A stretch of DNA of 64,000 nucleotides from contig JAVZGQ010000001.1 of NCBI GenBank assembly GCA_038998585.1, positions 75,737-139,736 of the forward strand, given 5' to 3'. The position numbers were made by a program, and so were the translations under genes. This stretch comes from Candidatus Aenigmatarchaeota archaeon. Lineage in GTDB: Archaea; Aenigmatarchaeota; Aenigmatarchaeia; CG10238-14; SCSR01. How positions within the stretch are numbered: position 1 is the first letter of the stretch; each line of letters starts with the position of its first letter. Positions 1 through 64,000 of this stretch are shown piece by piece. Below the pieces are notes generated by a model. That model ran no database searches. It was not told where the DNA came from and was given only the letters and a program-made list of their open reading frames with translations.

Positions 1-628
1 TCATCTTTTCAAGCCCAGCTTCAGGAGGAGCCTTCCATCCTATGTAACTTATCCTTTTACATTCGGCATATTGTATAGCATGATCTGAAAATTTAGTGTT
101 ACAAACTACTAAAGCCTTAGAAAAATTGAAGCTATGTCTACCAAGTTCAAAGCCTTTTTTCAGATCTTCAAACCTTGCCTGAGTTTCGAGCATTACATCA
201 ACTCCTGTGTAAGTGTGCGGCTGGGAGTGATGCTTAACTTCAACAAAAACTGTTTCTTTGCCTTTGATAGCAATCGCATCTATTTCATGAGACACACAAG
301 CGCCAGCAACAATTTGATTTGTTTGAACAGAGTATCCATATTCTTTTAAAATCAAAGCAACAATGAGCTCAAAATCTGGTTTTGGTCTGAGCTTGCCTAT
401 AGCTTCCCTCAAATCTATCCTATGTCTAATTTCAGGCTTGATTTCTTTCAAATAAAGAAAAATTAGCTTGAGAATTTTACTCGTTGGTATGCCATCATAT
501 GCCTCTTTTTCAATTTTATTAGCTATGGTCTGAGCTTGTCTTGGTGTTGCGTTCAGTCTCAGGCAAGTATTGATTATCTTGTTCTTATCAAAAGGCTGTT
601 TTCTTCCATCAAACTTTGTTACTAACAT
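1..628 (-). CDS. ATP-cone domain protein fused to a PD-(D/E)xK (Mrr/restriction-endonuclease-like) domain; C-terminal end runs off the window
   Basis: Not in the ORF track because it is open at the window edge. My reverse translation from ATG (628-626) stays open to position 1. It reads MLVTKFDGRKQPFDKNKIINTCLRLNATPRQAQTIANKIEKEAYDG (ATP-cone pattern), then ...CVSHEIDAIAIKGKETVFVEVKHH... (D...E-x-K nuclease core). Confidence 0.6.
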   Translation of the reverse strand, partial: MLVTKFDGRKQPFDKNKIINTCLRLNATPRQAQTIANKIEKEAYDGIPTSKILKLIFLYLKEIKPEIRHRIDLREAIGKLRPKPDFELIVALILKEYGYSVQTNQIVAGACVSHEIDAIAIKGKETVFVEVKHHSQPHTYTGVDVMLETQARFEDLKKGFELGRHSFNFSKALVVCNTKFSDHAIQYAECKRISYIGWKAPPEAGLEKM

Positions 629-765
629 TTTCCCTTTAAAAATTTGGTTTTTAAAAAGAAATTTTTACATCATTTGCTTAGTGTTTTTATTTTTGCTCCA
701 AATTTTTCTTTTCTTTAAATCTAAACCTTCCATCTATAAAATTTTGAAATGTTAAATTTATTATT

Positions 766-1260
766 ATGGACACAAAAGCCTTACTAGAAGCTGCCCTTTT
801 TGTTTCTGATAAGCCTTTGAGCATAGAAAGGCTCTCAAAAATTCTTGAAATAAACTCAGAAGAAATAAAGAAGCTTTTGATAAAAATTCAGACTGAATTG
901 CAACAGGAGACACATGGGATAGAATTAGTCGAGACACCAGAGGGGTTTGAGTTTAGAGTAAAGCAGGAGTACAGGGAAAAAATTGCTAAGCTCGCGCCTT
1001 TTGCCGACTTAAGTAATGGAATGATGCGTACGCTGGCCATAGTTGCAGCTAAGCAACCTATAAAACAATCAGTAATAGTAAAAGTTCAGGGAAATAAAGC
1101 CTACGGCTATATTACCGGCTTAGAAGAAAAAGGTTTGATAAGGAGCGAAAAATTTGGAAGGACAAAGCTCCTTTCAACCACTCCAGACTTTGAAAAATAT
1201 TTTGGCAAAAGCAGCGAAGAAATAAAAAGAATTTTGAATGAAGCTGAGAAAAAAAATTAA
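766..1260 (+). CDS. scpB: Segregation and condensation protein B (ScpB)
   Basis: The N-terminus LLEAALFVSDKPLSIERLSKIL and the tandem winged-helix layout are typical of ScpB. SMC and ScpA are encoded nearby. Confidence 0.8.
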   Translation: MDTKALLEAALFVSDKPLSIERLSKILEINSEEIKKLLIKIQTELQQETHGIELVETPEGFEFRVKQEYREKIAKLAPFADLSNGMMRTLAIVAAKQPIKQSVIVKVQGNKAYGYITGLEEKGLIRSEKFGRTKLLSTTPDFEKYFGKSSEEIKRILNEAEKKN

Positions 1261-1261
1261 A

Positions 1262-1268
1262 TTTTTTT
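1262..1268 (+). terminator. Oligo-T tract immediately after the scpB stop (candidate archaeal terminator)
   Basis: A T7 run starts 2 nt after the TAA. Archaeal RNAP terminates at oligo-T. Confidence 0.3.
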
Positions 1269-1545
1269 CTTTAGAAATTAGAAATCATGTTGAAAGAGTT
1301 GACAAATGTCTTTGGGTATTGACTCCATTCTTTTATCAAATTTATTTTTGTTTACATATGCAAGAAAAGAAGCATTGAGTGTTTTGAAAAATCATCTAGG
1401 CATATATTCTCAATTAAACCATATGTAGAAAGATTGATAGCAGGGTACGGTTACTTCAAAGGTTTTAGATCTAATTAAATAGGAGAAATTGGAATTATTC
1501 ATCATCTGGTTTAAAAATTAATTATGTTTAGCCTAACTTATTATC

Positions 1546-2184
1546 ATGGGTAAAAAGTGGTATGAGCGCTATTATTGGTTTTTTTCCAGCAACAATATCT
1601 TAGTTTTAGTTGGGAAAAATCCAAGAAATGATGAAACTATTTTGAAGAGGTTTACTCGAGATCAGGATTTGGTTTTACATTCAGATTTAGTTTCTCGATT
1701 TGCAGTGATAAGAAATGATGCTAATCAAGTTTTACCTGCAGAAACAATTTATGAGGCTGCCGTTTTTCTAGCTTGCTACTCAGAGGCTTGGGAAAAAAAG
1801 CTAGAAAAAGAGAAAATCGATGTATTTTATGTCAGACCAGAACAAGTTAAAAAACGAGATAATTCAGTTAGAGGAGTTTTCGATATTGTGGGAGAGAAGA
1901 AATATTTGAAAAAAATTGAGCCCAGACTTTCTATTGGAATAAAGCAAGAAGAAGTTTTTAATGCCAAGCTTATATATGGCCCACCAACTGCAGTCAAGGC
2001 CCATACTCCCTATATGGTGACTTTGATTCCAGGTGATTTCAATGCCAGAGCTCTAGCTAAAGATATAAAAAGGGAACTGCTTTTGAAGGTTTGTCCCGAG
2101 ATTTCTAAAACCACAGAAGCAATTGACTTGAAAGAAATAGAGAAAATAATTCCATTCAATATGGGAGAGTTGCTCAAGATTTAA
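1546..2184 (+). CDS. Stand-alone NFACT-R (DUF814) / NFACT-C module, corresponding to the C-terminal half of Rqc2/FbpA-type proteins
   Basis: WYERYYWFFSSNNILVLVGKNPRNDETILKRF...DLVLHSDL...EAAVFLACYSEAW...VFYVRPEQVKK matches the NFACT-R_1 pattern. No NFACT-N domain is present. Confidence 0.55.
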   Translation: MGKKWYERYYWFFSSNNILVLVGKNPRNDETILKRFTRDQDLVLHSDLVSRFAVIRNDANQVLPAETIYEAAVFLACYSEAWEKKLEKEKIDVFYVRPEQVKKRDNSVRGVFDIVGEKKYLKKIEPRLSIGIKQEEVFNAKLIYGPPTAVKAHTPYMVTLIPGDFNARALAKDIKRELLLKVCPEISKTTEAIDLKEIEKIIPFNMGELLKI

Positions 2185-2209
2185 GTTTTTTCATGACTAA
2201 AAGAATTTA

Positions 2210-2620
2210 ATGCGGTTTGTCTTCAGTGAGCTCATAGAGAGGTTTCACAAGCTCCTTGGGACACCAAAAGAACTTATCTTAGAGACTTTCAACAAACCAG
2301 ATGCTACTGACTTTGTGTTAAATAGGTGTATCTCGATAAAAAATTTTGGCGAATTCTACATTTTGATAATTTTTGATATGGATGACCAGTCTGTAAGATT
2401 TTCAAATGCTTACAGAATTCACCCACAGTTAATAAACGGTTTTGATATTGCTAGAATGAGGCCTGTTGAAATTCTGGAAGAATTCATGAAAATTTTTGGA
2501 GTTTCAAGGTTTATACCAGCTTATGGTGATTGTAAGTTCTTAATCGATAAGAAGAACAAAATTTTCTTTCCAGGAATTTTGGATATAGAGAAATACTTAC
2601 AGACACTAAAAAACTTGTAA
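2210..2620 (+). CDS. Hypothetical protein (136 aa)
   Basis: Clean ORF co-directional with its neighbours, with 25 nt and 15 nt gaps. I recognise no motif. Confidence 0.4.
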   Translation: MRFVFSELIERFHKLLGTPKELILETFNKPDATDFVLNRCISIKNFGEFYILIIFDMDDQSVRFSNAYRIHPQLINGFDIARMRPVEILEEFMKIFGVSRFIPAYGDCKFLIDKKNKIFFPGILDIEKYLQTLKNL

Positions 2621-2635
2621 ATAAAATAAATAATT

Positions 2636-3388
2636 ATGATGAATTTGTTCGAAGCTTTGATTTTAGCAGTAATCCAAGGCTTGACAGAATGGCTTCCAAT
2701 CTCAAGCTCAGGCCATTTAGTTATCTTACAGCAACTTTTAAATATTAAAGCTTCCGTTTCTTTTGATGTTATGCTTCATTTTGGTACTATGCTTGCTCTG
2801 GTCTACTTCTTAAGAAAGGATATAGTTAGACTTTTAAAATTTGATAAAAAAGATAGGCAATTAATTATTTGTATTGTTATTGGAACCGTACCCATAGCTA
2901 TATTTGGTTTTATTTTTAAAAGCTTCTTTGAATCTTTTTTTTCAAACCTGTTTGTAGTTGGTCTAGCCTTAATTTTAAACGGGATAATTTTATATTTTAC
3001 AAAATTTTTTAAACCTAGTAGAAAGCTCGGGAAATTTGACGCCATTGTAATAGGCCTAGCTCAAGTTTTATCATTGGTTCCAGGGATTTCAAGGAGTGGT
3101 ATAACAATTTCTATTGGGTTGATGAGGAAGCTTGAAAAAAAAGAAGCCTATAAGTTTTCTTTCTTGCTTTCCATTATTGCAGTTATGGGGGCAAACTTGT
3201 TGAAATTTGGTGAAATTAGTTTTTCTCAAGAGCCAATTGGAATTGTTCTAACAGGGGTTTTAATATCAGCTCTTGTTGGTTATCTTGCTCTAAAGCTGAT
3301 AACAAATACTGTTTTAGAGGGAAGCTTCTATAAGTTTTCCTACTATTGTTGGATTGTTGGAGCAATTATTCTTGTTTTGAGTCTATGA
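2636..3388 (+). CDS. uppP: Undecaprenyl-diphosphatase (UppP/BacA)
   Basis: Contains GLTEWLPISSSGHL and the SLVPGISRSGITIS motif, in a polytopic membrane profile. Confidence 0.85.
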   Translation: MMNLFEALILAVIQGLTEWLPISSSGHLVILQQLLNIKASVSFDVMLHFGTMLALVYFLRKDIVRLLKFDKKDRQLIICIVIGTVPIAIFGFIFKSFFESFFSNLFVVGLALILNGIILYFTKFFKPSRKLGKFDAIVIGLAQVLSLVPGISRSGITISIGLMRKLEKKEAYKFSFLLSIIAVMGANLLKFGEISFSQEPIGIVLTGVLISALVGYLALKLITNTVLEGSFYKFSYYCWIVGAIILVLSL

Positions 3389-6300
3389 TTTGAAAAATCT
3401 TTTTATTCTTTTTCCCCGAAGCGAACAATTTCTTCCAAAATATGAAAAAGAAGATGCCTACAATTATGATTATAGACATTGTGGCAGGATTGGATATGGT
3501 TAAAATAAGAACTGTATAACCAGATGGAATGTTTGGAGTCTCTTTTTGTGTGGGTATAGGCATTGTCACATTTTCTTTTGTTATATTTTCTTTAGACTTT
3601 TGAGTTATTTGGGCGGGTTGGATTCCTTTAACTTTCACAGGGATAGAGTAATTATAATCTCTGAATTTGTTATTTTCGTCAACTAGCGAAGCCTTTACAG
3701 TCAACACATAATCTGCCGTCAAAGAATCTGGGGGGACACTTATTGTAATATTTAGGCTAATAACATCTCCAACACCCAATACACTGAAGTTATAAATATT
3801 CAGTTTTATCCAATTTTTTGGCAGACCTTTTGTATCAAAAGAAATGTTGTAGAAATTAATATCTCCATTGCTGAAATTAATATTTAAGATTTGCGAACTA
3901 CCAGCACTAATTTCTAAACCATTTACAGAATTTGATCTAAATCCTGTTTCTACCCTTTTTAGCACACCTCCACCGCCAGCCCCTCCAGATGGTTGAGGAG
4001 ATGGGCATGGTAGACACGGTCCACCACAATCTATTCCACTTTCACCTTGATTTTGTATACCATCATCACAAGTCGGCATTATGTAGAGCCCATAAATGCT
4101 AAAATGAGTGGTATTGGCCCAAACATAATTTGCTGTTGTATTTGACCCACCTCTTAGGGGGCCATCATATACATTCCAGCTTCCATCTGGATTTTGATAG
4201 TAAATTCTTAAATTGCGTTTACTGTAAGCTTGTGGGACATCAGAATCATTATAATAAACTTTGATAATTGCCCAAGATAAAGAAATGTTTAGATTATGAC
4301 TAGTTGTTATTTCAAAATATTTGTTTAAAGCCGGTATACCAATATTAACAGTTCCAGGGTTCTCTGTGTACGCTGCCATTATTATGGTGGCGTTTGATAC
4401 AGATTGATTGGTTTTTATTTCAAGTGTTACATTCGTTGTTTGTATAGCATCAACTATTGCCCGATTGTTTAATGTAAATACAGAAGAATTAACAAATGTA
4501 TTTATTGTTCCAAATGTCTGATTAACCGTGATGTTATTTGCCCAAACAGTTTTGTTGTTGCCAGAATTGTCTACGGCTGTAACATTGAAATAATAAATTC
4601 CATTAGGAATTTCAGTTAAGTTGAAGGTCGATAACCAATAATTTTCTATGTTTGTAAGATTTTGTTGCTGAATTGGGTACCAAGATGAATTGTAGTAAAC
4701 TATATAGGCGTATTTGACTACATCATTATCCAATATAGTGGCTGTGAATGTGATATTAGAATTCGGTTTAACTATACTTGGAGTTATCTCAGAATTAACT
4801 ATTGTTGGTGGGGTTGTGTCACGAACTGTTAAATAACGTGTTTGAGTTGAATAGGTATAATTTTCATCTCCTGGGAAATAGGCTGTAATGTTATAAGCAC
4901 CCAAAATTAAATTGCCAGTATTTGTCATATTTGTTGCAGTAGTAACACCATAAGCTGTTGGTATTTTTGAACCAGTAAAGTTAGTTTCAATAATTATAGG
5001 CTTACCACTTACATTTACAGTTGCGGTTATATTTACTAGTTGACCCTTCTCACAAATTTCGTCATCTTCACTCCCATTTATTAAAATTTTGATTGAGCTA
5101 GCAGATTTTTGAATCGTAAAATTTTGATAAGGCATCGAAACATTCCAATTATTTAAGTTGTCGCTTGCTATAAATCTCCAAAATACAACTTTACCACCAT
5201 TCAAGTAGGAAGAAGATATTACATAAGAATAGCTTGAATTTTGGTTTAGAGCCGTGTAATTTTCATACGTTCCAGTATGATTGGATTCAAGGAAAACTTT
5301 AGAGACACCAGCTATATCTGTCCAGGTAGAGTTAAGTTGGACATTTTGTCCATAGATCGGATTATCAGAAGGATATTGTGTTATTGATAAATAATAAGGA
5401 GGTGTCCTGTGAATGATCGTGTTATAAGGCTGATTTTGAGGATTCATCATATAGCTTGATTTGCCAGTCTTATCAAACACACCAAAATAAAAAACTATTC
5501 TATCATTTTCAGAGTATTTTGATAGATTGAGATTATGGGAACAAGTTTTATAAACGCCTGAGCTACAACCAGTCAAGTTTATCGGCTGATTACTTATATT
5601 ATATGGCCATGTCTCGTTCCAGTATAGTTGTATATAGTCAAGATTACTTTCAGTATAATTCACGACAAATGTCTGACTGTCTGTACCCAAAATATATGAG
5701 TTATCTGATGGTGAATAACTTATTATCAATGGATATATTGTGTCGAATGTTATATTTCTTTGAGAAGAGTTGCCAAAATTGTTTAATGAATCGTTTGCAT
5801 AAACTCTGTAATTATATGTTCCATCTACATCGCTTTTATTAATAAAACAATTGACAGAATTTCCACTCCCTATCTTAGTCATTGAGATATTTATTCCATT
5901 CCATTCCAAAAAGCATGAGTCTATATCACATGCATCAATTACACTGACATTTATTAGTATGTAGCTTCTATTAACAATACTATCGTGTTGGTCCGAAGGT
6001 GGAATGAATGTTATAATTGGTGGTGTTAAGTCTATAGAAAAGTAAACAGTTGATGAGCTCCCTATGTTGTTTGAACCATCAGAACAGTTTACATAGATTT
6101 TATGGGCACCCTCTGCCACGGAAAAATAAGAAATAAATACAGAATCGTTCTCTACTGTCCAGTATGATGTTGAGTTATCATCAATAACCCCACTACAAAC
6201 GACAAATTTGTCAATGTTTTCTATTACATTGAATTTCAAGCTTATGTTTTGTTTGTTATAACTTATATTCAAAGGTTCTAGTAATGTAACTATTGGCGGT

Positions 6301-8690
6301 GTTGTATCCAGTGTTTGTTCTGAAATGGGAAATGAAGAAGTTAAAGTATATTGAACTTGTGAATTACCCCCTAAATTATATGGAACTAATCTCACAAGCC
6401 AAATTCCGATATTCGGATTGTTGATAGAAACTTCTTCATAATTTTTGTCAACAGCATTGGAATAATTAGTTAGATGTCCTGTAGTGTTGTAAAGATAAAT
6501 ATCCAAATTGACTGTAGGTGAGTTCCAATCAAAGTTAACAATCAAAGGTTTAGAAGAAGTAGTAACATTAATTTTATGATACACTATTTGTGAGATGTTA
6601 TTAACTATAATATTTCTTTGGTCTGATATTTTGAAGTTAGAAGCTAGTGCGTAGACTTGGTTTCCAGATACATCATAAGGATCTACCAATAGTTTCCAGT
6701 TGCCTGATGGTGAAGGACTAGTGAGTTTTATCATCTCATCTGTATTTGGGGCTGATGTAGAATACGCTCTAACATTACCTGCAGGATCTAAAAGATACAA
6801 ATCAATATCATTGTGTAAACTGTAATTTTCAGGCCAGTAAAGCGTGGCCCTAATTTCTACACTTCCAGACGGAACAAAAATATTGTGCACCTTGTATGAT
6901 GAACCTATAGTGTCTTTTATAGTATTTGAAATTTCGCCAAAAGCTCTCTCTGCATTTATTCTACCGGCACCATAACTGTTATCCTTGCCAGTAGCACCTA
7001 AATCATTTGCAGAATTCATTAACAATGCTTTTAATTCTTCAGGTGTTATTGAAGGTCTGGCCTGTAAAATTAGCGCAGATAGCCCAGCAACATGTGGTGC
7101 TGAAGCGCTTGTTCCCTGAATATCTGTCCAGTTTAGATCACTTAAATAACCAGCATTTGTAGATGTTATTATTTGACCAGGGGCCATCAAATCTGGCTTG
7201 ATCCTACCATCCCTAGTAGGGCCACGGCTACTAAAACTGCTTAATCCATCATTCGTATGTCCTAACCACCAGTATTTGTTTGTTTGAGTAGACCCGACAG
7301 TTATAACTTTGTGCGCTAGGCCGGGTGAACATATCGAATAAGATGAGCCTGTAGAATCAAGCGAGGTTCGACAATTTGTATTACCATCTGGACCACTATT
7401 ACCAGCCGCTACAATTACTATTTTCCCCATGTCTACAACAGCATCGCTATAGGCAGATAAGGCATCACTTCCGTCATTTGTTTCATAACCTGCACCCAAA
7501 GACATTGAAAAAATATTAGCTCCGTTAGCTATGCACCAATCTATTCCAGAAATTACAGTAGAGGTGGTGCCTGGCAATACCTTTGCATTTAAGATTGATA
7601 CGCCAGGTGCTACACCTCTATATTTTAGGTCCGTGCTAGCTATAATCCCAGCAATATGTGTGCCATGTCCATTATAATCTCTTGGATCATTATCATTTGT
7701 GAAATCTTTCTCTAAAACAACTCTTGATGATAAAGCGGGGTGGGTTTTGTTAATTCCAGTGTCTAAAATACAAACTTTAATACCACTTCCATCATACCCA
7801 TTAGCCCAAAATATATTGGCATTTATCAAAGGGACCGATTTATCTAAAAGTGGTCTATATTCTTTTTCGATCCACACATTTTTAATAGATTTTATTTTTT
7901 CTAGCTTCGGGATTTCTGACTTGGAAATTATTGCAGATCGAAATCGGCTAAATCCAAATTCTTGCACATCACTAACTTGTAGATTTCTTATAGTAGAATA
8001 ATCATCATCTCTATCGATTTCTATTATTACTCTAATTTTTTCATTAGGCTGGGAATATATTTGAGGATCTATTTTTTCAATTTTTTTAGAAAGAGGTGAA
8101 ATTTCTTGGAATTTTTTTTTGATTAAAGATATTTTTTCCGCATCAAAATTCAGATTATTGATGATAAAACTCTGTTGGGCACTAGTCTCTTTATTTTCGG
8201 CTAAGGAGAGTGGTATTGTTAAGAAGAAACTTACAGTTATGAAAAGGCCGAACCACTTGATTTTTTTATTTAGGGCCCAAACCACTAGTATAATTATTGC
8301 TGCCAGTATTAAAACCATATACAAAAAATTTTGTGGCAACACAAATTCTTTGTAATTAGACTCGTTAGTTAGCGGTTCGTATTCTTTAATAGGTTTAATT
8401 TCTTTTATAAAATCTAAGTCTTGAAGTTTGCCCACATTTTGAGCAGAAATTTTTATTTCATACCAAGAAGCAACAGTAAAGTTTTTGACAATCGAAGCAT
8501 TTATTTCAGATAATTTTTGCATATCTGCAGAAGACAATGGTTTGTTTGTTATTATGATTACATCTATAATATCCTCAGACGATTTCGAGCTAAGTATTTT
8601 TATTAGTTCTGGGTCAATTTTTTGGGCAATAGCCGTGCTAGAGATAATTAAAAATACAAATATTATTGCACAAATGATTTTGATACTCAT
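3366..8690 (-). CDS. Giant membrane-anchored subtilisin-like serine protease (peptidase S8) with many Ig-like/beta-sandwich repeats
   Basis: Catalytic triad motifs are VCILDTGI (Asp), HGTHIAGIIAS (His) and GTSASAPHVAGLSALI (Ser). It has an N-terminal signal peptide and a C-terminal TM segment followed by a Lys-rich tail. N-x-S/T sequons are very frequent. A Cys-rich CDDG...DCGGPCLPC motif lies near the C-terminus. Confidence 0.85.
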   Translation of the reverse strand: MSIKIICAIIFVFLIISSTAIAQKIDPELIKILSSKSSEDIIDVIIITNKPLSSADMQKLSEINASIVKNFTVASWYEIKISAQNVGKLQDLDFIKEIKPIKEYEPLTNESNYKEFVLPQNFLYMVLILAAIIILVVWALNKKIKWFGLFITVSFFLTIPLSLAENKETSAQQSFIINNLNFDAEKISLIKKKFQEISPLSKKIEKIDPQIYSQPNEKIRVIIEIDRDDDYSTIRNLQVSDVQEFGFSRFRSAIISKSEIPKLEKIKSIKNVWIEKEYRPLLDKSVPLINANIFWANGYDGSGIKVCILDTGINKTHPALSSRVVLEKDFTNDNDPRDYNGHGTHIAGIIASTDLKYRGVAPGVSILNAKVLPGTTSTVISGIDWCIANGANIFSMSLGAGYETNDGSDALSAYSDAVVDMGKIVIVAAGNSGPDGNTNCRTSLDSTGSSYSICSPGLAHKVITVGSTQTNKYWWLGHTNDGLSSFSSRGPTRDGRIKPDLMAPGQIITSTNAGYLSDLNWTDIQGTSASAPHVAGLSALILQARPSITPEELKALLMNSANDLGATGKDNSYGAGRINAERAFGEISNTIKDTIGSSYKVHNIFVPSGSVEIRATLYWPENYSLHNDIDLYLLDPAGNVRAYSTSAPNTDEMIKLTSPSPSGNWKLLVDPYDVSGNQVYALASNFKISDQRNIIVNNISQIVYHKINVTTSSKPLIVNFDWNSPTVNLDIYLYNTTGHLTNYSNAVDKNYEEVSINNPNIGIWLVRLVPYNLGGNSQVQYTLTSSFPISEQTLDTTPPIVTLLEPLNISYNKQNISLKFNVIENIDKFVVCSGVIDDNSTSYWTVENDSVFISYFSVAEGAHKIYVNCSDGSNNIGSSSTVYFSIDLTPPIITFIPPSDQHDSIVNRSYILINVSVIDACDIDSCFLEWNGINISMTKIGSGNSVNCFINKSDVDGTYNYRVYANDSLNNFGNSSQRNITFDTIYPLIISYSPSDNSYILGTDSQTFVVNYTESNLDYIQLYWNETWPYNISNQPINLTGCSSGVYKTCSHNLNLSKYSENDRIVFYFGVFDKTGKSSYMMNPQNQPYNTIIHRTPPYYLSITQYPSDNPIYGQNVQLNSTWTDIAGVSKVFLESNHTGTYENYTALNQNSSYSYVISSSYLNGGKVVFWRFIASDNLNNWNVSMPYQNFTIQKSASSIKILINGSEDDEICEKGQLVNITATVNVSGKPIIIETNFTGSKIPTAYGVTTATNMTNTGNLILGAYNITAYFPGDENYTYSTQTRYLTVRDTTPPTIVNSEITPSIVKPNSNITFTATILDNDVVKYAYIVYYNSSWYPIQQQNLTNIENYWLSTFNLTEIPNGIYYFNVTAVDNSGNNKTVWANNITVNQTFGTINTFVNSSVFTLNNRAIVDAIQTTNVTLEIKTNQSVSNATIIMAAYTENPGTVNIGIPALNKYFEITTSHNLNISLSWAIIKVYYNDSDVPQAYSKRNLRIYYQNPDGSWNVYDGPLRGGSNTTANYVWANTTHFSIYGLYIMPTCDDGIQNQGESGIDCGGPCLPCPSPQPSGGAGGGGVLKRVETGFRSNSVNGLEISAGSSQILNINFSNGDINFYNISFDTKGLPKNWIKLNIYNFSVLGVGDVISLNITISVPPDSLTADYVLTVKASLVDENNKFRDYNYSIPVKVKGIQPAQITQKSKENITKENVTMPIPTQKETPNIPSGYTVLILTISNPATMSIIIIVGIFFFIFWKKLFASGKKNKKIFQIIDSKQE

Positions 8691-8815
8691 CCCAACACTC
8701 CAGACTAATATTTTTCAATAATCCTAAAAATTTAATTTTAACCTGTAGTTGAAAAAATGGGCAATAAATGTAAAGTTGAAACATTTAATTTTATAAGATA
8801 AAAAGTGATTAAAAA

Positions 8816-9511
8816 TTATTCAGATTTTAGCCCCCTTTTTTTAATCCAAATCTCTTTGAAATAATCTTCTTGCTCAGTTTCAACTTTTCCATCATTCTCC
8901 AAATGCAACAAAGGCACAAATTTATCAACAATTTTCTTTCTTTCCCATCTCTTTACTATCTGACTAAACCCGATTCTATGACTGCTCATCTTTTTCATAA
9001 GCTCGTCTATTTCTTTTTCCATTTCTTCTATTTTTTTTGTTATATCATCTTCTGTTATTTGGAATTCAAGTCTCTCTTTCCATTTTCTCCTCCTTTCAAT
9101 TCTTCTCTCCCTAACAGCGATGGCTTTTCTCAAGGCCGAAATCAGTTCATTCAAGGTTATCTGCCTCTTAGGTATTCTTCTTAAAGGAACGCCGAGCTGA
9201 ATAAGATTAGGATCTATTCCCAAATCGATTGGTTGTTGTTGTGCGATTTGCTCTATTGTTTCTTCTTCCTCAAAAATTGAAAGGTAGTCTGCTTTAAGTC
9301 TAAGCAAAACAGCAGCAACAAAAACAACACGAGCAGGAATCCTAAAGTCGAGTCCTTCAATTTTTTTCAAATAATTCAAGAAACTGTCAGTAAGCTTAAT
9401 TAGATCTATATTCCAAGGGTCTAGCTTTTCTATGCTGACTATATGGTAAATTATCTCTTCCCAATTTTCCTTTTCAAGTACGAGTTGAAGAATGTTTTCC
9501 TCTTCTGTCAT
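8816..9511 (-). CDS. scpA: Segregation and condensation protein A (ScpA kleisin)
   Basis: LDPWNIDLIKLTDSFLNYL...RIPARVVFVAAVLLRLKADYL is typical of ScpA. The gene lies directly downstream of smc. Confidence 0.8.
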   Translation of the reverse strand: MTEEENILQLVLEKENWEEIIYHIVSIEKLDPWNIDLIKLTDSFLNYLKKIEGLDFRIPARVVFVAAVLLRLKADYLSIFEEEETIEQIAQQQPIDLGIDPNLIQLGVPLRRIPKRQITLNELISALRKAIAVRERRIERRRKWKERLEFQITEDDITKKIEEMEKEIDELMKKMSSHRIGFSQIVKRWERKKIVDKFVPLLHLENDGKVETEQEDYFKEIWIKKRGLKSE

Positions 9512-9553
9512 AATTATTATTTGATTTTTTGTTTGAATAAACTATTAGAGGAA

Positions 9554-12043
9554 CTAAGTCCCTTTAGGCAACTCAATTCCTAAGATCTTTGTTTCTCCCT
9601 GATCCATCGTACAGCCATAAACCCTATCTCCATAGGTTATTGTGGTATCATTGTGTGTGATGACGATGAATTGAGCTTCTTTTGAAAGCATTTTAATCAA
9701 TTCAGCAATTTTCTTACTGTTTTCCTTGTCCAAAGCAGCGTCAACTTCGTCCAACACATAAAAAGGGGCTGGTCTGTACTCTTGGACAGCAAAAAGGAAG
9801 GCCAAAGCTGTCAAACTTTTTTCTCCACCAGACATGGCGTCTATATTCAAAAGCATCTTTCCACCAGGGTTTGCTTGAATTATCAATCCACTTTCAAGAT
9901 TATTTGGGTCTTCAAGCTCTACGCTTGCATTCCCACCAGTCATTCTGTTAAACATTTCATTAAACTTATTGCTCACTTCTTGCAAAGTCTTGAAGAACAC
10001 TTCCCTTCTCTTTTGTTCTATTTGGTCAATCATCTCAAGTACGGCCTTCTTTTCGGCCAATATTTTTTCATATTTTTGTTTGTATTCGTCGAACTCACTC
10101 TTAAACTTTTCATATTGTTCTATAGCTTTGAAGTTAACAGCACCTAAGCTTACAAGCTCATTTTGAGCTTGTCTTATTGAAATTTCCAAACTTCTGATAC
10201 TCTTCTCTATTGGTTTCACTTCACCATACTGTTGAGCTTCAACTTTTACAGTTTCCAGCTCAGCCTCTATCCTTGCTTTTTGAACAGAAAGTTTGTTCAG
10301 TTCAGTTTGGACTGCTAGCCTTTGTTCATAAGCTATCTTCCTTTTTTGTCTCAATGAGTCTAGCTCTTGCTCAGTATCAATTTTTATCTTCTCCAAATCA
10401 ATAAGCTCTTTGGTTTCCTCAGATTTTGAGAGCTCTTTCAACTTTTCTTCACACTCTCTAGTCTCCTTTTCAAAATTCTGAATCTCTTCTTTCAATTTTT
10501 CTTTCATCTTTTGATATTCTTCTATCTCAGCTTCTGTAGGTAAAATTTTTGCTGCCCTGAAATAGTAGCCCCCTATCATTGCTCCACTCCTCTCAGCCAA
10601 ATCTCCATCCAGGCTCACCATCCTGGCTCTCCCAATCCCAACTCTTCTCATTGATTCTAGATTATCAACTACAAGCGTGTTACCAAAAACAAACTCAATA
10701 GCAGGAGAAAATCTCTTATCAAACTCTATAAGATTGCTAGCAATTCCCAAAACACCCTTTTCTTTTAACAATTCCTTTTCTCCAAATTCTGCCGGCTTGA
10801 TTTTATTCAAAGGCAAGAAAGCAGCTCTACCAATTTTCTCCCTTTTCAAGAATTCTATACAATTTTTTGCTGTTTCATCAGAATCAACAACCAAATCATT
10901 TAAGTGAGGACCAGCAGCAACTTCTATAGAGTTTTGATATTTTTCTGAAATTTTTATCAAGCTAGAGACAGTGCCAAAAACTCCCTTCATCTTTAAATCA
11001 AGAATTGCCCTAACGGCTTTTGGTAAGACCTGATCACCTCTAGCTTCAATTTCTTTCAATCTTTGAATTAAAGAGTCAATTCTTTCAATCTCTTTTCTGT
11101 TTGACTCAATTTTATCTTTATTTATCAATATTTTCGTCCGCAAGTAAGAGATTTCCCTCTCAACCTCAACTTTCTTTGTTATTTGCACGAGCTTAGCAGC
11201 CACTTCCCTTATACTCTTTTCTCTTTTCTCAAGTTCTGTCTCTATACTTTCAATTTCCCTTTGAAGCAACTCATTTTCTTTCTCCTTTTTTCCAATTTCA
11301 ATTCCCAGTTCTTCCAATATTTTACCAAACTCTTGAATTTTCCTGTGAGCAAGTGAAGCTTTTAATAACTGTAGCTGGGCTTGAAGCTCTTGATACCTTA
11401 AAGCAGCATTCCTCTCCTCTTCCAGTCTTTTGAAAATGTCATATCTTTCAGTTATCACAATTTCGGCCTCTTTTAGCTTGGCATCAACTTCTGCTAAATC
11501 TTTCATAGCTTTTTCCTTCTTTTCATTATATTCGGCTATACCAGATATTTCATCAATTATTGACCTTCTTTCTATTGGGTTCATTTCTATCACATTTGTC
11601 ACATCACCTTGAAGCACTATATTGTGCCCATCTGGATAAATTCTTGCTGCGGCCAAAACTTCTAGGATTTTCTCTCTTGTCGTGTTCTTACCGTTAAGTT
11701 TATAGATTGAGACCCCTTTTCTGTTCACCTTTCTTGTTACAGAGATTTCTTTATCTTCAAATGGAAAGACTTTATCACCATTGTCAAAATAAAGTGTGAC
11801 AGAAGCAATTTCAGCTGGAGACTTTCCGTTGCCACCATGAAAGATGAGTTCGTGAAGTTTACCAGCTCTTAGAGATTTTACAGAAGTACTACCAAGAGCA
11901 AAGGCGATTGCATCAAGTAGGTTGCTTTTACCTGAACCATTGGGTCCACAAATTATTATGAGGCCTGGTAGAAAAGGTATTGCTATTTTTTTGTTGAAAC
12001 TTTTGAACCCCTGCAAAACAATCCTTGTGATATAAGTCTTCAT
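9554..12043 (-). CDS. smc: SMC chromosome-partition ATPase, unusually short (829 aa)
   Basis: Walker A is GPNGSGKSN. The hinge reads GVFGTVSSLIKISEKYQNSIEVAAG...GRAAFLPLN. The signature motif is LSGGEKSLTALAFLFA and Walker B is FYVLDEVDAALD. Confidence 0.85.
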   Translation of the reverse strand: MKTYITRIVLQGFKSFNKKIAIPFLPGLIIICGPNGSGKSNLLDAIAFALGSTSVKSLRAGKLHELIFHGGNGKSPAEIASVTLYFDNGDKVFPFEDKEISVTRKVNRKGVSIYKLNGKNTTREKILEVLAAARIYPDGHNIVLQGDVTNVIEMNPIERRSIIDEISGIAEYNEKKEKAMKDLAEVDAKLKEAEIVITERYDIFKRLEEERNAALRYQELQAQLQLLKASLAHRKIQEFGKILEELGIEIGKKEKENELLQREIESIETELEKREKSIREVAAKLVQITKKVEVEREISYLRTKILINKDKIESNRKEIERIDSLIQRLKEIEARGDQVLPKAVRAILDLKMKGVFGTVSSLIKISEKYQNSIEVAAGPHLNDLVVDSDETAKNCIEFLKREKIGRAAFLPLNKIKPAEFGEKELLKEKGVLGIASNLIEFDKRFSPAIEFVFGNTLVVDNLESMRRVGIGRARMVSLDGDLAERSGAMIGGYYFRAAKILPTEAEIEEYQKMKEKLKEEIQNFEKETRECEEKLKELSKSEETKELIDLEKIKIDTEQELDSLRQKRKIAYEQRLAVQTELNKLSVQKARIEAELETVKVEAQQYGEVKPIEKSIRSLEISIRQAQNELVSLGAVNFKAIEQYEKFKSEFDEYKQKYEKILAEKKAVLEMIDQIEQKRREVFFKTLQEVSNKFNEMFNRMTGGNASVELEDPNNLESGLIIQANPGGKMLLNIDAMSGGEKSLTALAFLFAVQEYRPAPFYVLDEVDAALDKENSKKIAELIKMLSKEAQFIVITHNDTTITYGDRVYGCTMDQGETKILGIELPKGT

Positions 12044-12213
12044 TTCTTCTTCACCTCAATTTCATGTTTTTCTATCAAAAGTCTTAGCCCTGCTCTTACT
12101 GCTTCGGCTTTAGTTGCATAAAGTCCGCTTTCGACTAAGCTGTCAAGAATTTCTAACAAAGCGCCATCAAATTTTATTGGAATTATTTTGGCCTTGTTCT
12201 TAAAATTGCCCAT
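12040..12213 (-). CDS. Small ribbon-helix-helix (CopG/Arc-like) protein, 57 aa
   Basis: Below the ORF-track cutoff. My translation is MGNFKNKAKIIPIKFDGALLEILDSLVESGLYATKAEAVRAGLRLLIEKHEIEVKKK. That gives a beta-strand followed by two helices with the RHH pattern. Its TGA overlaps the smc ATG (ATGA). Confidence 0.55.
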   Translation of the reverse strand: MGNFKNKAKIIPIKFDGALLEILDSLVESGLYATKAEAVRAGLRLLIEKHEIEVKKK

Positions 12214-12229
12214 ATATAAATATTATATC

Positions 12230-12243
12230 TTTTTTATATATAG
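12230..12243 (-). promoter_or_regulatory. Candidate TATA box for the RHH-smc-scpA transcript
   Basis: The minus strand reads CTATATATAAAAAA about 22-30 nt upstream of the RHH ATG, which is consistent with a leaderless archaeal mRNA. Confidence 0.35.
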
Positions 12244-12307
12244 ATTAAAACCCATGACATAGAAAATCAACACTTTAACTTTGTGATTGTTAATCAAGTC
12301 TATTAAG

Positions 12308-12414
12308 TGGGCCCCGTGGGATTTGAACCCACGACCAGTCCCAGTGAGTCCATCACTACTGGTTAAGAGCTTCAACCTCTTGTCAGCTGCTCTACCATGC
12401 TGAGCTAGGGGCCC
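12308..12414 (-). tRNA. tRNA-Lys(CUU) with two short non-canonical introns (about 13 nt at 30/31 and about 20 nt at 43/44)
   Basis: Minus strand: GGGCCCC TA GCTC AGCATGGTA GAGC A GCTG[ACAAGAGGTTGAA]G CTCTTAA CCAGT[AGTGATGGACTCACTGGGAC]TGGTC GTGGG TTCAAAT CCCAC GGGGCCC A. Both inserts sit in bulge-helix-bulge-like folds. The spliced arm parallels the neighbouring tRNA-Lys(UUU). Confidence 0.75.
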
Positions 12415-12793
12415 TTTATATCAACTATGTTTAATCAACGTTAAATTTATTTAAATAAATTTATAGTTGTAAGCTATTTCTTTAAAGAAGTTGTCTATAT
12501 CTTTTTTAAAGGATAATGCATATCTCTATCAATTTTCTGAATCAGATCAATATCATTTAACAATCATCAATTATTAATACTCCTATAAGATCAGCTAATT
12601 TTTAATTCAACATTTCAATATGATAAATTATCTGATCACATATGTGAAATATTGAAAAAAAATATGAGCTACAGGATGCGAACTCGTGACTTCAGAGCAG
12701 ATTAACAATTAATCTTTTTCGAATTTTATAAATTTGAATTTGAGAGAGATAAGAATTTATTCAAAAATAAAATCATAAGAAAATAGATAAAAT

Positions 12794-13780
12794 ATGGAAA
12801 AGTTGACGATAGATCAAGCTACAAGAAAGAAGTTAATAAATGCTAATTATGGTATTTTTGGCCATTCAACAGTGCATATTTGCAACTGGACAAAAAGGGC
12901 TTTACGTGATCAAGGCAATTGTTACAAAAACAAATTCTATGGTATAGAAACCCTTCGCTGTATGGAATTCTCCCCAGCCGGAGTGTTTTGCCACAATCGT
13001 TGCATTTATTGCTGGCGCCCAACTGAATTCTATAGACTTTTTGAGATGGAGAGAGAAAAAGTAGATGAGCCCGAGCAGATAATTCAAGCTTTGATGAAGG
13101 AAAGGAAAAAGCTCTTGACAGGTTTTGGAAGCAATAAGAAGGTAAAAAAGGATAAGCTAAAAGAGGCTTACGAGCCGACACATTTTGCGATCTCCCTGAG
13201 TGGTGAGGCCACAATGTATCCGAAATTACCTGAGATGATAAAATATCTCAAATCTTTGCCTCAAACAAAATCAATTTTTTTGGTTACAAACGGTCAAGAG
13301 CCAAAAATGCTTGAAAGATTGGAGAGGGAAGAAGTTTTGCCTACTCAAATTTACTTGAGTATGAATGCCGGGAATAAAAAAACTTTTTTGAAAATTAATT
13401 GTCCTTTGTTGAAGGACGCTTGGGAAAGGTTCAGTCAAAGCTTAAAATTCCTTAATAATACCAAAGCTAGGAGTGTGATAAGAATAACCTTGATAAAAGG
13501 AATAAATGATTCTGAGAAAGAAATTTCAGATTTTGCTAGTCTTGTTAGGGAAGCAAATCCAAACTTTGTTGAAGTCAAATCCTACATGCACGTTGGGAGT
13601 TCAATAGCAAGGCTTTCGGCCTCCCATATGCTTGAGCAAGAGGAAATAAAATCTTGGAGCGAAAAGTTGCTTAAATTTTTACCTGAATTCGAGTACATGG
13701 ACGAGCAAGAAGAATCAAGGATTGTGGTAATACAAAACAAAAAAAGATTTGTTGATAGGTGGATAATTGAAAAAAAATAG
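12794..13780 (+). CDS. taw1: tRNA 4-demethylwyosine synthase Taw1/TYW1 (radical SAM)
   Basis: HSTVHICNWTKRAL...CYKNKFYGI...CHNRCIYCWRP gives the radical-SAM CxxxCxxC plus the upstream Cys cluster typical of Taw1. Confidence 0.75.
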   Translation: MEKLTIDQATRKKLINANYGIFGHSTVHICNWTKRALRDQGNCYKNKFYGIETLRCMEFSPAGVFCHNRCIYCWRPTEFYRLFEMEREKVDEPEQIIQALMKERKKLLTGFGSNKKVKKDKLKEAYEPTHFAISLSGEATMYPKLPEMIKYLKSLPQTKSIFLVTNGQEPKMLERLEREEVLPTQIYLSMNAGNKKTFLKINCPLLKDAWERFSQSLKFLNNTKARSVIRITLIKGINDSEKEISDFASLVREANPNFVEVKSYMHVGSSIARLSASHMLEQEEIKSWSEKLLKFLPEFEYMDEQEESRIVVIQNKKRFVDRWIIEKK

Positions 13781-13822
13781 ACTCAAATAAAAAAATGTTT
13801 TTAAAAGTGATATAATTCAAGT

Positions 13823-14506
13823 TTATTGATTCTGAGAACTTGATAACTTATTTTTTTCTAATTTTCTCATAACTTTTCTTAAGGTCTGATGTGTTATTCC
13901 CAAATGATAAGTTATTTCTTTCTCGAGTTTTATTTTTTTGGCCTGTGTGTATATGCATGCAGCCGCCACTACATGTGGTTTAAATCCTTTTAATGTATAT
14001 TTATTTTCTTCAAAAAACTTTAAAGCATTTTTTTCAATTTCATCTGAAAGTCCTAATTTCTTGATACCATTTCTTATATAAGTCGTGGTATCCGGAAAAT
14101 ATAACTCGCCTATTGAAGAATATATTTTTTTGTATGTTCTCACAACAGACTTTTTATTGGTTTTAAAAAATTCGGCAATATCGTCAAAAGTTATGGGCTC
14201 TCCCTTTTTTATTAAAATATTGTAAGTTATTGCTGCAAGAATATTTGGTATATGCATGCCAACTAAGTTCAGTTCTTTATTCAATAAATCGTACTCATCC
14301 AATACATTTTGTGAAATGCTACCATATTTCTCTTCTATACGGGCGTCATTTAGTATATTAAATACTTTTAGTCTTTTCTTACCTCTTTTATCATAAGAAG
14401 TTGGTAGACGCAGTCCTGTTATTTTACTAATTTTAGTAGTGGTTAAACCTATCTCATACAATCTCATTATGATGTTTTCCTCTATTTTGGAGATCTTATT
14501 TTTCAT
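13823..14506 (-). CDS. TFIIB/TFB-like protein with two cyclin-fold repeats, an N-terminal HTH-like segment and no Zn ribbon
   Basis: IPNILAAITYNILIKKGEPITFDDIAEFF...VVRTYKKI and KPHVVAAACIYTQAKK...ITYHLGITHQTLRKVMRKL match the two TFB core repeats. I trimmed the start to ATG 14506 because the longer ORF-track version reads through the tRNA gene. Confidence 0.55.
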   Translation of the reverse strand: MKNKISKIEENIIMRLYEIGLTTTKISKITGLRLPTSYDKRGKKRLKVFNILNDARIEEKYGSISQNVLDEYDLLNKELNLVGMHIPNILAAITYNILIKKGEPITFDDIAEFFKTNKKSVVRTYKKIYSSIGELYFPDTTTYIRNGIKKLGLSDEIEKNALKFFEENKYTLKGFKPHVVAAACIYTQAKKIKLEKEITYHLGITHQTLRKVMRKLEKNKLSSSQNQ

Positions 14507-14568
14507 ATAACAATTTTTTAATGAAGTATTGAAAATATTAAATTTACGTTTTATTTTAAAGTCAAAGA

Positions 14569-14679
14569 TGGGCCTACCGGGATTTGAACCCGGGACCAAC
14601 GGGTTTCTTTCATCTTTGAATCAAAGCTTTTAGCTTCAAGCTAAAAGCCCGCTGCTCTACCATGCTGAGCTATAGGCCC
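14569..14679 (-). tRNA. tRNA-Lys(UUU) with a canonical 37-nt intron at 37/38
   Basis: GGGCCTA TA GCTC AGCATGGTA GAGC A GCGGG CTTTTA[37 nt]A CCCGT TGGTC CCGGG TTCAAAT CCCGG TAGGCCC A. The central BHB helix CTTT/AAAG is flanked by 3-nt bulges. Confidence 0.9.
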
Positions 14680-14796
14680 TTAAGTAAATATCAATTTATT
14701 TTTTAAATTTTATAATATGTTTCATTCAATTTTTATAGAATAAAATAGGCCCCACAAGGTCTTTATAAATGATGTAGAAAACGATTGGGTTAAAAA

Positions 14797-14985
14797 TTAA
14801 ATCACTCTTTTTTTTCTTGTAACATTGTGTGTCTTCCAAGAATAGTTTTTAATTTTACTACTTTTACCATAACCACATGCAGCACAGACTTTCGTCTTCA
14901 CATTATAAGACACTCTTCCACATCGCCTGCATCTTATATGAGTAATTTTATGTTTTTTCCCCATTGAGGGCGTTCCTTTTGTCAT
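14797..14985 (-). CDS. rpl37e: Ribosomal protein eL37 (L37e)
   Basis: [40 protein letters not shown] shows the Zn-ribbon L37e signature. Confidence 0.9.
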
Positions 14986-15046
14986 GAAATCACTAAAAAG
15001 ATTTGTAAGCTAAAATTTAAATTTATTCTAATTTTGATCAATGTTC

Positions 15047-15271
15047 TTATACACTAACAGGAGAAGCGTAAACTATTGTATCTCCCCTCACTAATAAAGT
15101 ACCGAGTCTTACTTTTGTTTCATTTTTACTGACTTCTGCTTCATCTAGCCAGAGATTCAGGTGCAAGTCTAAAGCCCTCAATATACCTGTTATTTCTTCT
15201 CCATTCTTTAGCTTGATTATAACCTTCTTCCCCTTTGCCTTGTCCAAAGCATCTATCGGTCTTTCTGCCAT
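15047..15271 (-). CDS. Sm-like archaeal protein (SmAP/LSm)
   Basis: It has Sm1/Sm2-like motifs (VIIKLKNGEEITGILRALDLHLNLWLDEAEV...LVRGDTIVY). The gene order with L37e is the conserved one. Confidence 0.85.
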   Translation of the reverse strand: MAERPIDALDKAKGKKVIIKLKNGEEITGILRALDLHLNLWLDEAEVSKNETKVRLGTLLVRGDTIVYASPVSV

Positions 15272-15347
15272 TTTTAATCCTCTTTTTAATTATCTTAAAT
15301 TAATATAAAGCTTTAACTTTTTAAACTTATTCAATCAATTCTATTGA

Positions 15348-15797
15348 ATGGAATATTTTGGCTATGGATTAGCTTTCATTAGTAATATGGTAGCTTCATC
15401 TACCGTGATCTTTCCCATTCCTTTGTTTGCATTTTATGTTTACTTAGCAACCTTACTCAACCCTATATTATTGGCTGTTATTTCCGCATTTGGTGCAACC
15501 TTAGGAGAGTTTGTGGGGTATACTTTGGGTTACGCTGGTAGTGATTTGTTAAATAAGAATAAGTACTTTGAAATTGCTAAGAAATGGTTTAATAGGAATG
15601 GGGCTTTAACTGTTTTCTTATTTTCAGCCACACCTTTGCCAGACGATGTTGTGGGGATAATAGCTGGAGCAGCAAATTATAATAAGTCAAAATTCTTTGT
15701 AGCCTGTTTGATGGGAAAGTTTTTAATGTTCTTGACAATAGCTTTTTCTGTTCGTTATTCTTTCACGAGCTTAATTAGTTTTTTCCACTTGATGTAA
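15348..15797 (+). CDS. Small VTT/DedA-family-like membrane protein
   Basis: Multi-pass hydrophobic profile with GATLGEFVGYTLGYAG and a later PDDVVGIIAG segment, as in DedA/SNARE-associated proteins. Confidence 0.45.
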   Translation: MEYFGYGLAFISNMVASSTVIFPIPLFAFYVYLATLLNPILLAVISAFGATLGEFVGYTLGYAGSDLLNKNKYFEIAKKWFNRNGALTVFLFSATPLPDDVVGIIAGAANYNKSKFFVACLMGKFLMFLTIAFSVRYSFTSLISFFHLM

Positions 15798-15836
15798 GTT
15801 TTAAATTTATTTCGGGCAAATTATTAAAGTGATTTT

Positions 15837-16226
15837 ATGTCAATTTGGCATGGTGAAAAGGGGAGAAAAAAAACAGGAGGAAAAATAGTTTTAGCTAGAA
15901 AAAAGAAGAAGAGAGAGCTTGGCAACCTCCCGGTTTTTACTAAGATAGGAAGGGAGAAGAGAAAAAAATATAGAGCTAAAGGCGGGAGAGAAAAAATCAA
16001 AGCTTTTAGTGTGGAATTTGTTAATATCTTAGATCCCAAAACAAATGTCACTAAAAAAGTTAAAATACTAGACATCTTAGAAAATCCTGCTAACCCTCAT
16101 TTTGTGAGAAGAAAAATAATAACAAAAGGGGCAATAATTAGCACAGAATTGGGCAAAGCGAAAGTTACTTCAAGACCTAGTCAGGATGGTATAGTTAATG
16201 CTCTCTTGATCGAAGAAAAGAAATGA
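15837..16226 (+). CDS. rps8e: Ribosomal protein eS8 (S8e)
   Basis: MSIWHGEKGRKKTGGKIVLARKKKKRELG is the typical S8e N-terminus. Confidence 0.85.
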   Translation: MSIWHGEKGRKKTGGKIVLARKKKKRELGNLPVFTKIGREKRKKYRAKGGREKIKAFSVEFVNILDPKTNVTKKVKILDILENPANPHFVRRKIITKGAIISTELGKAKVTSRPSQDGIVNALLIEEKK

Positions 16227-16290
16227 ATTTTTTTAAACGACCTATATTTTTAACACAGGTCTGAAATTCAAAGAATCAAAAAATAAATCT

Positions 16291-16491
16291 TCAACTTTTC
16301 TTTGTATAAAGATTCAAGATCACTAAGGCAAAGACGAGGTAAGAAAACCCTGAGAGCAGAGAAATTACATTAAGCCTTAATTCTAAAACTTCCTTTTCTG
16401 GGAATATTGAAGAATATATACTCGACCCAATCAAAACAGTTCCTATTATTATCAAAACTAGTGATAGATGTCTTATGTACTCTAATTTCAT
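16291..16491 (-). CDS. Small two-TM membrane protein (66 aa), hypothetical
   Basis: The ORF has two hydrophobic helices. I recognise no motif. Confidence 0.3.
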   Translation of the reverse strand: MKLEYIRHLSLVLIIIGTVLIGSSIYSSIFPEKEVLELRLNVISLLSGFSYLVFALVILNLYTKKS

Positions 16492-16529
16492 AAATAATTT
16501 TTTAATTTATGAGAAAATAAAATTATCTA

Positions 16530-16832
16530 ATGGACATAAGACAAATATTGTTCCTTATAGGGCTGTTGTTTTCAAATCCCATAGTTCCAGATTGGGGTCT
16601 TCAGTTTGCGGTCTCCTTTTTAATAGGGCTTATTCTACCTGATTTTATTATTAACCCGATAGATAGAGTTGTAAGGAAAATTCCAGGTGTGGAAAAATTT
16701 GTAGAATTTTTGGGAAGGAACAAGAGAATAAGGACGATAATACCAAGGATTCTAGCAGGTTATTTTTTCACTTACTTGATTGGCTGGACTTTTCTCCTGA
16801 TAGGATGGCTTTCTTGGTTTGAGACACAATAG
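16530..16832 (+). CDS. Hypothetical membrane protein (100 aa)
   Basis: The ORF has hydrophobic segments and is divergent from the 66-aa ORF. Confidence 0.35.
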   Translation: MDIRQILFLIGLLFSNPIVPDWGLQFAVSFLIGLILPDFIINPIDRVVRKIPGVEKFVEFLGRNKRIRTIIPRILAGYFFTYLIGWTFLLIGWLSWFETQ

Positions 16833-17077
16833 ATTCTATCCAATCATTCGTGACAGTTTGTTTATTTGTTTCACTTTGAGTAATAGTTGAGAAGTCTTTA
16901 TCTTTATTAAGAGTTCGTCAGTCGTTTAATATTGATCTAGTATAAGTCTTTTACAACGCCTTATTTCTTTATAATTTTTTGGGGCATGATGTGTAACAAA
17001 CATAAGTTAGAAAATTACTTCGAAATTGATTTTGTTTGAGATTACTTAAAAGTGATAAACTTTTATTAAAAGCAAAG

Positions 17078-17087
17078 CTTTATATGG
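17078..17087 (+). promoter_or_regulatory. Candidate TATA box for the surface-protein operon
   Basis: CTTTATATGG is centred about 28 nt upstream of ATG 17110, with no SD-like sequence in between (leaderless-type spacing). Confidence 0.35.
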
Positions 17088-17109
17088 CAGAAAAAGATGA
17101 AATATTTTA

Positions 17110-20100
17110 ATGAGTTTTTTATCAAATAGAAGTGGTCTTATTAAGGTTGGGTTGTGGGGATTTGTGATTTTATCACTTTTCTTGTTTGGATTTTTTATTA
17201 ATACTTTTGTTTTCCCTTCACTTGCAGATGTTAATCCTGGGCAAGGCCCATATAGAAGTCCGGAGGGACAACTTGTTCCGGCATGGGTCAATTTATCGAG
17301 GGGTGATATGTTTTTTGCAAATGGCGACGAGGTTTTTATTGTCGTCAATATTAGTTGTTCTCCACCACATGTTTGTAATTCAAGCGCGTACATCGATGCT
17401 AATTTTTCTCAAATAGGTGGAAATGAAGTTAGAGCTGGCGTATTTAAGGAAAATGGAACAGATGGAAGTTGGGCTATTTTTGAAGTAAACGATACAGTTA
17501 ACTTTGCCAACCTGCCTTCTGGGTCAAGCATACTAATAGAACCTAAAAACATTACCTTTAACGCATCGGTTATTAACGATACTTCTGGCGAATATGAATA
17601 TTTTAATTTGCCCGATATATTTGCCACAGTAGTTTTGGTTAACATGTCTTATCCCTCAAGTTGTCCCCCTTCTGGCATTCCATTGCCACTACAAGTTCCT
17701 CTAAGAAATGGGACAATGGTAAGTATATCTGGTTGTGATGTTTGTGAACCAGACTATCATGATAGTGCAATATGGAATAGTACTCATTGGCTTATATGTG
17801 GTCCAGAGTTTGGGGGTGCCACAACTAACTTTACCGAATTAGCAAGAACAGGTAATTTCTCAAATTTTGCTTTAGTTCTTGATGTTCCCGGAAGGGGTAA
17901 AATTAACTTTACCCAAAATGTTAGTTTTGACACTCCAGAAAAGGCTATGTCAATATTTGATTTTGCTATTAAAAGTATAATGGGCAGTGGAAGAATAGGA
18001 ATGAATGAATCAGAATGGAATGGGACCTATACAAGACCAAATCTTAACTTGACAGCAAGGCTCACAATATACAATATTTCTAAGGGTTTGGGAATCACAG
18101 GGAGACCACAAATATTTAGATATCAACATAATTCTCCAGTAGGAATTCCCTGTCCCTCAGAAATATGTTCAGATTTTATTTTCGACGGAGAAAATATTAT
18201 TTTCACTGTATCGAGCTGGTCTGACTATGGTTTAAATGATGCAATAAATGTTACCTTGAGTGCCCCGGGTAACTTCACTTATGTTAATACACTTGACATA
18301 AACTTTACCTATATTCCAGAGTGGGACACATCTGTCACGATGGAAAACTGTACCTTATATGGGAATTTCAGCGGTACTTGGGAAGGGGTTCAGGGAAACC
18401 AGTCAGAACTAGTTAATGGAATAGCCAGCGGCATAAATTATAATGTAAATAACGATGGTGTTTACACATGGAACATTTATTGTTATGACACAACCAATCA
18501 ATATGATTTAGCAGAAGCTAATTGGACTGTAACTGTAGATACAGAAAAGCCACAATGGTCTAATAATCAATCCTGGTATCCAATAAATTACAATTCTTCT
18601 GCATCAATCTTTAACATCACTTGGACAGATGGTAATGGTATATCTACAGTCTTAATAGAAGGAAATTGGTCAGGAGAACAAAACTATAGTATGACCAACC
18701 TTGATGGAGGTGTATATAATTTTAATTCAACACTGCCCGCTGGAACTTTCTATTGGAAATCCTATGCAAGAGATTATGCAAATAACTGGAATGTTTCTGA
18801 CACTTGGTACTTTACCATTGAGCAAGCCACAACTTCATGCAATCTTATTTTTGATTCACCATCGCCACAAACTTATGGCACTCCCGTTACTGCTACCTGT
18901 TTTTGTACTAATCCAGAAGGAACAGCCAAGCTTTATAGAAATGAAACAGATGTTACTTCGACAGAGAATGGTACAGCAGTTGTACTACCAGCCGGTGTAT
19001 GGAACTATGTTTGCAATGTCACAGCTACACAAAATTACACTTCGACAAGCAATTCTTCAGATTATATAATAAACCAGGCTTTACCTTCTTTAAATTTAAT
19101 AATCTTGCCATCAAATTCAACAACCTACCCAACTGCAATAACAGCTTATGGTAGTTTTATTTTTGGAGATACGGGAGCAAACATAAGCTTGTATAGAAAT
19201 GACACTTTGGTTAATTCTTCTAATACTTTAACTTCTATTACTGAAACAATTTTGCTTGGTGCTGGAGTTTATAATTATACTCTTGTTTATGAAGAGACTC
19301 AAAACTACACTTCCGCTAGTTTGATGAACATGACTTTAGTAAACAAAGGAAACCCCAGCTCATATATTAATCTATACATAGACAATTCAACCGAAGATAA
19401 AGAAATTACCTATCCATCAATAGCCGAAATAAGGGGTAATGTTTCAAATATACAGGGGGCAGATGATTTGATATTTAATCTGTACAGGAACTCTGTACTA
19501 TTGGGTTCTGGGGATATAACAAGTCAAACTGTTGATTACACACAACTGGGGAATGCAACTTATGCCTTTGTTTACAATACAACAGGTGGAGCAAACTGGA
19601 CGTCCGGCTCATCTGTGACCAGACACTTGTACGTGTTGAAAGCAATATCAACCACCACTCTAATTATAACACCTTCCTCACCCATAACTTATGAGACTCT
19701 TTCTAATGTAAGTTGCAGCGATACAAATCCGGAGGCTGCAAGTAACTTATACAGAAATGGTAGTTTGGTTAATGAGGAGAATAATGTTAATTTTAGATTA
19801 CCAGCTGGAACTTGGGAGTATGTATGTAATGTTACAGAAACAGAGAATTACACTTTTGCAACAGATACAAAGATCTATGTTGTAAATAAAAAGGATGCAA
19901 ATATTCAGATCTCACCAACAACCCAGACAATTATCTACGGCAATCCCGTTGAGCAATATTGTATTGATGATTCTGATTTAGATTGTGTTCTTTACAGAAA
20001 CGGCACAATAATAACAAATGATACAACTGAGGTTCTAGCTGCCGGAGTTTATGTGTATATAGCAAACATTAGTGATAATGTAAACTATACTAATTATCAA

Positions 20101-21054
20101 GCCACAGAAACTTTAACAATAAATCGAGCCCCGACTTCAATAACCCTTTACTTAAACGGAACAGTGTGGACTTCAGATGTAGAAAAAGAATATCCAAATG
20201 CAACTAGTGTGAATGCTACAATAAATGTGTCTACATTACAAGATTTAGTGCTCTTAGAACTAAATAGTTCAGTTGTGGCAAATCCATATGAGATCTTACA
20301 TGATTTGGGAGTTTATAATTATACTGGAATTTTTGAAGGTAATCAAAACTATTCAGGAAGTTCTGTCACGAGGATGTTGACCATAAAGGATACAACACCA
20401 CCTTCTTTAGTCATAGGTATAACAAATAGCACAAACGGCAAATATCAACCAAGCTCTAGCCAAATAATTCAGGTTTTAGTTACAGACAACTACAAGACAG
20501 CCAACTCGGTGACATTAAATTATTACTTATCATCAAATCATACTTGGTTAACAGCTACAATGACAGGTACTCCTGGTACTACAACAATATATACAACAAC
20601 AATTGACACCTCTGAACTTGTGGATAATCAATTTGTCAAATATTATATAACTGGAGCTGATGATCAATCAAATGCTATAACCCCTTCAGTAGGAGGGAGC
20701 GCAAGCAATCCTAAGGCAAACATCACAATCGATTATTATTGTGGGAACAATGGTGTAGGACTGTCTTTCTGTAGCAGGGCTTACTTATATGACTGGAATT
20801 GGAGAAGTTTGTTCCTGCCTCCCAAGGTAGTAGTTGAGAGCTGGTCTTCACTTGGTGGGAATTATACAGTCCCAAAGGTCTTAGAGTCGATATCAGGCAA
20901 GTATAACTATGTATACTATCACAATGGCTCTCAGTGGACATCTTATGATCCTGCAGTCCCATTATCACAAAATGATTTGAAATATATGAATCAAACAAAC
21001 AGCAACCCATACTGGTTAAATATGACAGCTCCAGGAATCGTGAGAATACAGTAA
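17110..21054 (+). CDS. Large secreted, sequon-dense surface protein (1314 aa) with repeated Ig-like modules and no membrane anchor
   Basis: The N-terminal signal peptide ends ...FPSLA/DV. About five repeats of roughly 90-100 aa share LYRN...AG-Y-Y...NYT. My manual count finds about 70 N-x-S/T sequons. There is no C-terminal TM segment. Confidence 0.7.
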   Translation: MSFLSNRSGLIKVGLWGFVILSLFLFGFFINTFVFPSLADVNPGQGPYRSPEGQLVPAWVNLSRGDMFFANGDEVFIVVNISCSPPHVCNSSAYIDANFSQIGGNEVRAGVFKENGTDGSWAIFEVNDTVNFANLPSGSSILIEPKNITFNASVINDTSGEYEYFNLPDIFATVVLVNMSYPSSCPPSGIPLPLQVPLRNGTMVSISGCDVCEPDYHDSAIWNSTHWLICGPEFGGATTNFTELARTGNFSNFALVLDVPGRGKINFTQNVSFDTPEKAMSIFDFAIKSIMGSGRIGMNESEWNGTYTRPNLNLTARLTIYNISKGLGITGRPQIFRYQHNSPVGIPCPSEICSDFIFDGENIIFTVSSWSDYGLNDAINVTLSAPGNFTYVNTLDINFTYIPEWDTSVTMENCTLYGNFSGTWEGVQGNQSELVNGIASGINYNVNNDGVYTWNIYCYDTTNQYDLAEANWTVTVDTEKPQWSNNQSWYPINYNSSASIFNITWTDGNGISTVLIEGNWSGEQNYSMTNLDGGVYNFNSTLPAGTFYWKSYARDYANNWNVSDTWYFTIEQATTSCNLIFDSPSPQTYGTPVTATCFCTNPEGTAKLYRNETDVTSTENGTAVVLPAGVWNYVCNVTATQNYTSTSNSSDYIINQALPSLNLIILPSNSTTYPTAITAYGSFIFGDTGANISLYRNDTLVNSSNTLTSITETILLGAGVYNYTLVYEETQNYTSASLMNMTLVNKGNPSSYINLYIDNSTEDKEITYPSIAEIRGNVSNIQGADDLIFNLYRNSVLLGSGDITSQTVDYTQLGNATYAFVYNTTGGANWTSGSSVTRHLYVLKAISTTTLIITPSSPITYETLSNVSCSDTNPEAASNLYRNGSLVNEENNVNFRLPAGTWEYVCNVTETENYTFATDTKIYVVNKKDANIQISPTTQTIIYGNPVEQYCIDDSDLDCVLYRNGTIITNDTTEVLAAGVYVYIANISDNVNYTNYQATETLTINRAPTSITLYLNGTVWTSDVEKEYPNATSVNATINVSTLQDLVLLELNSSVVANPYEILHDLGVYNYTGIFEGNQNYSGSSVTRMLTIKDTTPPSLVIGITNSTNGKYQPSSSQIIQVLVTDNYKTANSVTLNYYLSSNHTWLTATMTGTPGTTTIYTTTIDTSELVDNQFVKYYITGADDQSNAITPSVGGSASNPKANITIDYYCGNNGVGLSFCSRAYLYDWNWRSLFLPPKVVVESWSSLGGNYTVPKVLESISGKYNYVYYHNGSQWTSYDPAVPLSQNDLKYMNQTNSNPYWLNMTAPGIVRIQ

Positions 21055-22424
21055 TGTTGGTGTATATGAATGAATTTAAAAAAATTGGAATTTTTTATTT
21101 TTTATTAACTTTACTTCCCCCATCATGTGTTCTTGCTCAAAGTTTGCCCGGCGATTGGAAAGGTTATGTTTTTATTGATGGTTCTATTGCTCCTGATGGC
21201 ACACCTGTCTCGGCAACAATAAATAATGTAGAGGTCGCCAGTACCACAGTAGGGGCAGTTGAATCGGGCACAGGTTATTATTTGATTCATGTGCCAGGCA
21301 ACACTGGAGACAAAGTTAAATTTAAAATATGTGGTGTAAATGTAACTCTTGAAGAACAGAGTTGGTCTGTAGGCCCACATCCAAATACTACCAGCGGTAG
21401 TCCTTACATTAATCTATCAATAACCACTTTAACAGATGGCTCTACTTGTACGTATGCTTGTGGATGTTCTGGAGGGTATTGTGTCCATGGCTATTGTAGG
21501 TCCAGCTCCGTCTACTGTGGAGATGGTTATTGTGACTCAGGCGAAACCTGTAGCAATTGTGCATCTGATTGTGGTAAATGTATGGAAAGAGCTGGGGCAG
21601 CGATGGTATTTCAAACAATTAATTCGGCTTCGCCCACATCACCGGCCGTTGTTAGCATCCCATCAGATAAGGCAAAAAGTTTAAAGATAGATGAAGTTAG
21701 AATAGAGGTAAAAGAAGATGTAACAAATCTCCAAGTAACAGTAAGGGAATCTTTTTTACCATCGTTTGCATCTCTGGCCATCACAACAGACAAAGGCGCA
21801 ACTTATAAGTACATCGAAATAACAACAAACCTAATAAATGAAAAAATTGAAAGGGTAAAAATTAAATTTAAAGTCGAGAAGTCTTGGTTGACGTCCAATG
21901 ACATAGATGAGTCAAAAGTTTCTTTGAACAGATGGTTTAATGGCCAATGGAATAAATTAACAACAACAAAAATAGGTGAAGATTCAACTTATGTTTATTA
22001 CGAGGCAGAATCCCCCGGTCTATCAGTTTTTGCAATTACAGGAGAAAAGAAATCAGCTATAGTAGTAAAACAACCCTGTCCATTTGAGTGCTGTATAGGA
22101 GAGGTAAACTATAATGATAAAGTCTGTCAATTTGGGTATGAGTGTAAAAATAGAGTGTGTGTAGCAATAACTCTAGCATGTAATTGTACTAATTGGAGCA
22201 ATATCGGTTGTGGAGCTCAATCTTGTGAAGAAAATGAAATGAAGCAAATTAGGAGTTGTACACCAGCTGCTTGTGACTCAGAAGAGAGATGTGTAATAGA
22301 TCCAAGTTGTAGAGCAGCAGTGTCTCCTTCTTTGGTATTGGCAATAACAACTGTAGTAATAATTGCAATAATTTCGGTCTTGCTTTTTACTCTAAAACAT
22401 AGAATGAATTTTCGCAAAGAGTAG
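21054..22424 (+). CDS. Secreted Cys-rich protein with a PGF-pre-PGF-like beta-sandwich and a C-terminal TM anchor (456 aa)
   Basis: The start overlaps the upstream stop (TAATG). It has a signal peptide and the motif CGDGYCDSGETCSNCASDCGKC. The segment KIKFKVEKSWLTSNDIDESKVSLNRWFNGQWNKLTT...YVYYEAESPGLSVFAI resembles the archaeal PGF-pre-PGF domain. A terminal TM segment is followed by a basic tail. Confidence 0.65.
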   Translation: MLVYMNEFKKIGIFYFLLTLLPPSCVLAQSLPGDWKGYVFIDGSIAPDGTPVSATINNVEVASTTVGAVESGTGYYLIHVPGNTGDKVKFKICGVNVTLEEQSWSVGPHPNTTSGSPYINLSITTLTDGSTCTYACGCSGGYCVHGYCRSSSVYCGDGYCDSGETCSNCASDCGKCMERAGAAMVFQTINSASPTSPAVVSIPSDKAKSLKIDEVRIEVKEDVTNLQVTVRESFLPSFASLAITTDKGATYKYIEITTNLINEKIERVKIKFKVEKSWLTSNDIDESKVSLNRWFNGQWNKLTTTKIGEDSTYVYYEAESPGLSVFAITGEKKSAIVVKQPCPFECCIGEVNYNDKVCQFGYECKNRVCVAITLACNCTNWSNIGCGAQSCEENEMKQIRSCTPAACDSEERCVIDPSCRAAVSPSLVLAITTVVIIAIISVLLFTLKHRMNFRKE

Positions 22425-22445
22425 TTGGCTTGGTGTATAATTCTT

Positions 22446-23198
22446 ATGATTGATGTTCATTGTCATCTTGAGCAACGGGATTACGATTCTGATAGAGATG
22501 AAGTTATAGAGAAGTGTAAGCAGGAACTCAAGGCTGTAATCACCTCATGTGCTCGCCCCAAAGATTTGGATCTCACCATGCAGCTAGTGGAAAAACACAG
22601 GGGATTTGTTTTTGCCACCGTTGGGATTCACCCACAATATATAAAAAAAATAAATGAAAAAGAGAAAGAAGAATTCTTTGAGATTGTAAGAAAAAATAAA
22701 GATAAGATAGTTGGTATAGGTGAGGTTGGTCTCGATTTCCTCATAGAGGAAACAGAGTGGAGAGAAAAACAGAAAGAATTGTTCTCCGACTTCATATCCT
22801 TGTCAAATGAATTGAAAAAACCTTTGATAATCCATGCCAGAAAAGCTTTCGATGAAGCGATCGAGATTCTAGATGCCCAAAAAGCAAAAAATGTTTTAAT
22901 GCATTTCTTTTCAGCAAAAGAGCTTTTAGATAGAGTGATAGAAAACGGTTGGTACATTTCCGTGAACACCACCCTTCTCACAAGCAAGAATATAAAAAAG
23001 ATTGTAAGGGATATGCCTATAGAGAGGATTCTCACAGAAACAGATTCGCCATGGCTTGGAAGTGAAGGGAAGAGAAATGACCCGCGCTCAATAAAACTTG
23101 TCATTCAAAGGATTTCTGAAATAAAAAAGGTTGGATTGGAAGAGATAGATAAGCTGACTACAGAAAATGCTATTAAGTTTTTTGACCTTAAAGTTTAA
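22446..23198 (+). CDS. tatD: TatD-family metal-dependent hydrolase/DNase
   Basis: MIDVHCHLEQRDY...GEVGLDF...IIHAR...TETDSPWL are the TatD motifs. I prefer ATG 22446 over the TTG at 22425. Confidence 0.8.
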   Translation: MIDVHCHLEQRDYDSDRDEVIEKCKQELKAVITSCARPKDLDLTMQLVEKHRGFVFATVGIHPQYIKKINEKEKEEFFEIVRKNKDKIVGIGEVGLDFLIEETEWREKQKELFSDFISLSNELKKPLIIHARKAFDEAIEILDAQKAKNVLMHFFSAKELLDRVIENGWYISVNTTLLTSKNIKKIVRDMPIERILTETDSPWLGSEGKRNDPRSIKLVIQRISEIKKVGLEEIDKLTTENAIKFFDLKV

Positions 23199-23223
23199 TT
23201 AAAAAAAAAGAAAGGTGGAAATT

Positions 23224-23553
23224 TTATTTCTTCCTAGCCATATCAAATATAGTTTTTAATGCAACTATTGCTGCGGCTGGTGCGACGAACACAAGAATAT
23301 TTGAAATTATAGACGCAAGGTAGGTTCCTGCCATTGGCAACTTATCAAGACCGGCCGAGCCTGTCAACAATAATGCGATCGTCGAGACTAAAAAAGGAGT
23401 CGTATCTTTTTCGGTTATGTTCAAAAGCCCGACTATTACACCGAGAACCACGAGCACTACTGCTGTCCAACCTCCTGAAAATGCTACTAGGCCTGTCAAG
23501 ATGGCCAAAACTATCCCTGCTAGGAAAGTGTATTCTCCTATTTGTGTTTTCAT
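23224..23553 (-). CDS. Hypothetical membrane protein (109 aa, about 4 TM)
   Basis: The ORF is hydrophobic, Gly/Ala/Leu-rich and locally GC-richer. No family recognised. Confidence 0.45.
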   Translation of the reverse strand: MKTQIGEYTFLAGIVLAILTGLVAFSGGWTAVVLVVLGVIVGLLNITEKDTTPFLVSTIALLLTGSAGLDKLPMAGTYLASIISNILVFVAPAAAIVALKTIFDMARKK

Positions 23554-23651
23554 TCAAACACCTATAAAAAACTTGATTCTAAAACAATAAATCTTTATTC
23601 AGTTCGTATAATAAGATCAAAATTTTAGACTCTAAATCTGGATTTAAAGAA

Positions 23652-24866
23652 CTATATTTTGTACCTTAGAAAGGCCCCAATACCACCAAGCTCCTTGAAT
23701 TGTATTCCTTCACTTGTTTCAGTTGAAATATATTCAACCTTTGTCCCTAAAGAAGAAGCTTTTTCTACAAGCTCATCCACAAGATCACAGCTCTCTTCTA
23801 CAATCAGTTTTTGCCCACAATTTGGGCACTTTTGCTTTTCAATCAAAAATTTCAGTAGATTTTTTTCTTCAGAAAAGCCACAAATGCATCTGAACTTAAC
23901 ACGGACCCAACTAAAATCTTCTGATACGAGCAATACATCAACAGCGCCCGCTTCCAAAGCCTTTTTTGTTTCTTCGAGCCCATAAACTACATTCCCGTTG
24001 TTTTTCAGTTCGATGAAAAATTTTTGCATAAGATTTCTTTCCTTAGAAATAATGGCTTCTTTCAATAAATCTTGAGATTTAAAAACAAGTTCTTCTAAAC
24101 CATATTCATCAGTCGACCCAATATCCTTAACGCCCAATACCTTATTTTGAATTTGATAATGTAAGTATTTTTTATCATAAAAAATTTCTTTGACAGGGCC
24201 AGGACCACCTATTATAACACCTTTCAAATTTTCTTGTTTGATAAAAAGATTAGAAGCCTCTTCACCCACTTTGACTAAAAATTCATTCAAGGCATCATCT
24301 CTAAGCCTGTCATATCTTTTCTGGCTCATACCTCCTTTAACTGTTTTGCTAGGAACAGTAGATTCCATAGTTTTCAATTTTTCTGTTCTCTTTCCTTTCA
24401 GTAGACCTATTGTCGCTTCTTTGGCATCCAAAACTATCAGACCATAAACCTCTTTTTCAGATATTAAATCTCTAAGAGGATCAAGCACAAAATTTTGATC
24501 ACACCAATAAATTCTTTGGGAAATTGGAATAGGTGGTTCGTAGCTCCAAAGTTTTATGTCTTCCTTTCCCTCAATTTCAGACACATTTCCACAAAATATA
24601 ACAAGCCCATTATCAGGAGTTTTCTTGAAGAGCTTCAAATGTTGCAGAATCTTTTCTAAAGCAGTCAAGACATTTTTTCTTGTTGTTTTGCTTTTTATAT
24701 TTGAAGCAGTGCCTTTTTCTTGGAAGATTTGATTTGAGGCTTCTATTAAATTGTAGCCAGCGGGAACATAAACACTAATTAATTCTGTGTGTCTTCCCTT
24801 TATTTTTTCCAGTTCTTTTATCAGTTTCTTAAGCCTCAGCTTTTCTTCCTCTTTTATTTCAACCAT
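23652..24866 (-). CDS. prf1: Peptide chain release factor aRF1 homologue with GGM in place of GGQ
   Basis: NIKS (GTASNIKSKTTRKNV), YxCxxxF (YWCDQNF) and the overall eRF1 layout are present. The M-domain motif reads KGGMSQKRYDRLR. I prefer ATG 24866, preceded by AGGTG, over the GTG at 24875. Confidence 0.8.
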   Translation of the reverse strand: MVEIKEEEKLRLKKLIKELEKIKGRHTELISVYVPAGYNLIEASNQIFQEKGTASNIKSKTTRKNVLTALEKILQHLKLFKKTPDNGLVIFCGNVSEIEGKEDIKLWSYEPPIPISQRIYWCDQNFVLDPLRDLISEKEVYGLIVLDAKEATIGLLKGKRTEKLKTMESTVPSKTVKGGMSQKRYDRLRDDALNEFLVKVGEEASNLFIKQENLKGVIIGGPGPVKEIFYDKKYLHYQIQNKVLGVKDIGSTDEYGLEELVFKSQDLLKEAIISKERNLMQKFFIELKNNGNVVYGLEETKKALEAGAVDVLLVSEDFSWVRVKFRCICGFSEEKNLLKFLIEKQKCPNCGQKLIVEESCDLVDELVEKASSLGTKVEYISTETSEGIQFKELGGIGAFLRYKI

Positions 24867-24927
24867 CTTAAACACCTTTCAATAAAAATTCTAAATGGTC
24901 AAATAAAAACTTATATAAGTAGGGGAG

Positions 24928-27258
24928 TCAGTTCTTAATATTGTGCATCACTTTCAAGTCTTTCTCAAAAATCTTAAGCTCTTCAGGGATTTCAAATTCA
25001 ATTTCATCTTTAAGAGAAAGACCTTTCTCTTTCTTCAAGTTCCAAACCTTGGAGTTGAACTCAACAATTTTTTCACTCAGTTTTGTTAGCTCAGTCCTCC
25101 ATTCAGCTCTGGGGAAGATTTGTGTATGGATCGATTTTTTACCATAAAGCTCTAACCATATCTTTTCTGTGATGAATGGGGTTATTGGAGCAAGCAGGAG
25201 CAAAATATTTTTCAGGCAAGTATGTAAAGTGAACCAAGCGGCTTGCTGCTCTTTTTTGTTGAATCCTTGCCCGTAAGCCCTAGGTTTAACCATTTCTATA
25301 TAGTGGGAAGCAAAAAGATTCCAAGTGAATTCTCTAATTTTTGTTGCTGGAATAAAGAAATTGAAATCTTTATATCCCTTTAGGCAATCTTTTATCAACA
25401 TGTTCAATTCGGCCAAAATCCATTCATCTGTTTTACTAAGATTTGCTTTTTTTGGTCGTGGGAAAGAAGAAATAAACCTTGCTATATTCCACAGCTTTGT
25501 CAAGAATTTTGAAGCCGAGGCAATTTTTTCTTCTGAACATCTGAAGTCGTAACCCAAGCTAACCTCAGAAGCATTCCAAAATCTAAAATTGTCGGCCCCA
25601 TACTTTTTCAGAATTGGTAAGGGGTCGATGACATTGCCCTTGCTTTTGCTCATCCTTTCCCCCTTTTCATCCAAACCATATCCCATTATCCAAGCATGTT
25701 TCCAAGCCACTTTTCCTGTAAGCTGGTAGCATCTTAGCAAAGTGTAGTAGAGCCAAGTTCTTACTATGTCTTTTGCTTGTGGCCTTAAGCCGTTCGGAAA
25801 AGTTTTCTTGAAAAATTCTTCATCTCTTAAAAACTTTGAAATGAACAAAGGAGTAATGCTTGAGTCAAACCAAGTGTCAAAAGTCCTGCTCTCACCCTCA
25901 AATTCCTCCCCACCACAATACTTACATTTATTGAAAGGAGGCTTTTCTCTCCAAGGTCGATAATACTTTCCGGGCTTTGGTAAGTTTGGTTTACCACATT
26001 TTTTACAGTACCAAACAGGGACTTCAGTCCCATAAAATCTCCTTCTTGAAATCGGCCAATCTATTGTGATAGAATCAATCCAATTGTATAAGATTTGTCT
26101 ATGCATCTCTGGATGGAATACTATCTTTTCAGCAATCCTTTTTATGTCTTTCAAGAAAGGCAATTGTTTGAGATAAAATTCGTCTAAAGAAATAATTTCT
26201 ATTGGTGTTTTGCCTCTCTCATAAAATGGAGTACGGTGCATTATAGTTTCCTCTTTTTCAATCAAACCTAATGTTTTTAAATCTTCAATAATTTTTTTCC
26301 TTGCTTCATTGACTTCAAGTCCAGCATACTTGCCAGCATTTTCATTCATCTTTCCGTCCAAGTCAATTGCCATTATCTCTTTCAAACCAAGCTCTCTGAA
26401 AAGCCTTACATCCGTGGTGTCACCATAGCTACAAACCATCACTATTCCTGAACCAAATTCAGATTTTGCGGCGGGATGTGAGAGAATAGGGACTTCTCTA
26501 TTATATATAGGCAATAAGGCCCTTTTTCCGGGTAAATCTTTATATCTTTCATCTTTAGGATGTACGAGAATCGCCTGGCAAGAGCAAATTAACTCTGGCC
26601 TTGTTGTTGCTATTGTTATGTATCTGTCTTCGTCAACAAGCTTGAATTTGATATAAACGAGTCGGGTTGATATCTCTTCATAAATGATATCAGCATCGGC
26701 TATTGTTGTCTTACAGTCAGGGCAATAGTTGTTTGGTCTTGTTGATCGGTATATCAACCCCCTTTCCCATAACATTAGGAAAGTTTCTTGTGTGAGCTTC
26801 CTATATTCTTCTGAGTCTGTTCTATAACAATTGTCAAAATCTGCACTTAACCCCATCATTTTCATTATCTCTATAAGCTTAGCTTCTAAATCGTCCAGGG
26901 CAGTTTTTGCTATTTCGATGAATTTTTCTCTAGGAGTTTCATGCATTTTTATGTTGTATTTTCTTTCAACATACCTTTCGACCGGCACACCATTTCTATC
27001 AATTCCTATAGGGAAGAAAACCTCAAACCCCAGCATTCTTGCAGTTCTTGCCGTCATGTCTATTTGCGAATAGTGGGCTGCAGCCCCAATGTGCCACACT
27101 GCCCCCGATGGATATGGGGGTGGGGTGTCTATTGAAAAAATCTTTTTAGTAGTTTTTGGGTTGAAAGAAAAAATCTTTTTTTTCTTCCACTGCTCAAACA
27201 AATCTTTCTCAATTCCTATATCCCATCTTTTTTCCTTTATTTTTGGTTTAAACTGCAT
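24928..27258 (-). CDS. valS: Valine--tRNA ligase (class I, archaeal type)
   Basis: Motifs seen are IDTPPPYPSG..WHIGAAAHYSQIDM, ATTRPELICSCQAILVHP (editing domain) and KMSKSKGNVIDP. An isoleucyl or leucyl enzyme is less likely on these motifs. Confidence 0.65.
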   Translation of the reverse strand: MQFKPKIKEKRWDIGIEKDLFEQWKKKKIFSFNPKTTKKIFSIDTPPPYPSGAVWHIGAAAHYSQIDMTARTARMLGFEVFFPIGIDRNGVPVERYVERKYNIKMHETPREKFIEIAKTALDDLEAKLIEIMKMMGLSADFDNCYRTDSEEYRKLTQETFLMLWERGLIYRSTRPNNYCPDCKTTIADADIIYEEISTRLVYIKFKLVDEDRYITIATTRPELICSCQAILVHPKDERYKDLPGKRALLPIYNREVPILSHPAAKSEFGSGIVMVCSYGDTTDVRLFRELGLKEIMAIDLDGKMNENAGKYAGLEVNEARKKIIEDLKTLGLIEKEETIMHRTPFYERGKTPIEIISLDEFYLKQLPFLKDIKRIAEKIVFHPEMHRQILYNWIDSITIDWPISRRRFYGTEVPVWYCKKCGKPNLPKPGKYYRPWREKPPFNKCKYCGGEEFEGESRTFDTWFDSSITPLFISKFLRDEEFFKKTFPNGLRPQAKDIVRTWLYYTLLRCYQLTGKVAWKHAWIMGYGLDEKGERMSKSKGNVIDPLPILKKYGADNFRFWNASEVSLGYDFRCSEEKIASASKFLTKLWNIARFISSFPRPKKANLSKTDEWILAELNMLIKDCLKGYKDFNFFIPATKIREFTWNLFASHYIEMVKPRAYGQGFNKKEQQAAWFTLHTCLKNILLLLAPITPFITEKIWLELYGKKSIHTQIFPRAEWRTELTKLSEKIVEFNSKVWNLKKEKGLSLKDEIEFEIPEELKIFEKDLKVMHNIKN

Positions 27259-27631
27259 TCCATCCACACCTCTCAATTAAAATTAATTTTAAGGATAGAA
27301 GTAGATAAAAGTCAAACTTGTACCCGACGACCACCCTTCATTTACCTCAAAATATTTTTTGTATCTTTCATAATTTAAATCTTTATCTTAGACTCATTTC
27401 TAAGTTAATAATCTTTATGAACTGATCCTAGGTCTAGATCAATTGATGGTAGATATCTATAACTGGAAGAGGAAAATAGAAAGAGAATTGGTAAGGATAT
27501 GAAGCACTTAAGAGTCTTTGAATAAAATCTTTAAATGGTTAGATACAATATTATTATAGCCTTGCTTAGAAGCCTCTGTTAAGCGATGAGTCAAGCAAGC
27601 AAGGAAACAGATGCACGAGGCAAGGCCGCAC

Positions 27632-29152
27632 TCAACAATCTTCATCAAACCATTCTGGCTTACTTCTATTCCAAAGCTTCTTCTTTCTTAAACCCCAAAG
27701 GATTGTTAAAGCTATTAGAAAGACTATCAAAATTATAATAACTGCCCATGTAACTCTAGGTAAGACCAGCTGGCTAGTTGGTATGAACTCTTCTTTCTCC
27801 TCATAGGACAAAGTGGTTGTTGTTATTTCAGATAGACAAGCCCCATTTGAACAACCATATTTACAATATTCGACATGAACCCAAGATGTCGAGCAATCAG
27901 AGTATTGGTATAGCTGTAATTTCCAATTTCCATTGCATTTGAATTCATCAAAGAATTTTGCAGCACATCTAGCTTCTTTTTCTTTGATTGAAAAAACTCC
28001 AGAGTAAATTACACCGCTTTTCTCGCAACCATTATAAGAAATTTTGATTTTATAATCACCTGCTTTTTGAACTCTTGCAGTACAAGTTAAACTTCTTGTG
28101 CTATAAGCAGAAATATAAACTGTTGGATCAACAGAACCTTCACAATTCATGGGTATGCAATAATGATCCGTTTTACAGACATAGGCATCAAAACTAACAT
28201 AATTGTCTATATCCCCAAAATTTTTAATTTTTATAGTTGTTGTTATGATATCTCCAATTAAGGCACCATCAGGTACGTCAACATCAAAGCTAATTTTGCA
28301 AGATTCTTCTAACCGAGGCGAACATCGCCCATTCAAACAACCATAGCTACAATATTCCCAATCAACCCAACTTGTAGAACAGTCTGAATAAAGATATTTT
28401 CTTTGTAACCAACTTCCCGAGCATCTAAATTCGTTTAAGTATTTTGATTCACAGTTTGATGGTGGTCGTGTGGTTATTGTTTTTGTGTAATAGCCTGATT
28501 GATATACATATCCAGGATTACAGTCTTGATAGCATGTGCCTATGTTAATCCACTTTTTCTGCGTTACGACATAGATGCATGTTGCCCCAATACAAGTATA
28601 GTCTCTATATTCTTGTTCTTTTTCTTTTGTTCCAGCTCCGCATTCCAAGCCAGCAAGATTGCATCTTTCCTCACCAGTATCATACCATCCATCTTTTTCT
28701 AAAACACAATAACCATCCTTACAAATATAGCCAGGAACACAGTTTTCTGTCACTCTTTCCCATCCAGATCCATCTGATTTGCACTTTTCATATGTGACTT
28801 GGGTAGGGCAATCACAATACCTATTCCTAACTTCTCCAGGAGTACAAGTCTTGATTGGAATTAAAATAAGATCGACTCTCTTAGTCTCGCCGCAAGAGCA
28901 GCTCACGCTCTTAAGGTCAGAAGTATATCCAGGCTTAGTTACAGATACTATGTGTGATCCAATCTCAACTTTTTTATAAGCATTTAGGCTATAAGCAAAG
29001 TAACTACCATCAATATAAATGTTAGCTACCAAAGGATTGTTATAACTATCTTTGACATAAATATCAAGATAACAGTATTGAACATTCGCTCTTGTAGCTT
29101 CTGGTAAGACTAACAACATCGCTAAAATCACGATTAAAAAATCGATTTTCAT
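27632..29152 (-). CDS. Secreted Cys-rich protein with an N-terminal PEGA-like domain, duplicated roughly 40-aa Cys modules and a C-terminal TM anchor
   Basis: It has a signal peptide. VKDSYNNPLVANIYIDGSYF...GSHIVSVTKPGYTS is PEGA-like. The modules C..KYLNEFRCSGSWLQRKYLYSDCSTSWVDWEYCSYGCLNGRC and C..KFFDEFKCNGNWKLQLYQYSDCSTSWVHVEYCKYGCSNGAC are duplicated. A TM segment is followed by RKKK. Confidence 0.6.
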   Translation of the reverse strand: MKIDFLIVILAMLLVLPEATRANVQYCYLDIYVKDSYNNPLVANIYIDGSYFAYSLNAYKKVEIGSHIVSVTKPGYTSDLKSVSCSCGETKRVDLILIPIKTCTPGEVRNRYCDCPTQVTYEKCKSDGSGWERVTENCVPGYICKDGYCVLEKDGWYDTGEERCNLAGLECGAGTKEKEQEYRDYTCIGATCIYVVTQKKWINIGTCYQDCNPGYVYQSGYYTKTITTRPPSNCESKYLNEFRCSGSWLQRKYLYSDCSTSWVDWEYCSYGCLNGRCSPRLEESCKISFDVDVPDGALIGDIITTTIKIKNFGDIDNYVSFDAYVCKTDHYCIPMNCEGSVDPTVYISAYSTRSLTCTARVQKAGDYKIKISYNGCEKSGVIYSGVFSIKEKEARCAAKFFDEFKCNGNWKLQLYQYSDCSTSWVHVEYCKYGCSNGACLSEITTTTLSYEEKEEFIPTSQLVLPRVTWAVIIILIVFLIALTILWGLRKKKLWNRSKPEWFDEDC

Positions 29153-29280
29153 AATTATAGTATGAATAAAAATCTTTAAGTAATTTACTACATAAGAGTT
29201 ATAACTTATGGTCGAGCAAAAAAATACTTATCATCTAGCAAAGATTTTCTTTTTAACAAATCAATTAATTTATAGAGAAA

Positions 29281-29991
29281 ATGATTATAGGAGCCACAGG
29301 TGATGTACACTCACCGCGCTACTTTGAAGATTTTGTAAAGGCTGTTGATAACTTGAAAGTAAGGCCGCAACTCATGTTCTTGTTAGGTGATATGATAGAT
29401 AGAGGTCAGTTAGAGGAATATGAGAAAATATATAACACTTTTTTTGGCAAGATAGACTGTCCTATAGTCGCATGCTTTGGAAATAATGAATACCAGGATT
29501 TAAGAGAGAAATTGAAGCAGAGGTATAAAGACATAAAGTTTTTGGATGACGAGGCTGTAGTATTACAAATTGGTTCTTTGAGTGTAGGAGTTGTTGGGAC
29601 TACAGGGAGCTTGGATGAGCCAACGAGATGGCAGAGGGCAAATGTGCCAAACATAGAAAACATCTACCGCTCTAGAGTCGCCATTGTTGATAGTTTTCTT
29701 CAAAGAATGAAGACAAATATTTCAATACTTATAATTCACTATGCCCCAACCTATAAGATTTTGGAAGGAGAGAACCCAAACTTCTATAAGAATATGGGTT
29801 CGATGGCTTATGAGCAAGTTTTAATAAGCAGAAAACCCACTCTAGTTTTAACAGGCCATTCTCACAGAGGCTTGAAAAATACCTGGGTCGATACAGTACC
29901 TGTATTTAATGTTTCTTTACCCTTGAACAAAGAGATAGTGATTATAGACACAGAAAAAGATTTGAAACCGGGTATAACAAGGTTTATTTAA
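29281..29991 (+). CDS. Calcineurin-like metallophosphoesterase
   Basis: GDVHS, LGDMIDRG, GNNEY and TGHSH are the canonical MPE metal-binding motifs. Confidence 0.75.
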   Translation: MIIGATGDVHSPRYFEDFVKAVDNLKVRPQLMFLLGDMIDRGQLEEYEKIYNTFFGKIDCPIVACFGNNEYQDLREKLKQRYKDIKFLDDEAVVLQIGSLSVGVVGTTGSLDEPTRWQRANVPNIENIYRSRVAIVDSFLQRMKTNISILIIHYAPTYKILEGENPNFYKNMGSMAYEQVLISRKPTLVLTGHSHRGLKNTWVDTVPVFNVSLPLNKEIVIIDTEKDLKPGITRFI

Positions 29992-30268
29992 TATTATTCA
30001 ATAATTTGGATATAGTCTTTCTCAAATGACAGACTATATCATTGGCCATGGTGCCAAGACCTATGTTCACTAAAACAACTTGGCCTGTAAGAGCCGAGAA
30101 AAAGGTAACAATTGCTCCTAAATAAGCATGATGAATTTTTATTTTCTTCTTACCGTTGACAATAAAAAGTCTTAGTTTAGGTAATCGGTTTGTTATGAGT
30201 TCTGTGAGTAGAAAGCCCAAGCTAAAAATCAAAAAGTCAAACTGGATGATTTCATTTAAAGCTATCAT
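29984..30268 (-). CDS. Small hypothetical membrane protein (94 aa)
   Basis: The ORF has 2-3 hydrophobic helices. Its 3' end overlaps the MPE gene by 8 nt (convergent). Confidence 0.3.
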   Translation of the reverse strand: MIALNEIIQFDFLIFSLGFLLTELITNRLPKLRLFIVNGKKKIKIHHAYLGAIVTFFSALTGQVVLVNIGLGTMANDIVCHLRKTISKLLNNIK

Positions 30269-30380
30269 TTTAATGAATTGGTTTTAGAAAGTATTAAAAC
30301 TTAATCTGAACACAAACAAAAATATTTTTTTAACCTAGGAGTGGTAAAGGATTTAAGTTTTGTTGTTTATTAAAAATAGT

Positions 30381-30719
30381 ATGGCAGAAGAGAGAGACTG
30401 GAAAGATTATTTAAATGAGTCTGATAAACAAATACTTGCTCAGCTTTTAGATTCTACTAAAAGACAGAAGTGTGCTTTTATGCAAGCCGAAGATGTAAAG
30501 GTGGCTCAGCTATGGTGTGCCTTAGTTGAGATGAAAAAGCAAATGATGGAACTCGAGCAGCTTGTTGAGAAAATTGCTGAGCCTTTCAGAACAATAGTTG
30601 AAATGGGTGAAGTTGAAAAGAGGAAAACAATAGACAGAATGATTCGTGAGATACTGAGGCCAGAACCTGACCAGGAAGAGGCTACCAAAAAACTAGTGGA
30701 CAGCCTGATGAAATTTTAA
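30381..30719 (+). CDS. Hypothetical helical/charged protein (112 aa)
   Basis: Clean ORF, with ATG 30381 preferred over TTG 30360. No motif recognised. Confidence 0.35.
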   Translation: MAEERDWKDYLNESDKQILAQLLDSTKRQKCAFMQAEDVKVAQLWCALVEMKKQMMELEQLVEKIAEPFRTIVEMGEVEKRKTIDRMIREILRPEPDQEEATKKLVDSLMKF

Positions 30720-30888
30720 ACACAATGTTTACAGAAATTAGGATTTTGTTAGCTTTTTTAGGATTTTGTGCTTATACCTGCAGTTCTAATCTTTGGATGA
30801 AGCCTCATACAAGGTTAACTTACAGATTGATACATGTTTTGCAATCCTTTCTTTAAAAATAGTTTGGAAGCAAATTGAAAATGAAATT

Positions 30889-31329
30889 TCAGACCGAATT
30901 TTCATAAATTAGTTTGTGGTAACCAGTGGCATAGTCAATTAAACCAAAATATGGTTTTATATCATCGGGAAAAATTGACCTGCCTTTTCCACTTACCGAA
31001 GGTACTCCAGTAGGATCTATAATGAATTCTTTCCCATCTCTCAAAAAAGCAACTAGAAAGAAATGTCCTCCCTCATAGTTTCTAATCCTTATATCTTCAA
31101 AATAATTTTCAGAATTTCTTAAAATTTTTTTGGCAGCTTCTAAAAATTCGGGAGTATATCTACAATATCCTGGTTTCCAGAAACAACCTGTTTTTTGGTA
31201 AAGCTCCTCTAAAAATTTCTTTATATTTTTTATCTCTTCAGGGTTTAATCCTCTTTTTTCAAAATATTTTTCAAATTTTGGTTTCTTTTTGATCAAATGT
31301 TCGAAAATTTCTTGAAATTTTAACATCAT
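30889..31329 (-). CDS. Hypothetical protein (146 aa) with a possible Cys-His-Asp (transglutaminase/papain-like) arrangement
   Basis: The ordered residues GYCRY ... EGGHFFLVAF ... FIIDPTG resemble a minimal transglutaminase-like core. This is weak and based on motifs only. Confidence 0.35.
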   Translation of the reverse strand: MMLKFQEIFEHLIKKKPKFEKYFEKRGLNPEEIKNIKKFLEELYQKTGCFWKPGYCRYTPEFLEAAKKILRNSENYFEDIRIRNYEGGHFFLVAFLRDGKEFIIDPTGVPSVSGKGRSIFPDDIKPYFGLIDYATGYHKLIYENSV

Positions 31330-31369
31330 TTAGAGTAGGGGGTTGAAAATTTATAAGTTTAACGTTTGA

Positions 31370-31468
31370 TGGACCGGCCGGGATTTGAACCCGGAGCCTC
31401 CACCTTTTTCTATTAGGTATGCGAAGGTGGTTTTAGGGTATTCTGTCCTACCTTTAGACCACCGGCCC
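31370..31468 (-). tRNA. tRNA-Ala(CGC) with two micro-introns (13 nt at 25/26, 14 nt at 37/38)
   Basis: GGGCCGG TG GTCT AAAGGTA GGAC[AGAATACCCTAAA]A CCACC TTCGCA[TACCTAATAGAAAA]A GGTGG AGGCT CCGGG TTCAAAT CCCGG CCGGTCC A. The G3:U70 Ala identity pair is present. The first intron has a perfect BHB (central helix TAGG/CCTA, bulges ACA and AAA). Confidence 0.8.
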
Positions 31469-31775
31469 TTTATTGAATTTAACTCTTCTTGAAATATTTT
31501 ATATAGTCATTGTGTTTTAACTCTTAATATAAAATAGTACTTTTTTTATAGTTTGAAAAATTTACAAATGAAAATAAAATACAAATTTGTGATTGTAATT
31601 TTTGAAATCTTATTTAAGGAAATTCCAAACCCATTCATTTATTAAGTTTTTATTTAATTTCTGTTTAACACTTCCCTGCTGAAGAGATGATTTGTTTTTA
31701 CTCTATCGTTGTTTGTTGTCCTCATTTCTCAATAAAACATAAGTAAAAATAAGGATAAATTAAAATCTATAAAGT

Positions 31776-31850
31776 GGGCACGTAGCTTAGCCTGGTTGGA
31801 GCAACCGGCTGATAACCGGTAGGTCCCCGGTTCAAATCCGGGCGTGCCCA
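31776..31850 (+). tRNA. tRNA-Ile(GAU), intron-less
   Basis: GGGCACG TA GCTT AGCCTGGTTG GAGC A ACCGG CTGATAA CCGGT AGGTC CCCGG TTCAAAT CCGGG CGTGCCC A. Confidence 0.9.
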
Positions 31851-31915
31851 TTTGGAAATCGATAAAACAAAAAAGAAAAAGTATTTAAGTAATTGGCTAT
31901 TATTAAAAAATACCC

Positions 31916-32542
31916 ATGAAGGGTATTTTTATCGCCTTTGAGGGTATAACAGGCTCAGGCAAGAAAACCCATATAAGAATGATAACAGAAGAGCTTTTGA
32001 TAAGGAAAATTTCTTTCACAACTTTAAGCTTCCCAGATTTTGATAATGACATAGCAAAGCTAACCAAAAGACTTCAGCTCGATGCTTTTACCTTGTCCTT
32101 GCTTTACGCTGCAGACAGAAGCTTTTCTCAAGAAAGAATTAAAGCTTTGCTCGAAGCTGGGCAAGTTGTAATAACAGACAGATACTGCTACAGCAACTTT
32201 GCTTATCAAGCTGCTAAAGGCGTTCCTCTAGATTGGCTTATGCAAATTGAAAAATATTTGATTAAACCAAATATAGTTTTTTTGATTGATGTGCCTGTTG
32301 AAACAACTTTGTCAAGAATAAAACAGCTCAGCTTAGAAGATTTTAGTAAGAAAGAAATCATAGATAGAATATATAAAGAGAGAGAAATTTTGGAAAAAAC
32401 AAGAGAATATTTTCTTAAGTTTTCAAGAGAAAACAGAGATGCTAAATGGTATGTCATAGACGCAACAAAAAGCATAAAAGAGGTTCATGAAAAAATTTGG
32501 TCTATCCTTGAGCCAGAAATAGAAAAATTGAAATCCAGTTAA
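31916..32542 (+). CDS. tmk: Thymidylate kinase
   Basis: P-loop IAFEGITGSGKKTH, DRYCYS and the overall dTMP-kinase layout. Confidence 0.8.
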   Translation: MKGIFIAFEGITGSGKKTHIRMITEELLIRKISFTTLSFPDFDNDIAKLTKRLQLDAFTLSLLYAADRSFSQERIKALLEAGQVVITDRYCYSNFAYQAAKGVPLDWLMQIEKYLIKPNIVFLIDVPVETTLSRIKQLSLEDFSKKEIIDRIYKEREILEKTREYFLKFSRENRDAKWYVIDATKSIKEVHEKIWSILEPEIEKLKSS

Positions 32543-32590
32543 TTTTGACAAAAACTTTTTTAACTCTTAAGTCCAAATAGTTTTTTAATT

Positions 32591-32696
32591 GCCCCGCTCG
32601 TCTAGTCCGGACAAGGACACGGCCCTTTCGATTGAGTTCGAAAGGTTTGATTCAAGATGATAGGCTGTAACCTGGGTTCAAATCCCAGGCGGGGCA
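32591..32696 (+). tRNA. tRNA-Glu(UUC) with a 31-nt intron at 37/38
   Basis: GCCCCGC TC GTCT AGTCCGGACAA GGAC A CGGCC CTTTCG[31 nt]A GGCTG TAAC CTGGG TTCAAAT CCCAG GCGGGGC A. The inner BHB helix is TTGA/TCAA. Confidence 0.85.
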
Positions 32697-33111
32697 TACT
32701 TATTTCTTCAATTCCCATTTGGCTTATATAAGCAGTCAAAACAATGCTAAAATCATGCCTGAACTTTATGGTTATGAGAAAGGAATAGAAAGGCGGTTCT
32801 TCTAGTAATAAGTAACTACATGACTTATTAAAGCTATAAAACATACAATGATTACATATATAGTTTTTGAGCGGATACTTCAATGATTTAAAGATTAATT
32901 TTTTAAAAAATTCAGAATTAATTTTTTCTTCATTTAAATTAAGTAGAATATGGTTTTTATCATACTTATACATGCAACAAGGATAAATTCCTAAATCAAA
33001 TCCAATTGAAACAGAACAAAAAAAAGAAAACAAAAATTTTCTTGATTAAGTTTTGTTGTAGAAAAAGTAAGGTGGTTTTATGTCTGAACCTAAACCAAAA
33101 ATAATTAGATA

Positions 33112-34251
33112 TTATTTACAATAAATTCTCCCAGGAAAACAATAAAATACAGTCCCTTCAGGACATAGTTCATAACATTTTCCATTGCAGTAAATAGTGT
33201 TGGGCGGGCATTCACCCACTCTCTTGCAAACAGCTTTATTTTCATAACAATAGAAAGTATAGTCTTTTGAACAACTTTCCCAACATTCCCCATTACAATA
33301 AACAGAATTGGGTGAGCATGACCAAGAAATATCAACTTCGCAAACAGGGCCTTCTTGAATACATTTGAAATTTTCTCCCTTTAAACATTTTCTCCCACAT
33401 TTGCAGTTACATAAATTTTCAGCTTCCGAACATCCCATAAAATCTCTACCACAATTGTAAATTTCCCAACAATCGTATTCAGGTTTGATTATCATTCTTA
33501 AAGTGTCTTTTATTTCTTTTGTGATTTTTACTCTCAATTCACTCTCAGAAAAACTTGACTCCCCTCCCCATGCATACATGATAGAATCCATATTACCAGA
33601 ATCAGCTAAATTCAGTATATGGCCAACTTCATGAACCATAATATTTAATAGCTGAGAATATTCTTTGATTGAAACGAAAATTTTTCCACCTTTAATAAAC
33701 CTATAATTTTCACATTCATATCCATATTGAACAGTATAACCCACGAAATAACTGACAAAATCTTCTTTCATAGCAGCTATTGGCATTTCTCCCGTGAACT
33801 CTACATAAATTGTGTAATTTTCTTTTGAATCTACAAAATCAAAACTAACAAGTTTAGTTTCTTCTTCCCATATTTCAAATGCCTTTTTCACAGCCTCCAT
33901 GCTATTATTGTATAATCCTTTAGTTTGGTTGGGGTCAACTATTTTTAGGAGAGAATCATTCACATAAACTGAATAACGATTGGAAATAAAATAAGAATTG
34001 TTGATTCTTCTTTCAGGAGTTGTAAAGTTCAGACTTGCAACAATTTTTTCAATTTTTTTGATAGTTGTTGTAGTTGTCGATTCTTGCAAAGTTTCTGTAT
34101 TAAATGTTGGTTGTAAACTTGGATCTTGTGGAGAAACATTAAAAATTAAGTACCACCCTAAAAAAATCAAAAAAATCAACGGAATCACTATAAGTTCTAT
34201 AGGAACAATAATTACCCTTTTCTTTTGAGAAGCCAAAGCAATATTTCTCAT
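33112..34251 (-). CDS. Membrane-anchored/secreted metzincin-like zinc protease with C-terminal Cys-rich repeats
   Basis: It has an N-terminal TM or signal anchor. The zinc site reads HEVGHILNLAD and is followed by a Met-turn-like DSIMY. The C-terminus repeats C.PN..YCNG.C.E.C......FYC. Confidence 0.6.
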   Translation of the reverse strand: MRNIALASQKKRVIIVPIELIVIPLIFLIFLGWYLIFNVSPQDPSLQPTFNTETLQESTTTTTIKKIEKIVASLNFTTPERRINNSYFISNRYSVYVNDSLLKIVDPNQTKGLYNNSMEAVKKAFEIWEEETKLVSFDFVDSKENYTIYVEFTGEMPIAAMKEDFVSYFVGYTVQYGYECENYRFIKGGKIFVSIKEYSQLLNIMVHEVGHILNLADSGNMDSIMYAWGGESSFSESELRVKITKEIKDTLRMIIKPEYDCWEIYNCGRDFMGCSEAENLCNCKCGRKCLKGENFKCIQEGPVCEVDISWSCSPNSVYCNGECWESCSKDYTFYCYENKAVCKRVGECPPNTIYCNGKCYELCPEGTVFYCFPGRIYCK

Positions 34252-34393
34252 TTTTATTATTTTTTAATTAAAAAAGAATAAAAATTAATTCTTGTCTTTA
34301 TAGAGGAAATAAGCAGAAATAGATAAACCAAAAAGCAAACTTACTCAGAACTATGAAAAAGGTTTAAAAATCAAAAGAATAAATAAAGCGAAG

Positions 34394-35385
34394 TTAAATT
34401 TTTTCTAACTCATATTCTTTACTCCCCATTTTTAATTCTTCTCCAACCTTGAGTTGTTCTAAAAAAGATTTTTTGTTCAAATCTTTAAAAACATCTCTCC
34501 CTACCTTTTCCAGAATTAAATCATAAGTTGCTTTTTCTATTGCTAAGATATTACTGCTTGCAAGGATCCCTACATCATCTATCACATGCTCCAAAGGCTG
34601 ATTATAGCAATCACAAAGTCTTGTCATTCTTTGTAAGAAATTAATAAAATAAATATTTTTAAATTTTGAGATCGCAGATTTAGCGGCTTCTGCCAGCAAG
34701 AAATCAAAAGTCGCAACTTTTGGACTTAATGCTTTTTGAGGGCAAGACAAAATGCAATTTGAGCAACCTAAGCAACCAATAAAAGGAAGTATTGGCCTCT
34801 TGAGTAATTTATTTATTTTGATTAAATTTTTTGGGCAATTCTTTTCACAAACTCTACATAAGATGCAGCCACCTATATAGATAGGCCTACCACCTTTGTG
34901 AATTTCTTTTTTACTCTTTTTTGTCACAGCTCCCATACCCAAATTTTTAATTGCAGATCCTATTCCAGTACAAGAATGTCCTTTAACATGAGTTAAAACG
35001 AGTACAGAAATACCACAAATTTCTTTTGGAATTTGATAATCAAGCTTGCCTTTAACAACTTCATGATCTTCATTTCCAATAACTATTGGGCAGCCCATAT
35101 ATTCTTCTGTGAAGCCATTTGAAACAGCAACTTCTAGATAGCCTTTCACACTGCTTCTTTTGCCTGAATATGCTACTGTAGTGTCAAAAAGAAAAGGCTC
35201 ACAATTCTTTTTTTCAACACTTCGACAAATTTTTTCACTTCTTCTGCTCTCAAATGATTTGGGTTTTTTGTCTCACCCATATGCAACTTTATTGCAACGA
35301 CTTCATTCTTAAAAGGAATTTCCTCTTCAAGCTTTTCCAAAAAGGCTTTATTTAAGTTTTTGGAGAAAAAAACTTTACAGTGCAT
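34394..35385 (-). pseudogene. DUF362-family protein with a 2x[4Fe-4S] ferredoxin insert, interrupted by a frameshift in an A7 run (or a homopolymer sequencing error)
   Basis: The N-fragment MHCKVFFSK...VAIKLHMGETKNPNHLRAEEVKKFVEVLKK stops at 35173. In the adjacent frame the reading continues NCEPFLFDTTVAYSGKRSSVKGYLEVAVSNGF...THVKGHSCTGIGSAIKNLGMG...CILCRVCEKNCP...CLGCSNCILSCP. One extra A in the run at 35208-35214 restores a single ORF. Confidence 0.7.
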
Positions 35386-35434
35386 AATAAGAATAAGCAT
35401 CTGAAATTTAAGTATTTTTAACCAATTTTTTAGT

Positions 35435-36295
35435 ATGTATGATAGATTTTGTTTAAATTTGGTAAGTGAGGAAGAAGCCAATGTTGTAATTTTTGGAGCT
35501 TTGCTTGGTAAGAATTCAGAAAGGATGCTCAGCTCATTAAGAAAGACAAGCTGGTTTGTGGAATGGTTTGATATCGATAGAGAAAAAAATTTGATAGAAG
35601 AAGTGAAAGTTGCTGATATTGGCAATTTGAAACTTGAAGAAGAGAAAGAGATTGAAGAAACTGTTAAAAGAATTTTTAGTAATGAAAAAATTCCTTTCAT
35701 GTTTTCTGGATCACACTTAGCAACCTACTTTGCTTTGAAGGCTTTTGATAAAGTAAAAATTGTAAGTTTTGATGCCCACTTTGATATGAAGAATAGTTAT
35801 ATTGATGAAAAAATGATCGAATCTATTTTTCCTCTTAAGTTGAATGAAAATAAAATAAAAATGTTTAACAGGTCAACATGGGCCAGAAGAAGCTTCGATG
35901 AAGGTAAGAAAGAATTTTGTTTCATTGGTGTTAGGTCGGGAGACGAGTTTGATCTAGATTTTGTGAAAAAGAACAGCTTACTATTCTTCACACCAAAAAT
36001 GATAAGAGAGAATTTTCAAGAAGTTAAAGAAAATTTGGAGGGATTCTGCAAAAATAGTAAAATTTATTTAACCATAGACATAGATGCTTTTGATCCAAGT
36101 GTTGCTCCAGCTGTTGGGCACCCTGAGCCAGATGGAATTTTCTGGCCACAGTTTCAGGATTTACTTAAAGAAGTTTTTGAAGGCAAATTAGTTGGACTAG
36201 ATTTGGTAGAAGTTGAGCCTATTTCTGAAAACAATGTTACAGAATTTTTAGCAAATAAAATAATTTTCGAATCATTATTTTTATTAAAAGAGTGA
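35435..36295 (+). CDS. speB: Agmatinase / arginase-family ureohydrolase
   Basis: Mn-binding motifs SFDAHFDM, LTIDIDAFDPSVAPAVGHPEPDG and GLDLVEVEP. Confidence 0.75.
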   Translation: MYDRFCLNLVSEEEANVVIFGALLGKNSERMLSSLRKTSWFVEWFDIDREKNLIEEVKVADIGNLKLEEEKEIEETVKRIFSNEKIPFMFSGSHLATYFALKAFDKVKIVSFDAHFDMKNSYIDEKMIESIFPLKLNENKIKMFNRSTWARRSFDEGKKEFCFIGVRSGDEFDLDFVKKNSLLFFTPKMIRENFQEVKENLEGFCKNSKIYLTIDIDAFDPSVAPAVGHPEPDGIFWPQFQDLLKEVFEGKLVGLDLVEVEPISENNVTEFLANKIIFESLFLLKE

Positions 36296-36403
36296 TTAAC
36301 TAATTCTTGTTTATCATCACAAACAAACTAATCAAATATTAGATTTTAATATAATTATGAAAAAAGAGAATTAATTAGTTGATCTATTTAAAAATTAAAA
36401 TAT

Positions 36404-36503
36404 GCGGGGGTCCGGTAGTCCGGTCAATCCGGCCAGCCTGAGGAGAAAGCAGATCGCTGGTGGCTTAGTGCCTACGTGGGTTCGAATCCCACCCCCCGCA
36501 CCA
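36404..36503 (+). tRNA. tRNA-Leu(GAG), class II, with an approximately 11-nt micro-intron in the anticodon loop and a genomically encoded CCA
   Basis: GCGGGGG ... CCAGC CTGAGG[AGAAAGCAGAT]C GCTGG TGGCTTAGTGCCTAC GTGGG TTCGAAT CCCAC CCCCCGC A CCA. It has a long variable arm. It is the only tRNA here with an encoded CCA. Confidence 0.8.
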
Positions 36504-36541
36504 CTTAATTTAATTCATCATTTTTGTATTCATTTTTAATT

Positions 36542-38314
36542 TTACTTCACAGTAATTACTTTGGCCAGGTTGCGAGGATGGTCAGGGTCACATCCCCTCA
36601 ATAAGGCTAATTGATAGGCTAAAATTTGCATCGGAATTATTTGGCAAATAGAGTTCAATTCATCCGCTTCTCTCACCTTAATGAAAAAATCAAAAACTTC
36701 ATTGTTTTTTGGCCCAACGCCGATGATATACCCACCACGTGCTTTAAGTTCGATTGCATTGTTCATGATATCTTTTTCAGTTTCGCCAGAAGTAAAAACT
36801 ATGCAAGGAGTGCCATACTCAATTAAAGCCAATGTTCCATGCTTCAGTTCACCACCGGCATAGGCCTCAGCATGAATGTAAGAAACTTCTTTTATTTTCA
36901 ATGCAGCTTCTAGAGCAGTGGGGTACTGTAAGCCACGCCCAATCAAATAAATATGTTCTGCATATCTTAGTCTTTCGGCAAGTTGTTTCAAAAATTTTCT
37001 CATGTTTAATGAAGTCAAATAATATATATAGCGTGTAAGATCTTTCAATCTTTCTTTTCCCTCTTCTAATTTTCCAGCTAATTCATAAGCTAGTAGATAA
37101 AGTATTGCTAATTGTGAGGTGTAAGCTTTAGTGGATACAACACAAATTTCGGGCCCAGCCCTTTGTAAAATTGTTTTATCAGATTCACGCATGAGAGAAG
37201 ACCCCATAACATTTGTTATTGAAATTACTTTTGCACCCATAGTTTTGGCAGCTCTTACAGCAGCTAAAGTATCAGCAGTCTCACCACTCTGTGAAACAGC
37301 AATGACCAAGCTTTTTGGTGTTAGAAAATGTTGGAAATAGGGGAACTCAGAAGCGAGACAGAAGTTCACATGTTTTTTTGCTATCTTGGAAAAAAGATAA
37401 ACTCCATGCATACAAGCATGTGCAGCAGTACCACAGCCGACTATGTAAACTCCAAATGCTTTTCTTATTTCTTCTGCTAAGTCTTTTATTATCCTATTAT
37501 CTATCATAGATAGCTTTGAAATAACTTCAGCTTGCTCCACTATTTCTTTAATGAAGAAATGATCAAATTCTCCCTTCTTAGCTTGTTCGGCGTTCCAGTC
37601 AATCATCACCTCGGGTCGATCAACAAATGTGTTTTTAATTAAATTAAAAATTTTCAACCCACTACCATCGATTATTACCATATCTTTCTCTTCAAGGAAC
37701 ACAACTTTTTTTGTGTAATCTAAGAAGGCAGGAACATCGGAGGCAACAAAATATTCGTTATCACCAATACCTATTACAAGTGGCGCTTCTTTCCTGATAG
37801 CCACCATTTTGTTTTCATCTTTGTGAATAGCGACAACTGCATATTGTCCTTCCAAATGTTTAAAAGAGTGTTTTACAGCTTCTACAAAATCGTAGCCTTT
37901 TCTCATATGGTATTCTATTGTGTTCGGGATCACTTCTGTATCTGTCTGGGAATAAAACTTGAATCCCTGTTCGCTCAAAAATCCACGCTGTTCTTGGAAA
38001 TTCTCAATTATCCCATTATGCACAACAGCTATTTTACCATTGTTAGAAATGTGTGGGTGGGCATTTTCTTTGGTTATCCCACCATGGGTGGCCCAGCGTG
38101 TATGACCAATTGCCAATTTAGCGGTCGGTTCCAAAAAATTCAACCTGCTATGAACCTCATCAACTTTTCCAACATCTTTTTTAATTATTAGATTGTTATC
38201 TTTCACTAAAGCTATTCCAACTGAATCGTAGCCTCTATATTCAAGATGTCTTAATCCATTCAAGATTATTGGCAATGCATTTCTCTGGCCTATATATCCT
38301 ATTATCCCACACAT
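36542..38314 (-). CDS. glmS: Glutamine--fructose-6-phosphate aminotransferase
   Basis: N-terminal MCGIIGY (Ntn Cys), two SIS domains and a C-terminal ...NLAKVITVK. Confidence 0.9.
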   Translation of the reverse strand: MCGIIGYIGQRNALPIILNGLRHLEYRGYDSVGIALVKDNNLIIKKDVGKVDEVHSRLNFLEPTAKLAIGHTRWATHGGITKENAHPHISNNGKIAVVHNGIIENFQEQRGFLSEQGFKFYSQTDTEVIPNTIEYHMRKGYDFVEAVKHSFKHLEGQYAVVAIHKDENKMVAIRKEAPLVIGIGDNEYFVASDVPAFLDYTKKVVFLEEKDMVIIDGSGLKIFNLIKNTFVDRPEVMIDWNAEQAKKGEFDHFFIKEIVEQAEVISKLSMIDNRIIKDLAEEIRKAFGVYIVGCGTAAHACMHGVYLFSKIAKKHVNFCLASEFPYFQHFLTPKSLVIAVSQSGETADTLAAVRAAKTMGAKVISITNVMGSSLMRESDKTILQRAGPEICVVSTKAYTSQLAILYLLAYELAGKLEEGKERLKDLTRYIYYLTSLNMRKFLKQLAERLRYAEHIYLIGRGLQYPTALEAALKIKEVSYIHAEAYAGGELKHGTLALIEYGTPCIVFTSGETEKDIMNNAIELKARGGYIIGVGPKNNEVFDFFIKVREADELNSICQIIPMQILAYQLALLRGCDPDHPRNLAKVITVK

Positions 38315-38517
38315 AATCTCATCTTTATTTGGTTAAAAAGCTTTAACTCAAATTTATACGCTTATAGACTTTCAAATAGTTTATATTTAAGTTTATGCCA
38401 TGGGCGTTGAGTTTTGAACATTTCACAAAACTTAATTATTTTCAATCAATATAAATTTTATTAAAATAATTTTATGAATAGTATAAATATTTATATATCA
38501 AAAAATAACACATCTAT

Positions 38518-39456
38518 GTGGCAAAAAAGTTGCTGGTTGAATTAAAAAAAGGAAAATATTTCTCAAAAAGTATAAAAATTGTAGAAAATCCTGTAAGACT
38601 TTCATCAGCACTTAACAAAACAGCTTTGAAAATATTGAACGAAATAGCAGTTAGACCGAATTATCCTAAAGAAATAGCTAGAAATTTGAAAATTGATAGA
38701 CAAATAGTTTATTATTACATTCACAAACTCGAGAATTCGGGATTAATAAAAGTTGTTGAAGAAAGCAGAAAGGGTGGGGCTGTTTGTAAATTATACTCAC
38801 CAATTTCTAGCGCATTCGGTTTTGAATTGGCATCTTCATCAAGAGAGTTGATCTGGAAAGAAAATCATAAAATTGAAGAATTTTTTGAAGAATTTATAGG
38901 GGGAGGTATTTTCAATGGGGCTATAGTTGTTGGTTCTCCTACACCACACGGCCCATTCTTAACTGTAGCTAGAGATGGGCATTACGCTATTCCTTTGGCT
39001 CTATTTTTAGGTAGCTTTTGTGAGGTTCCGAAAGAAGATGTTGTAAGACTTGACACAGAAGTTAAGGCCGGGCACGAAGAAAGAAGCAACATGATTTTGG
39101 TTGGTGGCCCAATAACCAATATAATATCGAATGAAATTAATGAAAATTTGAAAATAAGGTTCAAATGGGAAGCGACCTGGAAAATATTTTCAGAGTTTAG
39201 TAAAAAAGAGTATGTAGATGAAGAATTAGGGATAATAGCTAAGATAAGAAATCCGTGGGATGAGACCAAAAAAATAATCTTGCTCTCAGGACTAAAATTA
39301 GATGGAACAAAGACTTGTGTTTTTGCTATTATTAATTTTTCTTACAAGTTGTTTGAAGATTATGAAAGCAAAAAAGATTTTTTCATTTTGATTAGAGGTT
39401 TAGATAGAGACGGGGATGGAAAGGTTGACGACATTGCTGTTATTGAAAAAAATTAA
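38518..39456 (+). CDS. ArsR-like winged-helix protein with an uncharacterised C-terminal domain (312 aa)
   Basis: ALKILNEIAVRPNYPKEIARNLKIDRQIVYYYIHKLENSGLIKVV is a wHTH. The remaining roughly 210 aa are unrecognised. It uses a GTG start. Confidence 0.5.
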   Translation: MAKKLLVELKKGKYFSKSIKIVENPVRLSSALNKTALKILNEIAVRPNYPKEIARNLKIDRQIVYYYIHKLENSGLIKVVEESRKGGAVCKLYSPISSAFGFELASSSRELIWKENHKIEEFFEEFIGGGIFNGAIVVGSPTPHGPFLTVARDGHYAIPLALFLGSFCEVPKEDVVRLDTEVKAGHEERSNMILVGGPITNIISNEINENLKIRFKWEATWKIFSEFSKKEYVDEELGIIAKIRNPWDETKKIILLSGLKLDGTKTCVFAIINFSYKLFEDYESKKDFFILIRGLDRDGDGKVDDIAVIEKN

Positions 39457-39479
39457 TTATTATTGGTTGATTATTTAAT

Positions 39480-40016
39480 TCATCTACCAAATTTTTTCTC
39501 ATAATGTTTCATAGCCAGTTTTATGATATTTTTTGCCTCTTCAGCATTTTTCCATTCTTTTATTTTCACGAACTTCCCAGGCTCAGACTTCTTATAATTT
39601 TCAAAAAACTCATTTATCTCTCTTATGGTTTTATCATCCAAATCATCCAAATCTTTTATTTTAGAAAATCTCGGATCATTAACTGGAACTGTAATGATTT
39701 TATCATCCATTCCCTTTTCATCTTCCATAACCAATAAAGCGACGGGCCTCGCCTCTACAACACATCCAGGAAAAGTCGGATAGGTTACTAGAACGACAGC
39801 ATCAAGAGGATCTTCATCACTATTCCAAGTCCTAGGTAAAAATCCATAATCAAAGGGCCAGTGATATTTGTCCGAATGGATAACCCTATCTATTTTAAAA
39901 ACTTCATCTTTCTTGTCATATTCTACCTTATTTAAAGAGCCTTTTGTATTCTCTATAACTATATTAACTACTTCCGGTGTTTTTTCACCAATACTCAGAT
40001 CATGAAAAAGGTTCAT
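39480..40016 (-). CDS. ppa: Inorganic pyrophosphatase (family I)
   Basis: NIVIENTKGS..KVEYDK...DYGFLPRTWNSDEDPLDAVVL. The start is trimmed to ATG 40016 (MNLFHDL...). Confidence 0.85.
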   Translation of the reverse strand: MNLFHDLSIGEKTPEVVNIVIENTKGSLNKVEYDKKDEVFKIDRVIHSDKYHWPFDYGFLPRTWNSDEDPLDAVVLVTYPTFPGCVVEARPVALLVMEDEKGMDDKIITVPVNDPRFSKIKDLDDLDDKTIREINEFFENYKKSEPGKFVKIKEWKNAEEAKNIIKLAMKHYEKKFGR

Positions 40017-40145
40017 GCTCACACCTATAGCCAAGTATTTGTTTATTCTTAAATAAATTCTTTTTTCTTCTAAATTTTTAATTCTTTCGCTTTTTCTATT
40101 TATTGTAAGGAAAAAATAAATAACCACTAAAAACTAAATCTAATC

Positions 40146-40319
40146 ATGGAAGTTGGTAAAAAAAAGTGTGTTCTCCTCGGCTGTAATATCAATGCTGTTG
40201 GCAATTGCAATAATTGTGGCATACCTGTCTGCGAGAAACATTCGAGGAAGATGGGTAAATTTCACATTTGTGTGAATTGCTACGAATATCTTAACAAAAG
40301 GTTAAAAATATCAAGATGA
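40146..40319 (+). CDS. Small Cys-rich zinc-finger protein (57 aa)
   Basis: Below the ORF-track cutoff. The translation is MEVGKKKCVLLGCNINAVGNCNNCGIPVCEKHSRKMGKFHICVNCYEYLNKRLKISR, with eight Cys and one His in CxxxxC/CxxC spacing. Confidence 0.4.
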   Translation: MEVGKKKCVLLGCNINAVGNCNNCGIPVCEKHSRKMGKFHICVNCYEYLNKRLKISR

Positions 40320-40362
40320 GTTAAATTGTTCAGGTTAAGTTGCACCAGCTCAGATAATAAAA

Positions 40363-40878
40363 TTAAAGCTTTTGAACTAATTCATCTAGCTTTCTTCTAT
40401 TTGTTGGGGAAGGCTGTTCAGCCGGATAACCTATTGGAATTATCGCTATTGGTACCAAACCTTCAGGATCCCCTAGAATTTTCAAAACTTCTTTATCTTC
40501 AAAGGCGCCAACCCAACAAGAAGCTAATCCTAAAGCCGTAGCTGCTAATTGTGCATAGGCTGCTGCTATCGTTGCATCTTGAATAGAATATAAGTTTTTA
40601 CCCCTTTTACTATATTTTTTACCTGATCTTCCAGGGTCAGCACAAAAAACTAAAACTATTGGGGCTTCTGCAACAAAACTCTGTGCGAGAGAAGCTAAAG
40701 CAAGCTCTCTTTTCTTCTCGTCGTCTTGAATCAAAAAGATTTTATAAGACTGTAAATTTCCTGCAGATGGAGCAGAGTTTGTCGCTTCAAGTATCTCTTT
40801 TATTTTGCTTTCTTCAATAGGTCTGCTCGTGAATGATCTGACAGAATGTCTTTTCTTGATTACATCAAAAAATTCCAT
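40363..40878 (-). CDS. Nitroreductase-family flavoprotein
   Basis: The N-terminus MEFFDVIKKRHSVRSFTSRPIEE and SAGNLQ are typical of the family. Confidence 0.75.
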   Translation of the reverse strand: MEFFDVIKKRHSVRSFTSRPIEESKIKEILEATNSAPSAGNLQSYKIFLIQDDEKKRELALASLAQSFVAEAPIVLVFCADPGRSGKKYSKRGKNLYSIQDATIAAAYAQLAATALGLASCWVGAFEDKEVLKILGDPEGLVPIAIIPIGYPAEQPSPTNRRKLDELVQKL

Positions 40879-40942
40879 CCAATCACTCTATTTAATTTAT
40901 TGATTAAAATAAAAAACACCCAAACTCTCAATTCAAGATTTT

Positions 40943-42049
40943 TTAACTCCTTTTTCTTATCCTTTCTTTAGCAATATCCAGAGCAGCGTCTCTTGGTAAA
41001 ATATTTTCTTTCTTAGCTTTCCTCAAAACAGTTCTTGTGTTCTTTTTTATTTTTTTCTCCACAAGCTCAAACATTTTTTCGGTATTATAGCCTCTGTATT
41101 CGCAATAAGAAGAAATCACGCCACCTGCATTGGCAACAAAGTCTGGTACAATCAAAACTCCTCTATCATTTAAAATTTTTTCGATCTCTGGTCTACAAGG
41201 TATATTTGCAGCTTCTACGATGAGCCTCGCTTTGATTTCATTCACATTTCCACTATTTATCACATCAGGCATGGCGGCTGGAATTAAAATATCAACTTGT
41301 AGCTTAAAAATTTCTTCATTTGGTAAAATTTTACCTGGTTGGTAATTTATAACCGAACCGGTTTGTTTTTTAACTTCTGCTAGATTGTTGAAGTCTAAAC
41401 CCTCTGGATTATATATAGCACCACCGCTATCAGAAACAGCAACAAGCTTTGCTCCTGCTTGAGACAAAAATTTTGCAGCAAAAGACCCAACATTTCCGAA
41501 ACCATCTATTGCTACTTTTGCCTGAGTGATATCAATTTTGCAAAATTTTGCAGCAATCAAGGTCGAATGAAAGACACCGAACCCAGTTGAGCCCAACTCA
41601 TGCGGCAAACCACCTAAATCTTTTGGTTTGCCTGTCACAGATTTTAAAGATCCATTGCCCTCGACAAACCACCTCATTTCTTGCTCACCGGTGTTGATGT
41701 CGGGTGCTCCAATATAATATTTGGGTGAAATACCACGTAAAGCTTTGCCGAAAGCCCTTACCAATTCAGCTTTTTTCTCGACAGAGATTTTTTTAGGGTT
41801 GGCAATTATCCCAGATTTTGCTCCACCAAAAGGTAAGTTTGCTAAAGAACACTTTAATGTCATCACCCTAGCGAGCCTGTAGACTTCTTCGACATCAACA
41901 TCGGGAGTCATTCTTATACCACCCTTCCCTGGACCTAAAGAAGTATTGTCAATAACTAGAATTCCCCTCAAACCAACTTTAGGATTATAAACTTCAATTA
42001 TCTTCTCGGGCCCAAAATCGTCAGCAAATCGCTCTATCATTTTCCCCAT
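40943..42049 (-). CDS. Glu/Leu/Phe/Val dehydrogenase-family enzyme (short glutamate-dehydrogenase-like, 368 aa)
   Basis: GPGKGGIRM...EVYRLARVMTLKCSLANLPFGGAKSGI plus the Rossmann motif IDGFGNVG. Confidence 0.7.
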   Translation of the reverse strand: MGKMIERFADDFGPEKIIEVYNPKVGLRGILVIDNTSLGPGKGGIRMTPDVDVEEVYRLARVMTLKCSLANLPFGGAKSGIIANPKKISVEKKAELVRAFGKALRGISPKYYIGAPDINTGEQEMRWFVEGNGSLKSVTGKPKDLGGLPHELGSTGFGVFHSTLIAAKFCKIDITQAKVAIDGFGNVGSFAAKFLSQAGAKLVAVSDSGGAIYNPEGLDFNNLAEVKKQTGSVINYQPGKILPNEEIFKLQVDILIPAAMPDVINSGNVNEIKARLIVEAANIPCRPEIEKILNDRGVLIVPDFVANAGGVISSYCEYRGYNTEKMFELVEKKIKKNTRTVLRKAKKENILPRDAALDIAKERIRKRS

Positions 42050-42053
42050 CCAC

Positions 42054-42998
42054 TTATTTCAGCTCTTCAATCCCATGTAAATAGTTGTAGGCGGATAGAG
42101 CAGCTTTTGCCCCTTCACCAGCGGCTATCACAATCTGCTTAAATGTTACATTTGTAACATCGCCCGCAGCAAAGATTCCGGGCCTTAATTTTTCTTCCCC
42201 GGGGTAGAAAGTTCTGCAATTAGAGTCGACTACAATCTGATTGTGATCATCAAGTTTAACCAAGTCTTTGATGAGAGTGGGATCCACATCATATCCTATC
42301 TCGATGAAAACACCGTCAACAACAATTTCTCTTGTTTGTTCATTCTTCAGATCCTTAACAACAATCGAACTAACTCTTTCTTTACCCTTTATTTCTATTA
42401 CCACGCTATTCATCACAAATTCAATATTCTTCTTTTTTTTCACCCCCTCCATGAGAGTTTCAAATCCTCGAAATTCTTCTCTTCTATGAATCAAATAAAC
42501 TTTGCTTGCAAATTTGCTTAGTAGCAGGGCAGCGTCTAAAGCAGAATTGCCGCCTCCAATTACAGCAACCTTCTTATTCTTGAAAAGTGGGGCATCACAT
42601 ATAGCACAGTAAGATACACCTCTTCCTATCAACTCCTTTTCTCCAGGAGTGTTTAAGGGTTTTGGTTTTTTACCAAAAGCCAAAATCAAAGCTCTTGCCA
42701 AAAAATTTTTTGTTTCGGTTTTAACTAAAAACTCATTACTCTGAGGCAAAATCTGTTTAACTTCATCTAAAATTATTTCAGACCCAGATTTTTCGGCCTG
42801 CTTTCTAATTCTATCGATCAAATTCATTCCACTCACACTCAAAAAACCTGGATAATTACAAACAGCTCTAGGAAGCAAAGCCTGGCCTCCCACATTCTTA
42901 GTTATTATCAAAGTTTTCAGTTTTCTTCTGGTCGAATATATTCCTGCAGTCAATCCAGCTGGGCCACCACCAATAATAATCACATCATATTTTTCCAT
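42054..42998 (-). CDS. trxB: Thioredoxin reductase
   Basis: YDVIIIGGGPAGLTAG, redox-active CAICDA, and VAVIGGGNSALDAA. Confidence 0.85.
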   Translation of the reverse strand: MEKYDVIIIGGGPAGLTAGIYSTRRKLKTLIITKNVGGQALLPRAVCNYPGFLSVSGMNLIDRIRKQAEKSGSEIILDEVKQILPQSNEFLVKTETKNFLARALILAFGKKPKPLNTPGEKELIGRGVSYCAICDAPLFKNKKVAVIGGGNSALDAALLLSKFASKVYLIHRREEFRGFETLMEGVKKKKNIEFVMNSVVIEIKGKERVSSIVVKDLKNEQTREIVVDGVFIEIGYDVDPTLIKDLVKLDDHNQIVVDSNCRTFYPGEEKLRPGIFAAGDVTNVTFKQIVIAAGEGAKAALSAYNYLHGIEELK

Positions 42999-43060
42999 TT
43001 AGCCACCACAGGGGATTCTTCCTCCTAAAATATTAAAGTGAAGCAATATTTAAAATCAAT

Positions 43061-43393
43061 TCACATTAAGTTTTTATCTAACCACTTTTTAATCAAAGGC
43101 TCGGGCATATATCCTAGAAACTCATCTACTATTTTGCCATTTTTGAACATCTTTACACTTGGTATCGATGCTATTTGATATTTTTCTGCAAGTATAGGGT
43201 TTTCGTCCACGTTCACCTTGACAAGCAAAAATTTCCCCCCATATTCTTTTGCTACTTTACTAATTATCGGTGATAGGATTCTACAGGGCGGGCACCAGCT
43301 CGCCCAAAAATCTACGACTACTGGGAATTTCTTAGAGTTCTCTATAACCTTTTCTTCAAAATCTTCTTCGTTGGCTTCAATCTCGACTTCCAT
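43061..43393 (-). CDS. trxA: Thioredoxin
   Basis: It has a WCPPC active site in a thioredoxin-length protein. Confidence 0.85.
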   Translation of the reverse strand: MEVEIEANEEDFEEKVIENSKKFPVVVDFWASWCPPCRILSPIISKVAKEYGGKFLLVKVNVDENPILAEKYQIASIPSVKMFKNGKIVDEFLGYMPEPLIKKWLDKNLM

Positions 43394-43485
43394 AATTTCA
43401 AAAAATTTATTTGTTTTTATTATTTAAAATATTGTGTCATCGATTTGAATTGAAAATTATAAACTAGAAAAGCAAAAATCATTTT

Positions 43486-45411
43486 ATGAGAACTGTCAAA
43501 AGTAGCTGCATCTATTGTGGCTGTGGATGCAGGCTGAATTTTTTAGTTGATGGCAATAAAATAAAAAAGGTCCTACCCGATAAAGAAGATCCTGTGAGCA
43601 AGGGAAATCCCTGCATCAAGGGGTTGACTATAAATGAAGTTGTCGACAAAGGAAGAATTCTTTATCCGATGGTGAGGTATGGTAAAAAATTAAAGAAGAC
43701 AACTTGGAAAAAAGCTTACGAATACATTAAGAAAAAATTAAAGGACCTCTCACCAGATGAAATTTTTTTCGTACCGTCAGGGAAAACAACAAATGAAAAC
43801 AATTTTGTCATGCAAAAATTCGCCAGATTGTTGGGGAGCAATAATGTTGATGCATGTTGCTCAAGAGTTTGTCATAGGGCTACTGTTCAGGCTATAAACA
43901 ATGTTTTTGGTATAACAGCAAATCCTTGGAGAATGGATGAAATATACGACAGAGACTGTATATTAATAATTGGTTCAAATCCAGCTTCAAACTATCCGGT
44001 TCTCTTCAATAGAATTTTGGAAGCAAAGAAAAAAGGAGCAAAAATACTTTGCGTCCAACCAATCAAAAATCAAACCTCTCAAGAAGCTGATTTATTGATG
44101 CTGATCCATGCTGGAACAGAAACCGCTTTTCTCAACGGTTTGATGAATTTTTTGATTGAAAACAAAAATTACGATAAAAGTGTTGAAAAGATTGATGGTT
44201 TCAAAGAGCTTGTGTGTTTAGTTAAGGACTATACCCCAGAAAAAGTATGTGGTATTTGTGGGATTTCTAAAAAAGATTTTGAAAATTTCTCAAAACTTAT
44301 AGCCGAATCAAAGTTTTTTGGTGCAATACATGGTATGGGACTAACTCAACATGTGAATGCGATAGAAAATGTTCATTCTTTACTCAATTTGGTACTGCTT
44401 AAAAATGGTAAGCTATTATCTTTTCGCGGTGAAGTGAGTGTACAGGGAGCTGGAGATATGGGAGGTTCACCCGATGAGTTGCCTGTTGGCCAAATGATAA
44501 ATTTTGAAAGGCTGGAAAAATTTTGGGGCAAAAAAATAGAAATAAAAAAAGGTAAAAATATTTTAGAAGCTTTTATCCTATCTCCAGTTAAAGCTTGTTT
44601 TGTTTCTGGCTTTAATCCAGCTCAATCTATGCCAAATTTGAATCAGGTTCAAAATAATTTGAAAAAGATGTTTTTAATTCAACTCGATAGCTATTTCAAC
44701 TTAACTTCAAAATTTGCAAAAGTAATTTTACCTATCCCTTTGTTAATTGAGAAAAACGGAACGATAACAAATGGGGAAAGAAGAGTGAGGCTTGTAAAAA
44801 AGGTAATAGAACCTCCTGGAGAAGCCAAACCAGAATGGTTGATCTTTAAAGAGCTCAGCAAGTATTTTGGTCTAGAAAAATTCTTCAATTACAAAAACGA
44901 GAAAGAGATTTTAAAAGAAATTACAGAAGTGATTCCAGCCTATATGAACATAGACCCTGATTTTCTAATCAAGGGAAATGATGCCTGGGCCGACAAAGAA
45001 ATAAAGTTTAAGAAATTCATGCCGGAAAATTTCGAGGGTTTAGAAGATGTCAGAAGCAAAAAATATCCTTTTATCTTAACAACTTTTCGCTCCCCATATC
45101 GTTTTCTAACAAACGAGGCAACTTCCAAATCCAAAACTCTTAAAAAATTTGAGGTCGATCTTTGCTATATTAATGAAAAAGATGCAAAAAGATTGAAAAT
45201 AAGAGATGGTGACAAGGTAGAAATTTCAAACCAAAACGGCAAAGTTAAAGCTAAAACCAAAATAAAAGAATTTGTACCACAAGGCATTGTTGCTATGCAT
45301 TTTCACTCAGAAAAAATTTTAGTCAACAAACTTTTTCCAATTCAATTTGATGAAGAAAGTTTTCAACCAAACTTCAAAATAGTTGCAGTCAAGATAAAAA
45401 AATTAAGATAA
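43486..45411 (+). CDS. Molybdopterin oxidoreductase, formate-dehydrogenase-alpha-like (Cys type)
   Basis: The N-terminal [4Fe-4S] motif is CIYCGCGC...NPCIKG. NNVDACCSRVCHRAT provides the Cys-His pair at the position of Sec/Cys-His in FDH. A C-terminal beta-barrel domain is present. Confidence 0.6.
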   Translation: MRTVKSSCIYCGCGCRLNFLVDGNKIKKVLPDKEDPVSKGNPCIKGLTINEVVDKGRILYPMVRYGKKLKKTTWKKAYEYIKKKLKDLSPDEIFFVPSGKTTNENNFVMQKFARLLGSNNVDACCSRVCHRATVQAINNVFGITANPWRMDEIYDRDCILIIGSNPASNYPVLFNRILEAKKKGAKILCVQPIKNQTSQEADLLMLIHAGTETAFLNGLMNFLIENKNYDKSVEKIDGFKELVCLVKDYTPEKVCGICGISKKDFENFSKLIAESKFFGAIHGMGLTQHVNAIENVHSLLNLVLLKNGKLLSFRGEVSVQGAGDMGGSPDELPVGQMINFERLEKFWGKKIEIKKGKNILEAFILSPVKACFVSGFNPAQSMPNLNQVQNNLKKMFLIQLDSYFNLTSKFAKVILPIPLLIEKNGTITNGERRVRLVKKVIEPPGEAKPEWLIFKELSKYFGLEKFFNYKNEKEILKEITEVIPAYMNIDPDFLIKGNDAWADKEIKFKKFMPENFEGLEDVRSKKYPFILTTFRSPYRFLTNEATSKSKTLKKFEVDLCYINEKDAKRLKIRDGDKVEISNQNGKVKAKTKIKEFVPQGIVAMHFHSEKILVNKLFPIQFDEESFQPNFKIVAVKIKKLR

Positions 45412-45434
45412 TTTTAATCTTAGTTATTTTTTTA

Positions 45435-46289
45435 TTAGAAAAAGTAGCGATGCTTTATCACATTTGGTATTTCTTCTATCAAATCGCTCGCAAGCAAACC
45501 CTCTCCGTATTTTTTGGCCGCTAATTCCCCGGCTTTACCATTAACAAAGGCGGCTGCACAGGCTGAAGTAAATGTGTCAAGACCTCTCGCCAAGTAGGCA
45601 CCACAAATCCCTGCTAGTGTGTCACCAAAACCACCCTTTGTCATGTACGGAGAGCCAGTCTTGTTTATTGCGTTTTTTATTCCGTTTGAAATAACATCTG
45701 AATGTCCCTTCAACAAAATAGTTGCCTTAAGTTCATTCGCAACCCTGCTAACAATTCTAACCCTATCTAAAACATCTTCACTGACTTTTTCACCAGACAA
45801 TACAAAAAATTCGTGTGCGTGGGGTGTAATTATAAAATTCTTTCCACTCATTACCTTCTTATCATTAGCTAAAGCGTGAATCGCATCAGCATCTATCACG
45901 ATGGGCAATTCAACTGCTTTTAAAAATTCTAGAATAAAGTCTAAAACTTCTTCTTTTCTCGACATCCCACCCCCAATTACCACAGCAGTTTTATTTTTTG
46001 TCAGCTCTAAAATTTCCTCCAAGTTCTCACTTGTGAAGAAATCTCCCTTGATAGGATAAGCTATCAAATCTGGTTTAAAGCCTCTAATCACATAGGCTGT
46101 TTTTTCTGGTGCTGCTATAGTAACTAAGTCAACACCGGCACGTAAGGCTGCCAAAGCGTTGAAGGCTGGAGAACCAGAATAAAACTTACTTCCCCCAATC
46201 ACAAGCAAATGGCCAAAATCATACTTTCTCGACCATTTTTTTCTTTTCTTATAAACCTGTTTTAAAATGCTTTTACTGATAATTTGCAT
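45435..46289 (-). CDS. nnrD: ADP-dependent NAD(P)H-hydrate dehydratase (YjeF C-terminal / carbohydrate-kinase fold)
   Basis: GHLLVIGGSKFYSGSPAFNALAALRAGVDLV...TKGGFGDTLAG. Confidence 0.7.
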   Translation of the reverse strand: MQIISKSILKQVYKKRKKWSRKYDFGHLLVIGGSKFYSGSPAFNALAALRAGVDLVTIAAPEKTAYVIRGFKPDLIAYPIKGDFFTSENLEEILELTKNKTAVVIGGGMSRKEEVLDFILEFLKAVELPIVIDADAIHALANDKKVMSGKNFIITPHAHEFFVLSGEKVSEDVLDRVRIVSRVANELKATILLKGHSDVISNGIKNAINKTGSPYMTKGGFGDTLAGICGAYLARGLDTFTSACAAAFVNGKAGELAAKKYGEGLLASDLIEEIPNVIKHRYFF

Positions 46290-46432
46290 AATTGGTTTTT
46301 CTCTTCAAAAGAAATAAATATTAACTTTAAAGTTTTTGAATGTTTGAGGTTGCAGTAGGCTAAAATAATTCTAAATCAATCCTTGCCATTTATTTTAAAA
46401 ATCTAAAAGAATATATGATTTTATGGATTTAC

Positions 46433-48727
46433 TCATTTAATTTTTCTACTTCGCATAAATTCTAATATAAGCTCTTTTTCAGCCTTAATTATTGCTGCCC
46501 TTACTTTTTCAATTGCATCAATATTGCATGAAATGCTTTTAATTCCAAATTTTACAAGATATCTCACCATTTCAGGGTTGCTTCCAATTTCGCCACAAAT
46601 GGAACTCTCTATCCCATGTTTGTTACAAACCTTTATCACATATTTCATCAGTTTTAAAACACTTGGATGAAACTCCGAATAGAGATTTGAAATTTTAGCG
46701 TTATTTCTATCTACACCAAGAGTTAGCATAGTCAAATCATTCGAACCAATTGATACAAAATCTACTCCCTCCCGACAAAAATCTTCAATTCTTAAGGCAC
46801 ACGAAGGGACTTCACACATAATACCAAGCTTACAATCTGTCGGTATACCAACTTCCCTCGCTATTTCTCTCGCTTTCCTCAGCTCTTCGATAGAAATCAC
46901 AAAAGGAAGCATAATGTGAATATTGTTTAAACCTTCTTCATGCAACCTCTTTACAGCTTCGAACTCTGCTTTCAAAAGTTCAGGCTCATTCAAACTTCTT
47001 CTTATACCATGCCACCCAAGCATAGGATTATCTTCTTTTGGCTCTTCTTCTCCGCCTTTCAAGTTTCTGAATTCATCAGTCCTAGCATCTAAAGTGCGAA
47101 CCCAAATAGGCTTAGGGTGAAACGCTTTTGCTATTGGTCGTATACCATCGAGCAAAATTTTAATGTATTCTTCTTTTCTTCCTTCCCTCACAAGCTTCGC
47201 AGGATGTATGCCAGTTTTTGTTATCATATGTTCTATCCTTAGCAAACCAACTCCATCAACCTTACTCACTATTTGTTCGACATTCTCAGGAAATGCTAAA
47301 TTGACTTTAATTTGTGTAACTGTAAGTTTTTCTAGGTCAGGCAACTCTTCTTCAACAACCTTAGCCTCAGGTTTTTTAACCTCAATCCTTCCAGCATAAA
47401 CTACTCCTCGATAAGCATCAACAGTAACTTCTTGACCGTCTTTCAGAACTTTTGTCGCATTTTGTGTACCAACTATGCAAGGTATACCCATTTCTCTACT
47501 TATTATTGCAGCATGGGAGGTTTGTCCACCAGCATCGGTTATGATTGCGACACACTTACTCATAGTCGGTACCAAATCTGGAGAGGTCATGGTTGTTACG
47601 AGAATGTCACCCTTCTCGACTTTTGTTATGTCTTGTAAACCATAAACTATTTTAATTTTACCCTGGGCAATTCCAGGAGAAGCAGCCAGTCCTTTGATCA
47701 AAACCTCACCTTCAATTTTTACTTCCTCTTTCTTACCAATGGCGGTTACTGCTCTTGCTTGAACTATAAAGATTCTCCCCTTTTCAATAGCAAATTCTAT
47801 ATCTTGTGCTCTACCGTAATGTTTCTCTATAGCTTTTCCATATTCAGCTAGTTCCAGAATCTGTTCATCACTCAAAACTTGAGCGTTAACTTTCTTTTCA
47901 GCAACTGGTAGAATCACAGTTCTATCTGTAGCAAGATCTCTCACCCTCATCTTTTCTTTCTTCCCGATCTTTTTTTCAAGAATTGCTCCGTCTTTTGAAA
48001 CCCTATAGAAATCAGGCTCAACTTCGCCAGCAACCAAAGTCTCGCCCAAACCCCATGTTGCTTCTATCACAATCTCTTCATCACCTGTTGTTGGGTTAAC
48101 GGTAAACATCACACCTGAAGAATCAGAGCTCACCATACGCTGAACAACAACTGCTATGCTTGCATGCTTTATATTATGCTTAGCACGGTAGAAAATTGCT
48201 CTTGGCTCATATAGGCTCGCCCAACATTTTTTTATAGCTTCAAGATAATCTCTTATTCCCTTGATGTTCAAGAAACTTGCTTGTTGACCTGCAAAACTCG
48301 CCGTTGGCAAATCTTCGGCCGTAGCAGAGCTTCTCACTGCAACCAAGGCGTAATCCCTACCGGCGGCTATAAGTTCCAAAGCTTTTGGTGTTATTATATC
48401 TTCAGTAAAGGAGAGCTCACGATAAGCCTCTATAAGCTCAGTTCTCATTCCAATCGGAAAGTCTTGTGACAAGATCAAACCCTTGATTTTCTTTGAAGTT
48501 TCTAATAACTGTTCCGTATTATCAACATCACAAGCTTCTATAAGATTTTGAATTTGATTTTTTATTCCATTCAATTCAATAAAATTATCAAAGGCCTTTG
48601 TTGTTACTACAAAGCCTGGTGGTATTGGCATTTTTATCTTTATAAGTTCTCCTAGATTTGCTCCCTTCCCACCAGCCAGATTTAGTGAATTCCTGTCAAG
48701 CTGCTCAAACCAAGCAATAAATTCCAT
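46433..48727 (-). CDS. ppsA: Phosphoenolpyruvate synthase (pyruvate, water dikinase)
   Basis: GGKGANLGE, phospho-His region TDAGGQTSHAAIISRE, and a C-terminal PEP-utilising domain with GSNDL. Confidence 0.9.
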   Translation of the reverse strand: MEFIAWFEQLDRNSLNLAGGKGANLGELIKIKMPIPPGFVVTTKAFDNFIELNGIKNQIQNLIEACDVDNTEQLLETSKKIKGLILSQDFPIGMRTELIEAYRELSFTEDIITPKALELIAAGRDYALVAVRSSATAEDLPTASFAGQQASFLNIKGIRDYLEAIKKCWASLYEPRAIFYRAKHNIKHASIAVVVQRMVSSDSSGVMFTVNPTTGDEEIVIEATWGLGETLVAGEVEPDFYRVSKDGAILEKKIGKKEKMRVRDLATDRTVILPVAEKKVNAQVLSDEQILELAEYGKAIEKHYGRAQDIEFAIEKGRIFIVQARAVTAIGKKEEVKIEGEVLIKGLAASPGIAQGKIKIVYGLQDITKVEKGDILVTTMTSPDLVPTMSKCVAIITDAGGQTSHAAIISREMGIPCIVGTQNATKVLKDGQEVTVDAYRGVVYAGRIEVKKPEAKVVEEELPDLEKLTVTQIKVNLAFPENVEQIVSKVDGVGLLRIEHMITKTGIHPAKLVREGRKEEYIKILLDGIRPIAKAFHPKPIWVRTLDARTDEFRNLKGGEEEPKEDNPMLGWHGIRRSLNEPELLKAEFEAVKRLHEEGLNNIHIMLPFVISIEELRKAREIAREVGIPTDCKLGIMCEVPSCALRIEDFCREGVDFVSIGSNDLTMLTLGVDRNNAKISNLYSEFHPSVLKLMKYVIKVCNKHGIESSICGEIGSNPEMVRYLVKFGIKSISCNIDAIEKVRAAIIKAEKELILEFMRSRKIK

Positions 48728-48813
48728 AGAATTATTTTATTTTTTTATTCAAATAAATTTCAACCCAAAAATGTAAGGGAAATAAGAACAAATGTCATCT
48801 AGCTTAAATACCC

Positions 48814-49332
48814 TTATTCTTCTACCTCAATTCTAACTGGTGTTGGAAGCTTTAACCCGGCTTTTTTCAAGGCTTTCTTTCCTATTTCTAAATTTTCTTT
48901 TTTTATTTTCAACATGAAAAGTTTTTGTCCTTCCTTAGTTTGAACTGCTCTGTTCGAAGGTTTACCAAAGGCAAGTCTCATTCCCTGTGAATATCTGTCT
49001 GCCCCAGCACCTTGAGCTATAGGCTTTTCCCTTATCACATGATGTGGGAAAACTAAAATTTTCATAAAATAGTTAGCCGCGCTAAGGCTTTTTTCCAAAA
49101 ACTTATGAGCAACTATTCTAGCAGACTCCAGAGCGTTGTCTCTTATTTGGACGGCATTTTCCACAATAAGGTATAGAGTTAGATCAAAATCTCCATTTTT
49201 GTTTCCCATCTCAAACTGATGGGTCTTTGGGAAAGGTGCTCCAGCCACATAACTTTTTCTAGGGACTTTCATCGATACTCTGGTGTAAGGCCTTTCTATT
49301 CTTCTCACAGTTCTTCCTGGTCTAAGTGGCAT
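48814..49332 (-). CDS. rpl10e: Ribosomal protein uL16 (L10e)
   Basis: MPLRPGRTVRRIERPYTRVS... is the typical L10e N-terminus. Confidence 0.9.
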   Translation of the reverse strand: MPLRPGRTVRRIERPYTRVSMKVPRKSYVAGAPFPKTHQFEMGNKNGDFDLTLYLIVENAVQIRDNALESARIVAHKFLEKSLSAANYFMKILVFPHHVIREKPIAQGAGADRYSQGMRLAFGKPSNRAVQTKEGQKLFMLKIKKENLEIGKKALKKAGLKLPTPVRIEVEE

Positions 49333-49683
49333 AAAATCACCAATAAAATATACACAATTTTTTAAATAAAAACATAAATAAACTTTTCACACATAAAAAA
49401 CTTTATGATTTTTGAGGAGATATAATAGGAATAAATGTTTAATAGGTTTTAAAATTTTTGAAAGCCAACAAGCTAATAGCGATTGTGTTGATAGAATTGT
49501 TCTTGAAAAATTGCCAACATAGATAATGATAGAAATTATTTATTGTATGAAAAAGTGGGTCATTTATGTATAATGTATATAGAGTTCAAAAGAATGATGG
49601 AGCTTTCTCTTTATACCCAAACAAACATCTATTGCTCAAAGAATGAAGTTTAAATACTCCCAAACTTAATTTTTATTAGATTT

Positions 49684-49690
49684 GGAGGTG
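49684..49690 (+). promoter_or_regulatory. Shine-Dalgarno-like site
   Basis: GGAGGTG lies 5 nt upstream of ATG 49696. Confidence 0.45.
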
Positions 49691-49695
49691 AACTG

Positions 49696-49860
49696 ATGGC
49701 TTTAGTCGTCAAATCTGCTATTAGAAATTTACTTAAAGGAATGAGAGCAAGTGAAGATTTCTGGAAGGCATTGGACGATTTAGTGACTTTGGACATAAAG
49801 AAAGCAATAGAAAGAGCAAAAGAAAATGGTAGAAAGACAGTAAGAGGTTGTGATCTTTAA
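49696..49860 (+). CDS. Small histone-fold-like (DUF1931-like) protein, 54 aa
   Basis: Below the ORF-track cutoff. The translation is MALVVKSAIRNLLKGMRASEDFWKALDDLVTLDIKKAIERAKENGRKTVRGCDL. It is preceded by a strong SD. The pattern ...ERAK.NGRKTV...DL recalls small archaeal histone-fold proteins. Confidence 0.45.
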   Translation: MALVVKSAIRNLLKGMRASEDFWKALDDLVTLDIKKAIERAKENGRKTVRGCDL

Positions 49861-49943
49861 ATTTTACCCCTTCTGAATGAAAGAGGGGGCCTTTTCTATT
49901 TTCTTTGCTAAAAAATTTAAACTTTTTTTAACAATTTAATTTA

Positions 49944-50522
49944 ATGGTAAGCTTTGTCATCGGTATCACGGGAACAATAGGTTCTGGAAAAGAAGTTGTG
50001 AAAGAAATTTTGATCAAAAATTTCAGCTGCTATTCAGTTTCTCTTTCTTCAGTCATTCAATCCCAACTAAAGAATAAAGCTGATAGAAAAACTCTACAAG
50101 ATATGGGCAACGAGTTGAGAAAAAAATACGGGAGTTTCATTCTAGCCAAACTTGCTACGGATTACTTGCAAAGAGATAAAGAAATGATTATAGTTTATGG
50201 AATAAGAAATCCTGGTGAAGTTGATTACTTGAGAAAAACTTTTGGCAATAAATTTTTCTTGATAGCTGTAGATGCTCCTCGTGAACTAAGATGGGAAAGG
50301 ATAAAAAACATGGCAAGAGAGGGTGACCCAAAAGCTTGGGACGAGTTTGTGGTTGTTGATGAAAGAGATCAGGGTGTGGGAGAGGGATTAGAAGGACAGC
50401 AAGTGAGAAGATGTATCGATATGGCGGATATGCTTATTAGGAATGACGGTGATATAAATCAACTCAATGAAAAAATTGATAAGTTCATAAATTTCTTAAA
50501 GACAAAAAGATCTGATTTATGA
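49944..50522 (+). CDS. P-loop nucleotide kinase, UPF0200 / dephospho-CoA-kinase-like family
   Basis: IGITGTIGSGKEVV, YGIRNPGEVDYLRK and ERDQGVGEGL resemble the archaeal UPF0200 family. Confidence 0.55.
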   Translation: MVSFVIGITGTIGSGKEVVKEILIKNFSCYSVSLSSVIQSQLKNKADRKTLQDMGNELRKKYGSFILAKLATDYLQRDKEMIIVYGIRNPGEVDYLRKTFGNKFFLIAVDAPRELRWERIKNMAREGDPKAWDEFVVVDERDQGVGEGLEGQQVRRCIDMADMLIRNDGDINQLNEKIDKFINFLKTKRSDL

Positions 50523-51797
50523 GCGAACAGTAAAAACAGAAAATTTAGAGGATTCGTCAAGTAAGTCGAGCAGTTCTTCAAGACTTCGGTCCCATTTCCC
50601 ACCAGCTACTTTGAAAGAAGGGCATATAGCCATCTTTGTTTTAAAAGTTAACGGCTCTATGCATCTCCCTTCTCTATAGCATCTTGGCCCTATTTTATTT
50701 CTAATTTCCTGAAACTTGGCCAATTCTTTCGTGACCGGTATACCAACTTTACTCCTAATTTCCCATTGGGCAACACCTTCACTTCTTTCTTTAGACAAAT
50801 CGATCAAACCATAACCACTTCCATATAATCTTGCATCGGCTTGCTGACCTAATAAAAGAAGGTAAACAAAACTCGGGTCTTTTACATGGGAATTCTCTAT
50901 CATTCTCATTTGAAGCTCATTGGCTTCTTTTGCAAATTCTCTATATTTTTTCATTATCTCATCACCAAAGGATGGGGGGACAACAAACTTGCCTTTGTAT
51001 GCTATATTTTCCAAGGGCTCTATAACACATAGATTGAGTCTCTGTCTCACAAGCTGGGCAAATAGGGCTAAACTGCCCTTGAGATACATAATCATTGAAA
51101 TAGAGTAAGGGTCTACTTTTTCAGAGGAATATTTAGAAACATGTATGTCAACCTTTTCTTTAATATCTTCTCCACTTCCCCCGAAAAAATCCCATCTCGA
51201 CAGCACTTTCTCTTCAGAAATCATTCCTGTTTCTTTTTCTATTATTTCATTAATTTTTCTTCCTATTGTTTGCAATTCTTGTAATGGGGCTTCCTCTAAA
51301 GAATTTCCGATTTTAAAAAGATATCTTGGTGGAGAAGAGAGTATTATTCTAGTATAAATTGCTTCTGGTAAAACATACCTAGCATCTTGTTGGGGGATGT
51401 TTTGTTCTATTGCCTCTCTGTAGATGTCAATCGATTTATCCCATAAACAGTTCGCAATCGGATGGTGTCTTGTGTTTTTGTCTATTTTTACTACCCTAAG
51501 TGAAGTCTCTATTCCAGCCGCGTAGACTTGATTCTCAACATTCACATTTCTCCATAAATACAAAGCTGCAAACCTTGTCAAACCATCTATGACTATTGCT
51601 TGTGATGAAAAGTCGGCTAGAATCATATGATTGTATTTTTTTATTATATCTTGAACAAGTTTCTTCGAAGCTTTTTCATCATCTTTACATTCTCTGTAAA
51701 GCTCATCTATACTTTTACTGAGAGGAGATTGTGATATTTTAGCGCCAAGCGCACCTAAGATGTAAGGCTCGTCTGTTAAAAAACTAACTTCCACCAT
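50517..51797 (-). CDS. Tandem ThyX-like (Thy1-fold) protein with degenerate signature motifs (426 aa)
   Basis: N-half: KYNHMILADFSSQAIVIDGLTRFAALYLWRN...ETSLRV...DARYVLPEAIYTRI. C-half: GSLALFAQLVRQRLNL...RSEGVAQWEIRS. Compare ThyX HE..EH, RHR, S.RY, AR..LP..T and AQ.EI. Confidence 0.5.
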   Translation of the reverse strand: MVEVSFLTDEPYILGALGAKISQSPLSKSIDELYRECKDDEKASKKLVQDIIKKYNHMILADFSSQAIVIDGLTRFAALYLWRNVNVENQVYAAGIETSLRVVKIDKNTRHHPIANCLWDKSIDIYREAIEQNIPQQDARYVLPEAIYTRIILSSPPRYLFKIGNSLEEAPLQELQTIGRKINEIIEKETGMISEEKVLSRWDFFGGSGEDIKEKVDIHVSKYSSEKVDPYSISMIMYLKGSLALFAQLVRQRLNLCVIEPLENIAYKGKFVVPPSFGDEIMKKYREFAKEANELQMRMIENSHVKDPSFVYLLLLGQQADARLYGSGYGLIDLSKERSEGVAQWEIRSKVGIPVTKELAKFQEIRNKIGPRCYREGRCIEPLTFKTKMAICPSFKVAGGKWDRSLEELLDLLDESSKFSVFTVRS

Positions 51798-51846
51798 CTT
51801 AGATTAATAGAAAATTAAAGTTTAAATGATTTTATTTCTCTTATTT

Positions 51847-53031
51847 TTAATTAAACCAGTCCCAAAACCCTTTTTTCTTTTCTTCCCTTCTTTTGAATAT
51901 CTTCAAAACTTTTTTTGCCTCGGCCTCAGCTTTCTCGGCTGCTTTGGCATCATTACCCACGCCACAAGTGTTTCCAACCCCCACAACCAAAATTCTACCC
52001 TTAGATTTTTCTATGGTTTTCTCTACAGTCTCGACAGCTATTGGTATGGCTTTCAAAACAGCCTCTGGTATTGGTTGAATTGCTTCTTCTTGTGACATTT
52101 TAATCACAATTGAATCGATGGGGATTTTTTTCTTAGTAGCAAGTTCTTCTATATAGGCTCTATCAACACCTATACCACCTATGGCAACACCTACACCCTC
52201 AGCCACTTTCCCTGTCTTCTCTCCTTCAAGCTTTCCTGCAGCATCAATTGTGATTATTTTATCTATCTTATTTTTTTTCATGAGCTTTTCAACAGCTTTC
52301 CCAAGTTTGCCCAACCTCCCACCAGGCCCTTTAGCTTTCATTATCATGACTTTTTTACCTTTGATTTTCTTTTCTACAAAAACAACATCTTCTTTCATTT
52401 CCTTTGGCTTGTTATTTCCTATAAGCCTTGCAGCAACAAGACAACCAGCTGCATCACCAATAGGCCAGCCGTTTGTCAAGGCTTCGGTTCCCTGTAATAA
52501 GGCTTTGGATATTCTTTCAACCAATGGTAATTGCATTTCTAAGACCATACCAAGCTGAAGGTTTTTTGTTTTTCTTACAGTCTCAACATAATGTCTTACT
52601 ACTTTAGCCAATTGATTTAGACTTATAGCCCCACTTAATCCCATCACCAAGTTAGCCTGCTCATCCTTGCTCAATTTTCCTGCCACATCTTTTACAAAGG
52701 CTTTGAATTTATCTTCTGAAAGATTTGATATATGTTCTAACTTCTTTATTATGCCATAAGGATCGAGACTCACAGGCTCTATCATAAAAAACTCAAGAAA
52801 GCTATCAATTTTTTCTTTTATGTCTTTCCTTTCATTTTTTGGTATTTTCTTTATCAAGATGTTTTTTGCCTTTGTCATCAAGCCTTCGAGCATTGTAGCA
52901 GATTTTTCAAGTCTCCACAAAAGCTGGGAGACCATTATTTTTGGGTAGAAATTAAAGAAAATTATCAATACTATCAACCAAATAAAATTTGACCAAATAT
53001 CACCACCGAACTGGAATAGGAAGACCATCAA
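51847..53031 (-). CDS. Archaeal DUF1512-like membrane-anchored protein
   Basis: It has an N-terminal TM segment (IWLIVLIIFFNFYPKIMVSQLLWRLEKS), then a soluble domain with GPGGRLGKLGK and GIGVDRAYIEE. The family recall is tentative. Confidence 0.4.
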   Translation of the reverse strand: MMVFLFQFGGDIWSNFIWLIVLIIFFNFYPKIMVSQLLWRLEKSATMLEGLMTKAKNILIKKIPKNERKDIKEKIDSFLEFFMIEPVSLDPYGIIKKLEHISNLSEDKFKAFVKDVAGKLSKDEQANLVMGLSGAISLNQLAKVVRHYVETVRKTKNLQLGMVLEMQLPLVERISKALLQGTEALTNGWPIGDAAGCLVAARLIGNNKPKEMKEDVVFVEKKIKGKKVMIMKAKGPGGRLGKLGKAVEKLMKKNKIDKIITIDAAGKLEGEKTGKVAEGVGVAIGGIGVDRAYIEELATKKKIPIDSIVIKMSQEEAIQPIPEAVLKAIPIAVETVEKTIEKSKGRILVVGVGNTCGVGNDAKAAEKAEAEAKKVLKIFKRREEKKKGFWDWFN

Positions 53032-53098
53032 AATCAGTATAAATATTGGTATCGGGGATATTTATTTTTGTTTTACTAAATAAATTTCAAGTGAAAAA

Positions 53099-53761
53099 AT
53101 GAAATTGAAAATTTTGGCTGTAATTGTTGTTGTTCTAGCAACTACAGGCTTTTTATTGTTTACAGAACAAGGTAAAAAATATGCTATAACTCTAGGCGAT
53201 ATGACCAGGGGTTTAGCAAATCTGGCCGGAAATTTTGTTGGATCTTTTATAAAAATTTCTAATAAAGAAGAATTCATTTTCGATCTAGAGTCGAACAAAG
53301 AGGCTATTTATGGGCAGAGCTTTTCTTTTTCTAATGCCAGCTTTAAATCTTCATGCCGAATTTTAAATTTGATTATCGATGGAAGGGCTTGGGAAGCTAG
53401 TGAGAAGGTTAAAATTGAAATGGAGGGAAGGGGGGAAATTTCAATTGGGAAGGACGGTAAGCTAATCTTAAAAGCTGATACAAATTTAATAAAACTCGAT
53501 TCTTGGAAAACAAAAAATGTTAAAGTTGAAATGGAGGTGCTTCCTGAAAACTTTTCTTTAGACAATGCTGGAGCCAGACTAGTAAACATAACCTCGGCCT
53601 CTGGGACGGTGAACAAACAAATGGATGACATAAAGGTAAAAGTTGATTTCAGCCAAGCCGATATTAAATTAGAAGGATTCTATGGAAGCATAGAATTTGG
53701 AGAGAAACTGAGACTCGCAGGAATTGCAACTAATATAGAGGTCAAGGGAAATAAAATTTAA
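53099..53761 (+). CDS. Hypothetical N-terminally anchored beta-rich protein (220 aa)
   Basis: It has a signal or TM segment and then alternating beta-like repeats. Its stop overlaps the SD of the next gene. Confidence 0.45.
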   Translation: MKLKILAVIVVVLATTGFLLFTEQGKKYAITLGDMTRGLANLAGNFVGSFIKISNKEEFIFDLESNKEAIYGQSFSFSNASFKSSCRILNLIIDGRAWEASEKVKIEMEGRGEISIGKDGKLILKADTNLIKLDSWKTKNVKVEMEVLPENFSLDNAGARLVNITSASGTVNKQMDDIKVKVDFSQADIKLEGFYGSIEFGEKLRLAGIATNIEVKGNKI

Positions 53762-53767
53762 GGAGGT
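53761..53767 (+). promoter_or_regulatory. Shine-Dalgarno-like site
   Basis: AGGAGGT lies 5 nt upstream of ATG 53773 and overlaps the upstream stop codon. Confidence 0.45.
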
Positions 53768-53772
53768 AATTT

Positions 53773-54228
53773 ATGAGAACTAAGGAGCAAAGAAGGGGAG
53801 AAAGACCTATTGTGGCCCTTTTTGTTGACGGGCCTAACATGCTTAGGAAAGAATTCATGGTTGACCTGAGAGAACTTAGAAAGAGGGCTGAAAAATACGG
53901 AAGAGTAGCCATAGCGAAGGTTTTCTTAAATCAATTTGCCCCAGAAAAACTGATAGAAGCTATAATAAATGAGGGTTTCGAATCTGTTATGGTTTTGGCG
54001 GAGAGAGAAGAGGGAGCAAGTGATGTTGATGTTGCTTTAGCCGTGTCGGCAATAGAAACTTTGTTAACAAAGAATGTTGATGTAATTGCAATAGCAACTC
54101 GAGATGCAGATTTTCTACCGGTGGTTTTAAAAGCAAAAGAGTATGGGAAAAAAGCTGTGGTGCTTGGCGTAGAACCAGGGTTTTCGATCAGCATAAGGAA
54201 TGCTGCTGATTTTGTGGAGAACCTGTAA
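53773..54228 (+). CDS. NYN/LabA-like (PIN-related) nuclease-domain protein
   Basis: VALFVDGPNM...IATRDADFLPVVLKAKEYGKKAVVLG matches the NYN domain pattern. Confidence 0.6.
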   Translation: MRTKEQRRGERPIVALFVDGPNMLRKEFMVDLRELRKRAEKYGRVAIAKVFLNQFAPEKLIEAIINEGFESVMVLAEREEGASDVDVALAVSAIETLLTKNVDVIAIATRDADFLPVVLKAKEYGKKAVVLGVEPGFSISIRNAADFVENL

Positions 54229-54290
54229 TTTTAGGGCCTATGACAAAAAACATAAATCTATTTAAAACAAAATAATTATCGTGATGTTTG

Positions 54291-54605
54291 ATGAGTTTCA
54301 TCAAAAAGCTCTTGGGCAAAGAAGAGCCTGTTGAGCTACCAGCGGAGGAAGAGTCCGTTCAACCAATTTATGTGAGAATAGAAAATTTGAAAGATTTTGT
54401 TGACATAGAGAGAATAACTAAGCTTTTGAGAGAGGGTAATATAGTTTTCTTGAAAACAAAAGAACTGCAGAAAACCGATCTGGGCGAATATCAAAACTGT
54501 GTGCAAAAGCTTAAGAGAGTTTCGAATCAGTATGGATTTGACATAGCGGGAACAGAAGAAGGCTATCTCGTGCTAACACCAACTTTCGCAAAAATAATAA
54601 GATAG
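54291..54605 (+). CDS. sepF: Archaeal SepF-like cell-division protein
   Basis: It has an N-terminal amphipathic MSFIKKLLGK. The DUF552 core reads VRIENLKDFVDIERITKLLREGNIVFLK...GFDIAGTEEGYLVLTP. Confidence 0.65.
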   Translation: MSFIKKLLGKEEPVELPAEEESVQPIYVRIENLKDFVDIERITKLLREGNIVFLKTKELQKTDLGEYQNCVQKLKRVSNQYGFDIAGTEEGYLVLTPTFAKIIR

Positions 54606-54622
54606 ATCACTGTTGCAAAGAG

Positions 54623-55939
54623 TTAAATATATCTTTTGTTAAAGAAGTCTGATAGCTTTCTTTGGTATATTATTTTTTTCAACAGATTGCTGTTTTTAAT
54701 CCAGTCCATCATACTTATCTCCAACCTCGATGAAATGTATTTCAATGCTTCTTCAAGAGTTTCGAATTTTAATGGCGATTTATTTAGAGCCTGTCTTACA
54801 CTTTCACGAACAAACCATACTCCTAGGGGCATGATGAAGCCTGGGTGCGCCTCCCTAAAAATTATTATTCCTGCCTGTTTTTTATCTTCAATCAATTTTT
54901 GTACTGAACTCAATCTAGCACTCATATAGCAACCACCAATCTCAGGATAGCTGGTTCTTCCTTCGAATCCTTCTGAGCTAGAATAAATACCAACTCTTTT
55001 TCCCTCAAGGTTCCAAGTTGTTTTTGGATACCACGCCTCTATCAGCTCGTATTGCCAATGAGAAGGGATCATCAATACAATCCATCTATTATCCAAATCA
55101 AAATGTTCGTAGACTTTGAACTCATTTATCAGAGGGAAAGTTTTGACTTTCTCTAAAAGATTTTGTGAAATTATGGTATCAACGGCAGTTATACTCCATC
55201 TTGTTGGAACAAATTTTCTATTTTTTCCTATACCAAACAAACCGGTAGAAAAAGCTCTCTGTATTCTTGAAATTAACACCCCTTTAGAGTAAAGCCAAAC
55301 TACAACTTCGCTTGCTTTCCAATCTGTGTCAAAAAAAGCTTTTTCGATTTTATGGTCTGTTTTGATTGAAGTGATCTCAAGATTTTTTAATGGGGCTGAC
55401 GGACCGTAAGGCTGAACCTCATCATCTAGAACCAAAGCCCCGGAAGGTTTTTTTGAAAATTCTGCATTAACATCAGTTGAAGATCTAGATAAAGCAAGCT
55501 CCCTCGTAAGCTCAACTATCTTATTTTTCTCTAAATCTTTCACATGGACACGATGTTTTCCCCTCACAAGTTGCGAACGAAAATCAACAATCTCTTCTAT
55601 AGTTTTCCCATACCAAAGCTCTGGTGTGCCTAAAAGAGAAGTATCCCCATGAATTGGAGGAATTAAAGGACCAATACTAACCCAAGGATATCCTATTCTC
55701 CCTACAAACAAGTCTGGTGGTGAGGAGCCCACCAAACTTAAGTTTTCTATTAAAGGTTTCGCTTTAACTTGAGAATAAAATCTTACCATCACTGGACATC
55801 TTATTTTACCACACAAAAGCTTTGCCCCCCTGCAAAGAATGCACATCACATCTTTGGCAACAGTTCTTATCTCATTTGAGGCAAGCTCTGATAAAATTTT
55901 TTTATCATCTATAAGCTTGGAAAGCCAAACGTTTTGCAT
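54623..55939 (-). CDS. nreA: Nre-family DNA repair protein (DUF650/DUF651) with a C-terminal PIP box
   Basis: The N-terminal motif is CILCRGAKLLCGKIRCP. The C-terminal QRKLSDFF is a canonical Qxx[LIM]xx[FY][FY] PCNA-interaction motif. Confidence 0.6.
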   Translation of the reverse strand: MQNVWLSKLIDDKKILSELASNEIRTVAKDVMCILCRGAKLLCGKIRCPVMVRFYSQVKAKPLIENLSLVGSSPPDLFVGRIGYPWVSIGPLIPPIHGDTSLLGTPELWYGKTIEEIVDFRSQLVRGKHRVHVKDLEKNKIVELTRELALSRSSTDVNAEFSKKPSGALVLDDEVQPYGPSAPLKNLEITSIKTDHKIEKAFFDTDWKASEVVVWLYSKGVLISRIQRAFSTGLFGIGKNRKFVPTRWSITAVDTIISQNLLEKVKTFPLINEFKVYEHFDLDNRWIVLMIPSHWQYELIEAWYPKTTWNLEGKRVGIYSSSEGFEGRTSYPEIGGCYMSARLSSVQKLIEDKKQAGIIIFREAHPGFIMPLGVWFVRESVRQALNKSPLKFETLEEALKYISSRLEISMMDWIKNSNLLKKIIYQRKLSDFFNKRYI

Positions 55940-55997
55940 AATTAAAGGATAAGATAAATATATATTTAGCTTTCAATGTAAGATTTCCAGTGTTTTA

Positions 55998-56807
55998 ATG
56001 ATAATTAGAGAAATTAAATGTAAGTCTTTGTTAAACAAAAGCCAGCTTGCAGATTATTGTATAAATTGCTATGTTGGTTGTGGCCATGGTTGCAAGTATT
56101 GCTACGCTGATTATATCACAAAAAGATTTAGTCAGCATATAGAACCTTGGGGGGAATTCGTTGATGTTAAAGTCAATGCCCCTGAAATCTTAAAAAGAGA
56201 AATCATAAAAAAGAATAGAGGTAGAGTTTTCATAAGCAGCCTGACAGACCCTTACCAACCCTTGGAGGAAAAATACAAGCTCACAAGAAGATGTCTAGAA
56301 ATTTTGCTCAAACATCAATTCCCAATAATAATTCAAACTAAATCTTCCTTAGTTGTTAGAGATTTAGATTTGTTGAAGAAATTCAAGAACTGTGAAGTTG
56401 GTTTCACAATAACAACTCTAGATGAAGATGTGATGAAAATATTCGAGCCAAACTCTTCCTCCGTTCAAGATAAGCTTAAGGCAATCGAAATTCTAAAGAA
56501 AGAGAAAATAAATGTCTATGTTTTCTTTGGGCCAGTTTTACCCAATCTCTCTGACAAAAATTTGGAAGAATATTTTGAGAAGATGGTTGAAATGAAAGTG
56601 GATGGAGTCTGGATCGACAAGTTGAATCTAAAACCCGGGGTTTGGATTTCTTTGAAAAAAGTTTTGGAAGAAAAATATCCCGAGCTTTTGAAAAAATGGA
56701 GAGACATTTTGTTTTTTGATAACAATTACTGGAAAGAATTGAAAGAAAGGGTTGAAAGAATTTGTAAAGAAAAGAATTTTAAATGTGTCTTTTACCATCG
56801 TATTTGA
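55998..56807 (+). CDS. Radical SAM protein, SplB/COG1533-like (DNA-repair-photolyase-type)
   Basis: CYVGCGHGCKYCYA supplies the CxxxCxxC cluster motif in a roughly 270-aa TIM-barrel-size protein. Confidence 0.6.
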   Translation: MIIREIKCKSLLNKSQLADYCINCYVGCGHGCKYCYADYITKRFSQHIEPWGEFVDVKVNAPEILKREIIKKNRGRVFISSLTDPYQPLEEKYKLTRRCLEILLKHQFPIIIQTKSSLVVRDLDLLKKFKNCEVGFTITTLDEDVMKIFEPNSSSVQDKLKAIEILKKEKINVYVFFGPVLPNLSDKNLEEYFEKMVEMKVDGVWIDKLNLKPGVWISLKKVLEEKYPELLKKWRDILFFDNNYWKELKERVERICKEKNFKCVFYHRI

Positions 56808-56810
56808 ATC

Positions 56811-57875
56811 TTAAAATGGCCTCCTTTTTCTTCTCAATTCTAGCATCCCAGCCAAATTTCCAAGCTTGTTTTTCAAGTCTAAACCAAACTCTTCAGCTTC
56901 CTTTTCACTAAGTCTTGCTCTCAAATCAGCCTCTATGAGAACAGAGGGAAAAGCGTAAGTTGAAGAGTTACAAATTGGTAGCAAGAGAGAAGAAATTCTA
57001 TCTGCAAGGTCATGGGGATTCGAATCGGCTAAAAAATCAATTCTCATTGGTATATCAAATTCTGCTGCTTTTAAGTAAAAACTGTAAATTTTTTTGCCTG
57101 TTTCACCAAACTCTTTCAAGATGGGATGTTTATCTGGTTCGGAAGAATAAGTAAAAGCGATGGTTCTTTCAGCGTAATTTAAACAGTAGGTAAGTAGGTT
57201 GGTATCCTTAGTTTTTTCCAGTAAAATCCTGTCTTCCCTGATATCAGGAAATGAGATAAGACTTTGCGCCAAGATATCACAAAACCTTGTACCCCTGCTA
57301 TCTTCTATCACGCCTGCTAAAATCGTTCCATTCTTTTCAGCTGTTGAAAAAAGATTTTTGTAAGATTCCACCATTTGTTGATAAATTTGAAAAAGTAAAG
57401 AAGAGGATTCTGGTTTTTGTACATAATGTGGTACGATAGAGCCATCTAACAAGAGTAAATTCGGTTTAAATTTTTCTATTACCTCTTTAGCAGTCTCAAC
57501 TTCTATCATTTGTCTTTGCATGTTTGAATTAAGCTCAAACTCAAGCTCAGAGAAAGGATCAAAAACGACATTTGGAATTGGTGGGGGCATGGGTTCGGGA
57601 TAATAACTTGATTCTTTCAACTTTCCGTTTTCAAAATCAAAAACAACGCCAATGGCTTTAAGCAAAATCAAGTCGACCCCATGAAAAGATTCTTTTGCCA
57701 TACCCCCATCTATTCCAGCAATCTTAATTTTTCTAAGATCATTTGCCTTAACCTTAAATATAATCTCCCTTTCGTGACCGAGCTTTCTCAAAACATCCGC
57801 AAGCTTTATCCTATGATTTTCCATTTCTCTTATTTGTTTGATAAAATTTTCCATGAGCTGAAAAAATTTTTCCAT
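56811..57875 (-). CDS. nurA: NurA 5'-3' nuclease
   Basis: KIAGIDGG ... LLLLDGSIVP are the NurA catalytic Asp motifs. The start is ambiguous (ATG 57875 or 57854). Confidence 0.65.
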   Translation of the reverse strand: MEKFFQLMENFIKQIREMENHRIKLADVLRKLGHEREIIFKVKANDLRKIKIAGIDGGMAKESFHGVDLILLKAIGVVFDFENGKLKESSYYPEPMPPPIPNVVFDPFSELEFELNSNMQRQMIEVETAKEVIEKFKPNLLLLDGSIVPHYVQKPESSSLLFQIYQQMVESYKNLFSTAEKNGTILAGVIEDSRGTRFCDILAQSLISFPDIREDRILLEKTKDTNLLTYCLNYAERTIAFTYSSEPDKHPILKEFGETGKKIYSFYLKAAEFDIPMRIDFLADSNPHDLADRISSLLLPICNSSTYAFPSVLIEADLRARLSEKEAEEFGLDLKNKLGNLAGMLELRRKRRPF

Positions 57876-57931
57876 AAAAATTATATAAAGCACGGTTTAC
57901 TTATTCTTATATAACTTATAAGGTAGTGAAT

Positions 57932-58708
57932 TTAAGCCCTTTTCTTCAAAGCTGAATAAAGTCTTGCCATCATCCCGATTTTCATCACCTGGCAAAAAGC
58001 TACTGCAATGGAAGGAATCAATAAAAACGGTAGTATTGTCGGCGATACCAAAAGCTTTATCAGATATTGTGTAAGAATTGTAGTATTTTGGGTTTGTTGG
58101 TATAATGCATAAAAGTTATTAAAAAGCCAAAACATCAGGGGCGAAAAAGAAATTATAGTTAAGATAAAAGTGATTGAGGCTATTAAAAAAACGATCATAA
58201 AAGTTTGTAGAGGAGCTCTCCTGAAAATTGAAAAACTCTTCTTGAAAGATTCCACAATATTTTTGTTGTCCATTATCGCTGCTGGATAGGTATAGAAAGA
58301 AGCCAGGGCGAATAACAATATCAAGACAAGCCCTAAAAATGGGACTAAGGTAAGAAAGATGTAAACCACAGCCAAAACTATTAAGATTGAGAAAGATTTG
58401 AAGAAAATCGAAAAGGCGAACTCAAAGCTTTTTTTCATCGAAATTTTTTTGCCAAAGTTTTTGGCTTGGTGGAGCATGACTGCAATCAGCAAAGGTTGGG
58501 AAATAATAAAAAATAAAAAGACGAAAAAGTATAAACCACAGATTGGTGCTATTGAAGCTATAGCCTCAGGAGTTATCTCGAGTGGTACTATTCTCCCAAA
58601 CATATCACATATCGTGTATAAAAACAAGAAATTCAAGAATATATAGGGAAGCATCCTTCTCAAAGAAAATCCAAACTTAAAGCCGTCTACTATAATTCTA
58701 CCGATCAT
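57932..58708 (-). CDS. Polytopic membrane protein (258 aa), hypothetical
   Basis: About 6 hydrophobic helices. No family recognised. Confidence 0.45.
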   Translation of the reverse strand: MIGRIIVDGFKFGFSLRRMLPYIFLNFLFLYTICDMFGRIVPLEITPEAIASIAPICGLYFFVFLFFIISQPLLIAVMLHQAKNFGKKISMKKSFEFAFSIFFKSFSILIVLAVVYIFLTLVPFLGLVLILLFALASFYTYPAAIMDNKNIVESFKKSFSIFRRAPLQTFMIVFLIASITFILTIISFSPLMFWLFNNFYALYQQTQNTTILTQYLIKLLVSPTILPFLLIPSIAVAFCQVMKIGMMARLYSALKKRA

Positions 58709-58745
58709 AATTTTATTTTAATTTTGTATAATAAAAATAATTACT

Positions 58746-59501
58746 ATGAAATTTTCCAGATTCAAGACTTTCATTTTCGATTTGGATGGGACTGCGTGGA
58801 ACTGGAAAGAACTTTTGCCAGGCATGAGAGAAGTTGCCGCTTCTCTAAGAAAAGGTGGTAAGCAAGTTTTATTCGTGACAAACAACACCATGGTTAGAAG
58901 GAAACAGCTAGTAGAAAAGTTGAATGGTTTTGGGGTTGAGTGCAGAGAAGACGAGCTCATAAGTTCTTCTATGGCCATAGCAGAATTCCTTAAGCAGAAA
59001 AAAGCAAAGGCTTTTGTTATTGGAGATGGTTTAAAAGAAGATTTGAGAGAAGATGGTATAGAAATTTATGAAGATAAAAATGTGGATTATATCATAATAG
59101 GCCATGATTTCAATTTCAATTATCAAAAAGTTCTAGCTGCCTTAAGGGCTAGTCAGAACGGAGCTAAGCTTATAGCTGCAGCTACGGGAAGGGTTTACAC
59201 CCACGGTAATGAATTGTGGCCTGGTACTGGTTGTATAGTTAAAGCTATAGAATATGCTTGTAACAAAAAAGCTTTGTTTCTGGGGAAACCTTCTGACATC
59301 ATGTGTCAACTTGTTCAACTTTTTGTTCAATCACCAAGAAAAGATACAGTTGTTTTTGGTGACGAGCTAAAGGCTGATGTAGGACTTGCGAAAAAATGTG
59401 GTTATTTTGGCGTTTTGGTGAAGACAGGTATTGATAGAGAAGTTAAAGGCGAGATAAGACCAGATTTTGTTATTAATTCTTTGGAAGAAGTAGAAATTTG
59501 A
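58746..59501 (+). CDS. HAD-superfamily hydrolase, subfamily IIA (NagD-like phosphatase)
   Basis: Motif I is FIFDLDGT, then VTNN, GKP and GDEL..D. Confidence 0.7.
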   Translation: MKFSRFKTFIFDLDGTAWNWKELLPGMREVAASLRKGGKQVLFVTNNTMVRRKQLVEKLNGFGVECREDELISSSMAIAEFLKQKKAKAFVIGDGLKEDLREDGIEIYEDKNVDYIIIGHDFNFNYQKVLAALRASQNGAKLIAAATGRVYTHGNELWPGTGCIVKAIEYACNKKALFLGKPSDIMCQLVQLFVQSPRKDTVVFGDELKADVGLAKKCGYFGVLVKTGIDREVKGEIRPDFVINSLEEVEI

Positions 59502-59783
59502 ATCTTAAAAAACTTTTGTGAAATAAAGGTTTCTAAATATGAATAGAATGCGTATAAAACTATTTCTCTTTTAGACATAGATGGGGTAGACCCAGGTACC
59601 AATTGATATAGAGATCGTCTGAATGTGAGTACAGTATTTTGAGGGTCCTCCCGATAGATGAAAGGAAGGAAACAAATTATTCAATACGGTATAGTGCTCG
59701 ATGTAAATTCTTAATAGCTATCTAAAAATAAGAACATGAAATTAAAAATTTAATTTATTCCCAACTTCAATTTTATTTAAGGG

Positions 59784-61445
59784 GTGATCGAATTAGCAAG
59801 AATATTAGTAACAAGCGCATTACCTTATGCCAACGGAGAAATTCATATTGGTCACATAGTTTCAACTTACTTACCTGCAGACATATTCACAAGATTTTGC
59901 AAACTATGCAAACACGAAGCAATTCATATTTGTGGCACCGACGATTTTGGTGTTCCGATTTTGATAAAAGCTGAGCAGGAGAAAAAAAGCCCGGAAGAAT
60001 TCGTGAATTTCTGGCATGCTCAACAACTTAGAGATTTAAAATCTGCTGGCATAAATTTTGAAATTTTCCATCAGACACATTCTAAAGAAAATGTAGAATT
60101 AGTCCAGCATTTCTTTAAAGTTTTGAATGCAAAAGGTTTCATCTACACAAAAGAAATAGAACAAGCTTATTGTGAAAATTGTAAGAGGTTTTTGCCTGAC
60201 AGATACATAAGAGGTACATGCACCTATTGTGGATCAAAAGATCAATATTCAGATTCCTGTGAAGTTTGTGGAAGAGCTTTGCATCCAGGCGAAATTAAAG
60301 ATCCTCATTGCGCAGTTTGTGGTTCAACACCAATCAGCAAGACCACAATACACTATTTCTTTGATTTACCACACTTTTCAGAAGATTTGAAGAAGTGGTT
60401 GGAAGAAAATCAAAACTTGCAACCAGAGGTAAAGAATTATGTGTTAGAATGGATAAAAGAAGGTCTAAGAGAATGGGATATAACAAGGGAAATTCCTTGG
60501 GGTGTACCAATACCTTTGAAAGAGGCCAAAGGTAAGGTTTTGTACAACTGGTTTGATAATCACATAGGATACATTTCTTTTGCCTTGAAATACTTTGCTG
60601 ATAAAGGTCTGGATGGAAAAGAATTTTGGAATTCCGCGAAAATTTATCATTTCATCGGTAAAGACATAGTTTATCATCACTACCTGTTTCTGCCAGCCAT
60701 GAGAATTGGGGAGGGGAATTATAAGCTTCCTGATTTCATACCAACTCGAGGACATCTCATGCTCCAAGGCCAAAAACTTTCAAAAAGCAGGGGGTGGTAC
60801 ATAAGCCTTAGAAGCTTCTTAGAAGCTTTCCCTGCCGACTATTTAAGATTTTATTTAACTAGGATTACCCCATATTCCCAAGCTGACATAAACTTTGATT
60901 GGGGGGACTTTCAGGTAAAAATAAATAATGAGCTTGTTGCAAACATAGGTAATTTTGTGCACCGCACTTTAACTTTTATTTGGTCAAACTTTGGTGGCAA
61001 GGTACCGAAACCGGCGAGCCATATAGAAGAAGATGAGAAATTTAAAAAAGAGATTGAAAGAATGGCGCCCCTTGTTGGAGGTCAGATAGAGAAACTCGAG
61101 CTCGATAAAGCCTTAAAATCTATTCTTGATTTCTCTTCAAACTGTAACCAGTATTTCCAAAAGAGAGAGCCTTGGATAAAAAAGAGTGAGGCTCCGACCG
61201 TGCTGTATCTTTGTGCAAATGCCGTTCGCTGCTTGGCAATTTTGCTTGCTCCCTTTTTACCGTTTTCTGCTGAAAAACTTTGGAAAATCTTGGGCTACGA
61301 GGATTCTGTTTATAAGGAGGAATGGCTCTCTGCGTCTCAACTAAAAATTGAGCCAGGCTGGCAGATAAAGAAGCCTGAGATTCTTTTCAAGATTATTGAA
61401 GACGAAGAAATAAAAAATCAAAAAGATAAATTGCCAAAAATTTAA
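59784..61445 (+). CDS. metG: Methionine--tRNA ligase, catalytic core
   Basis: ALPYANGEIHIGH, a double CxxC zinc knuckle and KLSKSRG. It uses a GTG start. Confidence 0.85.
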   Translation: MIELARILVTSALPYANGEIHIGHIVSTYLPADIFTRFCKLCKHEAIHICGTDDFGVPILIKAEQEKKSPEEFVNFWHAQQLRDLKSAGINFEIFHQTHSKENVELVQHFFKVLNAKGFIYTKEIEQAYCENCKRFLPDRYIRGTCTYCGSKDQYSDSCEVCGRALHPGEIKDPHCAVCGSTPISKTTIHYFFDLPHFSEDLKKWLEENQNLQPEVKNYVLEWIKEGLREWDITREIPWGVPIPLKEAKGKVLYNWFDNHIGYISFALKYFADKGLDGKEFWNSAKIYHFIGKDIVYHHYLFLPAMRIGEGNYKLPDFIPTRGHLMLQGQKLSKSRGWYISLRSFLEAFPADYLRFYLTRITPYSQADINFDWGDFQVKINNELVANIGNFVHRTLTFIWSNFGGKVPKPASHIEEDEKFKKEIERMAPLVGGQIEKLELDKALKSILDFSSNCNQYFQKREPWIKKSEAPTVLYLCANAVRCLAILLAPFLPFSAEKLWKILGYEDSVYKEEWLSASQLKIEPGWQIKKPEILFKIIEDEEIKNQKDKLPKI

Positions 61446-61462
61446 TATTGTTAAGGGATATA

Positions 61463-61792
61463 ATGACAGAAATTTCATTCAATGATTTTCAAAAGGTTGA
61501 GATGAAAGTTGGCAAGATTTTAGAAGCTCGAGAAGTGCCAAACTCAAAGAAGCTGATAAAACTTCAAGTCGATTTTGGAAATGAAAAGAGACAGGCTGTT
61601 GCTGGTGTTTTAGAATATTACAAGCCTGAAGAACTCGTTGGTAAGAGCTTCATCTTTGTGACAAACTTAAAGCCCGTAAAGCTAATGGGTGTTGAAAGCA
61701 ATTGTATGATCCTAGCTGCAGATGATGGTAAGGGTAAAATAGTTTTGATTCAACCTGAAAGGGATATTGAAACAGGAAGTAGGGTGAGATAG
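61463..61792 (+). CDS. Stand-alone tRNA-binding domain protein (Trbp111 / MetRS C-terminal domain homologue)
   Basis: FQKVEMKVGKILEAREVPNSKKLIKLQVDFG...VTNLKPVKLMGVESNCMILAA is the OB-fold tRNA-binding domain. It lies immediately after metG. Confidence 0.75.
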   Translation: MTEISFNDFQKVEMKVGKILEAREVPNSKKLIKLQVDFGNEKRQAVAGVLEYYKPEELVGKSFIFVTNLKPVKLMGVESNCMILAADDGKGKIVLIQPERDIETGSRVR

Positions 61793-61864
61793 AAATTTTG
61801 CAATGTGGATAGCAAATCTAATTGAATTTTAATTTAGAAAAAAACAAAAATATATTAGGGGAAA

Positions 61865-62332
61865 ATGAAAAAAGTAAGAGACGTGATGAACACAAAAGTG
61901 GTTTGTGTCGATCCAAATCAAACAATATTTGAAGTTGCTAAGATTTTTTCTGAAAAAAATATATCTGGTGCCCCTGTTGTCGAAAATGAGAAAGTTATTG
62001 GAATTGTAAGCACCTCAGACATAGTGAAATTTTTGAAAATGGAATTAAAAATCGGGTCTGGCTATGATTTTCCGTCTTTAAGCATACTTATTCTCGATTT
62101 AATGAAAACTGGAGGGGATTATATTAAACTGAAGAAAGAGATAAAAAAGATATCTGATATAAAAGTGAAAAATATTATGCGCAAGAAAGTAATTTGTGTA
62201 AATCCTAATTCAAGTATTTTCGATGCTGCCTGTTTGATGGACAAGTACGATGTCAACAGACTACCAGTCATAGAAAATGAAAAGCTTGTTGGGATAATAG
62301 CCAGAGCTGATATAATAAAAGCAATATTGTGA
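61865..62332 (+). CDS. CBS-domain pair protein
   Basis: Two CBS repeats (VRDVMNTKVVCV...GAPVVENEKVIGIVS and VKNIMRKKVICV...RLPVIENEKLVGIIA). Confidence 0.75.
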   Translation: MKKVRDVMNTKVVCVDPNQTIFEVAKIFSEKNISGAPVVENEKVIGIVSTSDIVKFLKMELKIGSGYDFPSLSILILDLMKTGGDYIKLKKEIKKISDIKVKNIMRKKVICVNPNSSIFDAACLMDKYDVNRLPVIENEKLVGIIARADIIKAIL

Positions 62333-62437
62333 AATGTCAACAACTACACATTCTTAAAATTCAAGAAGGAAGGTTGATAAAAAGATCTAAAGTATCAGAA
62401 AGTAAAAAAACGAAGGATTGCTAAAGGTTATCAATAA

Positions 62438-62534
62438 CGCCGAGGGTGGGATTTGAACCCACATGCCCCAAAGGGGCGCCAGCTTTCAAACAAGGGCTCA
62501 AGGCTGGTGCACTACCAGATTATGCGACCTCGGC
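62438..62534 (-). tRNA. tRNA-Ser(UGA), class II, with an approximately 12-nt micro-intron in the anticodon loop
   Basis: GCCGAGG ... CCAGC CTTGAG[CCCTTGTTTGAA]A GCTGG CGCCCCTTTGGGGCAT GTGGG TTCAAAT CCCAC CCTCGGC G. It has a long variable arm. The exact splice junction is ambiguous. Confidence 0.75.
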
Positions 62535-62609
62535 TTTTCATCATCTTTTTATCAGACCTTGAACCAAACCTCGGCTAATATTAAATTTCTATAAATTTAC
62601 TTTTTAAGT

Positions 62610-63743
62610 CTATGGTCTGTAAGTATAAGCTTGCTGAGGAGGCTTTAAGAAGAAAAAGTAAAATATTGCTATCATTGCAATGGCAATGAAAATTGCAATA
62701 GCCAAGCCAAAGAACAAGTTCAATCTTTCTTCCCCTTCTTCTGAAATTTTGGTTGTAGTTGTTGGAAGGGTAGTTGTTGAAGTTGTAGTTGTTGGAAGGG
62801 TAGTTGTTGAAGTTGTGGTTGTTGTTGTGACTTCAGAATAAACTGTTTTAAGTGCTGAATCTATCGGGAGACCTTCCACCACAGCTCTATTGCCTGTAAT
62901 TGAACCATAAGCTTCTACCATGACAAGTTGAAAGCTGTAGGTTTCCCCACTATAGCTTCCGGAACTATTCCCCATAAAATAGTAAAAAATTAAACTTAAG
63001 CTTGAATTCTCGGCTATGCTTAAATCCCTCAAATCTATTTGAGCAATTCCATCGTCTCTCCCATATTGTCCAACCCCTAAAATATCTTCGCCAAACCCGC
63101 AAACTCCATCTTCATCATAGTCCTCACAAACGGCAACATATTTTATATTTTTATCATTTCCACTTCCGAATGCTGAAATATAAAAGGACTTCACATTTAT
63201 ACCTTCGTAGTTTCCTGCTTGAAGTCTGACTTGAAGCATTTCGTTCTTCAAACTTAAATTGGCTTCATAAAAATCATGATCGCTTGGTGATTTAGAGCCT
63301 TTGGAAATGGTTAATCTTGGCACCGGCTGTTCAAGCACAGAAAAACCATTGCCGGTAGAATTGTAAATCAAATCCTCAGAATCTAGAGTCCCGTTGTCAT
63401 TAACATCAGCCACTACATCGTAATTACCGATTTTTAAAACTGGGCTCCATAACACTGTTATTGGAACATGACCAGAAGAGTTTGTGTTTATATTCTTTGA
63501 GAAATTTGAAGCTTGCGTCAAATTGGTACCTGAAGACCAAGTTCTATGAATCGAGACATAAAATTTTATAGTTTTTGATTCATTTGTGATGTTTTGTTTG
63601 CTTGCTACATAAATAGTATCATTTGTATAAAAGCCTGTTTTCTCATTCCCAGAAGAATCGCAAGTGTAAATTGAAGCTAAAGCCAAAGAAGTGAAAAAAA
63701 TTGAGAAATGGACAAATACTAATAAAAAGACTAGCTTTCTCAT
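62610..63743 (-). CDS. Secreted protein with a Thr-rich stalk and a C-terminal TM anchor (377 aa)
   Basis: It has a signal peptide, a beta-rich ectodomain with DxNDNGTLDSED-like acidic loops, the stalk TTTTTSTTTLPTTTTSTTTLPTTTT, and then a TM helix. Confidence 0.6.
   Translation of the reverse strand: MRKLVFLLVFVHFSIFFTSLALASIYTCDSSGNEKTGFYTNDTIYVASKQNITNESKTIKFYVSIHRTWSSGTNLTQASNFSKNINTNSSGHVPITVLWSPVLKIGNYDVVADVNDNGTLDSEDLIYNSTGNGFSVLEQPVPRLTISKGSKSPSDHDFYEANLSLKNEMLQVRLQAGNYEGINVKSFYISAFGSGNDKNIKYVAVCEDYDEDGVCGFGEDILGVGQYGRDDGIAQIDLRDLSIAENSSLSLIFYYFMGNSSGSYSGETYSFQLVMVEAYGSITGNRAVVEGLPIDSALKTVYSEVTTTTTTSTTTLPTTTTSTTTLPTTTTKISEEGEERLNLFFGLAIAIFIAIAMIAIFYFFFLKPPQQAYTYRP
62752..62828. repeat. 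Tandem 30-bp repeat (2 perfect copies plus a partial third) encoding the Thr-rich stalk
   Basis: GTTGTAGTTGTTGGAAGGGTAGTTGTTGAA occurs at 62752-62781 and again at 62782-62811, followed by a degenerate partial copy. Confidence 0.85.
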
Positions 63744-63770
63744 AAATCTATTTTTACATTTAAATTAAAT

Positions 63771-64000
63771 TAAAATTTCAAAACCTCTATCTTGCCGGAG
63801 CGTGGTATGTTAAGCTGAAGTTTTTCCCTAAATTCTGTAACAAAAGCCCCTAAAATTGTTACACGATCGCCGACAGAAACTAAACTTATTTGATCTCCCC
63901 AAAGGCTTAAGCCTATACTTCCTGTTTCATCTTCGAGTGTGGCATCAGCGACGCTTCTCTTCCCATATTTTGTTTGAACATCGCGAGTCTCAGAAATCTC
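63771..64000 (-). CDS. OB-fold ssDNA-binding (RPA/SSB-like) protein, C-terminal part; N-terminus lies outside the window
   Basis: Reverse translation gives ...VQTKYGKRSVADATLEDETGSIGLSLWGDQISLVSVGDRVTILGAFVTEFREKLQLNIPRSGKIEVLKF*, the typical archaeal single-OB RPA pattern. Confidence 0.6.

Follow-up and report, generated by a model that had tools for sequence, protein, structure and literature searches.

The window, i.e., the whole stretch of 64,000 nucleotides of aenigmatarchaeal DNA that was analysed, contains on its minus strand an uninterrupted reading frame, 829 aa in length, that is identified as smc, together with genes for both partner subunits of the Smc-ScpA-ScpB complex and a small ORF that overlaps the smc start. 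The features of this region, with the evidence in parentheses, are as follows.

766..1260, plus strand: scpB, kite subunit, 164 aa (PF04079, 131.2 bits; TIGR00281, 110.9 bits versus a cut-off of 89.2)
8816..9511, minus strand: scpA, kleisin of 231 aa, separated from the 3' end of smc by 42 nt (PF02616, 58.7 bits versus a cut-off of 24.6)
9554..12043, minus strand: smc, archaeal-type Smc with half-length arms (TIGR02169, SMC_N, SMC_hinge)
9554..10129, minus strand: C-terminal half of the head, residues 639-829 and stop codon (5XEI alignment, SGGEKS, Walker B, H797)
10130..10567, minus strand: C-terminal arm strand, residues 493-638 (AF2 helices 503-539, 552-606 and 616-633)
10568..11020, minus strand: hinge dimerisation domain, residues 342-492 (PF06470, 4RSJ/3NWC alignment, invariant glycines)
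11021..11539, minus strand: N-terminal arm strand, residues 169-341 (AF2 helices 169-278 and 293-335; anchors Y172 and P341)
11540..12043, minus strand: N-terminal head half, residues 1-168 (1XEW_X alignment, invariant motifs, AF2 beta-rich head to about residue 168)
12040..12213, minus strand: 57-aa ribbon-helix-helix (RHH)-like ORF, the TGA stop of which overlaps the smc ATG (ATGA)

The 829-aa protein scores above the cut-off of the NCBIfam equivalog TIGR02169 (archaeal-type Smc, SMC_prok_A), with 778.6 bits versus 729.4, and of TIGR02168, with 603.2 bits versus 567.35. The Pfam profile SMC_N matches residues 4-817 (243.3 bits), and SMC_hinge (PF06470) matches residues 353-464 (112.7 bits). 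The head is of the split ABC type, with the Walker A motif (GPNGSGKSN, residues 33-41) in the N-terminal part, along with the Q-loop (Q145), and with the signature (SGGEKS, residues 738-743), Walker B (FYVLDEVD, residues 761-768) and the H-loop (H797) in the C-terminal part; the pre-head motif VNFKAIEQYEKF occupies residues 636-647. The closest solved structures are the head and the hinge of the Pyrococcus Smc: 1XEW_X aligns with residues 4-181 of the query, 5XEI with residues 622-827, and the hinge structure 3NWC with residues 335-499, a further hinge structure, 4RSJ, being aligned as well. The original prediction, made from the DNA alone, of a complete head and of a complete hinge at about residues 340-495 is thereby borne out, except that the signature, given there as LSGGEKS, is preceded by methionine and reads MSGGEKS, a trivial slip.

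The same prediction placed ScpA next to smc and ScpB at 766-1260, and the Pfam and NCBIfam matches confirm both. The scpA gene is located directly 3' of smc in 11 of the 21 operons examined. On the other side of smc, the 57-aa RHH-like ORF, for which the RHH Pfam matches are weak and under the cut-offs, probably represents the first gene of the smc operon in this genus only. Close homologues of this protein adjoin smc solely within the same genus, and RHH-like ORFs overlapping the smc start are present in only two of 20 other operons sampled, so that its distribution is patchy and it is no clade-wide partner of Smc.

Comparison with canonical Smc proteins (TIGR02169/TIGR02168; Pyrococcus 5XEI, 4I99, 1XEW, 4RSJ and 3NWC; B. 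subtilis) shows that the head motifs and hinge glycines are alike, and so are the joint-like interruption near the head and the partners ScpA and ScpB, whereas the arms differ. Between fixed anchors (Y172 to P341 for the N strand and G492 to G634 for the C strand), the arm strands of the short Smc measure 169 and 142 aa, close to the ~170 and ~135 residues estimated originally. In 74 canonical relatives, the medians for the same anchors are 336 and 309 aa, in line with the earlier figure of about 300 or more, which leaves a deficit of ~170 aa in each strand of the short Smc and a predicted arm of about half the length. The canonical arm of ~340 aa per strand (~47-50 nm) is, accordingly, not reached. 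The mean arm length is 155.5 aa in the query and has a median of 154.5 aa in 29 short representatives, in which the standard deviation of strand length is ~6 aa and the two strands co-vary (r = 0.72). Among 143 representatives, the mean arm lengths leave the interval of 165-210 aa empty, and intermediate natural classes have mean arms of 213-248 aa; the lengths of the short clade are narrow and set off from the other classes by empty gaps.

According to Bürmann et al. (2017, Mol Cell 65:861, PMC5344682), natural Smc arm lengths are multimodal, with modes of 238, 341 and 515 aa and additional modes, described as "possibly" present, of 163 aa (minor) and 423 aa, and the functional period of arm length is ~91 aa. 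The mean arm of the canonical relatives is 322.8 aa by the present anchors versus 341 aa in that survey, and, because the anchors differ (by an estimated ~12-18 aa), the placement of the query at ~168-173 aa on the published scale, near the 163-aa mode, is approximate. An arm of ~340 aa is a typical rather than a defining feature of Smc, and the short-arm variant is anticipated by the 163-aa mode, which the clade approximately fits. The tight constraint on arm length assumed in the original prediction should be qualified in view of this multimodal distribution with its possible 163-aa mode, and the protein, since it falls near that mode, is less unprecedented than was implied. The same source reports that the shortest functional arms in B. 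subtilis are 253-267 aa, so that an arm of ~160 aa is not known to be functional in a model organism.

The same short form of Smc, with the hinge present, is found in 146 of 151 sampled, independently assembled Aenigmatarchaeota genomes, where the smc open frames are ~795-878 aa long, or ~1350-1400 aa when they bear an intein. Two apparent outliers within the phylum, of 924 and 1020 aa, are stop-to-stop frames running upstream of the true start, with typical arms (170/147 and 162/145 aa). The same length recurs, at 57-90% identity, in over 100 clusters of proteins from NCBI, JGI, ENA and Logan. The half-armed Smc is a lineage-specific form that characterises the phylum Aenigmatarchaeota. An assembly artefact, in which an internal collapse cut coiled-coil sequence from a normal smc of ~1170 aa, could be suspected given that coiled-coil DNA is repetitive in character and that the source is a MAG-like assembly of 13 contigs (88% complete); the recurrence of equal length in independently assembled genomes and in the clusters of four databases argues against it, however, and the matching shortening of both strands (by 173 and 169 aa) would require two coordinated collapses, so that this explanation can be practically dismissed.

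A search of the genome with the Pfam SMC_N profile reveals no second full-length SMC and no other gene above the cut-off in what is an 88% complete assembly. The other matches are Rad50 (1224 aa, with a zinc hook and an intein, encoded beside Mre11 on a separate contig), an ASRP-like protein of 664 aa on contig 11 (229 bits on the ASRP model NF045487), and a 227-aa frame that matches weakly. The presence of Rad50 and of the ASRP-like protein, along with the incompleteness of the genome, gives some footing to the explanation that the short gene is decaying or encodes a non-condensin paralogue (SMC5/6-like, ASRP, Rad50-like or coalescin-like), the condensin role being played elsewhere. The protein nevertheless passes the Smc equivalog, whereas the Rad50/SbcC models yield 42-86 bits versus cut-offs of 700-1087 and the ASRP model NF045487 yields 125 bits, in the C-terminal part only, versus a cut-off of 300. 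The architectures differ as well: the archaea-specific SMC-related protein (ASRP) is ~590 aa long and hinge-less, unlike the 829-aa Smc with its hinge, and Rad50/SbcC has a CxxC zinc hook at the apex and an Mre11 partner, whereas the short Smc has a hinge at that place, no zinc hook, and a co-located scpA. Furthermore, none of the catalytic and hinge residues, the glycines G471, G480, G487, G491 and G492 included, varies among 67 homologues (58-87% identity), column conservation is 61-70% in the arm strands and 81% in the heads, and the arm lengths are tightly conserved over a deep clade. Decay or paralogy is, accordingly, very improbable. The central claim of the original prediction, that of a naturally short and complete SMC neither collapsed nor decaying, thus finds support in the recurrence of the form across the phylum, in the invariant residues, which give no sign of relaxed constraint, and in the failure to find a second SMC in the available part of the genome. 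The 829-aa protein is very probably the one true Smc of the organism and the predicted ATPase core of its Smc-ScpA-ScpB chromosome-organising complex.

In the phylogenetic tree, 27 of the 29 short representatives belong to one clade with a local support of 99%, and a topology in which all 29 are constrained together is not rejected (AU p 0.54). The short forms cluster, and a single origin is compatible with the data.

In the AF2 model of the short Smc (pLDDT 80), the hinge is flanked by long helices. Around the conserved G634/N637 motif, two joint-like breaks, at residues 607-615 and 634-638, are predicted to interrupt the C strand; an equivalent pair, at residues 950-964 and 980-987, is present in the model of a long relative of 1178 aa, and the distance of this double break from the head is the same in both models. 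The long relative additionally has a mid-arm break at residues 373-382 and 796-804. In the short model, there is a paired low-confidence break at residues 279-292 and 540-551 (pLDDT <50), the two parts of which, one on each strand, correspond in their distance from the hinge. Compared with canonical Smc, the distal half-arm, including the mid-arm discontinuity of the long model, appears to be absent. A profile alignment obtained by our own anchored dynamic programming, with both anchors forced and several gap costs, places one gap in each strand, of 173 aa (N) and 169 aa (C), and both gaps lie beside the hinge at every gap cost tried. The score plateau is shallow, and alignments of coiled coils are degenerate. 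An hhalign comparison finds the N strand colinear from the head through about residue 331, and among the 67 close homologues length variation piles up after residues 338 and 502, i.e., at the arm-hinge junctions. The match of 5XEI to query residues 4-298, which might be taken as proof of 130 aa of N strand colinear with Pyrococcus, was rejected because the N part of the 5XEI construct passes through a linker near chain residue 250-257 into the C part, and HMMER consequently paired N-strand residues with C-strand coil. The arm loss most probably adjoins the hinge, a site to which the sequences point weakly.

A different history of the same protein would consist of two losses of ~90 aa, one period each, flanking a conserved mid-arm discontinuity. 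The AF2 breaks of the two models would then correspond. Their distance from the head is 110 aa in the short protein and 206 aa in the long relative, and their distance from the hinge is ~45-50 and ~130 aa, respectively; the differences (96/90 aa towards the head, 85/82 aa towards the hinge) are each near the 91-aa period given in PMC5344682, and the existence of the intermediate classes is likewise compatible with stepwise loss. The dynamic programming, however, favours a single hinge-side gap per strand even at low gap cost, the N strand is colinear in the hhalign comparison, and the low-confidence breaks of the short model are free of indels among homologues, which gather instead at the arm-hinge junctions. 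Two losses are therefore considered unlikely, albeit worth keeping in mind. The small size of the host genomes (0.4-1.9 Mb in the Aenigmatarchaeota sampled) suggests yet another possibility, namely, that the short arm is a neutral by-product of DPANN genome reduction, without tuning to permitted lengths, given that such lineages generally shed sequence. Against this, 78 of 81 sampled Nanoarchaeota genomes, which are 0.5-2.1 Mb in size, keep Smc frames of ~1143-1230 aa where these are complete and without an intein, so that a reduced genome is not in itself a sufficient explanation for the short arms. Among the matches listed, moreover, the matching stretch is ~3,450 nt long at the three loci of Woesearchaeota/Nanoarchaeota and 3,273-3,333 nt long at the two of Micrarchaeota, compared with 2,457 nt for one Aenigmatarchaeota locus. 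The narrow lengths and the empty gaps around them also speak against untuned loss, which we regard as quite improbable.

The explanation that best accommodates the directly observed identity, completeness, arm lengths, conservation, spread and clustering, and that in its entirety we consider highly probable, is that the protein is the sole true Smc, a phylum-specific half-armed form that underwent a matched hinge-proximal loss and works in an ordinary Smc-ScpAB complex. The heads and the hinge are retained, as are, on this reading, the kleisin-binding neck and the head-proximal "joint", and each of the two presumably antiparallel strands is short of ~170 residues, roughly two ~91-aa functional periods (168-173 aa is 1.85 x 91 aa, short of exactly two periods). 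The matched deletion most probably removed the hinge-proximal half-arm, corresponding to residues ~341-513 and ~672-860 of a canonical relative, in effect seating the hinge on a half-length arm, and the rod geometry would give a predicted arm of ~25 nm versus ~47-50 nm in canonical Smc. A similar architecture, with the hinge grafted onto a shortened head-proximal arm, is that of the Mini-Smc constructs described in PMC5344682. By analogy with ordinary Smc-ScpAB, the protein would dimerise through the hinge, ScpA would bridge the neck and cap, ScpB would sit on ScpA, and the complex would perform ATP-driven DNA entrapment and loop extrusion; function might survive the shortening because it lands on a permitted discrete length, the ~163-aa mode of Bürmann et al. 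(2017). A more far-reaching reading of the history, to which we give somewhat less than even odds, is that a single ancient deletion, as old as the base of Aenigmatarchaeota or older, took away the entire hinge-proximal half of both strands (about two ~91-aa periods, with the "elbow-like" discontinuity in mid-arm among the lost parts), the resulting ~25-nm Smc-ScpAB having been the sole condensin of the clade since. Such a deletion may be shared with some lineages labelled Undinarchaeota and Nanohaloarchaea.

In the current view, SMC arms are adjusted in length by increments of ~90 residues, and loop-extrusion models link the arm to step size and to the passage of DNA between head and hinge. 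A phylum-wide half-armed Smc is a natural experiment on the arm length that the SMC motor requires, and it hints at the arm parts that cannot be dispensed with, the neck and joint being kept and the distal half apparently lost. With subunits of 829, 231 and 164 aa, the predicted Smc-ScpAB would also be compact but complete, and imaging it in its entirety should be easier than with the 50-nm complex. If the single-deletion reading is true, the distal half-arm and any elbow folding would be dispensable for SMC function in vivo, and the clade would offer a minimal hinge-containing holo-complex for structures and for tests of how step size scales with arm length. On the same reading, ~160 aa would be a truly permitted length that was missed by engineering in B. 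subtilis. Hundreds of natural sequences indicate that the ~160-aa class is viable, a class that is only "possible" in the 2017 survey and was not recovered in the Bacillus screen. In the text consulted, the organisms of the 163-aa mode are unnamed, whereas here the class is fixed throughout a phylum. No principle is overturned, as the periodic-length model accommodates a half-armed Smc. We found no paper in the literature that describes the short-arm Smc of Aenigmatarchaeota.

Short Smc forms also occur under the labels Naiadarchaeales, Nanohaloarchaea and Heimdallarchaeota. A shortening of a different kind is seen in Candidatus Hadarchaeum, which has a hinge-less Smc of 753 aa.

The 829-aa protein is a real, conserved, lineage-wide half-armed Smc of Smc-ScpAB. 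The features of the window that are relevant here are the following.

Features around smc
766–1260: true scpB (TIGR00281, 110.9 bits against the cut-off of 89.2)
8816–9511: scpA, encoding the kleisin (PF02616), 42 nt downstream of smc
9554–12043, minus strand: smc, 829 aa, single ORF (Pfam and NCBIfam)
12040–12213, minus strand: 57-aa ribbon-helix-helix (RHH)-like ORF; its TGA stop overlaps the smc ATG (ATGA)
12308–12414, minus strand: tRNA gene, 107 nt

A Pfam search shows that SMC_N spans residues 4–817 of the query end to end (243 bits) and that SMC_hinge matches residues 353–464 (113 bits); with the NCBIfam score of 778.6 bits against the cut-off of 729.4, the protein passes the archaeal-type Smc equivalog, TIGR02169. 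The closest solved structures are those of the Pyrococcus Smc head (5XEI, 5XNS, 4I99, 1XEW) and hinge (4RSJ, 3NWC). The ATPase motifs (Walker A, Q-loop, signature, Walker B, H-loop) and the glycines of the hinge do not vary in the alignment of 67 homologs (58–87% identity). Thus, the original prediction of a complete head and a complete hinge holds, and the PF02616 and TIGR00281 matches likewise bear out an adjacent ScpA and ScpB at 766–1260. The remaining neighbors, namely a 1774-aa subtilase, NFACT-R, BacA and a wyosine radical-SAM enzyme, are unrelated to smc.

Arm lengths were measured between conserved anchors in the query and in 142 cluster representatives that an exhaustive HMMER search recovered. 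In query numbering, the N strand runs from Y172 to P341 and the C strand from G492 to G634.

Arm strand lengths (N strand; C strand)
Query: 169 aa; 142 aa
29 short representatives, median: 166 aa; 142 aa
74 canonical relatives, median: 336 aa; 309 aa

The deficit of the query relative to the canonical medians is about 170 aa on each strand, and the measured strands agree with the roughly half-length arms (about 170 and 135 residues long) initially proposed. Within the short set (n=29), the standard deviation of strand length is about 6 aa, and the N-strand and C-strand lengths co-vary (r = 0.72). Mean arm length is discontinuously distributed in the whole sample, with values of 140–165, 213–248 and 285–340 aa and empty gaps between them.

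A mis-assembly is rejected, as the same short length recurs throughout the phylum: the hinge was found in 146 of 151 sampled Aenigmatarchaeota genomes, with Smc open frames of about 795–878 aa, or about 1350–1400 aa with an intein, and a word-indexed search of NCBI, JGI, ENA and Logan yields more than 100 clusters of 820–840 aa (57–90% identity to the query), all of which, where an organism name is given, are labelled Aenigmatarchaeota. Two seeming length outliers in the phylum were rejected, their frames being merely open upstream of the start. The gene is not a spare copy either: in the window's genome (574 kb, 88% complete), where a second full-length SMC was sought, the other SMC_N matches are only an intein-bearing Rad50 beside Mre11, a 664-aa protein similar to the archaea-specific SMC-related protein (ASRP), and a weak match in a 227-aa frame. 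Nor are the short arms simply a result of genome reduction: in the Nanoarchaeota, with genomes of 0.5–2.1 Mb and the hinge found in 78 of 81, complete intein-free Smc frames are about 1143–1230 aa, against about 795–878 aa in Aenigmatarchaeota, and among the matches listed, the locus match spans are about 3,450 nt in Woesearchaeota/Nanoarchaeota (3) and 3,273–3,333 nt in Micrarchaeota (2), compared with 2,457 nt in one Aenigmatarchaeota locus. The Rad50 (1224 aa; contig 3, L009:1336–5010, plus strand) carries a LAGLIDADG intein in the P-loop region and directly follows Mre11; the ASRP-like gene (contig 11, L010:1820–3814, minus strand) reaches 229 bits, short of the 300-bit cut-off.

In trees built from heads and hinge only, with arm columns left out, one clade unites 27 of the 29 short representatives with 99% local support (FastTree). 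In an IQ-TREE analysis of 70 rows, the short state changes twice; a tree constrained to unite all 29 scores marginally above the unconstrained one (AU p = 0.54), so that a single origin of short arms is compatible with, although not proven by, these sequences. Source labels in or near the short clade, as deposited, are mostly Aenigmatarchaeota, with one Nanohaloarchaea, one 'Heimdallarchaeota' and one Naiadarchaeales (Undinarchaeota) MAG. The NCBI protein P0218 (951 aa; contigs up to 666 kb), with arms of 151 and 137 aa and an insertion of about 160 aa behind the Walker A region, is placed outside the main short clade, its exact position being uncertain. Smc proteins of about 940–975 aa, from Mollicutes/Bacilli-labelled MAGs (loci L012–L018, L022) and represented also by P0143, P0146 and P0164, have arms of about 224–238 and 202–211 aa, arise at no fewer than three separate points of the tree and are probably members of the natural mode at 238 aa.

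AlphaFold2 models of the short protein (67-sequence alignment) and of a canonical 1178-aa relative have pLDDT of 80 and 82, respectively.

Predicted anatomy (short protein; 1178-aa relative)
N-strand helices: 169–278, 293–335; 167–211, 215–372, 383–510
Hinge: 342–491; about 515–666
C-strand helices: 503–539, 552–606, 616–633, 639–702; 677–795, 805–949, 965–979, 988–1050
C-strand double break: 607–615 and 634–638; 950–964 and 980–987

The double break, near a conserved G-x-x-N motif, is equally far from the head in the two models and probably corresponds to the known Smc 'joint'. Further out, each model has a single paired break, whose distances to head and hinge are about 110 and 45–50 aa in the short protein and about 206 and 130 aa in the long relative.

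Profile-profile dynamic programming anchored at head and hinge places a single gap per strand, immediately beside the hinge, at all gap-opening costs tried (341–513, 173 aa, and 692–860, 169 aa, in long-relative numbering). The C-strand optimum is flat across query residues 497–517, and a gap at 672–841, which pairs exactly with the N-strand gap, scores equally well. An hhalign run gives the same colinear alignment anchored at the head, and, as independent evidence, indels among the 67 close homologs fall nearly all after residues 338 and 502, the two arm-hinge junctions, with none at the predicted breaks. We therefore somewhat favor loss of the distal half-arm as a single matched event. The alternative, a loss of about 90 aa on either side of the conserved mid-arm break, is still viable because coiled-coil alignment is degenerate; HMMER, for example, matched part of the query N strand to a C-strand segment of the 5XEI construct.

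Bürmann et al. 2017 (PMC5344682) derived arm-length estimates for 3,337 prokaryotic SMC sequences, with natural modes at 238, 341 and 515 aa and possibly at 163 and 423 aa, and reported that B. subtilis Smc function recurs with a period of about 91 aa, the shortest functional arms there being 253–267 aa. The canonical median mean arm is 322.8 aa here and 341 aa in their survey, so the offset between the differing metrics is about 12–18 aa and the short clade, at about 168–173 aa on their scale, would fall within their possible 163-aa mode. The shortening of 168–173 aa equals about 1.85 of their periods. Full-text literature searches returned nothing specific on short-armed Smc of Aenigmatarchaeota or DPANN; thus, as far as searched, the variant was anticipated statistically, and not described as a lineage trait, arm-mapped or tested. 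The half-armed Smc-ScpAB, conserved across the lineage, is the good natural experiment that had been proposed, one in keeping with the periodic-length model and no challenge to it.

An intein of about 530 aa after residue 38, in Walker A, is present in 7 of 146 (about 5%) sampled Aenigmatarchaeota Smc genes (P0004, P0008, P0028, P0040 and others; genomes G048, G077, G085, G070, G126, G022, G135), making their frames 1320–1400 aa long, and the same site is occupied in long-armed Smc of other archaea, giving 1650–1800 aa. Candidatus Hadarchaeum yellowstonense (L027:4007–6268, plus strand) encodes a hinge-less Smc of 753 aa, in which SMC_N is full but Pfam matches no hinge; scpA is the next gene.

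The RHH matches of the 57-aa ORF are weak and under the Pfam cut-offs. Close homologs adjoin smc in the same genus only. Of 20 other operons sampled in Aenigmatarchaeota, two (loci L104 and L105) have an RHH-like ORF that overlaps the smc start, and the coupling is patchy across the phylum. An AT-rich TATA-like stretch lies just upstream of this ORF. The tRNA gene, found by Rfam (44.9 bits) and missed by ARAGORN, contains extra sequence, probably introns, both in its anticodon region and close to its variable region.

What the first reader, a model, noticed from the sequence alone, without database searches (positions are those of the whole stretch)
24321..24335. aRF1 homologue has the universal GGQ catalytic motif replaced by GGM
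The ORF is a clear aRF1/eRF1 homologue. Its stop-codon-recognition motifs are intact: NIKS (GTASNIKSKTTRKNV) and YxCxxxF (YWCDQNF). Class-I release factors carry GGQ at the catalytic site (archaeal pattern GGQSxxRFxRLR). Here the translation reads KGGMSQKRYDRLR, and the minus-strand codons gga ggt atg agc cag are directly visible. The Gln of GGQ positions the hydrolytic water, and its substitution abolishes peptidyl-tRNA hydrolysis in studied factors. There are three explanations: a base-call error, a decoding-competent but non-hydrolytic paralogue with a rescue or regulatory role, or lineage-specific termination chemistry. TAA, TAG and TGA all terminate confident genes in this window, so a stop-codon reassignment is not evident.
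Basis: partly seen in the sequence, partly recalled or inferred. Interest (0 to 1): 0.7.

Follow-up and report, generated by a model that had tools for sequence, protein, structure and literature searches.

The report
Archaeal release factor lacking catalytic glutamine
The organism's ordinary translation-termination factor (aRF1) really does carry Gly-Gly-Met where textbooks say Gly-Gly-Gln is universal, and this is a conserved feature of a large branch of Aenigmatarchaeota, almost always paired with a new glutamine two residues downstream, so nature has run the test of whether that glutamine is needed.

Summary
Window 23652-24875 (-) encodes a full-length aRF1 (TIGR03676, 474 bits). Codons 24335-24321 read G-G-M-S-Q, and the Met aligns without gaps to the Gln of GGQ in solved aRF1/eRF1.

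It is not a base-call error. All 120 closest database homologues (58-100% identity) lack Gln there: 115 GGM, 3 GGF, 1 GGW, 1 GGY.

Genomes titled Aenigmatarchaeota split into a GGQ clade and a sister clade with GGW, GGF, GGY or GGM.

The gene is the positional orthologue of canonical aRF1. The valS-aRF1-TatD neighbourhood is shared by GGQ, GGW and GGM genomes. I found no second aRF1, but whole genomes could not be scanned.

In 156 non-Gln sequences Lys-6, Gly-2, Gly-1, Ser+1 and Arg+4 are invariant and there are no indels. That is unlike catalytically dead relatives.

Gln at +2 occurs in 143/156 non-Gln factors against 25/250 GGQ factors. It accompanies 7 of 8 conservatively counted independent losses. 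This gives a GGxSQ motif, previously described only for VLRF1-type families.

Best reading: an active release factor whose catalysis rests on the backbone NH plus hydrophobic packing, helped by Gln+2. About 8% of non-Gln factors have no loop Gln at all. I found no prior report.

The parts
23652..24875 (-). aRF1 gene (407-aa ORF from GTG at 24875; the probable start is the ATG at 24866, giving 404 aa = P0001; TAG stop)
   Evidence: Pfam eRF1_1/2/3, TIGR03676 474 bits. AF2 model pLDDT 89.5 with TM 0.80 to eRF1 in 5lzt.
24327..24335 (-). [quoted passage not shown]
   Evidence: Gly-Gly invariant and the position-0 residue is M/W/F/Y in the whole clade.
24321..24326 (-). Ser+1 and Gln+2 (AGC CAG). 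Gln+2 is the residue that co-varies with loss of the canonical Gln, and it is the first residue of the long M-domain helix in the model.
24300..24317 (-). RYDRLR, the basic helix start after the loop (Arg+4 invariant; Tyr+5 instead of the usual Phe)
24690..24713 (-). GTAS-NIKS stop-codon recognition segment
24489..24509 (-). YWCDQNF (YxCxxxF) stop-codon recognition motif
23661..23687 (-). C-terminal GGIGAFLRY (GILRY-type motif)
   Evidence: Aligned to 'ggigGILRY' of eRF1. PMC2613156 links the GILRY motif to eRF1-eRF3 interaction.
23814..23888 (-). C-domain insertion with CxC...CxxC cysteines (CICG ... CPNCG), the a/eRF1-specific mini-domain
   Evidence: C327, C347 and C350 nearly invariant in A3.
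24928..27276 (-). valS (valine-tRNA ligase) immediately upstream on the same strand; the conserved partner that marks the locus as the canonical aRF1 position
   Evidence: NF009687 929.6 bits, cut-off 738; synteny.
22425..23198 (+). TatD-family hydrolase, convergent downstream neighbour, also part of the conserved neighbourhood

Best explanation
This is the organism's ordinary, orthologous class-I release factor. It still enters the peptidyl-transferase centre and triggers peptidyl-tRNA hydrolysis. The canonical Gln was replaced in an ancestor of a large Aenigmatarchaeota sub-clade by a hydrophobic residue: Trp appears basal, later Phe, Tyr and Met. Proposed mechanism (inferred): the two glycines still give the backbone conformation that places the main-chain NH of residue 0 next to the ester. 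Residue 0 (Met here) supplies the packing that the N5-methylated Gln side chain normally supplies. The Gln that appeared at +2, giving a GGxSQ loop as described for aVLRF-1/acVLRF-1, takes over or assists the polar, water-orienting role. Because Gln+2 has S at -1 and D at +4, it does not fit the G-Q-X3-R context preferred by the Mtq2/HEMK2 methyltransferase. The change may therefore free the lineage from Gln methylation. Shown: the substitution, its conservation, positional orthology, the invariance of the rest of the loop, and the Gln0/Gln+2 covariation. Inferred: retained hydrolysis, the division of labour between residue 0 and Gln+2, sole-copy status, and loss of methylation.
For: (1) Real and clade-wide. 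All 120 best homologues are GGM (115), GGF (3), GGW (1) or GGY (1). Among GTDB species genomes there are 12 GGM and 18 GGW loci, including a complete chromosome CP070804.1 with GGW and a 791-kb contig with GGM. (2) Orthology. valS lies directly upstream on the same strand and TatD lies downstream in GGM, GGW and GGQ loci alike, including the GGQ chromosome CP066684.1 and Woese-/Parvarchaeota genomes. (3) No second copy was found: none in the 64-kb window, one aRF1-like ORF in each of loci L001-L080, no assembly listed twice among the 80 best loci, and none of the 120 best GGQ/GGW-type clusters sits on the 690-938-kb contigs that carry GGM aRF1. The one suspicious length match (22,536 bp) proved to be two different records. 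(4) The catalytic loop is under full constraint. In 156 dereplicated non-Gln sequences K-6, G-2, G-1, S+1 and R+4 are 156/156 and there are no gaps. Catalytically dead relatives lose the Gln together with loop conservation and length (PMC6514570; PMC2613156). (5) Covariation. Gln+2 occurs in 143/156 non-Gln against 25/250 GGQ sequences. It is the strongest discriminating column after position 0 (TV 0.82). It is present in 7 of 8 conservatively counted independent origins. The script gave binomial P = 1e-9 (background 0.1) to 9e-7 (background 0.2) for the less conservative count of 10 of 11. For 7 of 8 my own arithmetic gives about 7e-7 to 8e-5. GGQSQ intermediates exist, e.g. L050 KGGQSQMRFQRVR next to P0046 KGGFSQMRFQRVR. 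(6) Biochemical plausibility: the main-chain NH is critical, the side chain has a packing role, and Gln->Glu is active (PMC4691834; PMC6742477). (7) A GGxSQ motif is reported for aVLRF-1/acVLRF-1 (PMC6514570). (8) The model has the aRF1/eRF1 fold, with GGMS in the loop and Gln+2 starting the helix.
Against: No biochemical data exist for any of these proteins. Whole genomes could not be scanned, so a divergent second aRF1, or another hydrolase, is not excluded. Thirteen of 156 non-Gln sequences (GGMSA, GGMSS, GGWSA, GGSSA) have no Gln at +2, so Gln+2 cannot be strictly required. The tree is neighbour-joining without support values and has very short internal branches, so the number and direction of changes are approximate. 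Presence or absence of Mtq2/Trm112 was not testable. In vivo, Gln substitutions in model organisms are reported as deleterious (own knowledge of Mora et al. 2003, which is cited but not read here).
Confidence: 0.72

Rival explanations
1. Decoding-competent but hydrolysis-deficient factor. The GGM/GGW aRF1 recognises stop codons and, with ABCE1, splits the ribosome. The ester bond is then cut by another enzyme, such as an aVLRF-1/Vms1-like or Pth-like hydrolase acting on the 50S-peptidyl-tRNA complex.
For: Met, Trp and Phe cannot hydrogen-bond a water molecule as the Gln carbonyl does (chemistry; PMC5799190). Some lineages have no Gln in the loop at all. Archaea possess VLRF1-type hydrolases according to PMC6514570. 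The window encodes a stand-alone NFACT-R (RqcH C-terminal-like) protein at 1546-2184, which hints at ribosome quality-control machinery.
Against: Gly-Gly, Ser+1, Arg+4 and the loop length are invariant in all 156 non-Gln sequences. That is hard to explain if the loop no longer works in the peptidyl-transferase centre. Dead relatives let this loop decay. No VLRF1-like or second eRF1-fold gene lies in the window or in loci L001-L080. The recurrent gain of Gln+2 argues for maintained chemistry.
Confidence: 0.1
2. A non-hydrolytic paralogue with a rescue or regulatory role, coexisting with a canonical GGQ aRF1 encoded elsewhere in the genome.
For: Only 64 kb of a 140-kb contig is in hand. The tools could not scan whole genomes. 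aRF1 paralogues exist in some archaea and ciliates (PMC2613156).
Against: The gene occupies the conserved valS-aRF1-TatD position of the canonical gene. It scores twice the aRF1 equivalog cut-off and well below the pelota cut-off. The decoding motifs are intact. No assembly yielded two loci among the 80 best. No GGQ-type cluster shares a contig with a GGM-type cluster, although GGM genes sit on contigs of 690-938 kb, which is about the length of the two complete chromosomes seen here, 742 and 875 kb.
Confidence: 0.07
3. Sequencing or assembly error at the Met codon.
For: None beyond the rarity of the motif.
Against: The same residue occurs in 115 independent cluster representatives from NCBI, JGI, ENA and Logan assemblies, and related residues (W/F/Y) occur in sister lineages. 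CAA/CAG to ATG needs two base changes.
Confidence: 0.005

Closest known systems
Canonical archaeal/eukaryotic class-I release factor aRF1/eRF1 (TIGR03676; PDB 4af1, 3agk, 1dt9, 5lzt)
   Same: Three-domain architecture and fold. GTS/NIKS and YxCxxxF decoding motifs. GILRY-type C terminus. Gly-Gly, Ser+1, Arg+4 and loop length. Genomic position next to valS.
   Different: Gln of GGQ is replaced by Met (Trp, Phe or Tyr in relatives). Ala/Ser+2 is replaced by Gln. Phe+5 is mostly Tyr. The Gln that Mtq2 methylates is absent.
aVLRF-1 / acVLRF-1 families of the aeRF-1 superfamily (Burroughs & Aravind 2019, PMC6514570; Pfam PF18859, NCBIfam NF041024)
   Same: The catalytic-loop motif is written GGxSQ, which is the pattern found here (GGMSQ). 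The M domain gives sub-threshold matches to these models.
   Different: Those are rescue and quality-control hydrolases without the stop-codon-reading N domain. Here the motif sits in a bona fide stop-codon-decoding aRF1. Scores are below the family cut-off (34.8 vs 125). I could not check that the two motifs align in register.
Pelota/Dom34 and Gln-less baeRF-1 families
   Same: eRF1-fold M and C domains without the catalytic Gln.
   Different: Those lack NIKS/YxCxxxF and Gly-Gly and have a degenerate, length-variable loop. Here everything except the Gln is strictly conserved. The pelota model scores 88 against a cut-off of 177.65.
Engineered Gln mutants of bacterial RF1/RF2 and human eRF1 (Shaw & Green 2007; Seit-Nebi 2000/2001; Santos 2013, as summarised in PMC4691834 and PMC2613156)
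   Same: A class-I release factor with a non-Gln residue at the GGQ position. The literature indicates partial activity unless the residue is Pro.
   Different: Those are laboratory mutants, generally unfit in vivo. This is a natural state, fixed and maintained by purifying selection across a large clade, with an accompanying second-site change.

Membership tests
aRF1/eRF1 (class-I release factor, TIGR03676) | Three domains eRF1_1, eRF1_2 and eRF1_3 in order, full length | tested here: met
   (all three Pfam domains end to end). (474.2 bits vs cut-off 234.7). (fold, TM 0.80 to 5lzt eRF1).
aRF1/eRF1 (class-I release factor, TIGR03676) | Stop-codon recognition motifs GTS, NIKS and YxCxxxF | tested here: met
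   GTAS-NIKS at aa 55-62 and YWCDQNF at aa 123-129.
aRF1/eRF1 (class-I release factor, TIGR03676) | [quoted passage not shown] | tested here: not met
   GGM at aa 181-183, aligned gaplessly to GGQ. Gly-Gly retained, Gln absent. This is the defining feature that fails, so I call it a variant aRF1 rather than a textbook member.
aRF1/eRF1 (class-I release factor, TIGR03676) | C-terminal GILRY-type motif for the GTPase partner | tested here: met
   GGIGAFLRY at aa 397-405.
aRF1/eRF1 (class-I release factor, TIGR03676) | Orthology: the same genomic position as canonical aRF1 in related genomes | tested here: met
   The valS-aRF1-TatD neighbourhood is shared by GGQ, GGW and GGM loci.
aRF1/eRF1 (class-I release factor, TIGR03676) | Only aRF1 in the genome | tested here: inconclusive
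   No second copy in the window, in any locus, or on shared contigs, but no whole genome could be scanned.
aRF1/eRF1 (class-I release factor, TIGR03676) | Stop-codon-dependent peptidyl-tRNA hydrolysis on the ribosome | not testable with these tools
   Needs a release assay.
Pelota/Dom34 (TIGR00111) | Sm-like N domain, no NIKS/YxCxxxF, degenerate M-domain loop | tested here: not met
   eRF1_1 N domain with NIKS is present. The pelota model scores 88.2 against cut-off 177.65 and matches only aa 144-407.
aVLRF-1 / acVLRF-1 (PF18859, NF041024) | GGxSQ catalytic-loop motif | tested here: met
   GGMSQ. The motif definition is from PMC6514570. Register with true family members was not checked.
aVLRF-1 / acVLRF-1 (PF18859, NF041024) | Family-level sequence match and VLRF1 architecture (no stop-codon-reading N domain) | tested here: not met
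   NF041024 scores 34.8 against cut-off 125. The PF18859 hit is much weaker than the overlapping eRF1_2 hit (42 vs 141 bits). An N domain with NIKS is present.
Substrate of Mtq2/HEMK2-Trm112 Gln methyltransferase | Gln in a G-Q-X3-R context | tested here: not met
   Position 0 is Met. Gln185 has Ser at -1 and Asp at +4. Whether the genome still encodes Mtq2 was not testable.

The most novel reading that the evidence does not exclude
A large archaeal lineage terminates all of its protein synthesis with a release factor that has no Gln at the 'universal' GGQ position, and in some sub-lineages has no Gln anywhere in the loop. A hydrophobic Met, Trp or Phe plugs the catalytic pocket in place of N5-methyl-Gln. 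A GGxSQ configuration has evolved repeatedly as an alternative catalytic loop. The Mtq2 methylation step has become dispensable. That would be in-vivo proof that the Gln side chain is not required for ribosomal peptide release, and it would define a second natural solution to termination chemistry.
Probability: 0.5. Interest if true: 0.9.

Novelty: new variant of a known kind. Interest (0 to 1): 0.8.

Why it matters
GGQ is described in the literature read here as universally conserved in class-I release factors of all domains of life (PMC5799190, PMC2613156, PMC6144793). The role of its Gln side chain, whether catalysis, packing or water selection, and the reason it is methylated in all three domains have been argued from mutants for about 25 years.

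A natural, strongly conserved GG[MWFY]SQ series gives a ready-made evolutionary experiment. It has visible intermediates (GGQSQ), possible reversions (GGQSA nested among GGW) and Gln-free end states (GGMSA). These states can be transplanted into tractable aRF1/eRF1 systems and solved on ribosomes.

There are also practical consequences. Annotation or 'activity' calls that rely on the presence of GGQ would misjudge these proteins. Motif-based inference that Gln-less eRF1-fold proteins are catalytically dead should be applied with care.

Tried and rejected
- Base-call error: rejected by conservation.
- Gln+2 as a strict one-for-one replacement: rejected as an absolute rule, because 13/156 non-Gln sequences lack it. 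Kept as an assisting or permissive change.
- Register shift by an indel: rejected. Loop length and Arg+4 spacing are unchanged.
- Second aRF1 or pelota in the window: phmmer --max and tblastn found nothing.
- Shared-contig test for paralogy: two contig-length coincidences turned up. The 22,536-bp match was resolved as different records, each with a single aRF1. The 2,871-bp match comes from different sources and is too short to be informative.
- Hunt for Mtq2. A motif scan (D/ExGxGxG ... NPPY/F/W) over the window's predicted genes and all locus ORFs gave only three NPPF methyltransferases, all in GGQ genomes. I judged them not to be Mtq2 from the motif alone, without further testing. An 'MTS'-annotated 137-aa gene near aRF1 in L081 has no NPPY motif. 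No usable seed for a database search was found, so Mtq2/Trm112 presence remains untested.
- Cluster look-up for taxon names of the scattered non-Gln singletons returned no organism names.
- Papers PMC2175178 (Shaw & Green) and PMC60236 (Seit-Nebi) are not held, so their content is cited only through other papers. The supplement of PMC6514570 is not held, so the register of GGxSQ in VLRF1 families could not be checked.
- Model coordinates are not exposed, so side-chain geometry of Met183 and Gln185 could not be measured.
Full report
**1. The observation**

The ORF at window 23652-24875 on the minus strand encodes 407 aa from a GTG. The database gene call P0001 starts at the ATG at 24866 and gives 404 aa. 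Bases 24335-24321 of the minus strand read GGA GGT ATG AGC CAG, which is G181-G182-M183-S184-Q185.

The protein matches Pfam eRF1_1, eRF1_2 and eRF1_3 end to end. It scores 474.2 bits against the NCBIfam aRF1 equivalog TIGR03676 (cut-off 234.7). The pelota model reaches only 88 bits against a cut-off of 177.65.

GTAS-NIKS, YWCDQNF and the C-terminal GGIGAFLRY are all present. In HMMER alignments to the solved archaeal aRF1 4af1 and to human eRF1, 'kggmsqkrydrlr' pairs column by column with 'kggqsaqrfarlr' and 'rggqsalrfarlr'. The Met therefore occupies exactly the Gln position and the loop length is unchanged.

**2. It is not an error and not a singleton**

A search of about 5.8 billion clustered proteins returned 3,701 relatives. 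All 120 best (58-100% identity; NCBI, JGI, ENA and Logan assemblies) have a non-Gln residue at this column: 115 GGM, 3 GGF, 1 GGW and 1 GGY. Where a source names them, they are 'Candidatus Aenigmatarchaeota archaeon'.

An exhaustive HMMER search of 1.84 billion 50%-identity representatives shows GGQ returning as identity falls to about 50%. Further scattered non-Gln forms (GGW, GGF, GGA, GGE, GGS) appear there too.

A scan of one genome per GTDB species gave 80 loci from 80 different assemblies. Genomes titled Aenigmatarchaeota carry GGQ (e.g. the complete chromosome CP066684.1), GGW (e.g. the complete chromosome CP070804.1) or GGM. Among the 80 loci, those titled Woesearchaeota, Pacearchaeota, Nanoarchaeia, Parvarchaeota, Nanohaloarchaea, Undinarchaeota/Undinarchaeales, Thermococcus and Methanomicrobia all carry GGQ. 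So do single MAGs titled Methanosarcinales and Thorarchaeota.

**3. Orthologue or paralogue?**

In the window the gene lies about 50 bp downstream of valS on the same strand (NF009687, 929.6 bits). A convergent TatD hydrolase follows.

The same valS-aRF1 pair, usually with TatD nearby, is found in three groups of loci:
- GGM loci: L017, L024, L030, L032, L033, L038, L041, L048, L049, L056, L082, L083.
- GGW loci: L019, L042, L070, L072.
- GGQ loci: L001-L003, L005, L007, L008, L010-L012, L034, L039, L047, L053, L055, L057, L068, L079, L081.

The GGM gene is thus the positional orthologue of canonical aRF1.

No other eRF1-fold gene exists in the 64-kb window (phmmer --max and tblastn), and each of loci L001-L080 holds exactly one.

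A profile built from 20 GGQ-type Aenigmatarchaeota aRF1s retrieved 120 best clusters: 110 GGQ, 9 GGW and 1 with an intein. None of them sits on the large contigs that carry GGM aRF1 (938,630; 840,504; 783,396; 769,412; 757,503; 690,605 bp and others). The only meaningful length coincidence (22,536 bp) turned out to be two unrelated records, each with one aRF1 in the usual neighbourhood.

Sole-copy status is therefore well supported but not proven, because no tool could read a whole genome.

**4. Anatomy of the variant loop**

I aligned 471 aRF1 sequences to one HMM and dereplicated them to 406: 250 with Gln at position 0 and 156 without (M 109, W 35, F 7, A 2, Y 1, S 1, E 1).

In all 156 non-Gln sequences Lys-6, Gly-2, Gly-1, Ser+1 and Arg+4 are invariant, and there is not a single gap from -9 to +12. 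This contrasts sharply with catalytically inactive eRF1-fold proteins. In Pelota/Dom34 and most baeRF-1 families the Gln is lost together with sequence conservation and loop-length constraint (PMC6514570; PMC2613156).

An AlphaFold2 model (pLDDT 89.5) reproduces the aRF1/eRF1 fold. Its best TM-score is 0.80, to eRF1 in the eRF3-bound termination complex 5lzt. [quoted passage not shown]

**5. The second-site change**

The column that best separates Gln from non-Gln factors, after position 0 itself, is +2 (total-variation distance 0.82; other columns reach at most 0.71). Gln+2 is present in 143 of 156 non-Gln sequences but only 25 of 250 GGQ sequences, where Ala or Ser is the rule.

On a neighbour-joining tree the non-Gln state forms one large clade of 151 leaves. 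GGW is basal, then GGF, GGY and GGM, with a GGM crown of 103. This clade is sister to a 122-leaf GGQ Aenigmatarchaeota clade. At least seven further small lineages lie elsewhere in the archaeal tree: P0266 GGESQ, P0172 GGWSQ, P0247/P0259 GGASQ, P0151/P0271 GGFSQ, P0169/P0210 GGF/WSQ, P0251 GGWSQ and P0195 GGSSA.

Counting conservatively, 7 of 8 independent origins carry Gln+2. My arithmetic for this gives binomial P of about 7e-7 at the observed 10% background and about 8e-5 at 20%. The script computed 1e-9 and 9e-7 for the less conservative count of 10 of 11.

Double-Gln sequences (GGQSQ) exist as plausible intermediates. L050 KGGQSQMRFQRVR differs from P0046 KGGFSQMRFQRVR only at position 0 across this 13-residue loop segment. 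Two small GGQSA groups (L025, and the L028 group) nest inside the GGW clade. If the topology holds, these would be coordinated reversions, but the internal branches are very short and unsupported.

Tyr replaces Phe at +5 in 132 of 156 non-Gln sequences, against 15% of GGQ sequences. This is suggestive, but it lies within the range of clade-specific background differences.

[quoted passage not shown] I could not check the register against real members because the supplement is not held.

Gln+2 is not obligatory. GGMSA, GGMSS, GGWSA and GGSSA sequences (13 of 156) have no Gln in the loop at all.

**6. Mechanism (inferred)**

The literature read here says the following:
- The two glycines adopt a conformation only glycine allows.
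- The side chain provides packing that selects water as the nucleophile, and a Gln->Glu mutant retains reasonable activity.
- N5-methylation raises kcat about 10-fold for RF2 by improving positioning (PMC4691834; PMC6742477; PMC5799190).

Given the fully conserved Gly-Gly, Ser+1 and Arg+4 and the fixed loop length, the most economical reading is that the loop still docks in the peptidyl-transferase centre. The backbone NH of Met183 does the essential job. The hydrophobic side chain supplies the packing normally given by methyl-Gln. Gln185 adds or replaces the polar contact.

Archaeal aRF1 is methylated on the GGQ Gln by Mtq2 (PMC6144793), and the enzyme prefers G-Q-X3-R (PMC10804810). Gln185 has Ser at -1 and Asp at +4, so it does not fit that context. 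The substitution may therefore have made methylation unnecessary, which would be attractive for reduced DPANN genomes. This is a hypothesis: I found no Mtq2 seed and could not test presence or absence.

**7. Rivals**

- A hydrolysis-deficient factor whose peptidyl-tRNA is cleaved later by another enzyme remains possible (about 0.1). It does not explain the strict conservation of the loop.
- A non-hydrolytic paralogue beside a canonical copy (about 0.07) conflicts with positional orthology and with the absence of any co-located GGQ gene.
- A sequencing error is excluded.

**8. Comparison with what is known, and novelty**

The protein works like an aRF1, and by every test except one it is an aRF1. 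The one failed feature is the motif that the literature calls universally conserved.

Full-text searches combining GGQ with DPANN, Aenigmarchaeota/Aenigmatarchaeota, metagenome-assembled genomes or archaeal release factors found no report of such variants. The only co-occurrence was an abbreviation list in PMC6514570. The library omits most subscription journals, so prior description cannot be excluded.

I class it as a new variant of a known kind and score it 0.8. A specialist in translation termination would be surprised, and the natural allelic series makes the long-running question of what the Gln side chain and its methylation are for directly testable.

Noticed in passing
Related proteins, not the window: P0006, P0034, P0095, P0099, P0121-P0238 and others: 63 of 68 long (>480 aa) aRF1 homologues carry a class-1 intein (Cys1 ... 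His-Asn | Ser+1) inserted exactly between position 0 of the GGQ/GGM/GGW/GGF motif and Ser+1. Both mini-inteins (134-161 aa) and inteins of 271-577 aa occur, the largest being long enough to carry a homing-endonuclease domain (not checked). Some proteins have a second insertion elsewhere. The invariant Ser+1 doubles as the splicing nucleophile.
   Followed up: partly
Related proteins P0042, P0054, P0061, P0065, P0067, P0077, P0080, P0087 (938,630-bp contig), P0088, P0094, P0101, P0106: A GGM sub-clade has SLAQ-NVKD-K instead of GTAS-NIKS-K and YRCDQ instead of YWCDQ. Both the GTS loop and NIKS are altered. Such changes accompany altered stop-codon specificity in ciliates, so stop-codon usage in those genomes deserves a look.
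   Followed up: no
L050 (9986-11179), L065, L077; L025 and L028; P0370, P0374, P0351, P0337: GGQSQ double-Gln forms look like evolutionary intermediates. Two small GGQSA groups nest inside the GGW clade on the NJ tree, which may be coordinated reversions at positions 0 and +2. There are no support values.
   Followed up: partly
window 1546-2184 (+): A 212-aa protein consisting only of an NFACT-R domain. It matches the C-terminal third (profile positions 440-638 of 645) of archaeal RqcH at 162 bits, below the 400-bit cut-off. It is either a stand-alone ribosome quality-control RNA-binding module or a split gene.
   Followed up: no
window 12308-12414, 14569-14679, 31370-31468, 36404-36500, 62438-62534: Rfam finds five tRNA matches of 97-111 nt that ARAGORN (bacterial settings) misses. 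The extra length suggests intron-containing archaeal tRNA genes. Only tRNA-Ile(GAT) at 31775-31851 is found by both tools.
   Followed up: no
window 3366-8690 (-), 17110-21054 (+), 21054-22424 (+): A 1,774-aa subtilase with bacterial Ig-like domains, a 1,314-aa ORF with no Pfam hit, and an adjacent 456-aa PGF-pre-PGF domain protein. These are large, presumably surface proteins.
   Followed up: no
L033 (CAZPZA010000026.1) and L065 (JBHLQZ010000122.1): The record titles say 'uncultured Gammaproteobacteria bacterium' and 'Candidatus Thorarchaeota archaeon', yet the contigs carry Aenigmatarchaeota-type aRF1 (GGMSQ and GGQSQ). L033 also has the upstream valS; L065 shows only TatD. These are probably binning or labelling errors.
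   Followed up: no
window 50517-51797 (-): A 426-aa ORF with two Thy1 (ThyX) stretches, about twice the length of the 191-position Thy1 profile.
   Followed up: no
Position +5 of the loop (window 24312-24314, Tyr188): Phe+5 of RFxR is Tyr in 132 of 156 non-Gln aRF1 but in only 15% of GGQ aRF1, and it is Tyr in several of the independent non-Gln lineages. It may be a third co-varying site.
   Followed up: partly
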